Assembly (NCBI RefSeq): GCF_036365525.1
Contig: NC_090378.1
Coordinates: 123,055,593-123,119,592 of the forward strand
Origin: Heterodontus francisci
Taxonomy: Eukaryota
DNA length: 64,000 nt
Direction of reading: 5' to 3'
Under the pieces are notes generated by a model, which searched no databases, was not told the origin of the DNA, and was given only the letters and a program-made list of their open reading frames with translations. A program made the translations under genes and the position numbers. Shown here one piece after another: positions 1 through 64,000 of this stretch (position 1 is the stretch's first letter; each line of letters starts with the position of its first letter).

Positions 1-3000
1 ATGGACACACATTCCAACCTCCTGTACTGAAACATCCCACAGTTATATATAATATATAATAATGGATACACATTCCCACTTCCTGTACTGACACATCCCA
101 CAGTTATATATAATATATAATAATGGACACACATTCCCACCTCCTGTACTGAAACATCCCACAGTTATATATAATATATAATAATGGATACACATTCCCA
201 CTTCCAGTACTGACACATCCCACAGTTATATATAATATATAATGATGGATACACATTCCCACTTCCTGTACTGACACATCCCACAGTTATATATAATATA
301 TAATAATGGATACACATTCCCACTTCCTGTACTGACACATCCCACAGTTATATATAATATATAATAATGGATACACATTCCCACTTCCTGTACTGACACA
401 TCCCACAGTTATATATAATATATAATAATGGACACACATTCCCACCTCCTGTACTGACACATCCCACAGTTATATATAATATATAATAATGGACACACAT
501 TCCCACCTCCTGTACTGAAACATCCCACAGTTATATAAAATATATAATAATGGATACACATTCCCACCTCCTGTACTGACACATCCCACAGTTAAATATA
601 ATATATAATAATGGATACACATTCCCACTTCCTGTACTGACACATCCCACAGTTATATATAATATATAATAATGGACACACATTCCCACCTCCTGTACTG
701 AAACATCCCAGTTATATATAATATATAATAATGGATACACATTCCCACTTCCTGTACTGACACATCCCACAGTTATATATAATATATAATAATGGATACA
801 CATTCCCACTTCCTGTACTGACACATCCGACAGTTATATATAATATATAATAATGGATACACATTCCCACTTCCTGTACTGACACGTCCCACAGTTATAT
901 ATAGTATATAATAATGGATACACATTCCCACCTCCTGTACTGACACATCCCACAGTTATATATAATATATAATAATGGATACACATTCCCACATCCTGTA
1001 CTGACATGTCCCACAGTTATATATAATATATAATAATGGATACACATTCCCACTTCCTGTACTGACACATCCCACAGTTATATATAAGATATAATAATGG
1101 ATACACATTCCCACTTCCTGTACTGACACATCCCACAGTTATATATAATATATAATAATGGACACACATTCCCACCTCCTGTACTGAAACATCCCACAGT
1201 TATATATAATATATAATAATGGATACACATTCCCACTTCCTGTACTGACACATCCCACAGTTATATATAATATATAATAATGGACACATATTCCCACCTC
1301 CTGTACTGAAACATCCCACAGTTATATATAATATATAATAATGGATACACATTCCCACTTCCTGTACTGACACATCCCACAGTTATATATAATATATAAT
1401 AATGGATACACATTCCCACTTCCTGTACTGACACATCCCACAGTTATATATAATATATAATAATGGACACACATTCCCACCTCCTGTACTGAAACATCCC
1501 ACAGTTATATATAATATATAATAATGGAAACACATTCCCACTTCCTGTACTGACACATCCCACAGTTATATATAATATATAATAATGGATACACATTCCC
1601 ACTTCCTGTACTGACACATCCCACAGTTATATATAATATATAATAATGGACACACATTCCCACCTCCTGTACTGAAACATCCCACAGTTATATATAATAT
1701 ATAATAATGGATACACATTCCCACTTCCTGTACTGACACATCCCACAGTTAAATATAATATATAATAATGGATACACATTCCCACTTCCTGTACTGACAC
1801 ATCCCACAGTTATATATAATATATAATAATGGACACACATTCCCACCTCCTGTACTGAAACATCCCACAGTTATATATAATATATAATAATGGATACACA
1901 TTCCCACTTCCTGTACTGACACATCCCACAGTTATATATAATATATAATAATGGATACACATTCCCACTTCCTGTACTGACACATCCCACAGTTATATAT
2001 AATATATAATAATGGATACACATTCCCACTTCCTGTACTGACACGTCCCACAGTTATATATAGTATATAATAATGGATAGACATTCCCACCTCCTGTACT
2101 GACACATCCCACAGTTATATATAATATATAATAATGGATACACATTCCCACATCCTGTACTGACACGTCCCACAGTTATATATAAGATATAATAATGGAT
2201 ACACATTCCCACTTGCTGTACTGACACATCCCACAGTTATATATAATATATAATAATGGATACACATTCCCACTTCCTGTACTGACACATCCCACAGTTA
2301 TATATAATATATAATAATGGACACACATTCCCACCTCCTGTATTGAAACATCCCACAGTTATATATAATATATAATAATGGATACACATTCCCACTTCCT
2401 GTACTGACACATCGCACAGTTATAAATAATATATAATAATGGACACACATTCCCACCTCCTGTACTGAAACATCCCACAGTTATATATAATATATAATAA
2501 TGGATACACATTCCCACTTCCTGTACTGACACATCCCACAGTTATATATAATATATAATAATGGACACATATTCCCACCTCCTGTACTGAAACATCCCTC
2601 AGTTATATATGATATATAATAATGGATACACATTCCCACTTCCTGTCCTGACACATCCCACAGTTATACATAATATATAATAATGGATACACATTCCCAC
2701 TTCCTGTACTGACACATCCCACAGTTATATATAATATATAATAATGGACACACATTCCCACCTCCTGTACTGAAACATCCCACAGTTATATATAATATAT
2801 AATAATGGAAACACATTCCCACTTCCTGTACTGACACATCCCACAGTTATATATAATATATAATAATGGATACACATTCCCACTTCCTGTACTGACACAT
2901 CCCACAGTTATATATAATATATAATAATGGACACACATTCCCACCTCCTGTACTGAAACATCCCACAGTTATATATAATATATAATAATGGATACACATT

Positions 3001-6000
3001 CCCACTTCCTGTACTGACACATCCCACAGTTAAATATAATATATAATAATGGATACACATTCCCACTTCCTGTACTGACACATCCCACAGTTATATATAA
3101 TATATAATAATGGACACACATTCCCACCTCCTGTACTGAAACATCCCACAGTTATATATAATATATAATAATGGATACACATTCCCACTTCCTGTACTGA
3201 CACATCCCACAGTTATATATAATATATAATAATGGATACACATTCCCACTTCCTGTACTGACACATCCCACAGTTATATATAATATATAATAATGGATAC
3301 ACATTCCCACTTCCTGTACTGACACATCCCACAGTTAAATATAATATATAATAATGGATACACATTCCCACTTCCTGTACTGACACATCCCACAGTTATA
3401 TATAATATATAATAATGGATACACATTCCCACTTCCTGTACTGACACATCCCACAGTTAAATATAATATATAATAATGGATACACATTCCCACATCCTGT
3501 ACTGACACGTCCCACAGTTATATATAATATATAATAATGGATACACATTCCCACTTCCTGTACTGACACATCCCACAGTTATATATAAGATATAATAATG
3601 GATACACATTCCCACTTCCTGTACTGACACATCCCACAGTTATATATTACATATAATAATGGATACACATTCCCACTTCCTGTACTGACACATCCCACAG
3701 TTATATATAAGATATAATAATGGATACACATTCCCACTTCCTGTACTGACACATCCCACAGTTATATATTACATATAATAATGGATACACATTCCCAATT
3801 CCTGTACTGACACATCCCACAGTTATATATAATATATAATAATGGACACATATTCCCACCTCCTGTACTGAAACATCCCACAGTTATATATAATATATAA
3901 TAATGGATACACATTCCCACTTCCTGTACTGACACATCCCACAGTTAAGTATAATATATAATAATGGATACACATTCCCACTTCCTGTACTGACACATCC
4001 CACAGTTATATATAATATATAATAATGGACACACATTCCCACCTCCTGTACTGAAACATCCCACAGTTATATATAATATATAATAATGGATACACATTCC
4101 CACTTCCTGTACTGAAACATCCCACAGTTATATATTAATATATAATAATGGATACACATTCCCACAACCTGTACTGACACGTCGCACAGTTATATATAAT
4201 ATATAGTAATGGACACACATTCCCACCTCCTGTACTGAAACATCCCACAGTTATATATAATATATAATATTGGATACACATTCCCACTTCCTGTACTGAC
4301 ACATCCCACAGTTATATATAATATATAATAATGGACGCACATTCCCACCTCCTGTCCTGACACATCCCACAGTAAAAAATAATATATAATAATGGACACA
4401 CAGTCCCACCTCCTGTACTGACACATCCCACAATTATATATAATATATAATAATGGGCACACATTCCCACCTCCTGTCCTGACACATCCCACAGTAAAAA
4501 ATAATGTATAATAATTGACACACAGTCCCACCTCCTGTACTGACACGTCCCACAGTTATATATAATATATAATAATGGATACACATTCCCACTTCCTGTA
4601 CTGACACATCCCACAGTTATATATAATATATAATAATGGATACACATTCCCACTTCCTGTACTGACACATCCCACAGTTAAATATAATATATAATAATGG
4701 ATACACATTCCCACTTCCTGTACTGACACATCCCACAGTTATATATAATATATAATAATGGATACACATTCCCACTTCCTGTACTGACACATCCCACAGT
4801 TATATATAATATATAATAATGGATACACATTCCCACTTCCTGTACTGACACATCCCACAGTTAAATATAATATATAATAATGGATACACATTCCCACTTC
4901 CTGTACTGACACATCCCACAGTTATATATAATATATAATAATGGATACACATTCCCACTTCCTGTACTGACACATCCCACAGTTAAATATAATATATAAT
5001 AATGGATACACATTCCCACTTCCTGTACTGACACATCCCACAGTTATATATAATATATAATAATGGATACACATTCCCACTTCCTGTACTGACACATCCC
5101 ACAGTTAAATATAATATATAATAATGGATACACATTCCCACATCCTGTACTGACACGTCCCACAGTTATATATAATATATAATAATGGATACACATTCCC
5201 ACTTCCTGTACTGACACATCCCACAGTTATATATAAGATATAATAATGGATACACATTCCCACTTCCTGTACTGACACATCCCACAGTTATATATTACAT
5301 ATAATAATGGATACACATTCCCACTTCCTGTACTGACACATCCCACAGTTATATATAAGATATAATAATGGATACACATTCCCACTTCCTGTACTGACAC
5401 ATCCCACAGTTATATATTACATATAATAATGGATACACATTCCCACTTCCTGTACTGACACATCCCACAGTGAGATATAATATATAATAATGGACACATA
5501 TTCCCACCTCCTGTACTGAAACATCCCTCAGTTATATATGATATATAATAATGGATACACATTCCCACTTCCTGTCCTGACACATCCCACAGTTATACAT
5601 AATATATAATAATGGATACACATTCCCACTTCCTGTACTGACACATCCCACAGTTATATATAATATATAATAATGGACACACATTCCCACCTCCTGTACT
5701 GAAACATCCCACAGTTATATATAATATATAATAATGGAAACACATTCCCACTTCCTGTACTGACACATCCCACAGTTATATATAATATATAATAATGGAT
5801 ACACATTCCCACTTCCTGTACTGACACATCCCACAGTTATATATAATATATAATAATGGACACACATTCCCACCTCCTGTACTGAAACATCCCACAGTTA
5901 TATATAATATATAATAATGGATACACATTCCCACTTCCTGTACTGACACATCCCACAGTTAAATATAATATATAATAATGGATACACATTCCCACTTCCT

Positions 6001-9000
6001 GTACTGACACATCCCACAGTTATATATAATATATAATAATGGACACACATTCCCACCTCCTGTACTGAAACATCCCACAGTTATATATAATATATAATAA
6101 TGGATACACATTCCCACTTCCTGTACTGACACATCCCACAGTTATATATAATATATAATAATGGATACACATTCCCACTTCCTGTACTGACACATCCCAC
6201 AGTTATATATAATATATAATAATGGATACACATTCCCACTTCCTGTACTGACACATCCCACAGTTAAATATAATATATAATAATGGATACACATTCCCAC
6301 TTCCTGTACTGACACATCCCACAGTTATATATAATATATAATAATGGATACACATTCCCACTTCCTGTACTGACACATCCCACAGTTAAATATAATATAT
6401 AATAATGGATACACATTCCCACATCCTGTACTGACACGTCCCACAGTTATATATAATATATAATAATGGATACACATTCCCACTTCCTGTACTGACACAT
6501 CCCACAGTTATATATAAGATATAATAATGGATACACATTCCCACTTCCTGTACTGACACATCCCACAGTTATATATTACATATAATAATGGATACACATT
6601 CCCACTTCCTGTACTGACACATCCCACAGTTATATATAAGATATAATAATGGATACACATTCCCACTTCCTGTACTGACACATCCCACAGTTATATATTA
6701 CATATAATAATGGATACACATTCCCAATTCCTGTACTGACACATCCCACAGTTATATATAATATATAATAATGGACACATATTCCCACCTCCTGTACTGA
6801 AACATCCCACAGTTATATATAATATATAATAATGGATACACATTCCCACTTCCTGTACTGACACATCCCACAGTTAAGTATAATATATAATAATGGATAC
6901 ACATTCCCACTTCCTGTACTGACACATCCCACAGTTATATATAATATATAATAATGGACACACATTCCCACCTCCTGTACTGAAACATCCCACAGTTATA
7001 TATAATATATAATAATGGATACACATTCCCACTTCCTGTACTGAAACATCCCACAGTTATATATTAATATATAATAATGGATACACATTCCCACAACCTG
7101 TACTGACACGTCGCACAGTTATATATAATATATAGTAATGGACACACATTCCCACCTCCTGTACTGAAACATCCCACAGTTATATATAATATATAATATT
7201 GGATACACATTCCCACTTCCTGTACTGACACATCCCACAGTTATATATAATATATAATAATGGACGCACATTCCCACCTCCTGTCCTGACACATCCCACA
7301 GTAAAAAATAATATATAATAATGGACACACAGTCCCACCTCCTGTACTGACACATCCCACAATTATATATAATATATAATAATGGGCACACATTCCCACC
7401 TCCTGTCCTGACACATCCCACAGTAAAAAATAATGTATAATAATTGACACACAGTCCCACCTCCTGTACTGACACGTCCCACAGTTATATATAATATATA
7501 ATAATGGATACACATTCCCACTTCCTGTACTGACACATCCCACAGTTATATATAATATATAATAATGGATACACATTCCCACTTCCTGTACTGACACATC
7601 CCACAGTTAAATATAATATATAATAATGGATACACATTCCCACTTCCTGTACTGACACATCCCACAGTTATATATAATATATAATAATGGATACACATTC
7701 CCACTTCCTGTACTGACACATCCCACAGTTATATATAATATATAATAATGGATACACATTCCCACTTCCTGTACTGACACATCCCACAGTTAAATATAAT
7801 ATATAATAATGGATACACATTCCCACTTCCTGTACTGACACATCCCACAGTTATATATAATATATAATAATGGATACACATTCCCACTTCCTGTACTGAC
7901 ACATCCCACAGTTAAATATAATATATAATAATGGATACACATTCCCACTTCCTGTACTGACACATCCCACAGTTATATATAATATATAATAATGGATACA
8001 CATTCCCACTTCCTGTACTGACACATCCCACAGTTAAATATAATATATAATAATGGATACACATTCCCACATCCTGTACTGACACGTCCCACAGTTATAT
8101 ATAATATATAATAATGGATACACATTCCCACTTCCTGTACTGACACATCCCACAGTTATATATAAGATATAATAATGGATACACATTCCCACTTCCTGTA
8201 CTGACACATCCCACAGTTATATATTACATATAATAATGGATACACATTCCCACTTCCTGTACTGACACATCCCACAGTTATATATAAGATATAATAATGG
8301 ATACACATTCCCACTTCCTGTACTGACACATCCCACAGTTATATATTACATATAATAATGGATACACATTCCCACTTCCTGTACTGACACATCCCACAGT
8401 GAGATATAATATATAATAATGGACACATATTCCCACCTCCTGTACTGAAACATCCCACAGTTATATATAATATATAATAATGGATACACATTCCCACTTC
8501 CTGTACTGACACATCCCACAGTTAAGTATAATATATAATAATGGATACACATTCCCACTTCCTGTACTGACACATCCCACAGTTATATATAATATATAAT
8601 AATGGACACACATTCCCACCTCCTGTACTGAAACATCCCACAGTTATATATAATATATAATAATGGATACACATTCCCACTTCCTGTACTGAAACATCCC
8701 ACAGTTATATATTAATATATAATAATGGACACACATTCCCACAACCTGTACTGACACGTCGCACAGTTATATATAATATATAATAATGGACACACATTCC
8801 CACCTCCTGTACTGAAACATCCCACAGTTATATATAATATATAATATTGGATACACATTCCCACTTCCTGTACTGACACATCCCACAGTTATATATAATA
8901 TATAATAATGGATGCACATTCCCACCTCCTTTACTGAAACATCCCACAGTAAAAAATAATATATAATAATGGACACACAGTCCCACCTCCTGCACTGACA

Positions 9001-12000
9001 CATCCCACAGTTATATATAATATATAATAATGGACACACAGTCCCACCTCCTGTACTGACACATCCCACAGTTATATATAATATATAATAATGGGCACAC
9101 AGTCCCACCTCCTGCACTGACACATCCCACAGTTATATATAATATATAATAATGGACACACATTCCCACCTCCTGTCCTGACACATCCCACAGCAAAAAA
9201 TAATATATAATAATCGACACACAGTCCCACCTCCTGTACTGACACGTCCCACAGTTATATATAATATATAATAATGGACACACAGTCCCACTTCCTGTAA
9301 TGACACATCCCACAGTTATATATAATATATAATAATGGACACACAGTCCCACCTCCTGTACTGACACATCCCACAGTTATATATAATATATATTAATGGA
9401 CTCACAGTCCCACCTCCTGTACTGACACATCCCACAGTTATATATAATATATAATAATGAAGACACAGTCCCACCTCCTGTATTGACACGTCCCACAGTT
9501 ATATATAATATATAATAATGGACACACAGTCCCACTTCCTGTAATGACACATCCCACAGTTATATATAATATATAATAATGGACACACAGTCCCACCTCC
9601 TGTACTGACACATCCCACAGTTATATATAATATATAATCATGGACACACAGTCCCACCTCCTGTACTGACACGTCCCACAGTGATATATAATATATAATA
9701 ATGGACAGACCGTCCCACCTCCTGTACTGACACATCCCACAGTTATATATAATATATTATAATGGACAGACAGTCCCACCTCCTTAACTGACATACCCCA
9801 CAGTCATATACAATATATAATAATGGACACACAGTCCCACCTCCTGTCATGACATATCCCACAGTTATATATAATATATAATAATGGACACACCGTCCCA
9901 CCTCCTTTACTGACACGTCCCACAGTTATATATAATATATATGAATGGACACACAGTCCCACCTTCTGTATGACACTTCCCACAGTTATATACATTGTAT
10001 AATAAAGGACACGCAGTCCCACCTCCTGTACTGACACTTTGCACAGTTATTTTCAATGTATAATAAAGGACACGCAGTCCCACCTCCTGTACTGACACTT
10101 CCCTCAGTTATATATAATATATAATAATGGACACAAGTCCCACCTTCTGTATGACACATCCCACAGTGATATATAATATATAATAATGGACTCACAGTCC
10201 CACTTCCTGTAATGACACATCCCACAGTTATATATAATATATAATAATGGACACACCGTCCCACCTCCTTTACTGACACGTCCCACAGTTATATATAATA
10301 TATATGAATGGACACACAGTCCCACCTTCTGTATGACACATCCCACAGTTATATACAATATATAATAAAGGACACGTAGTCCCACCTCCTGTACTGACAC
10401 ATCCCACAGTTATATATAATATATAATAATGGACACACAGTCCCACCTCCTGTACTGACAAGTCCCACAGTGATATATAATATATAATAATGGACAGACC
10501 GTCCCACCTCCTGTACTGACACATCCCACAGTTATATATAATATATTATAATGGACAGACAGTCCCACCTCCTGAACTGACATACCCCACAGTAATATAC
10601 AATATATAATAATGGACACACAGTCCCACCTCCTGCACTGACACGTCCCACAGTTATATATAATATATATGAATGGATACACATTCCCACCTCCTGTACT
10701 GAAACATCCCACAGTACAAAATAATATATAATAAAGGACACACAGTCCCACCTCCTGCACTGACACATCCCACAGTTATATATAATATATAATAATGGGC
10801 ACACATTCCCACCTCCTGTCCTGACACATCCCACATTTATATATAATATATAATAATGGACACACAGTCCCACCTCCTGTACTGACACATCCCACAGTTA
10901 TATACAATATATAATAATGGACACACAGTCCCACCTCCTGTACTGACACATCCCACAGTTATATATAATATATAATAATGGACACACAGTCCCACCTCCT
11001 GTACTGACACGTCCCACAGTTATATATAATATATAATAATGGACTCACAGTCCCACCTCCTGTACTGACACATCCCACAGTTATATATAATATATAATAA
11101 TGAACACACAGTCCCACCTCCTGTATTGACACGTCCCACAGTTATATATAATATATAATAATGGACACACAGTCCCACTTCCTGTAATGACACATCCCAC
11201 AGTTATATATAATATATAATAATGGACACACAGTCCCACCTCCTGTACTGACACATCCCACATTTATATATAATATATATTAATGGACTCACAGTCCCAC
11301 CTCCTGTACTGACACATCCCACAGTTATATATAATATATAATAATGAACACACAGTCCCACCTCCTGTATTGACACGTCCCACAGTTATATATAATATAT
11401 AATAATGGACACAAAGTCCCACTTCCTGTAATGACACATCCCACAGTTATATATAATATATAATAATGGACACACAGTCCCACCTCCTGTACTGACACAT
11501 CCCACAGTTATATATAATATATAATCATGGACACACAGTCCCACCTCCTGTACTGACACGTCCCACAGTGATATATAATATATAATAATGGACAGACCGT
11601 CCCACCTCCTGTACTGACACATCCCACAGTTATATATAATATATTATAATGGACAGACAGTCCCACCTCCTGAACTGACATACCCCACAGTCATATTCAA
11701 TATATAATAATGGACACACAGTCCCACCTCCTGTACTGACACTTTGCACAGTTATTTTCAATGTATAATAAAGGACACGCAGTCCCACCTCCTGTACTGA
11801 CACTTCCCTCAGTTATATATAATATATAATAATGGACACACAGTCCCACCTTCTGTATGACACATCCCACAGTGATATATAATATATAATAATGGACTCA
11901 CAGTCCCACTTCCTGTAATGACACATCCCACAGTTATATATAATATATCATTATGGACACACCGTCCCACCTCCTTTACTGACACGTCCCACAGTTATAT

Positions 12001-15000
12001 ATAATATATATGAATGGACACACAGTCCCACCTTCTGTATGACACATCCCACAGTTATATACAATATATAATAAAGGACACGCAGTCCCACCTCCTGTAC
12101 TGACACATCCCACAGTTATATATAATATATAATAATGGACACACAGTCCCACCTCCTGTACTGACACGTCCCACAGTGATATATAATATATAATAATGGA
12201 CAGACCGTCCCACCTCCTGTACTGACACATCCCACAGTTATATATAATATATTATAATGGACAGACAGTCCCACCTCCTGAACTGACATACCCCACAGTA
12301 AAAAATAATATATAATAATGGACATACAGTCCCACCTCCTGCACTGACACATCCCACAGTTATATATAATATATAATAATGGACACACAGTCCCACTTCC
12401 TGCACTGACACGTCCTACAGTTATATATAATATTTTATAATGGATACGCATTCCCACTTCCTGTACTGACACATCCCACAGCAAAAAATAATATATAGTA
12501 ATGGACACACAGTCCCACCTCCTGCACTGACACATCCCACAGATATATATAATATATAATAATGGATACACATTCCCACATCCTGTACTGACACGACCCA
12601 CAATTATATATAATATATAATAATGGACACACAGTCCCACCTCCTGTACTGACACATCTCACAGATATATATAATATATAATAATGGACACACAGTCCCA
12701 CCTCCTGTCCTGACACATCTCACAGTTATATAAAATATACAATAATGGACACACATTCCCACCTCCTGCACGGACACATCCCACAGTTATATATAATATT
12801 AATAATGGACACACAGTCCCACCTCCTGCACTGACAATTCCCACAGTTATATATAATATATAATAATGGATACACATTCCCACTTCCTGTACAGACACGT
12901 CCCACAGTTATATATAATATGTAATAATGGATACACATTCCCACTTCCTGTACTGACACGTCCCACAGTTACATATAATATATAATAATGGATACACATT
13001 CCCACCTCCTGTACTGAAACATCCCACAGTAAAAAATAATATATAACAATGGACACACATTCCCACTTCCTGTACTGACACGTCCCACAGTTATATATAA
13101 TATATAATAATGGACACACAGTCCCACCTCCTGCACTGACACATCCCACAGTTATATATAATATATAATAATGGATACACATTCCCACTTCCTGTACTGA
13201 AACATCCCACAGTAAAAAATAATATATAACAATGGACACACATTCCCACTTCCTGTACTGACACGTCCCACAGTTATATATAATATATAATAATGGACAC
13301 ACAGTCCCACCTCCTGCACTGACACATCCCACAGTTATATATAATATATAATAATGGATACACATTCCCACTTCCTGTACTGACACATCCCACAGTTATA
13401 TATAACATATAATAATGGATACACATTCCCACCTTCTGTACTGACACATCCCACAGTAAACAATAATATATAATAATGGATACACAGTCCCACCTCCTGC
13501 ACTGACACATCCCACAGTTATATATAATATATAATAATGGACACACAGTCCCACCTCCTGCACTGACACATCCCACAGTTAAAGATAATATATAGTAATG
13601 GATACACATTTCCACCTCCTGTACAGACACGTCCCACAGTAAAAAATAATATATAATAATGGATACACATTCCCACCTCCTGTACTGACACATCTCACTG
13701 TTATATAAAATATACAATAATGGACACACATTCCCTCCTCCTGTACTGACACATCCCACAGTTATATATAATATATAATAATGGATACACAGTCCCACCT
13801 CCTGCACTGACACATCCCACAGTTATATATAATATATAATAATGGATACACTGTCCCACTTCCTGCACTGACACGTCCCACAGTTATATATAATATGTAA
13901 TAATGGATACACATTCCCACTTCCTGTACTGACACGTCCCACAGTTACATATAATATATAATAATGGATACACATTCCCACCTCCTGTACTGAAACATCC
14001 CACAGTAAAAAATAATATATAACAATGGACACACATTCCCACTTCCTGTACTGACACGTCCCACAGTTATATATAATATATAATAATGGACACACAGTCC
14101 CACCTCCTGTACTGACACAACCCACAGTTATATATAATATATCATAATGGAAACACAGTCCCACCTCCTGAACTGACACAACCCACAGTTTTATATAATA
14201 TATCATAATGGACACACAGTCCCACCTCCTGTACTGACACATCTCACAGTTATATAAAATATATAATAATGGACACACAGTCCCACCTCCTGTACTGACA
14301 CAACCCACAGTTATATATAATATATCATAATGGAACCACAGTCCCACCTCCTGCACTGACACAACCCACAGTTTTATATAATATATAATAATGGACACAC
14401 AGTCCCACCTCCTGTACTGACACATCTCACAGTTATATAAAATATACAATAATGGACACACAGTCCCACCTCCTGTACTGACACATCCCACAGTTATATA
14501 TAATATATAATAATGGATACACAGTCTCACCTCCTGCACCGACACGTCCCACAGTAATATATAATATATAATAATGGATACACATTCCCACCTCCTGTAC
14601 TGACACATCCCACAGTAAAAAATAATATATAATAATGGATACACAGTCCCACCTCCTGCACCGACACATCCCACAGTAAAAAATAATATATAATAATGGA
14701 TACACAGTCCCACCTCCTGCACCGACACATCCCACAGTTATATATAATATATAATAATGGATACACATTCCCACCTCCTGCACTGACACATCCCACATTT
14801 ATATATAATATATAATAATGGATACACATTCCCACCTCCTGCACTGACACATCCCACAGTAAAAAATAATATATAATAATGTACACACAGTCCCACCTCC
14901 TGCACCGACACATCCCACAGTTATATATAATATATAATAATGGATACACGTTCCCACTTCCTGGACTGACACGTCCCACGGTAAAAAATAATATATAATA

Positions 15001-18000
15001 ATGGATACACAGTCCCACCTCCTGCACCGACACATCCCACAGTTATATATAATATATAATAATGGATACACAATCCCACCTCCTGTACTGACACATCCCT
15101 CAGTAAAAAATAATATATTATAATGGACACACAGTCCCACCTCCTGCACTGACACATCCCACAGTTATATATAACATATAATAATGGATACACATTCCCA
15201 CCTCCTGCACTGACACATCCCACAGTAATATATAAAATATAATAATGGATACACAGTCCCACCTCCTGCACTGACACATCCCACAGTTATATATAATATG
15301 TAATAATGGATACACATTCCCACTTCCTGTACTGACACGTCCCACAGTTATATATAATATATAATAATGGATACACATTCCCACTTCCTGTACTGACACG
15401 TCCCACAGTTAGAGAAATATATAATAATGGACACACAGTCCCACCTCCTGTACTGACACATCCCACAGTTATATATAATATACAATAATGGACACACAGT
15501 CACGCCTCCTGCACTGACACGTCCCACAGTTATATATAATATATAATATTGGACACACAGTCCCACCTCCTGTACTGACACGTCCCACATTTATATATAA
15601 CATATAATAATGGACACACAGTCCCACTTCCTGTACTGATACATCCCACAGTTATATATAATATATAATATTGGACACACATTCCCAATTCCTGTACTGA
15701 CATGTCCCACAGTTATATATAATATATAATAATGGACACACAGTCCCACCTCCTGCACTGACACATCCCACAGTTATATATAATATATAATATTGGACAC
15801 ACATTCCCAATTCCTGTACTGACATGTCCCACAGTTATATATAATATATAATAATGGATACACAGTCCCACCTCCTGCACTGACACATCCCACAGTTATA
15901 TATAATATATAATAATGGATACACTGTCCCACTTCCTGCACTGACACGTCCCACAGTTATATATAATATGTAATAATGGATACACATTCCCACTTCCTGT
16001 ACTGACACGTCCCACAGTTACATATAATATATAATAATGGATACACATTCCCACCTCCTGTACTGAAACATCCCACAGTAAAAAATAATATATAACAATG
16101 GACACACATTCCCACTTCCTGTACTGACACGTCCCACAGTTATATATAATATATAATAATGGACACACAGTCCCACCTCCTGTACTGACACAACCCACAG
16201 TTATATATAATATATCATAATGGAAACACAGTCCCACCTCCTGAACTGACACAACCCACAGTTTTATATAATATATCATAATGGACACACAGTCCCACCT
16301 CCTGTACTGACACATCTCACAGTTATATAAAATATATAATAATGGACACACAGTCCCACCTCCTGCACTGACACATCCCACAGTTAAAGATAATATATAA
16401 TAATGGATACACATTTCCACCTCCTGTACAGACACGTCCCACAGTAAAAAATAATATATAATAATGGATACACATTCCCACCTCCTGTACAGACACATCT
16501 CACAGTTATATAAAATATACAATAATGGACACACAGTCCCTCCTCCTGTACTGACACATCCCACAGTGATATATAATATATAATAATGGATACACATTCC
16601 CACCTCCTGTACAGACACGTCCCACAGTAAAAAATAATATATAATAATGGATACACATTCCCACCTCCTGTACTGACACATCTCACTGTTATATAAAATA
16701 TACAATAATGGACACACAGTCCCTCCTCCTGTACTGACACATCCCACAGTTATATATAATATATAATAATGGATACACAGTCCCACCTCCTGCACTGACA
16801 CATCCCACAGTTATATATAATATATAATAATGGATACACTGTCCCACTTCCTGCACTGACACGTCCCACAGTTATATATAATATGTAATAATGGATACAC
16901 ATTCCCACTTCCTGTACTGACACATCCCACAGTAAAAAATAATATATAACAATGGACACACATTCCCACTTCCTGTACTGACACGTCCCACAGTTATATA
17001 TAATATATAATAATGGACACACAGTCCCACCTCCTGTACTGACACAACCCACAGTTATATATAATATATAATAATGGATACACTGTCCCACTTCCTGCAC
17101 TGACACGTCCCACAGTTATATATAATATGTAATAATGGATACACATTCCCACTTCCTGTACTGACACATCCCACAGTAAAAAATAATATATAACAATGGA
17201 CACACATTCCCACTTCCTGTACTGACACGTCCCACAGTTATATATAATATATAATAATGGATACACTGTCCCACTTCCTGCACTGACACGTCCCACAGTT
17301 ACATATAATATATAATAATGGATACACATTCCCACCTCCTGTACTGAAACATCCCACAGTAAAAAATAATATATAACAATGGACACACATTCCCACTTCC
17401 TGTACTGACACGTCCCACAGTTATATATAATATATAATAATGGACACACAGTCCCACCTCCTGTACTGACACAACCCACAGTTATATATAATATATCATA
17501 ATGGAAACACAGTCCCACCTCCTGAACTGACACAACCCACAGTTTTATATAATATATCATAATGGACACACAGTCCCACCTCCTGTACTGACACATCTCA
17601 CAGTTATATAAAATATATAATAATGGACACACAGTCCCACCTCCTGTACTGACACAACCCACAGTTATATATAATATATCATAATGGAACCACAGTCCCA
17701 CCTCCTGCACTGACACAACCCACAGTTTTATATAATATATAATAATGGACACACAGTCCCACCTCCTGTACTGACACATCTCACAGTTATATAAAATATA
17801 CAATAATGGACACACAGTCCCACCTCCTGTACTGACACAACCCACAGTTATATATAATATATCATAATGGAAACACAGTCCCACCTCCTGAACTGACACA
17901 ACCCACAGTTTTATATAATATATCATAATGGACACACAGTCCCACCTCCTGTACTGACACATCTCACAGTTATATAAAATATATAATAATGGACACACAG

Positions 18001-21000
18001 TCCCACCTCCTGCACTGACACATCCCACAGTTAAAGATAATATATAATAATGGATACACATTCCCACTGCCTGTACTGAAACATCCCACAGTAAAAAATA
18101 ATATATAACAATGGACACACATTCCCACTTCCTGTACTGACACGTCCCACAGTTATATATAATATATAATAATGGACGCACAGTCCCACCTCCTGCACTG
18201 ACACATCCCACAGTTATATATAACATATAATAATGGATACACATTCCCACCTTCTGTACTGACACATCCCACAGTAAACAATAATATATAATAATGGATA
18301 CACAGTCCCACCTCCTGCACTGACACATCCCACAGTTATATATAATATATAATAATGGACACACAGTCCCACCTCCTGCACTGACACATCCCACAGTTAA
18401 AGATAATATATAATAATGGATACACATTTCCACCTCCTGTACAGACACGTCCCACAGTAAAAAATAATATATAATAATGGATACACATTCCCACCTCCTG
18501 TACAGACACATCTCACAGTTATATAAAATATACAATAATGGACACACAGTCCCACCTCCTGTACTGACACAACCCACAGTTATATATAATATATCATAAT
18601 GGAACCACAGTCCCACCTCCTGAACTGACACAACCCACAGTTTTATATAATATATCATAATGGACACACAGTCCCACCTCCTGTACTGACACATCTCACA
18701 GTTATATAAAATATATAATAATGGACACACAGTCCCACCTCCTGTACTGACACAACCCACAGTTATATATAATATATCATAATGGAACCACAGTCCCACC
18801 TCCTGCACTGACACAACCCACAGTTTTATATAATATATAATAATGGACACACAGTCCCACCTCCTGTACTGACACATCTCACAGTTATATAAAATATACA
18901 ATAATGGACACACAGTCCCACCTCCTGTACTGACACATCCCACAGTTATATATAATATATAATAATGGATACACAGTCCCACCTCCTGCACCGACACGTC
19001 CCACAGTAATATATAATATATAATAATGGATACACATTCCCACCTCCTGTACTGACACATCCCACAGTTATATATAATATATAATAATGGATACACAGTC
19101 CCACCTCCTGCACCGACACATCCCACAGTTATATATAATATATAATAATGGATACACATTCCCACCTCCTGCACTGACACATCCCACAGTAAAAAATAAT
19201 ATATAATAATGGATACACAGTCCCACCTCCTGCACCGACACATCCCACAGTAATATATAATATATAATAATGGATACACATTCCCACCTCCTGTACTGAC
19301 ACATCCCACAGTAAAAAATAATATATAATAATGGATACACAGTCCCACCTCCTGCACCGACACATCCCACAGTAATATATAATATATAATAATGGATACA
19401 CATTCCCACCTCCTGTACTGACACATCCCACAGTAAAAAATAATATATAATAATGGATACACAGTCCCACCTCCTGCACTGACACATCCCACAGTTATAT
19501 ATAACATATAATAATGGATACACATTCCCACCTCCTGTACTGACACATCCCACAGTAAAAAATAATATATAATAATGGATACACAGTCCCACCTCCTGCA
19601 CCGACACATCCCACAGTAATATATAATATATAATAATGGATACACATTCCCACCTCCTGTACTGACACATCCCACAGTAAAAAATAATATATAATAATGG
19701 ATACACAGTCCCACCTCCTGCACTGACACATCCCACAGTTATATATAACATATAATAATGGATACACAATCCCACCTCCTGTACTGATACATCCCACAGT
19801 TATATATAACATATAATAATGGATACACAATCCCACCTCCTGTACTGACACATCCCACAGTAAAAAATAATATATAATAATGGATACACATTCCCACCTC
19901 CTGCACTGACACATCCCACAGTAATATATAAAATATAATAATGGATACACAGTCCCACCTCCTGCACTGACACATCCCACAGTTATATATATGTAATAAT
20001 GGATACACATTCCCACTTCCTGTACTGACACATCCCACAGTTATATATAATATATAATAATGGACACACAGTCCCACCTCCTGCACTGACACATCCCACA
20101 GTTATATATAATATGTAATAATGGATACACATTCCCACTTCCTGTACTGACACGTCCCACAGTTATATATAATATATAATAATGGATACACATTCCCAAT
20201 TCCTGTACTGACACGTCCCACAGTTAGAGAAATATATAATAATGGACACACAGTCACGCCTCCTGCACTGATACATCCCACAGTTAGAGATAATATATAA
20301 TAATGGACACACAGTCCCACCTCCTGTACTGACACATCCCACAGTTATATATAATATATAATAATGGACACACAGTCACGCCTCCTGCACTGACACGTCC
20401 CACAGTTATATATAATATATAATAATGGACACACAGTCCCACCTCCTGTACTGACACGTCCCACATTTATATATAACATATAATAATGGACACACAGTCC
20501 CACCTCCTGCACTGACACATCCCACAGTTATATATAATATATAATATTGGACACACATTCCCAATTGCTGTACTGACACATCCCACAGTTATATATAATA
20601 TATAATAATGGACACACAGTCCCACCTCCTGCACCGACACATCCCACAGTAATATATAAAATATAATAATGGATACACAATCCCACCTCCTGCACTGACA
20701 CATCCCACAGTTATATATAATATGTAATAATGGATACACATTCCCACTTCCTGAACTGAAACATCCCACAGTAAAAAATAATATATAACAATGGACACAC
20801 ATTCCCACTTCCTGTACTGACACGTCCCACAGTTATATATAATATATAATAATGGACACACAGTCCCACCTCCTGTACTGACACAACCCACAGTTATATA
20901 TAATATATCATAATGGAAACACAGTCCCACCTCCTGAACTGACACAACCCACAGTTTTATATAATATATCATAATGGACACACAGTCCCACCTCCTGTAC

Positions 21001-23280
21001 TGACACATCTCACAGTTATATAAAATATATAATAATGGACACACAGTCCCACCTCCTGTACTGACACGTCTCACAGTTATATATAATATGTAATAATGGA
21101 TACACATTCCCACTTCCTGAACTGAAACATCCCACAGTAAAAAATAATATATAACAATGGACACACATTCCCACTTCCTGTACTGACACGTCCCACAGTT
21201 ATATAAAATATATAATAATGGACACACAGTCCCACCTCCTGTACTGACACATCCCACAGTTATATATAATATAGAATAATGGACACACAGTCCCACCTCC
21301 TGGACTGACACATCCCACAGTTATATATAATATATAATAATGGACACACAGTCCCACCTCCTGTACTGACACATCTCACAGTTATATAAAATATACAATA
21401 ATGGACACACAGTCCCACCTCCTGTACTGACACATCCCACAGTTATATATAATATATAATAATGGATACACAGTCCCACCTCCTGCACCGACACGTCCCA
21501 CAGTAATATATAATATATAATAATGGATACACATTCCCACCTCCTGTACTGACACATCCCACAGTAAAAAATAATATATAATAATGGATACACAGTCCCA
21601 CCTCCTGCACCGACACATCCCACAGTTTTATATAATATATAATAATGGATACACAGTCCCACCTCCTGTACTGACACAACCCACAGTTATATATAATATA
21701 TCATAATGGAAACACAGTCCCACCTCCTGCACTGACACAACCCACAGTTTTATATAATATATCATAATGGACACACAGTCCCACCTCCTGTACTGACACA
21801 TCTCACAGTTATATAAAATATACAATAATGGACACACAGTCCCACCTCCTGTACTGACACATCCCACAGTTATATATAATATATAATAATGGATACACAG
21901 TCCCACCTCCTGCACCGACACGTCCCACAGTAATATATAATATATAATAATGGATACACATTCCCACCTCCTGTACTGACACATCCCACAGTAAAAAATA
22001 ATATATAATAATGGATACACAGTCCCACCTCCTGCACCGACACATCCCACAGTTTTATATAATATATAATAATGGATACACATTCCCACTTCCTGGACTG
22101 ACACGTCCCACAGTAAAAAATTATATATAATAATGGATACACAGTCCCACCTCCTGCACCGACACATCCCACAGTAATATATAAAATATAATAATGGATA
22201 CACAGTCCCACCTCCTGTACTGACACATCCCTCAGTAAAGAATAATATATAATAATGGATACACATTCCCCATTCCTGTACTGACACGTCCCACAGTTAT
22301 ATATAATATATAATAATGGATACACAGTCCCACCTCCTGCACTGACACATCCCACAGTTATATATAATATATAATAATGGATATACATTCCCACTTCCTG
22401 CACTGACACGTCCCACAGTTATATATAATATGTAATAATGGATACACATTCCCACTTCCTGTACTGACACGTCCCACAGTTATATATAATATATAATAAT
22501 GGATACACATTCCCACCTCCTGAACTGAAACATCCCACAGTATAAAATAATATATGACAATGGACACACATTCCCACTTCCTGTACTGACACATCCCACA
22601 GTTAGATATAATATATAATAATGGACACACAGTCCCACCTCCTGTACTGACACGTCCCACAGTTATATATAATATATAATAATGGACACACATTCCCACT
22701 TCCTGTACTGACACATCCCACAGTTATATATAATATATAATAATGGACACACAGTCCCACCTCCTGTACTGACACAACCCACAGTTAGATATAATATATA
22801 ATAATGGAAACACAGTCCCACCTCCTGAACTGACACAACCCACAGTTTTATATAATATATAATAATGGACACACAGTCCCACCTCCTGTACTGACACATC
22901 TCACAGTTATATAAAATATATAATAATGGACACACAGTCCCACCTCCTGTACTGACACAACCCACAGTTATATATAATATATCATAATGGAAACACAGTC
23001 CCACCTCCTGCACTGACACAACCCACAGTTTTATATAATATATAATAATGGACACACAGTCCCACCTCCTGTACTGACACATCCCACAGTTTTATATAAT
23101 ATATAATAATGGACACACAGTCCCACCTCCTGTACTGACACAACCCACAGTTATATAAAATATATAATAATGGACACACAGTCCCACCTCCTGTACTGAC
23201 ACATCCCACAGTTATATATAATATATAATAATGGACACACAGTCCCACCTCCTGTACTGACACATCCCACAGTTATATTT
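1..23280. repeat. 61-bp tandem satellite/minisatellite array, about 380 copies, running off the left edge of the window
   Basis: Consensus ATGGATACACATTCCCACTTCCTGTACTGACACATCCCACAGTTATATATAATATATAATA repeats head-to-tail with period 61 until about 23280. It explains all the MSVQEVG.../CIHYYILY ORFs. Confidence 0.99.
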
Positions 23281-23719
23281 ATTATCTAATAAGCAGACGG
23301 TGTATTAAAACAGTTGCTTCAATCTCCAGTCTTATATATCTGGGAAATATTTCCTGTTTTGTGCAGTGCTGCCACATGTGTCGATGAGAGTGTTGACAGA
23401 AACATTCCCCTGAACGGTGTGAGGAATTGGGAAAGGATGGAGGAGTTTAGAGAGGACGAGGAGCTGCTGTCTTCATCAGTGAGAATCTCACAGCTCTGGA
23501 GATTTGACATTTTGCTTCATTCGATTCTCTCTGGGTTCTGGTGGAGTCGCTTCATGAGCACAGACTAATTATTGATCATTATTATTGACCCCCCACCCCT
23601 GGTCAGACACCCCAGGTCAGTTACTATGGAAACAGGTTTCTTCTCATCTGATTGGACTATCTGCTTGACACAATTTTCACCAATCAAAATCCAATTTAGA
23701 AAAGTGTCGAAATGAATAA

Positions 23720-24160
23720 AACTGAAATCATAAATAGAAAGCAAACTGAACAAATTAAAGCCTGATGTTATTTTCACTATCCACTACACACTCCTGTCCC
23801 TGTGGTGCCCACTGCAGCCTGAAGGCCTCAAGTGACCCAGCAGACACCCCCTGCTCCTTCTCCAGGGCCACCCGGGTGGGGACAAAGCCGTGGTAGATAG
23901 ACTGGCAGCCAGTGGCACCACCCCCATGGGTCCCATCCAACTCGGGCCAGTGGATGGACACCTTGGCCAGGCCCAGGAGCAGACCCACGAGGAGGGGCCT
24001 CCAACCTGCCCACTCCCCTCTGCACTGGGTGGCCAAAGATCAGGAGCGTGGGCCTGAATTAGAACCAGAGGATGAGGAGCAGCCCCTTCAAATAATGGAA
24101 CAGGGGCCACAACCTCTCCCACTCCATGTAGACATGATCCACCGACTCTGAAACTCACTG
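23720..24160 (-). mobile_element. Tx1-clade non-LTR retrotransposon, degenerate 3' fragment of ORF2
   Basis: Minus-strand translation LLVGLLLGLAKVSIH...RVALEKEQGVSAGSLEAFR.QWAPQG.ECVVD closely parallels the C-terminus of the longer Tx1 copy at 43328-43846. Confidence 0.85.
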
Positions 24161-24399
24161 TTTTCAAATGGTCCATGAGGAAGACCAGAGTCAGCAACAG
24201 AAACATCACATTTACAGAAACACTCCTCCCCTTTTTTCCAGGGCACAGGCAGGTGAGCTCGGTTTGCTGGGAGATTTTCATTTTCCAGGAATTGAGTGGC
24301 TCCAGGTTTTTCCATCTGATGTGGTGGGAAGAGCAGCTGGAAGATTTATCATCGACAAGTAGAATTCCCAACTTTCCCAAGCACGGCGGCATGGAATTC

Positions 24400-24493
24400 A
24401 AACAGAGAGAGAGAGTGAAGCAGAGACAGTAGGAGAGAGAGAGAAACAGAGACAGTGGGAGAGAGAGAATGACAGAAAGAGAGATATTGGGGG
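24400..24493. repeat. GA-rich simple repeat next to the assembly gap
   Basis: (GA)n/(GACA) purine tract. Confidence 0.85.
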
Positions 24494-24652
24494 NNNNNNN
24501 NNNNNNNNNNNNNNNNNNNNNNNNNNNNNNNNNNNNNNNNNNNNNNNNNNNNNNNNNNNNNNNNNNNNNNNNNNNNNNNNNNNNNNNNNNNNNNNNNNNN
24601 NNNNNNNNNNNNNNNNNNNNNNNNNNNNNNNNNNNNNNNNNNNNNNNNNNNN
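24494..24652. other. assembly gap (159 N)
   Basis: Run of n characters. Confidence 1.
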
Positions 24653-24689
24653 GGGAAAGAGCACAAGAGGGACAGCGTGAGAGAGAGAG

Positions 24690-25463
24690 ATGGCTGGTTG
24701 GCCCAGTGGACATTGGGACTCTGACGTCTGGCCTGTATGAGGGTCCCGAGCCTGCCCATGTCATCAGCACTCGCCGGAGCAACTTTCTGGGAGGCAGCCT
24801 CCTAATTGGTCACCTCCACACTCACTGTCCTATTAATGATGGCGGTCAGGCTCCCGAGCCTGCAGGCCCAATCAGAGGGCCCACAGTGATGTCAGGCTGG
24901 CAGCTCCACCGGGAGAGGTGGGCCCTGCTGAAACAGGCAGGCGAGAGTGAGGGCCCCTCAACATGGAGACGCCCTCGGCTGCCTGCAGAGGAATAGTAAA
25001 ATACAAAGGGCTGAAGCCAGTTGGGCCATCAGGTTGAAGAGGGTTAGGGTTAGGAAACTCCTCCACAGGATTATTCACAGGCGGGACTGCAGCTTTTCAT
25101 CCCTGTAGCTCTGTCATTGGGACATAGAGTCTCCGTCTCCGATGGTCCCCTGGCCTGCTGCCGGGAGGGCTCCTCCATTGAACTGGCGGCCTCCACACTC
25201 GGGGGTGGGGAGGCCGCTCCGACGTTGGTAAAATACCAGCACCGGCTCAAAAATGGCCCCTAAATGTGAACTTCATTGCTCTAATTGTCTGCCCATCTCC
25301 ATGGAGCCAGCAGATGACCGGTTCCCAGTACACCCATGGGAAAGTAACCCGGAGGCGGGAATGTGTCAGGGAGCCATGTTGACACGGCTCGTCGTATTTT
25401 TCCCAGTCCTGCCCAACCTCCAAATGAGATCCCCGTCTCCATGGCACCGGGAGAATTCATCCC
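24690..25463. mobile_element. GC-rich non-autonomous interspersed element (possibly PIF/Harbinger-related MITE)
   Basis: Non-coding GC-rich block ending GGGAGAATTCATCCC. A similar terminus (GAAATTCCAGCCC) occurs at about 42365-42377. Family assignment is tentative. Confidence 0.35.
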
Positions 25464-25469
25464 AGTCTG

Positions 25470-26068
25470 TGAGAGACAGAGAGAGAGAAAGTGAGAGAGA
25501 GAGAAAGAGAGAGAGAGTGAGAGGGAGAAAAAGAGAGACAGAGTGAGAAAGAGAGACAAAGTGTGAGAGTGAGAGAGAGAGAAAGAGAAAGACAGCGAGA
25601 GGGAGAAAAATAGAGACAGAGTGAGACTGAATGAGATAGTGAGAGTGAGAAAGAGAGAGAGAGTGAGAGAGAGTGAGAAAGAGAGACAGTGAGTGAGAGA
25701 AAGAGAGAGACAGATTGAGAGAGAGTGTGAGAGAGAGAGAGCGTGTGACAGAGACAGAGTAACAGGGAGTGAGAGAGAGGGACATAATGAGAGAGTGAAA
25801 GAGACAGAGTGAGAGAAAACAATGAGAGAGAGACAGAATGTGAGAGAAACCCAAAGTAGCAGAGACAGAGTGCAACACTCTGTGAACGACACACACAGAC
25901 AGAGACAGACAGAAGCACACATAGAGACAGATACAAATATATATATATGGAGAGAGTGTGAGAGACAGAGACACACATACACACAGGCAAAGAGTGACAG
26001 AGAGAAAGACACAGTGACAGTGAAAGACAGAGAGAGGGTGAGAGTGAGTGAGTGAAACAGAGAGCAGA
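25470..26068. repeat. about 600-bp GA/GACA-rich microsatellite directly abutting the J RSS
   Basis: Strongly purine-biased (GAGA/GAGT/GACA)n on the + strand up to the nonamer at 26069. Confidence 0.95.
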
Positions 26069-26107
26069 GGATATTGTACAGCCCCTGCACTGGAAGCTGT
26101 CAGTGTG
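26069..26107 (+). other. 23-bp-spacer recombination signal sequence (RSS) 5' of the J segment
   Basis: Nonamer GGATATTGT (26069-26077; 7/9 to GGTTTTTGT), exactly 23-bp spacer (26078-26100), heptamer CAGTGTG (26101-26107; 6/7 to CACTGTG). A 23-RSS on J is the kappa-type configuration. Confidence 0.93.
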
Positions 26108-26142
26108 GTTAACGTTCGGTAAAGGAACCAAGCTCAGACTGA
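26108..26142 (+). CDS. IGKJ: Immunoglobulin light chain (kappa / type III / NS4-like) J segment, germline and unrearranged
   Basis: G TTA ACG TTC GGT AAA GGA ACC AAG CTC AGA CTG A = LTFGKGTKLRL with the FGxGT motif. A phase-1 donor GTAAGT follows at 26143. It splices in frame to the C exon (A+GC = Ser, then REKSQPTLTL). Confidence 0.96.
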
Positions 26143-26677
26143 GTAAGTAAACCTCAATCCTCCGTTATTAATCCTTTAAATACTGAAACATTCTAAAACA
26201 CAAATGCTGAATAGTGGAAGGTGTTAGTAAGGAGCTGCAGTCAATGAAATGGTTCATTGAAGAGCACTGTGTATAACAGGGTGCCCAGCTGTATTTCTTT
26301 AGTTACATTCCCCCTTTAACCAGCAAGATATAAGCAACCAACATTTACCGAGTGTGTAGAGGAGATCTGGACGTTTGCAGACTGTGGTCACATTCCTGCT
26401 CCATGGAGTGAAATCCCTCACTAGACTCCTGCCAGTCTCAGTGTGAGCTCTGGGTCTCTGTCACAGTCTCTGATATAACTGATCTCAGCACCAGCACAGT
26501 GAGACACCGAGGTTCCCCCTTCCCCAGCTTTAACTCTGTTCTGTCCACTCCCTGCTTATCTCGTCAAAGTTCTGATGACAAACAGTGACAGCAGGGCTCC
26601 CAATCCAGTGGCTTCAGTGTTCCAGGGTTTTGGGGAGACTCTCAGTTGCTTTGTCTTTGGGTCGAGTTCAGGTCGAT

Positions 26678-27629
26678 TGTTCTGACCAGGTGATGAAAGT
26701 CTCTCGGGGTCTTTCACAGCCTTCACCTGGTCTTACTGTAACAAGATTTAATTTGAAACACACTGTGTTTTGAGCTCCTTCTCGGTGAATCCTTGTTCAC
26801 CGCTTTCCAATTGTGAGGCAAAGAAATGAGCACAAACAGGTTTTCTTAGGTTTAAAGAAGAAAGGTGAAATTTATTAAAACTTAAACTAAAACTCTAATT
26901 CAGTTAACGCGTACGGATACACGCCATGCCCCATGCTAGCATGCATATGCGATACACACATGCAAATAGAGACAGAAAAGAGCAGAAGAAAAATAAAGTG
27001 CAGAGGTTTGAGGCAATCTCTGAAGAGAGTTTTTGTTACTGTGCTTCGAGCTCACTGTAGTCCTTGCTTGTCGGTAGATCTTGCTTTTCATTGGGGCCCA
27101 GTATTCTTCTTAAACTTTGTTCACTGTGGGAGACTTTTCCCTCTTGCGGTTCATATGTCTTCAATGATTTCTGAAGCTGGTGAGAGAGATGAAAGCCGAC
27201 GGGAGAGAGACAGTGGCAAGCCAGCCTTGAAAAGTCTTTTCAGTCCAGGAGCAAACAGCTTTCTGAGTTCAAATTCTCTGTGGCAAGTTCAAATTCAAAA
27301 AACTACAACAGCCAGTTAGTCATGTGACTAAACTGGTCTGACCATGTCCGATGGTGTAGTCGGCCATCTTAGCAGTCAAGCTGGAATGGGAGCTCCTCCA
27401 CCCTCAATGTCTGGTAATCAAAAGTCCATTGTGGATTGAATTTGTCAGGAAATGGTCTTTTGTCCCTTCCAAGTACTGTCTGTTATTATGCCAATGTCTT
27501 TCCAGTCAAGGGCGTGGTGCTGTTTTTTAAAAACAAGTTCTTTCTTTACTCCAGCAACAGATTAAAAAGCAGTGTTCATATGGCGAAATTAATGTGCCTC
27601 ATTCTTGGCAGGTGGGGGCCTGCATGACA
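26678..27629 (-). mobile_element. solo LTR in the J-C intron
   Basis: About 950-bp non-coding block with TGT...ACA termini (minus strand TGTCATGCAGG...CACCTGGTCAGAACA). It has a minus-strand AATAAA (TTTATT at 26871) and only an imperfect flanking duplication (TCGAT / CTGAT). Confidence 0.7.
26960..26967 (+). promoter_or_regulatory. perfect octamer motif ATGCAAAT inside the intronic LTR
   Basis: Exact match to the Oct-1/Oct-2 site of Ig promoters and enhancers; function not shown. Confidence 0.4.
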
Positions 27630-27631
27630 CT

Positions 27632-27835
27632 GATATTTATCTCTGAACCGACGTCACTGAAAATGTTCATTTACCTCATTGCTGTTTGTGGGATCTTGCT
27701 GTGCACAAATTGTCTGCCACATTTCCTACATTCCAACAGTGACTGCTCTTTAAACAAGTCCTTCATTGTCTGTAAATGACTTTGGGAGGTCCTGAGGTGT
27801 GAAATACTCGATATAAATACAAGTCTTTCTTCTCT
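27632..27835 (+). mobile_element. Deu-domain SINE (SacSINE1/AmnSINE1-like), 3' part
   Basis: CATTGCTGTTTGTGGGATCTTGCTGTGCACAAATTG...CTTTGGGAGGTCCTGAGG...ATATAAATACAAGTCTTTCTT, parallel to the fuller copy at 28240-28631. Confidence 0.75.
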
Positions 27836-28239
27836 TTTTATTAACCGGGAGCTCCCACAATACCCCTGTTGATTAAAGCTGAACCCAGCAGAAAATCCAC
27901 AGAAAACTGACTAATGTTTGTCTGATTTGTCTGTGTGTTTATTATACATGTCCGAGCAGATAGCAAGAGTTTCAGCAGCAACAAAGGTGTTACTCTAGTG
28001 CCCCTCCCACTTTCCCCATCAACTTACATAATACTTACGGGGAAAGGGCTCAGCACCTGCCATCGACTGGTTAAATGTCACCCCTCTAGACTACAGGTCT
28101 CCCACAATCTGCTCTCCATCTCTCTCCTGAAGGCACTATCTCTGGCTGGGGCACAGCTCCACCCTCCCCAAGTGGCCTCATTCCTCCAAGTGTGAGCCGG
28201 GAGGTTGAGAATGGCAGGCTATTCGACTGTGAGGTGTTA

Positions 28240-28631
28240 GTGTTGCCTCAGTGGGTAACACTCTCACCTCTGAGTCAGAATGTCGTGGCTTCAGGTCCCA
28301 CTCCAGAGACTGGAGCACATAATCCAGGCTGACACTGCAGTGCAGTATTGAGGGAGTGCTGCATTGTCAGAGGTGCTGTCTTTCAGATGAGACAAACTGA
28401 CGTCTGCCCTCTCAGGTGAATGTAAAGGATCCCACTGCGCTATTAGAAGAGCAGGGGAGTTCTCCTCGGTGTTCTGGACAATGTTTATCACTCAACCAAC
28501 AGCACTGAAAATCAGATTATCTGCTCATTATCACTCAGCTGTCTGGGATCTTGCTGTGCACAATTGGCCATAAAACACTTTGGGACATCCTGAGGTGGTG
28601 ACAGGCACTATAGAAATGCAAGTCTTTCTTT
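28240..28631 (+). mobile_element. Deu-domain SINE (SacSINE1/AmnSINE1-like), near full length
   Basis: tRNA-like head, GCAGTATTGAGGGAGTGCTGCATTGTCAGAGGTGC body and GGCACTATAGAAATGCAAGTCTTTCTTT 3' end. Confidence 0.8.
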
Positions 28632-29059
28632 GAGTTTGGAGGCTCCTGATCCTGACCCTCGCGCACACTCTCACCTTCCAGGGGTCATGGGATCATTTGG
28701 AGCAGTGACCCTGCCTGACCCCAGTACACTGAGACTGATTATAACCTCACCCTTGACCTCACCCCAGTGTTGGACAAGAAGGTTTTAAATGAAATCGAAA
28801 ACCTTCCACACCGACACCCAACATGAATCCTTTCTGACATGTGTTGATACAAGTCTGCTCCAGTGTTCTCGGAGAAAGTTCTCCGGATGTGTGTGTGATC
28901 TGAGATTTGTTAACACTGAGCCTGTTTCCTCCAGATAGACTGATCTACAGTTCAAGCTTCCTGTCAGGTTAACAGTGTCTTAAAGGGACACTGAGTCTTT
29001 AAACACTCTTACTATTAACCATTTCAGTGCTGAATTGGTGACAAACCTTCATTCGAGAC

Positions 29060-32000
29060 GTTTAAACAGAGAAACATAGAAAGATTTACAATGCAGATGA
29101 GGCCATTCGGCCCATGGTTTCCATGCCAGCTGAAAATGAGTTAACAAACCTAATTCCACTTTCCAGCTCTTATTCCCATATCCCTGTAGGTTTCGGCACC
29201 TCAAGTGCATATCCAAGTGTTTTTTCAATGTGATGAGAGTTTCTGCCTCTCCCACCCTTTCAGGCAGTGAATTCCAGACCCCCAACACCCTCTGGGTGAA
29301 AAAATTACTCCTCAATTCACCTCTCATCCTTCCACCAATTAATTTAAATCTATGCCGCTGGGTTATTGACCTCTCTGCTGCGGGAAGTAGGTCCTTCCTA
29401 TCCACTCTATCTAGGCCCCTCATAATTTTATACACCTCAATTAAATCTCCCCTCAGTCTCCTCTGTTCCAGAGATAACAATCCCAGCCGATCCTATCTTT
29501 CCTCATAGGTAAAATTCTCCATTCCTGGTAACATCCTCGTAAATCTCCTCTGTACCCCCTCTTGTTTGATCACATCCTTCCTGTAATGTGGTAACCAGAA
29601 CTGTACACAGTTTTCTAGCTGTGGTCTAACTAGTGTTTTCTACAGTTCTGGCATAACCTCCTTAACCTTATACTCCAGGCCTCAGCGAATAAGGGCAAGC
29701 ATCCCGTAAGCCTTCTTAACCACCTTATCTAGCTGTCCTGCTACCTTCAGGGATCTGTGGACATGAACTCCAAGGTCCCTCAGTTCCTCTACACTTCTCA
29801 GTATCATCCCATTTATTGGATATTCCTTTGCCTCGTTTGTCCTCCCCAAATGCATTACCTCACATTTCTCTGGACTGAATTCCATTTGCTATTTTTCTGC
29901 CCACCTGACCAGTCCATTGATATCTTCCTGCAGTCTGCAGCCTTGTTCCTCATTATCAACCGCAAGGCCTATTTTTGTATCATCTACAAACTTCTTAATA
30001 CCCCTTCCATTTAAATCTAAATCATTGAAAGACACTATAATCAGCAGTGGACCCAGTACTGAGCCCTGCAGAACCCCACTGAAAACAGCTTTCCACTCAC
30101 AAAAACACCCACCGACAATAAAACTTTGCTTCCTGTCACTGACTCAATTTTTGATCCAATTTCCCACTTTTCCTTGGATCCCATGGGCTTTTAATTTTCT
30201 GACCAGTCTGCCATGTGGGATCTTATCAAAGGCCTTGCTAAAATCCATGTAGACTCTTTCAAACATGACGCCCACTTTGACACTCCTTGTAACCTCCTCA
30301 TGAAATGTAATCGTTAGTCAGACACAAACTTCCCTTAACAAATCCATGCTGACTGTCCTGAATTAATCCCGTGTTTCTCTAAATGATGGTTTTTACTGTC
30401 TCTCAGAACTTTTTCCAATAATTTTCCCACTGCCGAGGTTATGCTGACTGATCTGTAATTACTTGGTCCATCCATTCTTTCCTTTTTAAACAACAGTACA
30501 ACATTAGCAGTCCTCCAGTCCTCAGGCACCATGCCTTTAACCAGAGAGAATTGGAAAATGAGGATCAGAGCCTCCGCTATTTCTCCCATTGCTTCCTTTG
30601 CAGCCTGGGATACATTTCACCTGGGCCTGGTGATTTATCCATTTTCAAGGATGTGAAACACCTTAATATTTCCTCCCTCACTAAGTTTATCCCATCCAAG
30701 ATTTCACACTCCTCCTCCTTCACTACAATGTCTGCTTTGTCACTCTCTGTGAAAAAAGGCACAAAGTATTCATTCAGAAACATGTCCACATCCTCCGCCT
30801 CCACACACAGGTTAGGTTTTTGGACTCCAATTTACCCCGCTCTTTTCTTAGTGACTCTCCGGCTCTTTATGTATTTATTAAACATCTTTGGGTTTTCCTT
30901 GATTTTACTAGCTAATATTTTTTCATGTCCTCTCTTTGTTTCCCTAATTTCCTTTTCAATTTCACCCCTGAACTCTCTACACTTCTCCAGGTTTTCTGCA
31001 GTATCAAGATCTCAGTATCCGATATAAGTTTCCCTTTTGTACCTTATCCTACTGTGTATGCTCTTTACCATCTGTGGTAAATGGAGATTTGGGAGTCTCA
31101 CCCTTTTTCTTTGTGGGAACATGTTTGTTCTGAGCCCTCACTATCTCCTCCTTGAATGCCTCCCACTGCTCTGACACTGATTTACCTTCAAGTAGCTGTT
31201 TCCAGTCTAATTCTGACAAATCACATCTCAACTTAGTAAAATTGGCCTTTCCCCAGTTTAAAACTTTTACTCTTGGTCCATCTTTATCCTTTTCTATAAC
31301 TGCTCTAAATCTAACTGAATTATAATCACTGCCACTAAAACACTCTCACATTGATCCCCTTCCACCTGCCCAGATTCATTCCTGAAAACTAAGTCCAGAA
31401 CTGTATCTTCTCTTGTTGGTCTTTCTACTGATGAGAAAAGTTCTCCCGAATGTATTTTAGGAATTCTGCACCCTCTGCACCTTTTATACTGAATTTATCC
31501 CAGTTAATATTTGGAAAGTTGAAATCCCCTCCTATTACTGGCCTGTTGTTTCTGCACTTTTCAGTAATTTGCCGACACATTTGCTCTTCTCTCTCCCTCT
31601 GACTGTTTGAGGGTCTATAGCAGGAGTCTGGAACCTGCGGCTCCGGAGCCACATGTGACTCTTTAACAGCTCATTTACAGCTGCCAACCTTTTCCAGTTG
31701 GATCACATTAACATGAAAAAGGCCGAAAAAATTCAGTCAAGGAAAGTAAACTGTGTTTTTATTGTGGGGATAAAAGGCTAATCATTATGTTGTACTTTAT
31801 AGTTTCAAATGATTATTTAAATGAAAAGCATCATCATTGTCTAAATGAACTTGTTTGAGTGGTACAGCTTCCATTGGAGGAACAGCTTTTATGTTTGTGA
31901 CCATTATTGTTTCTAATATCACTGAGATGATAAATTATTCTGCTATTAGAAACTTCTTTTTTATTACGAGAATCAATAGCTGAAAAAATTGTCTTAATTC

Positions 32001-32560
32001 TGCACATCTGAATTTAAATTTTTTTTTTAAATTTTGACTTTACTGACAAAATTATACAAAAACAAGTCAAAAAAATGCAATAATTCAGAGTGAAACCTAT
32101 TCTGATTTTGACTTTTTTTCTATTGATACATAAATTCAATACATGTATTTTATTTATTATATATACAAAGTGTGCATTCTACCAGAGACACTTGGCAATT
32201 TAGAAGGTATTTGGTTTAGAAATGCTGAATTTTGGTCTTGACACTGCCAGTAGTTTTTATTTTAGGTAATATTTTTGAAAACAGTCTCTTCAGGTAATAA
32301 AGGTTACCGACCCCTGGTCTGTATATAGTGCAGCAATGTGATTGCCCCTTTTTTGTTCCTACGTTCATTCAGATGTCCTCATTCGATGATCCTGCTTGAA
32401 TATCATCCCTCCTCACAGCTGCGATTTTTTCTTTTGACTAATATTGTGAAACCCTTCTCCTTTTTTCTCTCCCTCTCTATCCCGTTGGGAAACTCAGTAT
32501 CAGGAATATTGAGCTGCCATTCCTGCCCTTCTTTCAGACTCATTTCAGTAATAACTGTCA
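29060..32560 (-). mobile_element. CR1-clade LINE, degenerate ORF2 (endonuclease to RT to 3' tail), interrupted by a hAT element
   Basis: Minus-strand peptides: ITEMSLKEGQEWQLNIP, IGGDFNFPNINW, DKSPGPGEMYPR, VPEDWRTANVV, MEFSPEKCEVMHLG, SLEQRRLRGDLIEVYKIM, NFFTQRVLGVWNSLP. Confidence 0.93.
31621..32316. mobile_element. non-autonomous hAT (Charlie-like) DNA transposon inserted in the CR1
   Basis: Imperfect TIRs CAGGAGTCTGGAACCT...AGGTTACCGACCCCTG, 8-bp TSD GTCTATAG / GTCTGTAT (6/8), AT-rich interior; CR1 coding sequence continues on both sides. Confidence 0.85.
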
Positions 32561-32564
32561 TCAA

Positions 32565-33410
32565 GGCAGCATTTGAGTCTGGAATCAAGGAGCCCGAGCA
32601 AAACTAGAGTCAGTGTGAATCAGGGGGAAATCTCTCGACTGTTTGGAGTCATACCTAGCACAAAGGAAGATAGCTGTGGTTGTTGGAGGTCAATCATCTC
32701 AGCTCCAGGACGTCACTGCAGGAGTTCCTCAGCATAGTGTCCTAGGCCCAACCATCTTCAGCTGCTTCATCAATGACCTTCCCTCCACCATAAGGTCAGA
32801 AGAGGGGATGTTCGCTGATGATTGCACATCCTTCAGCACCATTCGCGAATCCACAGAAACGGAAACAGACTATCTAGAAATGCAGCAAAACCTGGACACT
32901 GTCCACGCTTGGGCTGATAAGTAACAAGTAACATTCGCGTCACACAAGTGAAAGGCAATGACTATCTCAAATAAGAAAGAATCTAACCATCTCCCCTTGA
33001 CATTCAATGGCATTACGATCGCTGAATCCCCCACTATCAACATCCTGAGGGTTACCATTGACCAGAACCTGAACTGCAGTAGCCCTGTAAATACTGTGGC
33101 TACAAGAGCAGGTCAAAGGCTGGCCACCTAGGAGGAAAGGCCAGCAGTTGCATGGGAACACCACCACCTGCAAGTTCTCCTCCAAGCCACACACCATCCT
33201 GACTTGGAACTATATCGCCGTTCCTTCACTGTCACTGGGTCAAAATCCTGGAACTCCCTGCCTAACAGCACTGTGGGTGTACCTACCCCACATGGACTGC
33301 AGCAGTTCAAGAAGGCAGCTCACCACCACCTTCTCAAGGGCTATTAGTGATGGGCAATAAATGCTGGCCTGGCCAGCGACGCCCACATCCCATGAATGAA
33401 TAAAAAAAAC
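32565..33410 (+). mobile_element. CR1-group LINE (second family), RT and 3' end with internal deletion
   Basis: AGVPQHSVLGPTIFSCFINDLP...MFADDCT; 3' end GCCAGCGACGCCCACATCCCATGAATGAATAAAAAA; same family as 53575-54703 and 42890-43240. Confidence 0.9.
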
Positions 33411-33599
33411 TACCATATCATACTTCCAAGAGCAGTCAAACACAATTTAACCAGTTGAACATCAAACCATCCACTGTCTTTGTATTTTAGACTAAACCTA
33501 GCAAGCGAGGCAAATTAAGAAGTGATGGTGCTCATTTCTAACGATTCAACACCAGCTGCAGTTCATTAACTCAGCTGTCTGTTATCTGATGTGACAATT

Positions 33600-33835
33600 C
33601 CAAACACAGAAACACCCACAGAAACATACACATAAATATACACATAGAACACACAAATATACACAGAGAATACACAAATGTACAGACAGAACACACAAAT
33701 AAATACATGAAACACACAAATATATACAGAGGACACACAAATATACCGACAAAAGACACAAATATATACATAAAACACACAAATATATACAGAGAGCAAA
33801 AAATATACAAATAGAACACAGAAATACACAAACAT
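33600..33835. repeat. AC/AT-rich low-complexity repeat just upstream of the C acceptor
   Basis: Degenerate about 21-bp units such as AACACACAAATATACACAGAG. Confidence 0.8.
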
Positions 33836-33868
33836 GCAGTGATTAACAGTTTTTCTCTTCTCTTTCAG

Positions 33869-34197
33869 GCCGAGAGAAGTCTCAACCCACACTGACCCTG
33901 ATGCCCCCCTCGCCGGAGGAGGTCAAGGCCAAGGGCACTGCCACCCTGGTGTGCCTTGCCGATCACTTCTATCCCGATGAAGTGGGGGTGGAGTGGAAGA
34001 AGGACGGTGCAGCCATTTCGGCCGGAGTTCAGACCAGCAATTACCTGCGAGCTTCGGACAGCACCTACAGTGTCAGCAGCCTGCTGACCCTCTCTGGCTC
34101 TGACTGGGAGTCCAACGCCCGCTTCTCCTGTGCCCTCACCCACGAGACCCTGTCCTCTCCCCTCAGTAAGAGTGTGAGCAGATCAGAATGTGTGTAG
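33869..34197 (+). CDS. IGKC: Immunoglobulin light chain constant exon, kappa / cartilaginous-fish type III (NS4-like), intact C1-set domain
   Basis: Pyrimidine tract and AG acceptor (33867-68), phase 1. Translation (S)REKSQPTLTLMPPSPEEVKAKGTATLVCLADHFYPDEVGVEWKKDG...DSTYSVSSLLTLSGSDWESNARFSCALTHETLSSPLSKSVSRSECV* has both Ig cysteines, the core Trp and the penultimate inter-chain Cys. Confidence 0.98.
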
Positions 34198-34626
34198 AAT
34201 GTTAGAGACAGTCCGCAGAGGAGACACAACTTTAAATATAACAGGGGTGAGCTGGGAGGATAAAGGTCATTGTCAGCACGGAATTTCAACTCTCTTCCTT
34301 CTCGTGACTGGGTCTGAGACACCTCTGAGGATCAGGGGTTAAGGCACTAAATTGGGACAGTGTAGAGGGGGCTTTACTCTGTATCTAACCCGTACTGTAC
34401 CTGCCCTGGGAGTGTTTGATTGGACAATGTAGACTCGTGATGCCAAGTAAAACCTCTCTAAGATGCTGAAGACTGTCAGCTGAGCTAAAATAATATGAAC
34501 CTCAGAAGTCACCGCTCAGTAAACCAGACCTCCTTCCTGCTCACCCTGCAGTTACAATTTAAAGTTTAGTCTCTGTTTAAAGCGACAGGATTCTCATGTT
34601 ATTGAGAAAATCTCCACAACTGTTTT

Positions 34627-34727
34627 AATAAACCTTCATTCTCCCTGTGAATTTCTCCAGCTTCCTCTCACTGAGCTGTTTATTCAAGTCTTTTTACTGT
34701 AAGTGTAAATCTGTAAAAGGTAATAAA
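34627..34727 (+). terminator. polyadenylation signals of the light-chain transcript
   Basis: AATAAA at 34627-34632 and 34722-34727, about 430 and 530 bp after the C stop. Confidence 0.65.
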
Positions 34728-34869
34728 CATTAAGAATATTCAGTAAATGTCTCGGGAGTACTTTGGAAATGTCCCACATTCCTGTCAGTTGATTGGCTGT
34801 ATTTCAGCAAGTGATTCTAATGATTGGCTGGTTGAACTCTCAATCAATAGCACATTAGCATAAGATTTG

Positions 34870-35400
34870 ATTACAAACATAAATACAAACATATGAATTA
34901 GGAGCAGGAGTAGGCCACTCGGCCCCTCGAACCTGCTCCACCATTCAATAAGATCATGGCTGATCTGATTGTAATCTCAACACCACATTCCCTCCTACCC
35001 ATGATAACCTTTCACCCCCTTGCTTATCAAGAATCTATCCACCTCTGCCTTAAAAATATTTATAGACTCTGCTTCCATCGCCTTTTGAGAAAGAGAGTTC
35101 CAAAGAGTCACGACCCTTGGAAATAAAAGAATTCTCAACTCTGTATTAAATGGGTGACACCTTATTTTTAAATAGTGACCCCAAGTTCTAGTTTCTTCAA
35201 CAAGAAGAAACAACCTTTCCACATCCACCCTGTCAAAACCCCTCAGGAATCTTATATGTCTCCATCAAGTCACCTCTTACTCTTCTAAACTCCAGTGGAT
35301 ATAAACCTAACCTGTCCAACCTTTCCTCAGAGGAAAACCTGCACATTCCAAGTATTAGTCTAATAAACCTTCTCTGAACTGATTCCAACACATTTACATC
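34870..35400 (-). mobile_element. CR1 LINE 3' fragment
   Basis: LESVQRRFIRLI...RLGLYPLEFRRVRGDLMETYK; RVVTLWNSL; typical CR1 3' UTR. Confidence 0.9.
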
Positions 35401-36682
35401 CTGTAGGTGTGTGTTTCGGAGTGTGTGTGGGTTACCCAATACTGTCTGTAGGTGTGTGTGTCTGCGTGTGTGTGGGTTACCCTGTACTGTCTGTAGGTGT
35501 GTGTGTCTGAGTGTGTGTGGGTTACCCTGTACTGTCTGTAGGTGTGTGTGTCTGAGTATGTGTGGGTTACCCAGTACTGTATGTTGCTGTGTGTGTCTGA
35601 GTGTGTGTGCGTTACACAGTACTGTCTGTAGGTGTGTGTGTCTGTGTGTGTGTGGGTTACCCTGTACTGTCTGTCGGTGTGTGTGTCTGAGTGTGTGTGG
35701 GTTACACAGTACTGTCTGTAGGTGTGTGTGTGGGTTACCCTGTACTGTCTGTAGGTGTGTGTGTCTGAGTGTGTGTGGGTTACCCTGTACTGTCTGTAGG
35801 TGTGTGTGTCTGAGTGTGTGTGGGTTACCCTGTATTGTCTGGAGGTGTGTGTGTCTGAGTGTGTGTGGGTTACCCAGTACTGTATGTCGGTGTGTGTGTC
35901 TGAGTGTGTGTGGGTTACACAGTACTGTCTGTAGGTGTGTGTGTCTGTGTGTGTGTGGGTTACCCTGTACTGTCTGTAGGTGTGTGTGTCTGAGTGTGTG
36001 TGGGTTACCCTGTACTGTCTGTAGGTGTGTGTGTCTGAGTGTGTGTGGGTTACCCTGTATTGTCTGGAGGTGTGTGTGTCTGAGTGTGTGTGGGTTACCC
36101 AGGACTGTATGTCAGTGTGTGTGTCTGAGTGTGTGTGGGTTACCCAGTACTGTCTGTAGGTATGTGTGTCTGAGTGTGTGTGGGTTACCCTGTACTGTCT
36201 GTAGGTGTGTGTATCTGAGTGTGTGTGGGTTACCCTGTACTGTCTGTAGATGTGTGTGTCTGAGTGTGTGTGGGTAACCCAGTACTGTCTGTAGGTGTGT
36301 GTGTCTGAGTGTGTGTGGGTTACCCTATACTGTCTGTAAGTGTGCGTGTCTGAGTGTGTGTGGGTTACCCTGTCCTGTCTGTAGGTGTGTGTGTCTAAGT
36401 GTGTGTGGGTTACCCTGTCCTGTCTGTAGGTGTGTGTCTCTGAGTGTGTGTGGGTTACCCAGTACTGTCTGTAGGTGTGTGTGTCTGAGTGTGTGTGGGT
36501 TACCCTGTCCTGTCTGTAGGTGTGTGTCTCTGAGTGTGTGTGGGTTACCCAGTACTGTCTGTAGGTGTGTGTGTCTGAGTGTGTGTGGGTTACCCTGTCC
36601 TGTCTGTAGGTTTGTGTCTCTGAGTGTGTGTGGGTTACCCAGTACTGTCTGTAGGTGTGTGATTCTGAGTGTGGGTGTGTTA
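35400..36682. repeat. 45-bp minisatellite, left sub-array (about 28 copies)
   Basis: Unit GTGTGTGGGTTACCCTGTACTGTCTGTAGGTGTGTGTGTCTGAGT (15-aa period in the ORF track). Confidence 0.97.
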
Positions 36683-37115
36683 TAGAATCATAGAGTTATA
36701 CAGCACAGAACCAGGCCCTTCAGCCCATCGTGTCTTTGCCAACCATCAAGCACCGATTTATTCTAATCACATTTTCTGGCACTTGGCCCGTAGCCTTGTA
36801 TGCTATGGCATTTCAAGTGCTCATCTAAATACATCTTAAATGTTGTGAGGGTTCCTGCCTCTACCAAGTCTTCAGGCAGTGCGTTCCAGATTCGCACCAC
36901 CCTCTGGGTGAAAATTCTTTTCCTCTAAGCCTCCTGCCTCTTAGCTTCAATCTATGCACACTGGTTATTGACCCCTCCACTAAGGCAAAAGGTTTCTTCC
37001 TATCTATCCTATCAATGCACCTCATAATTTTATATACCTCAATCAGGTCATCCATCAGCCTTCTCTGCTCGAAGGAAAACAACCCTAGCCTATCCAGTCT
37101 CTCTTTATAGCTATC
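36683..37115 (-). mobile_element. CR1 LINE 3' fragment splitting the 45-bp array
   Basis: SYKERLDRLGLFSFEQRRL..DLIEVYKIM; tail TAGAATCATAGA at 36683. Confidence 0.9.
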
Positions 37116-37119
37116 CAGT

Positions 37120-39380
37120 ACTCTCAGTAGGTGTGTATGTCTAAGGATGTGTGTATTACACAGTGCAGTCATTTGGTGGGTTCCTCTGAGTATGGGTCTG
37201 TTACCCAGTACTGTCTGTAGGTGTGTGTCTCTGAGTGTGTGTCTTACCCAGTACTGTCTGCAGGTGTGTGTCTCTGAGTGTGGGTGTGTTACCCAGTACT
37301 GTCTGTAGGTGCGTGTCTCTGAGTATGTGTCTTACCCAGTACTGTCTGCAGGTGTGTGTCTCTGAGTGTGGGTGTGTTAAACAGTACTGTCTGCAGGTGT
37401 GTGTCTCTGAGTTTGAGTGTGTTACCCAGTACTGTCTGCAGGTGTGTATCTCTGATTGTGGGTGAGTTACCCAGTTCTGTCGGTAGGTGTGTATCTCTGA
37501 GTGTGGGTGTGCTACCCAGTTCTGTCTGGAGGTGTGTATCTCTGAGTGTGGGTGTGTTACCCAGTACTGTCTGTAGGTGTGTGTCTCTGAGTTTGAGTGT
37601 GTTACCCAGTACTGTCTGTAGGTGTGTGTCTCTGAGTGTGAGTGTGTTACCCTGTACTGTCTGTAGGTGTGTGTCTCTGAGTGTGAGTGTGTTACCCAGT
37701 ACTGTCTGCAGGTGTGTGTCTCTGAGTGTGAGTGTGTTACCCAGTACTGTCTGTAGGTGTGTGTCTCTGAGTGTGAGTGTGTTACCCAGTACTGTCTGTA
37801 GGTGTGTGTCTCTGAGTTTGAGTGTGTTACCCAGTACTGTCTGTAGGTGTGTGTCTCTGAGTGTGAGTGTGTTACCCAGCACTGTCTGTAGGTGTGTGTC
37901 TCTGAGTTTGAGTGTGTTACCCAGTACTGTCTGTAGGTGTGTGTCTCTGAGTTTGAGTCTGTTACCCAGTACTGTCTGTAGGTGTGTGTCTCTGAGTTTG
38001 AGTGTGTTACCCAGTACTGTCTGTAGGTGTGTGTCTCTGAGTTTGAGTGTGTTACCCAGTACTGTCTGTAGGTGTGTATCTCTGAGTTTGAGTGTGTTAC
38101 CCAGTACTGTCTGTAGGTGTGTGTCTCTGAGTTTGAGTGTGTTACCCAGTACTGTCTGTAGGTGTGTGTCTCTGAGTTTGAGTGTGTTACCCAGAACTGT
38201 CTGTCGGTGTGTGTCTCTGAGTTTGAGTGTGTTACCCAGTACTGTCTGTAGGTGTGTATCTCTGAGTTTGAGTGTGTTACCCAGTACTGTCTGTAGGTGT
38301 GTATCTCTGAGTTTGAGTGTGTTACCCAGTACTGTCTGTAGGTGTGTGTCTCTGAGTTTGAGTATGTTACCCAGTACTGTCTGTAGGTGTGTGTCTCTGA
38401 GTTTGAGTGTGTTACCCAGTACTGTCTGTAGGTGTGTATCTCTGAGTTTGAGTGTGTTACCCAGTACTGTCTGTAGGTGTGTGTCTCTGAGTTTGAGTGT
38501 GTTACCCAGTACTGTCTGTAGGTGTGTGTCTCTGAGTTTGAGTGTGTTACCCAGTACTGTCTGTAGGTGTGTATCTCTGAGTTTGAGTGTGTTACCCAGT
38601 ACTGTCTGTAGGTGTGTGTCTCTGAGTTTGAGTGTGTTACCCAGTACTGTCTGTAGGTGTGTGTCTCTGAGTTTGAGTATGTTACCCAGTACTGTCTGTA
38701 GGTGTGTGTCTCTGAGTTTGAGTGTGTTACCCAGTACTGTCTGTAGGTGTGTGTCTCTGAGTTTGAGTGTGTTACCCAGTACTGTCTGTAGGTGGGTGTC
38801 TCTGATTTTGAGTGTGTTACCCAATACTGTCTGTAGGTGTGTGTCTCTGAGTTTGAGTGTGTTACCCAGTACTGTCTGTAGGTGTGTGTCTCTGAGTTTG
38901 AGTGTGTTACCCAGTACTGTCTGTAGGTGTGTGTCTCTGAGTTTGAGTGTGTTACCCAGTACTGTCCGTAGGTGTGTGTCTCTGAGATTGAGTGTGTTAC
39001 CCAGTACTGTCTGTAGGTGTGTGTCTCTGAGATTGAGTGTGTTACCCAGTACTGTCTGTAGGTGTGTGTCTCTGAGTTTGAGTGTGTTACCCAGTACTGT
39101 CTGTAGGTGTGTGTCTCTGAGTTTGGGTGTGTTACCAAGTCCTGTCTGTAGGTGTGTGTCTCTGAGTGTGAGTGTGTTACCCAGTACTGTCTGTAGGTGT
39201 GTGTCTCTGAGTTTGAGTGTGTTACCCAGTACTGTCTGTAGGTGTGTGTCTCTGAGTTTGAGTGTGTTACCCAGTACTGTCTGTAGGTGTGTGTCTCTGA
39301 GTTTGAGTGTGTTACCCAGTACTGTCTGTAGGTGTGTATCTCTGAGTTTGAGTGTGTTACCCAGTACTGTCTGTAGGTGT
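37120..39380. repeat. 45-bp minisatellite, right sub-array (about 48 copies, highly homogeneous)
   Basis: Unit TTGAGTGTGTTACCCAGTACTGTCTGTAGGTGTGTGTCTCTGAGT; source of the 511-743-aa artefactual ORFs. Confidence 0.98.
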
Positions 39381-39644
39381 GGCTGCTACGTTTTGAAGAT
39401 GCAATGGCACGTTTCACTATCACAGACGTCACAAGGAAAAAGGCCTCACTTTGACACTTGGAGGTGAAGAATTAGAATATGGTTCTCCAGCATACGGCCC
39501 ATGGGCCAGACTTCAGCCCTGCAAAGCACTTCGGTGGGCAGCTCTATTTTTGTGAGGATCCCCGACCCACACAACGTGGCTGTGCCCAGCGGGAGAGTGT
39601 CATTCACATCCTGTCTCTGGAATCCACATTGATGGAGAATGAAC

Positions 39645-40115
39645 AGATGGGGAATGGGCAGCAGAGACAGGGGAGCCGGGATTGGAGAGCGGGGAGTGGA
39701 AAGCGTGGAGTGGAGCGTGGAGTGGGGATTGGAGAACGGACAGTGGGGAGTGGAGAGCGTGGAGTGGGGAGTGGAGTGTGGGTAGTGGGGAGAGGAGAGT
39801 GGGCAGTGGAGAGTGGGCAGTGGAGAGTGGGAAGTGGAGGGTGGGGAGCAGGGATCAGGGACTGGGGAGCAGGCAGTGAGGAGGAGGGAGTGAGAGACAA
39901 ACAGAGAAAGAGAGCAGGGAGTAAGAGAAAGAAGGGGCAGCGAGAGAGGGAGAGAGAGAGACAGAGAGAGGGGATAGTGGGACAGACAGAGGGAGACTGA
40001 TAGAGAGAGTGGGGAGACAGAGGTAGGGGAGAGGGTGGGACTGAGAGGGGGAGAGAGAGATGGAGGGGGGAAAGAGAGACAGAGAGATACAGAGAGCAAG
40101 AGGAGAGAGGAAGAA
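39645..40115. repeat. G/A-rich low-complexity tract (GGAGTGG-like, then GA repeats)
   Basis: Extreme purine and G skew with many G3-G4 runs. Confidence 0.85.
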
Positions 40116-40239
40116 AGATCAATATCTCTCTGACACATGGACATCATTCTGGAATACACTGCATCGCTACGTCAAGTGTGTGGGCAGAGATTGAGTATTA
40201 ATGCAAGCAAAAACAATGTCAGGTAGGTCACTAAATCAA

Positions 40240-40438
40240 TGTTCAACATAGTAATGAGAAAGTAAGTCAATAAATTACTTCTCATTTAAAGCTTCTTCAT
40301 AAAAATGCACATTTGTTATAGTTTTCATACAAGGATACATTTTTAATGCCTTTATCGTCCGAAATGTTCTCACTGGCCCCCTACTGGAGGGTAAAAATTG
40401 TAATCTGGCCCCTGACACGAAAAGGTTGGACATCCCTG
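40240..40438. mobile_element. hAT-like element, right-end remnant
   Basis: Ends AAAAGGTTGGACATCCCTG, resembling a hAT TIR; no matching left TIR found. Confidence 0.45.
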
Positions 40439-40439
40439 C

Positions 40440-41524
40440 TATCAAATCACGAAACTGGAAAGACGTGATCGAGAAATGTCTACAGATTAATTCTGACACA
40501 CTACAAGATCTTCACACCAATGTTCGAAATGAGCTCACTGTTACAACGACATCTGATCTCATATTACACAACAACTGTATGGTCATTCCACACTCATTAA
40601 GAGAATGTGTTGTTAATAAAGGACACCAGGGAATAGTCAATAGCAAACAACTCCTTAGGCAAATGGTTTGGGTTCCAGGAATGAACTGCATGGTAGAGAT
40701 AAAATCAATCAGTGTTTACCATGTCAACTACCCACAATGTCAAATCTTCATGATCCTCTCGTGATGTCTGAACTACCTCCAGGACCAGGGATTGTGTCAG
40801 TGTTGATTTCACAGATTTACCCACAGGTGAACACCTGCTTGTTGTCACTGACGACTACAGCAGATTCCCAATCGTGGAATTAGTTAAGTCAACTCCAACA
40901 AAAGCAGTGATTCCAAAGCTTGACCAGATCTTTACCTTGTTTGGAATCCCTCAAACAGTAAGAAGTGACAATGAACCCCCATTCAACAGCAATGAGTTCA
41001 GTAAATTCACAAACTACCTAGTGTTCACTCATAGGGAAATCACACCCCATTGGCCAAGAGCTAATGGAGAAGTCGAGACATTTATGTGAACCTTGAAAAT
41101 AGTGATACGTACAGCGACAGCTGTGAACAAGTCATGGGAGCAAGAGTTATATCACTTTCTTCATAATTACAGAGTGACTCCAAACTCAACTACTGGAAAA
41201 CCTCCAGTCACTCTCATCTTTACACATCCTCTGTGCACACGTCTTCCTCAATTACCCTACGGAGCTAATGATCAACATATACACCAACACGATCGATATC
41301 AGAAGGATAGATTGAAGGTAAATGCAGAACGAAACATGAAACTTCGAGCTACACCATTAAAGCCAGGAGATAAAGTACTTGTGAAACGTGATGGTCATGT
41401 TGGAAAACAAACAACCCCTTATAACATCCAACCATTTGTTGTGACCAACACAAAAGGATCAATGATCACTGCTGAGCACGATTCACAAATTATCACAAGA
41501 AACGTGTCATTCTTCAAACACTGA
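40440..41524 (+). mobile_element. Gypsy/Ty3 LTR retrotransposon integrase, frameshifted
   Basis: Zn-finger region GHQGIV..K.LLRQMVWVPGM..C..CQ; core FGIPQTVRSDNEPPFNSNEF...HREITPHWPRANGEVE; YRVTPNSTTGKPP; LKPGDKVLV. Confidence 0.92.
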
Positions 41525-41747
41525 AAACACCTCTCGTAAACATTGAATCCAATTTCAGCATCGACACCTCCGATGAAGAACATGAGTTAAATGAGACTTC
41601 ACCTGATGTCAGACAATATCCTACTTGTGAGAGAAAATGCCCATCATACATAGGTGAATAGATAACGAAGTGAACTATTTATGTGTAAGTTTATACTTTA
41701 CATTTTTGGAAACAAACCATTGACACATACAACATCTCTCACTTACT

Positions 41748-41954
41748 GAGAAGGGGAGGAATGTCGTGTTGCAGTGTTTTGAAATTGCATTGTACATTTT
41801 GTTAACTTGAAGCCACTGTAGAACACACAGGCTAGCAAAGGGAAAGTGGAAATAAAACAGAATAAAGAAGAAGCCTTTGTGTTTAACAGCCTGCAGTCTC
41901 AGTCTCACATATCTCATCCTAAACTCGGCTAAACCTCACTAAGTCCTGAGGACA
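41748..41954 (+). mobile_element. polypurine tract and 3' LTR of the Gypsy element
   Basis: PPT GAGAAGGGGAGGAA (41748-41761) directly followed by TGTCGT (41762); AATAAA at about 41850 and 41861; candidate end AGGACA at 41954. Confidence 0.7.
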
Positions 41955-42889
41955 TCACTCTCCATTGGGCTGGAGTGGGCTGTGAGTGATTGGGCAGTGG
42001 AGAGGATCGTCACCCTCTTGGCATCGTGAGGGCAGAAGAACAGGGGGCGAGGCTGCCACGGACAATTGGGTGGCCATGTGACCAGCGGGAAGGCAGCCAG
42101 GCCTCTGGCTTTGCTGGACCATTATGTAAATCAAGTGCTCTGTGTTCTCCCACTCTGCAGTATGAGCACTCAAACAGCGGCCACAGGAATGGCTGCCGTG
42201 GTGAGTTTAAATTGGACTCACACTTGAGCTGCCCCCCAAAACCCCCGTTCCTGCATTAATTAACTGGTCACCACTGTGAAACCCGGAACTCATTTCTGTT
42301 TCCCCCCCAGGGACGGGTTTGGGACCCGGAAACAGTCCCGACGTCCATTTCCTGCCCCCGATATGAAATTCCAGCCCTATCCACCTGATTGGAGAGATTT
42401 AAAGAGGGAAGTCTGGGGAAAATGGGCACAGATTAATGAGGCAAAAATACATTCACACTTTGGAGAGGAAAGGGAGATTAGTGATGGGGTAGTTTACAAG
42501 GACACATTGGTTGAGTGTGGATTTTTTGAGGAGATGGTGATGATGATGATTTTGAGAGCGAGGGGGTCATTACCTGTGGAGAGCCCGAACCTCTGATACC
42601 TGAACTCTCCCAGTGAAGCTTTCCCTTGGCTACTTTATCTCTCTCATCATGGCTCCAAACTGTAATCTGAATAATTCCAACGGTTTTCCCTCTGTTTCCT
42701 TGTTTTCCTTATTATTCCAAACATATTCCCCTCTGAGTCAGGAATATTTACCTGATCGATGTTGTAATTTTTCTGTCACTACTTTCCATTAATGTCATCA
42801 GCTTTTACCATCGAATCCGAGAATCACACAACACTGAAGGAGGCCATTCAGCCCCTCGGGCCTGTTGTTGGAATCTGCTTTGATCTACA

Positions 42890-43240
42890 TTTTTAAAATT
42901 CTTTCTTGGGATGTGGGTGCCGCTGGCCAGGCCAGCATTTATTGCCCATCCCTAATTGCCCGTGAGAAGGTGGTGGTGAGCTGCCTTCTTGAACTGCTGC
43001 AGTCCGTGTGGTGTAGGTGAACCCACAGAGCTGTTAGGAAGGGAGTTCCAGGATTTTGACCCAGTGACAGTGAAGGAACAGCGATATACTTCCAGGTCAG
43101 GATGGTGTGTGGATTGGAGGGGAAATTACAGGTGGTGCTGTTCCCATGTATTTGCTGCCCTTGTCCTTCTTGGTGGTAGAGGTCGTGGGTTTGGAAGGTT
43201 CTGTCTAAGGAGACTTGGTGCGTTGCTGCAGTGCATCTTG
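42890..43240 (-). mobile_element. CR1-group LINE 3' end (same family as 32565-33410)
   Basis: Reverse complement of the GCAATAAATGCTGGCCTGGCCAGCG.CACCCACATCCC 3' end; its 5' side abuts the Tx1 tail. Confidence 0.88.
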
Positions 43241-46045
43241 TTTATTTGGAAGGAAGCCTTTATACCCCAGGCCCCTTTTATTTTGCTGAGGGGGCCTTTA
43301 TTCCTCAGGTCCCCTTTAAAATGCATTTTATAAAATAACTTTATTAAAAACAGATAAATAGAACAGAAATCTGATTAAAATGCCATTCTCAGCATTGATG
43401 ATGCACTCCAGCCCCTGCGATGACCACCGGTCGCAGAAGGCCTCGATCGAACCCGCGGACACCGCATGCTCCTTCTGCAGGGACACCCAGGCGAGAACAT
43501 AACCTGGGAAGAGGAGCAGGCAATCAGGGCGGATGGACCCCCTGACGGTCCGCAGCCTGGACCTGTGAATTGCCACCTTGGCCAGGCCCAGGAGCAGACC
43601 GATGAGGAGATCCTTCCCCCGGCCCACGCCCCTCCGCCCCGGGTGGCCAAAGATCAGGAGCGTGGGACTGAAGTGCAGCCAAAACTTGAGGAGCAGCCCC
43701 TTCAAATACTCAAAGAGGGGCAGCAACCTCGCACATTCCATATAAACATGGAACACAAACTTGTCCAGGCTGCAGAAATTACAGGCGGCCTGGGGGTCCG
43801 TGAACCTACTTAAAAGACTAGTGCATGGGACTGCCCTGTGCAGCACCCTCCACCCCAGGTCCCCAATGTAAATGGGGAAGACTCCTGCTTAGAGAGACCC
43901 CCACTGTGGTTTCCCCTCGCTGCCAGATGTCAACACGGACTGCCAGGCCGTGTCCGGCCCGCTGACGAGGGCAAGGAAGTAGAGAGTGTGCAGGAATAGC
44001 CTGTACAGGAAACACCTCCATGCCGATTGGAATGGCACAGAGGGTATTTCCAAGAAGCGGCTTGGTTTCAGCGCGACCGGCTCCTGAGGATGGTTTTGGG
44101 GCCTGGGTCCGATGAGCAGTTCCGCCGAATGGGGCTCAGTTCTGCTGGGAACGCTTCGCTCTCCCGTGTCCCCTCGCAACCTGCAATGAGGGGTGTCCCA
44201 GAGGCTTCAGCTATTCCTTCACCCATTGGTCCGTCGCCGGAGCTGGCCACCAGGACAGCCGAGGCGTTCTCCTCCGCCAACGAGGGAACGCGCTGACTGG
44301 AGGCGACCATGTTCCAGACTCTGAATAGATCCCGGTAAAAGACAGGCAACTCCCTCAGAGAGGCACAGCTAACGTTCTCCACTGGGAGCTGCGTGTTGTC
44401 TTGAAGGCAGTGCCCTTGGCAGCACACCCCATCTGGGAGGCAGCTCCGCGTACAGGGTCTGAAGGTGGAGCTTCACAGCCTGGGTCCGGAAGCACGCCAG
44501 CGACTGGCCGCCCTCCTCAATTGGGAGACTCAGGACCGCAGCAGAGACCCAGTGTTTCCTCTTGCCCCAGAAGAAATCGACAAGCTTCTTCTGGATCTTG
44601 GTGGCAAATGCAGGGGGCGGAGCCAAAATGGCCAACCATACCACAGCATCAAGGCCACCAGTTGGTTTATGACCAGCGCACGGCCCCTGTCGGAAAGCAC
44701 TCGGAGCAGTCCTGTCCAGCGCCCCAGCCAACTGGTGACTTTCGCCTCCAATTCCTGCCACTTTGCCGGCCAGGCTTCCTCAGCGGGGCTAAGTTGGAGT
44801 CCCAGATAGAGGAGGTGCATGGTGCTCCACGCAAAAGGTGTCAACTCCTCCGGCAGTGAGTCGACCTGCCACTGACCCACCAGGAATCTGGAATATTTCT
44901 CCCAACTGATCCTTGGGGAGGACGTGGGAAAGGTCTGCCGGCAGTCACGCATCCTCCGCAAGTCAATGGGACCTATGATCGTGAGGAGCACGTCATCGGC
45001 GTAAGCCAAGAGGACAACCCGCATGGCCAGCCCTTCAACTTCCTGTGAAGCAAGCAAAGGAATGGCTCCACACAGATGGTGTACAATTGGCTGGAAATGA
45101 GGCATCCCTGGCGCACTCCTCTCCCAAAGCGAAGGGGCGCCGTCAAGGACCAGTTAACTTTGACCAGACACTCTGCAGCGACGTATAAAAGTCGTACCCG
45201 GGCCACAAAATGCGGCCCAAATCTGAATGCGTGCAGAGTCCTGAAAAGGTATTCTTGATTCAAACTGTCGAACGCCTTCTCCTGATCAAGGGAGAGAAAG
45301 GCGATCAACAGAGCAATCCTCTGGAAAAGCTGGATCAGGTCTCGGACGAGGAGGATGTTGTCCTGGATGGACCGGCCCGGAATATTGTAGAACTGGTCGG
45401 GGTGGATCATGTGGGCCAGCACAGAGCCCAGGCTGGTACTGAGGACGGAGACCGGACTTTAAGCAAGTGGAGATTGCGCCTCTTCAGCAGCAGGACGATG
45501 ACCGACCTGCACCACGAGAGGGGCATCTCGCCGGTCGCCTGCATTTCCACCAACACCCACACGTAATCGTCCCCCAGAACCCATGCATAATCGTCCCCCA
45601 GGATGTCCCAGAACATCCTGAGGAACTCCACGGTCAGCCCATCCAGCCCCAGGGAGTTGCCCTTCGCGAGCTGGTGCAGGGCACCAACGTGAGAGGGGTC
45701 TCCAATCCTTTGGCACCGTCCGGGCTGACCTGCGGCAGGTCCTCCCACAAAACTCTGCTTGCATCGTCGTTGGATGGATCCGGAGAGAATAACACACTGT
45801 AATAGGTGCGGACCAGGAGGCCCATTCCCTCCGGATTCGTGATGGAAGATCCGTCATCAGACAGCAGCTCAACAAGCTGCTTAATGACGCCCTGCCATTT
45901 TTCCAGCGAGTAGAAGAAGGGTCATGCGTGGTCCAAATCTTCCAGTATCTGGATCCACGACCTCATGTACACGCCTCGGACTCTACGAGCTGCAGGTCCC
46001 TCAGCGCACCCTTCTTCTCTTTGTACACCTGCCACTGGGCCAGGT
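43240..46045 (-). mobile_element. Tx1-clade non-LTR retrotransposon, 5'-truncated, degenerate ORF2 with RT
   Basis: HMIHPDQ..IPGRSIQDNI, FLSLDQEKAFD, GRGVRQGC, LAYADD, LYLGLQL, GRALVINQLV, EEGGQSL, CNFC...HVYMECARL. Confidence 0.94.
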
Positions 46046-49000
46046 CCATCTGGACATTGTGTTCTGTCCCAGGACAGCTCCATCTGGACATTGTGTTCTG
46101 TCCCAGGGCAGCTCCATCTGGACATTGTGTTCTGTCCCAGGGCAGCTCCATCTGGACATTGTGTTCCGTCCCAGGGCAGCTCCATCTGGACATTGTGTTC
46201 TGTCCCAGGACAGCTCCATCTGGACATTGTGTTCTGTCCCAGGGCAGCTCCATCTGGACATTGTGTTCTCCCCCAGGACAGCTCCATCTGGACATTGTGT
46301 TCCGTCCCAGGGCAGCTCCATCTGGACATTGTGTTCTTCCCCAGGGCAGCTCCATCTGGACATTGTGTTCTCCCCCAGGACAGCTCCATCTGGACATTGT
46401 GTTCTCCCCCAGGGCAGCTCCATCTGGACATTGTGTTCTTCCCCAGGACAGCTCCATCTGGACATTGTGTTCTCCCCCCGGGCAGCTCCATCTGGACATT
46501 GTGTTCCGTCCCAGGGCAGCTCCATCTGGACATTGTGTTCTCCCCCAGGGCAGCTCCATCTGGACATTGTGTTCTTCCCCAGGACAGCTCCATTTGGACA
46601 TTGTGTTCTCCCCCAGGACAGCTCCATCTGGACATTGTGTTCTCCCCCAGGGCAGCTCCATCTGGACATTGTGTTCTTCCCCAGGACAGCTCCATCTGGA
46701 CATTGTGTTCTCCCCCAGGACAGCTCCATCTGGACATTGTGTTCCGTCCCAGGGCAGCTCCATCTGGACATTGTGTTCTCCCCCAGGGCAGCTCCATCTG
46801 GACATTGTGTTCTTCCCCAGGACAGCTCCATCTGGACATTGTGTTCTCCCCCCGGGCAGCTCCATCTGGACATTGTGTTCCGTCCCAGGGCAGCTCCATC
46901 TGGACATTGTGTTCTCCCCCAGGGCAGCTCCATCTGGACATTGTGTTCTTCCCCAGGACAGCTCCATTTGGACATTGTGTTCTCCCCCAGGACAGCTCCA
47001 TCTGGACATTGTGTTCTCCCCCAGGGCAGCTCCATCTGGACATTGTGTTCTTCCCCAGGACAGCTCCATCTGGACATTGTGTTCTCCCCCAGGACAGCTC
47101 CATCTGGACATTGTGTTCCGTCCCAGGGCAGCTCCATCTGGACATTGTGTTCTCCCCCAGGGCAGCTCCATCTGGACATTGTGTTCTTCCCCAGGACAGC
47201 TCCATCTGGACATTGTGTTCTTCCCCAGGACAGCTCCATCTGGACATTGTGTTCTCCCCCAGGACAGCTCCATCTGGACATTGTGTTCCGTCCCAGGGCA
47301 GCTCCATCTGGACATTGTGTTCCGTCCCAGGGCAGCTCCTTCTGGACATTGTGTTCTGTCCCAGGGCAGCTCCATCTGGACATTGTGTTCTTCCCCAGGA
47401 CAGCTCCATCTGGACATTGTGTTCTGTCCCAGTGCAGCTCCATCTGGACATTGTGTTCTGTCCCAGGGCAGCTCCATCTGGACATTGTGTTCTTCCCCAG
47501 GACAGCTCCATCTGGACATTGTGTTCTGTCCCAGGACAGCTCCATCTGGACATTGTGTTCTGTCCCAGGGCAGCTCCATCTGGACATTGTGTTCTTCCCC
47601 AGGGCAGCTCCTTCTGGACATTGTGTTCCGTCCCAGGGCAGTTCCATCTGGACATTGTGTTCTTCCCCAGGACAGCTCCATCTGGACATTGTGTTCTGTC
47701 CCAGGACAGCTCCATCTGGACATTGTGTTCTCCCCCAGGGCAGCTCCATCTGGACATTGTGTTCTTCCCCAGGGCAGCTCCTTCTGGACATTGTGTTCCG
47801 TCCCAGGGCAGTTCCATCTGGACATTGTGTTCTGTCCCAGGGCAGCTCCATCTGGACATTGTGTTCTGTCCCAGGGCAGCTCCATCTGGACATTGTGTTC
47901 TCCCCCAGGGCAGCTCCATCTGGACATTGTGTTCTGTCCCAGGGCAGCTCCATCTGGACATTGTGTTCTTCCCCAGGACAGCTCCATCTGGACATTGTGT
48001 TCTTCCCCAGGACAGCTCCATCTGGACATTGTGTTCTCCCCCAGGACAGCTCCATCTGGACATTGTGTTCCGTCCCAGGGCAGCTCCATCTGGACATTGT
48101 GTTCCGTCCCAGGGCAGCTCCTTCTGGACATTGTGTTCTGTCCCAGGGCAGCTCCATCTGGACATTGTGTTCTTCCCCAGGACAGCTCCATCTGGACATT
48201 GTGTTCTGTCCCAGTGCAGCTCCATCTGGACATTGTGTTCTGTCCCAGGGCAGCTCCATCTGGACATTGTGTTCTTCCCCAGGACAGCTCCATCTGGACA
48301 TTGTGTTCTGTCCCAGGACAGCTCCATCTGGACATTGTGTTCTGTCCCAGGGCAGCTCCATCTGGACATTGTGTTCTTCCCCAGGGCAGCTCCTTCTGGA
48401 CATTGTGTTCCGTCCCAGGGCAGTTCCATCTGGACATTGTGTTCTTCCCCAGGACAGCTCCATCTGGACATTGTGTTCTGTCCCAGGACAGCTCCATCTG
48501 GACATTGTGTTCTCCCCCAGGGCAGCTCCATCTGGACATTGTGTTCTTCCCCAGGGCAGCTCCTTCTGGACATTGTGTTCCGTCCCAGGGCAGTTCCATC
48601 TGGACATTGTGTTCTGTCCCAGGGCAGCTCCATCTGGACATTGTGTTCTGTCCCAGGGCAGCTCCATCTGGACATTGTGTTCTCCCCCAGGGCAGCTCCA
48701 TCTGGACATTGTGTTCTGTCCCAGGGCAGCTCCATCTGGACATTGTGTTCTCCCCCAGGGCAGCTCCATCTGGACATTGTGTTCTGTCCCAGGGCAGCTC
48801 CATCTGGACATTGTGTTCTCCCCCAGGGCAGCTCCATCTGGACATTGTGTTCTTCCCCAGGACAGCTCCATCTGGACATTGTGTTCTCCCCCAGGGCAGC
48901 TCCATCTGGACATTGTGTTCTTCCCCAGGGCAGCTTCATCTGGACATTGTGTTCTGTCCCAGAGCATCTCCATCTGGACATTGTGTTCTTCCCCAGGGCA

Positions 49001-52000
49001 GCTTCATCTGGACATTGTGTTCTGTCCCAGAGCATCTCCATCTGGACATTGTGTTCTGTCCCAGGGCAGCTCCATCTGGACATTGTGTTCCGTCCCAGGA
49101 CAGTTCCATCTGGACATTGTGTTCTTCCCCAGGGCATTTCCATCTGGACATTGTGTTCTGTCCCAGGGCAGCTTCATCTGGACATTGTGTTCTGTCCCAG
49201 AGCATCTCCATCTGGACATTGTGTTCTTCCCCAGGGCAGCTCCATCTGGACATTGTGTTCCGTCCCAGGACAGTTCCATCTGGACATTGTGTTCTTCCCC
49301 AGGGCAGCTCCTTCTGGACATTGTGTTCCGTCCCAGGGCAGCTCCATCTGGACATTGTGTTCTTCCCCAGGGCAGCTTCATCTGGACATTGTGTTCTGTC
49401 CCAGAGCATCTCCATCTGGACATTGTGTTCTGTCCCAGGGCAGCTCCATCTGGACATTGTGTTCTTCCCCAGGGCAGCTCCATCTGGACATTGTGTTCCG
49501 TCCCAGGACAGTTCCATCTGGACATTGTGTTCTTCCCCAGGGCAGCTCCATCTGGACATTGTGTTCTGTCCCAGGGCAGCTCCATCTGGACATTGTGTTC
49601 TTCCCCAGGGCAGCTCCATCTGGACATTGTGTTCCGTCCCAGGACAGTTCCATCTGGACATTGTGTTCTTCCCCAGGGCAAATCCATCTGGACATTGTGT
49701 TCTTCCCCAGGGCAAATCCATCTGGACATTGTGTTCTGTCCCAGGACAGTTCCATCTGGACATTGTGTTCTTCCCCAGGACAGCTCCTTCTGGACATTGT
49801 GTTCTGTCCCAGGGCAGCTCCTTCTGGACATTGTGTTCCGTCCCAGGACAGTTCCATCTGGACATTGTGTTCTGTCCCAGGGCAGCTCCATCTGGACATT
49901 GTGTTCTGTCCCAGGGCAGCTCCATCTGGACATTGTGTTCCGTCCCAGGGCAGCTCCATCTGGACGTTGTGTTCTCCCCCAGGGCAGCTTCATCTTGACA
50001 TTGTGTTCTTCCCCAGGACAGCTCCATCTGGACATTGTGTTCTGTCCCAGGGCAGCTCCATCTGGACATTGTGTTCCGTCCCAGGGCAGCTCCATCTGGA
50101 CATTGTGTTCTGTCCCAGGGCAGCTCCATCTGGACATTGTGTTCCGTCCCAGGGCAGCTCCATCTGGACATTGTGTTCCGTCCCAGGGCAGCTCCATCTG
50201 GACGTTGTGTTCTCCCCCAGGGCAGCTTCATCTTGACATTGTGTTCTTCCCCAGGACAGCTCCATCTGGACATTGTGTTCCGTCCCAGGGCAGCTCCATC
50301 TGGACATTGTGTTCTGTCCCAGGGCAGCTCCATCTGGACATTGTGTTCACCCCCAGGGCAGCTCCATCTGGACATTGTGTTCCGTCCCAGGGCAGCTCCA
50401 TCTGGACATTGTGTTCTGTCCCAGGGCAGCTCCATCTGGACATTGTGTTCACCCCCAGGGCAGCTCCATCTGGACATTGTGTTCACCCCCAGGGCAGCTC
50501 CATCTGGACATTGTGTTCACCCCCAGGGCAGCTCCATCTGGACATTGTGTTCTGTCCCAGGGCAGCTCCATCTGGACATTGTGTTCACCCCCAGGGCAGC
50601 TCCATCTGGACATTGTGTTCACCCCCAGGGCAGCTCCAACTGGACATTGTGTTCTTCCCCAGGGCAGCTCCATCTGGACATTGTGTTCTGTCCCAGGGCA
50701 GCTCCATCTGGACATTGTGTTCTGTCCGAGGGCAGCTCCATCTGGACATTGTGTTCTGTCCCATAGCAGCTCCATCTGGACATTGTGTTCCGTCCCAGGG
50801 CAGCTCCATCTGGACGTTGTGTTCTCCCCCAGGGCAGCTTCATCCTGACATTGTGTTCTCCCCCAGTGCAGCTCCATCTGGACATTGTGTTCTGTCCCAG
50901 GGCAGCTCCATCTGGACATTGTGTTCTCCCCCAGGGCAGCTCCATCTGGACATTGTGTTCTCCCCCAGGGCAGCTCCATCTGGACATTGTGTTCTGTCCG
51001 AGGGCAGCTCCATCTGGACATTGTGTTCTGTCCCATAGCAGCTCCATCTGGACATTGTGTTCCGTCCCAGGGCAGCTCCATCTGGACGTTGTGTTCTCCC
51101 CCAGGGCAGCTTCATCTTGACATTGTGTTCTCCCCCAGTGCAGCTCCATCTGGACATTGTGTTCTGTCCCAGGGCAGCTCCATCTGGACATTGTGTTCTC
51201 CCCCAGGGCAGCTCCATCTGGACATTTTGTTCTCCCCCAGGGCAGCTCCATCTGGACATTGTGTTCTGTCCCAGGGCAGCTCCATCTGGACATTGTGTTC
51301 TGTCCCAGGGCAGCTCCATCTGGACATTGTGTTCTCCCCCAGGACAGCTCCATCTGGACATTGTGTTCTGTCCCAGGGCATTTCCATCTGGACATTGTGT
51401 TCTCCCCCAGGACAGCTCCATCTGGACATTGTGTTCTGTCCCAGGACAGCTCCATCTGGACATTGTGTTCTGTCCCAGGGCAGCTTCATCTTGACATTGT
51501 GTTCTGTCCCAGGGCAGCTCCATCTGGACATTGTGTTCTGTCCCAGGGCATTTCCATCTGGACATTGTGTTCTCCCCCAGGACAGCTCCATCTGGACATT
51601 GTGTTCTGTCCCAGGGCATTTCCATCTGGACATTGTGTTCTCCCCCAGGGCAGCTTCATCCTGACATTGTGTTCTCCCCCAGTGCAGCTCCATCTGGACA
51701 TTGTGTTCTGTCCCAGGGCAGCTCCATCTGGACATTGTGTTCTCCCCCAGGGCAGCTCCATCTGGACATTGTGTTCTCCCCCAGGGCAGCTCCATCTGGA
51801 CATTGTGTTCTGTCCCAGGGCAGCTCCATCTGGACATTGTGTTCTCCCCCAGGGCAGCTCCATCTGGACATTTTGTTCTCCCCCAGGGCAGCTCCATCTG
51901 GACATTGTGTTCTGTCCCAGGGCAGCTCCATCTGGACATTGTGTTCTGTCCCAGGGCAGCTCCATCTGGACATTGTGTTCTCCCCCAGGACAGCTCCATC

Positions 52001-52651
52001 TGGACATTGTGTTCTGTCCCAGGGCATTTCCATCTGGACATTGTGTTCTCCCCCAGGACAGCTCCATCTGGACATTGTGTTCTGTCCCAGGACAGCTCCA
52101 TCTGGACATTGTGTTCTCCCCCAGGGCAGCTTCATCTTGACATTGTGTTCTGTCCCAGGGCAGCTCCATCTGGACATTGTGTTCTGTCCCAGGGCATTTC
52201 CATCTGGACATTGTGTTCTCCCCCAGGACAGCTCCATCTGGACATTGTGTTCTGTCCCAGGACAGCTCCATCTGGACATTGTGTTCTGTCCCAGGGCATT
52301 TCCATCTGGACATTGTGTTCTTCCCCCAGGGCAGCTTCATCTTGACATTGTGTTCTGTCCCAGGGCAGCTCCATCTGGACATTGTGTTCTGTCCCAGGGC
52401 AGCTCCATCTGGACATTGTGTTCTGTCCCATAGCAGCTCCATCTGGACATTGTGTTCCGTCCCAGGGCAGCTCCATCTGGACATTGTGTTCTCCCCCAGG
52501 GCAGCTTCATCTTGACATTGTGTTCTCCCCCAGGGCAGCTCCATCTGGACATTGTGTTCTGTCCCAGGGCAGCTCCATCTGGACATTGTGTTCTGTCCCA
52601 GGGCAGCTCCATCTGGACATTGTGTTCTGTCCCAGGGCAGCTCCATCTGGA
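46046..52651. repeat. 34-bp minisatellite array (about 194 copies, 6.6 kb)
   Basis: Unit CCATCTGGACATTGTGTTCTGTCCCAGGGCAGCT. The consensus is stop-free in all frames, which gives the roughly 1000-1700-aa pseudo-ORFs on both strands. Confidence 0.99.
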
Positions 52652-53574
52652 CTTTCTCCCAAAGTTAAACTTCACATAGTATTCCACACAAATTACAATG
52701 TTGTCTGTCTCTAGAAGATTCATGGTGAAATGTCGAGCTCTTTGACTCTGTGCTGTTCTCCCATGTGAAGTACACTGCACCACTGGGTAACAATACATCC
52801 TGGTATGTTGGTTGCTCCCATGTCCTTGTTGGCCATTGAGCATTCACAATGTCCATTAAGGAAAGGAGCTCTGTTTACTGGAGAACAGTGAGTTTGGAAG
52901 TTGTGACCGAGACCTTTCTCTGATTGTTGTGTCTTCTGAGAGTTGGAATTGGTGAGTCTGATTGTACATCAGAACCAGCATCAGTCACATTCAATGTTAG
53001 GAGGTTCAGCGATGGAATTACTTTCCAGTTTTAAGGCACAATTATAGGCCACTGGAACTCTGTATAAATTCCACAATAGTGTAACAGGACAAGATTCCAG
53101 GTCTCAGACTTAGCAATGAGCTGAAAAGTCACAGAAAGGTGCAGACAAAAAGCAAGTTCCATGTCTACAGCACTCTCACTGACAGAACACAACCTCCCAG
53201 TGCTTACAGTCCACAGGGGACAGGGAAAACTGGGATAGAAACTTGGAAAATTTACAAGTTTCTTCCTCAAACCAGGAACAGCCCATACACCACTTTTTTG
53301 TTCAGTCCCCAGTTATACACAGAATGCATTGCAGTCTCATGTTTTGTTCATTTAAAACAAAACTTGTCTCTCATTCTGTAATTTGATCTTTGTTATGGGT
53401 ACGGTGATGAAGTGGATATGATACTCAACTAGGAATCCAGTGGACTAATAATCCAAAGTGTGGGAGTTCAAATCCCACAATGGCTGTGAGAATCATAGGC
53501 TCATTGAATGGTTACAACACAGAAGGAGGCCATTCGGCCTGTCATATCTGTGCCAGCTTTTTCCAAAAGGCATA

Positions 53575-54703
53575 AAGACAGCATTTGACTGGGTACGGCA
53601 TCAAGGAGCCCCAGTAAAACTGGAGTCAAGGGGAATCGGGGAAATCTCTCCACTGGTTGGAGTCATACCGAGCATAACAGAAGATGACTGTTGTTGTTGG
53701 TGGTCAGTCATCTCATCTCCAGGACATCGCTGCAGGAGTTCCTCAGGGTAGTGCCCCAGGTTCATCCATCTTCAGCTGCTTCATCAAAGAGCTTCCTTCA
53801 ATCATAAGATCAGAAGTGGGGATGTTCATTGATAATTGCACAATGTTCAGTTTCATTCATAACTCCTCAGATACTGAAGCAGTCCATGTAGAAATGCAGC
53901 AAGACCTGGACAATATCCAGGCTTGGGCTGATAAGTGGCAAGTAACATTCGCGCCACACAAGTGCCAGGCAATGACCATCTCCAACAAGAAGAATCCAAC
54001 CAACATTCAATGGCATTACAATCACTGAATCCCTCACTATCAACATCCTGGGAGTTACCATTGACCAGAAACTTAACTGAAGTAGCCATATAAATACCGT
54101 GGCTACAAGAGCAGGTCAGAGGCTAGGAATCCTGCAGTGAGTAACGCACCTCCTGACTCCCCAAAGCCTGCCCATAAGGCACAAGGCAGGAGTGTGATGG
54201 AATACCCTCCACTTGCCTGAATGGGTGCAGTTCCAACAACACTCAAGAAGCTCGACACCATCCAGGACAACGCAGCTTCTTGATTGGCACCTCATCCACA
54301 AACATTCACGCCCTCCATCACTGAAGCACAGTGACAGCAGTGTGTACCATCTACAAGATGCACTGCAGCAATGCACCAAGGCTCCTTAGACAGCACCTTC
54401 CAAATCCGCGACCTCTACCAACTGGAAGGACAAGGGCAGCAAATCCATGGGAATACCACCACCTGCAAGTTCCCCTCCAAGTCACACACCATCCTGATTT
54501 GGAACTGTATCGCCGTTCCTTCACTGATGGAGGGTCAAAAACCTGGAACTCCCTTCCTAACACCACTGTGGGTGTACCTACCCCAAATAGACTGCAGTGG
54601 TTCAAGAAGGCAGCTCACCACCACCTTCTCAAGGGCAATTAGAGATGATCAATAAATGCTGGCCTGGCCAGCGGCACCCACATCCCATGAACGAATGAAA
54701 TAA
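53575..54703 (+). mobile_element. CR1-group LINE RT and 3' end
   Basis: GGQSSHLQDIAAGVPQGS..G..IFSCFI..LPSIIRSEVGMF; QQDLDNIQAWADKWQVTFAPHKC; conserved 3' end. Confidence 0.92.
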
Positions 54704-54714
54704 AAGCAACTCAA

Positions 54715-54925
54715 CTCATCCCACTCCCCTGCCTTTTCCCCATAGCCCTGCAAATCGTTTCTCTTCAGGTGTTTATCCAATCCCCTTCTGAAAGCCCCGA
54801 TTGAATCAGCCTCCACCATACTCTCAGACAGTTCATTCCAGATCCTGACCACTCTCTGGGTAAAACAGTTTTTCCTCATGTCATCATTGGTTCCTTTACC
54901 AACCTCCTTAAATTGGTGTCCTATT
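54715..54925 (-). mobile_element. CR1 3' fragment
   Basis: MRKNCFTQRVVRIWNEL...AFRRGLDKHL. Confidence 0.75.
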
Positions 54926-55282
54926 CCTCTACACAGCGGGTCTTTCTCTCTCTCCAGGCAGGTCACAGCCAAATTCCAAAAATGCTTGCTCTTTTTCCAA
55001 CTCATTGGTTTTAAAAAGTGTCAAAAGTGAAAGCAAACCTTCCTGAACCAATCACATGACAAGACAGTCTCTCCAGTCATTCAAAGTGTTGCTCTGAGCA
55101 GGTCAAAACCCCTTGCTGTTTCCTTGAAACTGTCTGCTTCCCAGTTCTTTTGTACAGAGTCAACATCCAAAAAATTCAGCTATTTGCAGGTCAATGTCCA
55201 CTGAGTGAAAGTCCTTTTCTCAGTTTTTAAAACACAAAGAATTCTAAGTTCTGAGTACAAAAAGTAAAATTCTTGTAACACT

Positions 55283-56200
55283 ATGCTGAAGACAGTGCTG
55301 CAGGTGATCAGGAACAATGAGGGGAAATATGACTATTATATACACAAAATGAAGGCTCATGCTAAGACAGAGGTGAGATGGGGAGGAAACGAGAAAGAAG
55401 ACATACTAGCAAAGAAAGGCGCTATAGGAGGAGAGTCTTGGGATCCCATGGAAGAAGTGGGAGAAATAGCAATGATGGCAGTGGTTGAGCCAGTGAGAGT
55501 GAGTGATCTTATAGAAGTGAAAAAGTTGGATCCAGCACTCAGGGAGGTGTTAAACAAACTAGAAAAGGAGGAGACTGTTGAGAGACCCTGTGGAAGAGCT
55601 GAAATGGGAATTAAAGAAGGGATGTTATTTAAAAATGACAAGTGGGTGGTGCCTACAACCCAGAGGGAAGATTTTCTCTGATTAGTACATGGAGGGACCA
55701 GGAGCAGGACATCCTAGTGCAGAGGGAACATGGAAAAGAGTGAATGTGGTGGGATGGTGGCCTCATCAGACAGAGGATGTGGAGGATTTTTTCATAATTG
55801 TTGATTTGTGCAGCCAATAATCCAGACCTACAGAGGAGAAAGGCACCTTTGGGGCACACCCAAAGATTAGAAGGACCTTGGCAGTGTGCATATAGATTTT
55901 ATAGAATCTCTTCCAACTTCCAGCAGTGGGAATAAATACTGTTTATTCTGGTTGATAACTTCACCAAATGGGTTGAGGCAGTTCCATGTAACGCAGCTAC
56001 CCACTGAAGTATCTCGAAAATCCTGGTGAAGGAGATATTCTCCAGAAGGTGACTACCACGGATCATGGGATCAGATCAGGAAAGACACTTTACTGGAAAG
56101 GGAATGCCAGTGACTTTGAAACTGCTGGATATTGAAGGGAAATAGCACATAAATCATAATCCACAGTCCTCAGTAATTGTAGAGCACATGAATAAAACCC
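55283..56200 (+). mobile_element. degenerate pol fragment (RNase H C-terminus plus integrase) of a retrovirus-like LTR element
   Basis: HKMKAHAK...GNEKEDILAKKGA (RNase H end); GH...WWP...CLICAANNP (HHCC region); GPWQCVHIDFI..LP...NKYCL..VDNFTKWVEAVP; SDQERHFTG; HNPQSS.IVEHMNKT, with stops and frameshifts. Confidence 0.85.
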
Positions 56201-56219
56201 AATCGGCCCGTCATTTCTG

Positions 56220-59200
56220 TGAACACCTGGAAAGCATAAATGGGATTGGACAAAGTCAGCATGGGTTTACGGAAGGGAGATCATGCTTATCAAATCGACT
56301 GGAGTTTTTTGAGGCTGTAACTAGTAGAATAGATAAGGATGATAAGGATAATAGATAATAGATAACCAGTGGATGTGGTGTATTTGGATTTTCAGAAGGC
56401 TTTTGATAAGGTCCCACGTAAGAGGCTCGTGGGCAAAATTAAAGCACATGGGATTGGGGGTAATATATTGGCATGGAATGAGAATTGGTTTACAGACAGG
56501 AAACAGAGAATAGGAATAAATGGGTCTTTTCCGAGTGGCAGGCAGTGACGAGTGGGGTATGGCAGGGATCAGTGCTTGGGCCCCAGCTATTCACAATATA
56601 TATTAATGACTTGGGTGAGGGAACCAAATGTAACATTTCCAAGTTTGCAGACGACACAAAGCTGGAGGAGGGCGGGGGGGGCGGGAGGTGGTGGTGGGGT
56701 GCGAGTGATCTGTGAGAAGGATACAAAGAGGCTTCAATGTGATTTGCACAAGTTGGGTGAATGGGCAAATGCATGGCAGATGCAGTATAATGTGGATAAA
56801 TGTGAAGTAATCCACTTTGGTTGTAATAATAGAAAGGCAGATTATCTGTATGGTGATAGATTGGGTAAGGGGAAGGTGCAACGAGACCTGGGTGTCCTTG
56901 TACACCAGTCACTGAAAGCAAGCATTCAGGTGCTGCAAGCAGTTAGGAAGGCAAATGGGATGTTGGCCTTCATTGCAAGAGGATTTGAGTACCGGAGTAA
57001 GGATGTCTTACTGCAGACGAGAGTGGTCCTAAAGGAAGGGTGCTAAATTGGGGGAAGGCCAACTATACCAAAATTCGGCAGGAGCTGGGGAATGTAGATT
57101 GGGAGCAGCTGTTTGAAGGTAAATCCACTTTTGATATGTGGGAGGCTTTTAAAGAGAGGTTGATTAGCGTACAGGAGAGACATGTTCCTGTGAAAATGAG
57201 GGGCAGAAATGGCAAGATTAGGGAACCATGCATGACAGGTGAAATTGTGAGACTAGCTAAGAGGAAAAAGGAAGCACACATAAGGTCTAGGCGGCTGAAG
57301 AAAGACGAAGCTTTGAAAGAATATCGGGATTGTAGGCGCAATCTGAAACGAGGAATTAATAGGGCTAAAAGGGGTCATGAAATATCTTTAGCAAACAGGG
57401 TTAAGGAAAATCCCAAAGCCTTTTATTCATATATAAGGAGCAAGAGGGTAACTAGAGAAAGGATTGGCCCACTCAAGGACAAAGGAGGAAAGTTATGCGT
57501 GGAGTCAGAGAAAATGGGTGAGATTCTAAACGAGTACTTTGCATCGGTATTCACTGAGGAGAGGGACATGACGGATGTTGAGGTTAGGGACAGATGTTTG
57601 ATTACTCTAGGTCAAGTCGGCATAAGGAGGGAGGAAGTGTTGGGTATTCAAAAAGGCATTAAGGTGGACAAGTCCCCAGGTCCGGATGGGATCTATCCCA
57701 GGTAACTGTGGGAAGCGAGAGAGGAAATAGTTGGGGCCTTAACAGATATCTTTGCAACATCCTTAAACACGGGTGAGGTCCCGGAGGACTGGAGAATTGC
57801 TAATGTTGTCCCCTTGCTTAAGAAGGGTAGCAGGGAAAATCCAGGTAATTATAGACCGGTGAGCCTGATGTCAGTGGTAGGGAAGCTGCTGGAGAAGATA
57901 CTGAGGGATAGGATCTCTTCCCATCTGGAAGAAAATGGGCTTATCAGTGATAGGCAACATGGTTTTGTGCAGGGAAGGTCATGTCTTACCAACTTAATAG
58001 AATTCTTTGAGGAAGTGACAAAGTTGATTGATGAGGGAAGGGCTGTAGATGTCATATACATGGACTTCAGTAAGGCGTTTGATAAGATTCCCCATGGTAG
58101 GCTGATGGAGAAAGTGAAGGCGCATGGGGTCCAAGGTGTACTAGCTAGATGGATAAAGAACTGGCTGGGCAACAGGAGACAGAGAGTAGCAGTGGAAGGG
58201 AGTTTCTCAAAATGGAGACGTGTGACCAGTGGTGTTCCACAGGGATCCGTGCTGGGACCACTGTTGTTTGTGATATACATAAATGATTTGGAGGAAAGTA
58301 TAGGTGGTCTGATTAGCAAGTTTGCAGACGACACTAAGATTGGTGGAGTAGCAGATACTGAAGGGGACTGTCAGAGAATACAGCAGAATATAGATAGACT
58401 GGAGAGTTGGGCAGAGAAATGGCAGATGGAGTTCAATCAGGGCAAATGCGAGGTGATGCATTTTGGAAGATCCAATTCAAGAGTGAACTATACAGTAAAT
58501 GGAAAAGTCCTGGGGAAAATTGATGTACAGAGAGATTTGGGTGTTCAGGTCCATTGTTCCCTGAAGATGGCAACGCAGGTCAATAGAGTGGTCAAGAAGG
58601 CATACGGCATGCTTTCCTTCATCGGACGGGGTATTGAGTACAAGAGTTGGCAGGTCATGTTACAGTTGTATAGGACTTTGGTTCGGCCACATTTGGAATA
58701 CTGCGTGCAGTTCTGGTCGCCACATTACCAAAAGGATGTGGATGCTTTGGAGAGGGTGCAGAGGAGATTCACCAGGATGTTGCCTGGTATGGAGGGCGCT
58801 AGCTATGAAGAGAGGTTGAGTAGATTAGGATTATTTTCATTAGAAAGACGGAGGTTGAGGGGGGACCTGATTGAGGTGTACAAAATCATGAGAGGTATAG
58901 ACAGGGTGGATAGCAAGAAGCTTTTTCCCAGAGTGGGGGATTCAATTACAAGGGGACACGAGTTCAAAGTGAAAGGGGAAAAGTTTAGGGGGGATATGCG
59001 TGGAAAGTTCTTTACGCAGAGGGTGGTGGGTGCATGGAATGCATTACCAGCGGAGGTGGTAGACGCGGGCACGATAGCGTCTTTTAAGATGTATCTAGAC
59101 AGATACATGAATGGGCAGGAAGTAAAGAGATACAGACCCTTAGAAAATAGGCGACAGTTTTAGATAGAGGATTTGGATCGGCGTAGGCTTGGAGGGCCGA

Positions 59201-59830
59201 AGGGCCTGTTCCTGTGCTGTAATTTTCTTTGTTCTTTGTTCTTTATACAGGGCCTTGGTGAGACCACGTCTGGAGTATATTGTGCAGTTTTAGTCTCCTC
59301 ATCTGAGGAAGATGTTCTTGCCATGGAGGGAGTGCAAAGAAGATTTACTAGGCTGATTCCTGGAATGGCAGGATTGACGTATGAGGAGAGAATGGATCGA
59401 CTAGGCCTATATTCACTAGAGTTTAGAAGAATGAGAGGGGATCTCATAGAAACCTATAAAATTCTAACAGGACTAGACGGGCTAGATGCAGGGAGGATGT
59501 TCCTGATGGCTGGGGAGTCCAGAACCAGGGGTAACTGTCTCAGGATATGGGGTATGCCATTTAGAACCGAGATGAGGAGAAATTTCTTCACTCAGAGGGT
59601 GGTGAACCTGTGGAATTCTCTACCGCAGAAGGCAATGGAGGCCAAGTCATTAAAATATATTCAAGAAGGAGAAAAATATATTTCTGAATGCCAAAGGGAT
59701 CAAGGGATATGGAGAGAAAGCAGGAACAGGAAACTGAATTAAACTATCAGCCATGATCTTTTTTGAATGGCGGAGCAGGCCTGAAGGGCCGAATGGCCTA
59801 TTCCTGCTCCTATTTTCTATGTTTCTTTGT
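56220..59830 (+). mobile_element. older CR1 LINE (host), split by a younger CR1
   Basis: [60 protein letters not shown] up to 57016; resumes LYRALVRP at about 59242 through to the 3' UTR. Confidence 0.92.
57017..59241 (+). mobile_element. young 5'-truncated CR1 LINE with near-intact ORF2 RT (one in-frame TAA)
   Basis: ORFs 57040-57705 and 57814-59163 are in the same frame and separated only by TAA at 57703-57705. Motifs NYRPVSL, QHGF, DFSKAFD, GVPQGSVLGP, FADD; (TTCTTTG)n tail. Confidence 0.96.
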
Positions 59831-59914
59831 GCTGGTTCTCAGAATGAGCAATTCAGAGTGTGCCACACTCCCGCCTTCTCCCCGTAGCCCTGCACATTCT
59901 TCCTTTTCAGACAA

Positions 59915-60120
59915 TAATAAAAAGGCAGTGGAAGCAGAGTCCTTAAATATTTTTAAGGCAGAGGGAGATAGATTCTTGATAAGGAAGAGGGAGAAAGGTT
60001 CTCAGAGGGAGGTGGGAATGTGGAGTCGTGGTTACAATCAGATCAGCCATGATCTTATTGAATAGTGCAGCAGGCTCGAGGGGCCGAGTGGCCTCCTCCT
60101 GCTCCTAATTCCTATGTTCG
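59915..60120 (+). mobile_element. CR1 3' end fragment
   Basis: KAVEAESLNIFKAE.DRFL; GATCAGCCATGATCTTATTGAAT 3' UTR. Confidence 0.8.
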
Positions 60121-60129
60121 GATGCTTGT

Positions 60130-60840
60130 ATCTGCTTCCACCACACTCTCAGACAGTGCATTTCAGATTCTAACCACTCGCTGTGTGAAAAGGTTTTCTT
60201 CATGTCTCCATTGCTTCTTTTGCCGATTATCTTAAATCTGTGCCCTCTGGTTCTCGATCCTTCCTTCAGTGGGAGCAGTTTCTCTCTATCTGCTCTGTCC
60301 AGACCCCTCATGATTTTGAATACCTCGATCAAATCCCCTCTCAGCCCCAGCTTCTCCAATCTATCTACATAACTGAAGTTCCTCGTTCCTGGAACTATTC
60401 TTGTGAATCTTTTCTGCACCCTCTCTAATGCCTTCACATCCTTCCTTTCGTGTGGTGCTCAGAACTGGATGCAATGCTCCAGTTGACGATGAACCAGTGT
60501 TTTATACAAGTTTAACATAACTTCCTTGCTTTTGTACTCTGTGCCCTTACTGATAAAACTTAGGATGATGTATGCTTTATTAACCACCCTCACAACCTGT
60601 CCTGCCACTGCAATCATTTACACACATATACACCCAGGTCCCTCTGTTACTGCACCCACTTTAGAATTTTACCCTTTATTTTATATTGTTTCTCCACATT
60701 CTTTCTACCAAAATAAATCACTTCACACATTTCTACATTAAATTTCATCTGCCACTTGTCTGCCCATTCCACCAACCTGTCTATGTGCTTTGGAAGTTCT
60801 ACACTATCCTCCTCACAATTCACAATGCTTCCAATGTGAT
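60130..60840 (-). mobile_element. CR1 RT/C-terminal fragment
   Basis: DRLVEWADKWQMKFNVE.CEV; ALERVQKRFTR; RGDLIEVFKIM. Confidence 0.9.
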
Positions 60841-61929
60841 CACAAATGACAGAATCTGCCCACACTGACAGTGAGTGAACTACACAGCACATTCAGACAG
60901 ACCCGAACCACATCCCTATCCTATTAAATGATGCACTAACTTTGTTTCTCAGTGAAATCAGTAATAATCAACATCACACGAACCAGCTCGGAAATTATTT
61001 TCTCGAAACACAATTTCACTTCAAGCACAAATGCCCAGCAAGCTGTACAAAGAATGTTACTGTTTATAAAGCAGCAAAGCAGTGAACTGCATTAGGCCCA
61101 GGATAGTTTAACTACTTAGTAAAGGGTGCCCTCTATTGACTGTCATCGCTGTCACATACACAGAATACACTGAACCATTAGTCATACTCAAGTATGGTCG
61201 ACAGGAGTTTATAATCCACCAGGGCCCTGAGCAGACATTTGCTTCCAGGTGTCTCTTGGTCTGTTGCTCTGGAATGTTGGATGTGGGAGATACACACAAG
61301 GATATAGGAAAGCATATAACAAGAAAAGGCCATTCTGCTCATCAAGCCTGCTCCTTTCACTAACAAGGTACAAATCTTCCCTGTTCTCGATTATATTCCC
61401 ACTGAATCTCAGAAGAGAAGTTTCTGTGTAAATACACTTTGATTGCCAAACATAATCAAACAAAATTAGAGAATAGTAATTCATCTTCCCATTTTCACCC
61501 CTGGATTGCTCTCCTCGAGGGATCAATTTCCTCTTTGGAATATGTTAACAGACCTCATTATCTCAAACTGATATGGTTGTACAAAATGTACCATCCTGGA
61601 TCAATGGTTCAATTGGAACTAATTTTCACTCCGAGAATGTGTGTGTGTTCTGTGGAAATAATTCTTCACAAATCAAATTAACAATAGCATCAAATTAATC
61701 ACCTCAATTGCTCCTCGGTGAAACAGGTTGACAGTGGGTGGCAACAGGCTATTCAATCATGGGGGCATCACAGGAAACCTGATTCTGTAATAATCTGACA
61801 TCCCTACATACAGACTTTCTAGTGAGTAACATGTACAGTGATTGGAAACTGACACTTTAATTTAATTCAAGTTTTTATATAAAACTCACAAACTCCTGTT
61901 AAAATGCATTTGTGAAGTTACCAAATATT

Positions 61930-62325
61930 GTCTTGTATTCCTCTGAGTTTAGAAAGTTGAACAGATGATTTAATTAAGGTGCTTAAAGTAATAAAAGGAT
62001 TTGATAGGTTTGATGTAGAGAAGTTATTTTATCAAGTTCGGGAATCCACAACAAGGTGACATAATCCTAAAATTAGAAGATTCGAAATCAGGAAGTACTT
62101 CTTCACACAAAGGGTGGTGGAAATTGGAATTCTCTCCTCTAAAACATTGGAGATGTTGGTCAATTGACATTTTAAAGGCAGAGATTGACTGATTTTTATT
62201 GGATAAGAATAACAAGGAATATGGATCAAAGGCAGGTAAATGGAGTACAGATCAGCCATGATTGAACTGAATGATGGAACAGTCTTGAAGGGGCTGAATG
62301 GCCTACCCCTGTCCCTATATTCTAC
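61930..62325 (+). mobile_element. old CR1 3' fragment
   Basis: YSSEFRKL...DLIKVLK; YFFTQRVVEIG; ATCAGCCATGATTGAACTGAATG. Confidence 0.75.
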
Positions 62326-63019
62326 ATAGCAGAGTAACAGTTAAGTGCTCATTTGGAGGCTCATATCTGGGGCTTTGTTCTTTGCTGGGTTTCTGCTTCT
62401 GTGTTTACTTCCCGAGATAATAAACACAAAACACAACTTCACAAATTGAAGCAGAAGCAGCATCTTCAGCTACAGATGAAAGTTGATTTTCGCTGCCAGT
62501 TCAAACTGCAGCACATTAGGGTCATTACAGTCGTAACCTTGGAGCGACTTCCAATTTCCACCAGCTGCTCCTGAGGAGTATCGATAAGAGGGAGACGGAC
62601 AAGTCCCCACCCTCCCCCGCTCTCCTCCACATGTGGGGGGTGGGGAATAGGTGCTTAACCGTGGTTGTAGCAGGGGGGCTAAATTTTGCTCAGGGTGGGA
62701 ATACGACATTATTCCCGACTGTCCAAATCTGCTCCCTTTCCCAGACCATGGTGCCATTGACAGGAAACACTGGGTCACTAAACACTGGGCGGACACATAC
62801 AACAATTTTACAGAATAAAAATTGGGTCACACTCACATTCACCTGTGTCTAAAGAATATTCTTGGTCTGATGTTGGATATTGAATCATCAGGTAACAGAA
62901 ATATGTCCTTGGTATTTATTCTGGAAAAAGTAAATCCCAACAATTACTTCCAATTAAATTATGACAAGAGCTGGAGGCCACACATTCAAATTAGTAAAAG
63001 GCAGCTTCAGGACTAATAT

Positions 63020-63200
63020 CAAGGAGTCTTTCTTCATATCAGAGTGACTAATCATGGAATGGATTCCCAGATAAAGTAATGGAAATGAAAGTCATGGAAG
63101 AACCAGCTGGATGCTGCATTGGGGAGACTTTAGGGTCATCATCAATGGAGGAGCTAAGGTGGGCCGAATGGCCTTCCTCTTCCATTAATATCTTGTAATA
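63020..63200 (+). mobile_element. very old CR1 3' remnant
   Basis: TTCTTCATATCAGAGTG..TGGAATGG; GGGCCGAATGGCCTTCCTC. Confidence 0.5.
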
Positions 63201-63856
63201 TATAGAGGAAAGGGGCAATGTCTGTCATCGTAAATGAAAGAACTGGATATTGAGGATTAGTGACTTGTTGAAACTGAAGTGTTCACACTCTTTGTTTCAG
63301 AGGCAGGATCAGTGACACCTACAATGAGATTTTTCTCAGCAATTTACCGAGACCTCAATATGCTGAGGAAATCTGTCCGAGTGTGGCACTGGGTACAGAA
63401 ATTTAAAGTGAAATATAACCATTATTTCAGAACATCAGGAAATCCTTTTAAAAGTGATTCACTATCTTCACAAAGACTGCTGTGATGAACCAGTTCTCTG
63501 AGGAAGATCTTAATGTGCGTGATGTTTCAAAACATTGGCTTCAAACAGAGACTAGAAACATGCTTTCCTGCCCTCTGTCAGAATAGCTACAGTGATAAAC
63601 CTGGGCCTAGGAATTCAGGTGCACCTATTTTTGGGAATGTGAACAATGATCCCAGTACCTGAATGGTGAAGTCCACGGCACCACCAACACTGGGTCACTG
63701 ATCTCATTTCCATTGGGCTGGTGAGTTGTGGACAGCAACAGGTTTCTCTTTCTGAGGTCTGGTCTGCACTTTGGGCCACCAGACAATCCAGTAGAAATGA
63801 GGAACTCACCACAGGAGGAAAAGTGGAGGTGGAATGGCACTGTGATACTTTGAGGA

Positions 63857-64000
63857 ATGGCTGAACGTGTGAGAGAGCGTGCACCAAGCTTTTCTGATGA
63901 TGTGTTACAGGTCTTGGTGGAAGAAGTGGAAAGAAGGAGAGACATCCAGTATCCACAGAGAGGCAGGAACTCCTCCAGATAGATGATCAAGAGACAGTGT
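63857..64000 (+). mobile_element. PIF/Harbinger transposon Myb/SANT-like protein fragment (pseudogenised)
   Basis: ATG at 63857: MAERVRERAPSFSDDVLQVLVEEVERRRDIQYP, matching the R-A-P-x-F-S-D...L-V-E-E-V...R pattern of Harbinger-associated Myb/SANT domains; premature TAG at 63980-63982. Confidence 0.65.

Follow-up and report, generated by a model that had tools for sequence, protein, structure and literature searches.

A 61-bp minisatellite with weak cryptic 23-RSS geometry fills the V-J intervals of the kappa light-chain clusters of a shark

Introduction

Upstream of a kappa J segment in the genome of Heterodontus francisci there is a long array of 61-bp monomers, a typical one of which has a CACAGT-led heptamer and, exactly 23 bp further on, a nonamer-like 9-mer. 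The question raised by this arrangement is whether these signals, which resemble 23-spacer recombination signal sequences (RSSs), have a role in V(D)J recombination, or whether they are a by-product of the formation of the array. Shark immunoglobulin clusters, with segments only about 400-500 bp apart, serve as a model of V(D)J recombination that does without long-range looping (PMC2435157, PMC2193156).

A first-pass annotation of the window, i.e. the whole stretch of 64,000 nucleotides analysed here, suggested that the array could be amplified RSS-derived sequence, a RAG decoy that silences the cluster, or a hotspot of germline RAG activity. In the following, we show that the geometry, the orientation and the Ig enrichment hold, while the RSS-derived origin, the silencing and the germline hotspot are not supported. 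Our preferred reading, to which we assign a probability of about 0.65, is that of a V-J-filling minisatellite, probably tolerated, whose weak cryptic 23-RSSs are a by-product of the duplication junction.

Results and Discussion

The features of the window are collected in Table 1. The satellite found there is the end of a larger array (G000:C8:122957600-123078884, starting at window position about -97,992) that extends another 98 kb upstream, up to an intact kappa V gene. The array starts 7 bp behind the nonamer of the 12-RSS of this V, and the V-J interval is thus filled by it.

Table 1. Positions of the satellite, the kappa gene segments and other repeats in the window
Feature	Position	Strand	Remarks
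Array 3' end, 61-bp monomers (TRF: period 61, 382 copies)	1..23292	+	whole array 121,285 bp
Example of a cryptic 23-RSS-like unit: CACAGTT, 23-bp AT-rich spacer, ACACATTCC (12/16)	38..76	+	the 9-mer is the beginning of the next monomer
Distal, non-satellite part of the V-J interval (~2.8 kb): GA microsatellites, interspersed-repeat fragment	23293..26068		array-end flank in this region present in 19/28 kappa clusters
Bona fide J 23-RSS: CACACTG, 23-bp spacer, nonamer ACAATATCC	26069..26107	-	convergent with the V 12-RSS
Kappa J segment LTFGKGTKLRL	26108..26142	+	GT donor at 26143; in RNA-like contigs, V ends continue into these J letters
Kappa constant exon, intact, 109 codons to stop	33869..34197	+	1 of 28 copies within C8:115.7-124.8 Mb
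45-bp minisatellite downstream of C	35401..39381		in the neighbouring cluster too; belongs to the duplicated cassette; no RSS likeness (9-10/16)
34-bp minisatellite	46041..52652		in the neighbouring cluster too; 10/16

This layout recurs throughout the locus. The 28 V, 28 J and 28 C pair up in order, each cluster having one V (12-RSS), one J (23-RSS) and one C in the same orientation; we take them to be kappa (NS4/type III), on the basis of the RSS layout, the 186-bp leader intron and sequence likeness. Every V has CACAGTG and a near-consensus nonamer, and the array begins 7 bp past this nonamer in 28/28 clusters. No cluster is without an array, the shortest having about 55 copies. The V-J intervals range from 7.5 to 216.6 kb (median 48.9 kb), and 1.203 of the 1.316 Mb of fetched interval DNA is satellite. 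With 23 distinct V exons among the 28, the clusters are close relatives of each other. Some of them are mirror images, which may reflect a false duplication.

Outside these intervals the repeat is almost absent. For the forward 18-mer core motif, 5,767 of the 5,804 copies in the 6-Gb genome are located inside the 13 plus-strand V-J intervals, with 37 unplaced, and the same intervals hold 1,660/1,662 copies of a forward 40-mer and 57/57 of a forward 30-mer. For the reverse 18-mers, about 5,370 of 5,387 are estimated to be in kappa intervals, the central 269 kb of five intervals on the minus strand being filled from mirror or closest copies. With more than 99% of the forward core copies in kappa V-J intervals, the Ig enrichment that the first-pass annotation proposed to look for is borne out, and the repeat does not occur broadly at non-immune loci; it is a locus-private minisatellite. 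Four other light-chain clusters of the same genome, likewise unjoined, were checked; their V and J are about 300-500 bp apart, and they do not contain the repeat. The array is not described in the literature that we searched; large V-J distances may be mentioned in type III papers of older date. Even if neutral, it represents a gene-internal spacer that has grown into a locus-private satellite of about 1.5 Mb.

The nurse shark NS4 clusters (kappa, type III; PMC2193156, PMC5192425) likewise have one V/J/C per cluster, a V 12-RSS, a J 23-RSS and a 186-bp leader intron. Their V-J interval, however, is 502-524 bp (PMC2193156), as compared to 7.5-217 kb of satellite here, and 0/28 of the present clusters are germline-joined. 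The shark IgH miniloci also have a cluster organisation, with clusters 100 kb or more apart, but the intersegmental distances are about 400 bp, and long-distance recombination and contraction were concluded to be absent (Malecek 2008, PMC2435157). The present kappa clusters, in contrast, need synapsis over up to 217 kb, which is as far as neighbouring clusters. They break the rule of shark recombination over about 400 bp: an entire light-chain isotype appears to recombine over 7-217 kb of satellite with every CAC facing J, and this J-facing orientation is the one in which scanning RAG detects CAC in mouse (PMC11153149). Since the 28 clusters are nearly identical but differ 30-fold in their intervals, they offer a natural experiment on the effect of distance, on scanning as opposed to diffusion, on joining within as opposed to between clusters, and on competition by cryptic signals. 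A practical consequence is that annotation by short reads or PCR will split these kappa genes.

We now turn to the RSS likeness of the monomer, which was scored as match counts over 16 positions (heptamer 7, nonamer 9). In the window, CACAGT(T/A/G) occurs in 356 monomers, 9 of them with CACAGTG, and 305 of the 356 have a nonamer with at least 6/9 matches exactly 23 bp after the heptamer. The common monomer signal is CACAGTT / ACACAGTCC, and the four RSS-like examples quoted in the first-pass annotation are all present at their positions. Among dinucleotide shuffles of the circular monomer, 88 of 20,000 (0.44%) reach 12/16, in either strand, with a spacer of 12 or 23, and 1.4% do so when +/-1 spacing is allowed; with the heptamer given, a 6/9 nonamer is obtained in 3.5% of the shuffles for a spacer of 23 and in 6.9% for one of 12 or 23. 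It should be pointed out that this significance is that of one event, a single monomer picked post hoc, and not of 380. In this comparison with shuffled monomers, the geometry is modestly above chance. For other repeat units of neighbouring and control loci, 0/26 TRF rows (several redundant) score above 10/16.

In the 121-kb array, the units share the orientation of the V RSS (CAC 8,306 vs GTG 128). The pairing partner named by the annotation, a kappa V 12-RSS upstream, is indeed present, and since it has the same orientation as the monomers, any V-to-satellite join would be an inversion. A reading of the monomer as a 12-RSS was discarded, as no more than 15 sites in 1.2 Mb score 12/16.

The A-tract at nonamer positions 5-7 is important for an RSS. 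It is missing here, nearly all monomers having AGT or ATT; in line with the caveat of the annotation, position 7 is T in 1918/1920 monomers of the 121-kb array, 29 of which have an A at position 6, and over all fetched arrays position 7 is T in 98%. The working J nonamer is likewise short of two As, the J 23-RSS having a match count of 13/16 (heptamer 6/7, nonamer 7/9). In the heptamers of all fetched arrays, CAC at positions 1-3 is kept at about 98% per column, and position 7 has T 17,895 times, A 407 times and G 230 times, such that most units lack the purine of a bona fide 23-RSS; a purine at this position (YpR step 6-7) is favoured about 7-fold (PMC9723617). Furthermore, the monomer signals are flanked by the previous monomer, and not by a coding gene segment as in a bona fide 23-RSS. 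The spacer begins with AT, which is the preferred start (PMC10536018), and the typical unit, at 12/16, is exactly at the 4-mismatch limit with which strong RSS-like sites were called (PMC11153149). There are 13,006 sites with at least 12/16 and 799 with at least 13/16, the score that the real J RSS itself has. These high-scoring units are patchy (0-236 per cluster), as drift in array turnover would give.

A related case is the mouse gamma-satellite, a tandem repeat with fortuitous 23-spacer signals; two of three tested cryptic 23-RS were reported to recombine at low level (Cowell 2003, PMC2193808). The present monomer is likewise a CAC-led 23-type signal above background (12/16, shuffle p 0.0044). 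The putative signals here differ in being confined to antigen receptor V-J intervals, 66 bp from a matching 12-RSS and in one orientation.

The origin of the geometry can be followed in other organisms. In DNA contigs of organism D, the V-RSS is followed by one monomer and then by unique flank, whereas 61-bp tandem joints in organism B reveal that the monomer has been amplified there too. In the single-copy state of organism D, the 'nonamer' is located upstream of the heptamer, which implies that the RSS geometry was made by the tandem duplication; without the tandem junction, as in the terminal monomer, the 9-mer at 23 bp matches in 1/9. Of 1,560 possible duplication units, 2.4% (23) or 3.8% (12 or 23) would yield 6/9. 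The proposed amplification of an RSS-derived sequence was thus rejected: the unit derives from V-J spacer DNA of an ordinary kind, and its likeness to the V and J RSSs is, by eye, limited to the heptamer. Another option considered was a microhomology origin of the duplication junction. The 5-of-6 criterion missed the real junction, and such an origin is therefore not claimed; 0/5 units selected in this way give the geometry.

Monomer length variation was counted with anchors. The half containing the spacer keeps its length, and with it the 23 bp of a bona fide 23-RSS, in 11,240/11,731 parsed monomers (95.8%), compared to 11,449/11,686 (98.0%) for the other half. The median non-major base frequency is 0.029 for the heptamer, 0.031 for the nonamer, 0.036 for the spacer and 0.043 for the rest, i.e. 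variability is slightly lower in the heptamer and the nonamer than in the columns outside the RSS-like unit. There is no extra conservation protecting the RSS geometry.

Concerning the germline state, 28/28 V and J signals are unrearranged. V-J joining is seen in RNA-like contigs, in which the 186-bp leader intron is spliced and V ends are followed by J; the RNA label is a guess, and the contigs come from one sample and drop rare variants, only the best-supported loose ends being listed. Eleven of these contigs carry a J allele unique to five clusters with 56-217 kb intervals, although hypermutation or another allele could mimic it. The contig variants also include alleles private to the 7.5, 21.5, 22.5/28.4, 31.2, 51.4 and 66 kb clusters, with a depth that cannot rank the clusters. 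Joined V-J kappa sequences are still made, apparently from long-interval clusters too, which lends no support to the suggested KDE-like silencing.

According to the preferred reading, a 61-bp stretch of single-copy DNA adjoining the V 12-RSS on its far side was likely duplicated in tandem in one ancestral cluster and would then have been copied along with the duplication of the cluster, the arrays subsequently growing, presumably independently and by unequal exchange or slippage, to 3-207 kb. V-J joining would be deletional and intra-cluster across the array, and because such joining deletes the array, the latter is likely tolerated. RAG would cut the monomers only at a low level, and this cryptic cutting would be weak and unselected.

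A number of observations count against the by-product reading. The geometry is unlikely under the nulls (0.44% for shuffling, 2-4% for the choice of junction), the 12/16 of the typical unit is at the strong-site limit, 799 units have at least 13/16, and the spacer start is the preferred AT. The heptamer and nonamer have lower variability, the array is present in every cluster and amplified in a second organism, and RAG cuts 23-cRSs of the mouse gamma-satellite (PMC2193808).

The array could instead be a selected decoy or kill switch, in which the V 12-RSS inverts with one of 55-3,400 monomers and not with the distant J, whereby the cluster is irreversibly inactivated and, as a result, fewer of the 28 clusters are expressed per B cell. 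The kappa deleting element (KDE/RS) is a single element downstream of C that deletes C. It is similar to the monomer in being a non-coding 23-type signal that in principle pairs with a kappa V 12-RSS, inactivating the locus, but here there are thousands of weak units between V and J, upstream of J, and joining would invert and not delete C. The shared orientation of the units and the V RSS, with 12/23 compatibility, is consistent with a decoy, as are the 13/16 of the J RSS itself, equalled by 799 units, the retention of the array in 28/28 clusters, and the RAG cutting of satellite 23-cRSs in mouse (PMC2193808). However, no strand-changing V-to-satellite joint is found among the 10 joints listed for X6, X2, X9 and X15, in contigs that show presence and not absence, while V-J-joined contigs are present, apparently from long-interval clusters. 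The heptamer, the spacer length and the nonamer are without a purifying signature, the geometry is missing in the single-copy state, and the high-scoring units are patchily distributed. We consequently regard a selected decoy as unlikely. Its far-reaching form, a repeat-based light-chain exclusion device in which about 24,000 cryptic 23-RSSs would compete with a weak and distant J and many clusters would be inverted off, is improbable as well; if true, array length and monomer variants would tune the output of each cluster. The satellite may have a low-level somatic decoy effect.

It is quite unlikely that what matters is the length of the array rather than its RSS likeness, with the spacer forcing long-range V-J synapsis and thereby tuning usage or blocking germline joining. 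Germline-joined clusters are 0/28 here versus 9/90 clones in nurse shark NS4 (PMC2193156), and according to a review, not every shark has kappa as its dominant light chain (PMC5192425). The former is weak as support, since the clusters are close relatives. Sigma-cart-like clusters with short intervals are also unjoined. Moreover, the 30-fold spread of interval lengths has no apparent optimum, and alleles private to clusters from 7.5 through 66 kb are all among the contig variants, the depth of which cannot rank them.

There is a very low probability that array birth and turnover are driven by RAG nicking the V RSS or the monomer heptamers in the germline. The constant 7-bp distance between V nonamer and array start in all clusters and the RAG-like germline joining reported in sharks (PMC2193156) would fit such nicks, but the 1.316 Mb of interval DNA contains 0 inverted core 18-mers, which together with the unrearranged V and J signals also argues against the germline hotspot of the annotation. 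In addition, the insertions fall in the AT-rich spacer with target duplications, with 0 among 21 insertion copies starting at the heptamer border, and the same cassettes contain other large satellites that lack RSS likeness.

Finally, it is most improbable that the monomer is an RSS-proximal CTCF site whose amplified copies anchor or impede V-J loop extrusion: the 11/14 match to a CTCF consensus just behind the V nonamer, with at least 12/14 in 1,802 units, is reached by 566/10,000 shuffles (5.7%; not significant) and has its mismatches at important positions, and the 13/14 sites found behind the RSS of TCR V genes in the same genome have the opposite orientation.

Results and Discussion

Table. 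Array and kappa genes within the window
Feature	Position	Remark
61-bp tandem array (interior at window start)	1-23292	382 copies
J with 23-RSS (CACACTG/23/ACAATATCC)	26069-26142	downstream of array
Intact kappa constant exon	33869-34197	downstream of array

The four RSS-like examples quoted by the first-pass annotation are exact, and in 305 of the 356 CACAGT(T/A/G) monomers of the window a nonamer of at least 6/9 follows after exactly 23 bp. The typical monomer has 12/16 consensus matches, a score reached in 88 (0.44%) of 20,000 shuffles that preserve the dinucleotides of the circular monomer; with the heptamer given, 3.5-6.9% of shuffles produce the nonamer. The resemblance counts as a single observation, not 380.

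The window spans C8:123,055,593-123,119,592. With the 200 kb upstream of it included, the full array measures 121,285 bp (~1,990 monomers). It begins 7 bp past the nonamer of a perfect 12-RSS that belongs to an intact V, and is therefore V-J intervening sequence. Genome searches returned 28 V, 28 C and 28 J at C8:115.7-124.8 Mb; in 28/28 clusters the repeat start behind the V nonamer is identical, and both signals are unrearranged. The V-J intervals range from 7.5 to 216.6 kb (median 48.9 kb; 1.586 Mb in total), and the satellite makes up 1.203 of the 1.316 Mb examined, which by extrapolation gives about 24,000 monomers in all intervals. In nine of the 28 clusters (e.g. L052, L053, L057, L061) a distal segment of 3.8-5.4 kb takes the place of the usual array-end flank. 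In the 80-kb cluster (L070, C8:120.123 Mb) the J heptamer is altered at CAC position 3, which would likely disable that J. An orphan kappa J with an RSS-like flank and an altered donor lies at C2:125.446 Mb (L073:5249-5357), and the 10 kb examined there contain neither V nor C nor satellite.

Since V exons are identical in five cluster pairs (23 distinct among 28) and the window's cluster shows 100% identity to its mirror copy over 4.4 and 3.8 kb, the figure of 28 may be too high owing to duplication that is very recent or false. Three consecutive clusters at C8:119.10-119.53 Mb recur inverted at 122.82-123.25 Mb with slightly different array lengths, either a very recent duplication or an assembly artefact.

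Across the genome the 18-base core matches 5,804 times forward and 5,387 times in reverse, the first listed match being at C8:115.68 Mb. Of the forward matches, 5,767 fall in the 13 plus-strand intervals, all complete, together with 1,660/1,662 forward matches of a 40-mer and 57/57 of the perfect-heptamer 30-mer. For the minus strand, where 10 of 15 intervals were examined whole and five without their middles, 70/70 reverse 30-mers among the matches listed sit in the intervals. The core is absent from 17/17 control loci of the same genome. A broad presence at non-immune loci, named in advance as contrary evidence, is thus not what is found. In four other unjoined light-chain clusters the V-J distance is ~300-500 bp. 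Unlike the unjoined kappa clusters, V-J genes on C23 (lambda-like), C13, C46 and C650 (L178, L179, L181-L186, L188, L190) are germline-joined.

We now turn to the origin of the repeat, for which contigs of organisms A, B and D were compared with a V end followed by a single monomer. In organism D the DNA contigs lead from the V RSS across one monomer and then into unique sequence that looks like the array-end flank of the window's cluster; in one of them a second copy occurs, at a period of no more than 57 bp. In organism B 61-bp units are joined head to tail, and DNA contigs of organism A provide confirmation of the tandem unit that does not depend on the assembly text (the sample may be the same). 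Where the monomer is single-copy, the 'nonamer' precedes the heptamer by 31 bp, past the last heptamer of the window array the 9-mer at 23 bp scores 1/9, and among 1,560 conceivable duplication units only 37 (2.4%) would give 6/9 at 23. Because of this, the RSS geometry is, as read from these sequences, made by the duplication, a somewhat unlikely outcome, and the proposed descent from an RSS is not borne out.

We estimate a probability of roughly 0.65 for duplication in an ancestral cluster, tolerated growth and low-level RAG cutting without sign of selection for it. The 61-bp piece behind the V RSS would have been duplicated, copied with every cluster duplication and then grown independently by unequal exchange or slippage; the array would be tolerated because V-J joining deletes it. 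Some monomers are probably cut by RAG together with the V 12-RSS, at a low level, and the resulting inversions would be non-productive. The heterodontid genome here is prone to such growth, as other large satellites occur in the same cassettes: upstream of V at C8:122.911-122.948 Mb (L012-L015) lie repeats of 36 bp x 745, 23 bp x 61 and 32 bp x 205.

Selection of the array as a decoy is the best of the alternatives, yet improbable. For a working signal, the heptamer CAC is intact and the 23-bp spacing is kept in 96% of monomers, and in the arrays examined 13,006 sites score at least 12/16 and 799 at least 13/16. In published work, 12/16 is the limit used for strong RSS-like sites (PMC11153149), AT, with which the monomer spacer starts, is the favoured spacer start (PMC10536018), mouse gamma-satellite 23-cRSs undergo low-level cutting (PMC2193808), and cryptic nonamers lower activity rather than abolish it (PMC12205992). 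Against it, heptamer position 7 is T in 96%, where a purine is favoured about 7-fold (PMC9723617, in part), and nonamer positions 6-7 are GT or TT. In length the spacer half enjoys no greater protection (95.8% kept) than the other half (98.0%), and heptamer and nonamer columns are only slightly less variable than the rest.

The suggested silencing of the cluster finds no support in two runs of one sample, both guessed to be RNA, in which the 186-bp leader intron is spliced and V ends are followed by J. In eleven contigs the J allele is one confined to the clusters with intervals of 55.9, 80.3, 123.6, 124.1 and 216.6 kb, which suggests joining across long arrays, with hypermutation, allelic variation and possible inter-cluster joins as caveats. 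None of the 10 joints listed changes strand, in contigs that drop rare variants. An effect of the array through spacer length is a still weaker candidate than the decoy. Satellite contigs in run X6, which is guessed to be RNA (on L010:2006-2068), may stem from germline transcripts of the array or from carry-over of DNA.

The layout matches the shark kappa cluster, but not its short interval (502-524 bp in nurse shark NS4, from part of PMC2193156, versus 7.5-216.6 kb here). Functionally the array is comparable at most to a satellite-borne cryptic RSS, and by position it is not a KDE. Long-distance recombination and contraction were concluded to be absent in shark IgH (Malecek 2008, PMC2435157, in the part available), to which these clusters would form an exception for kappa. 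An earlier description of the array was not found in the main texts searched, including parts of PMC5192425, PMC12227049 and PMC2192082, with some older papers outside the search.

Germline RAG activity, proposed as a hotspot, left no trace as 0 inverted cores in 1.316 Mb of interval DNA and 0 of 21 insertion copies starting at the heptamer border, and a drive of this kind is very improbable. These copies, mostly of one young LINE-like element, lie in the AT-rich spacer. The element, by its motif a putative member of the RTE clade, has 99% identical copies with a short tandem 3' tail (e.g. C8 arrays 123176603+10225 and 120203850-32673) and at least a dozen insertions into the AT-rich monomer part with 8-12 bp target duplications, some later multiplied along with the array.

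That the repeat serves as a CTCF array is equally hard to credit. Elsewhere, at C34:8.685-8.695 Mb (L192), TCR-like V genes recur at steps of 2.56 kb, and about 25 bp past the nonamer of each lies a CTCF-like site that scores 13/14.
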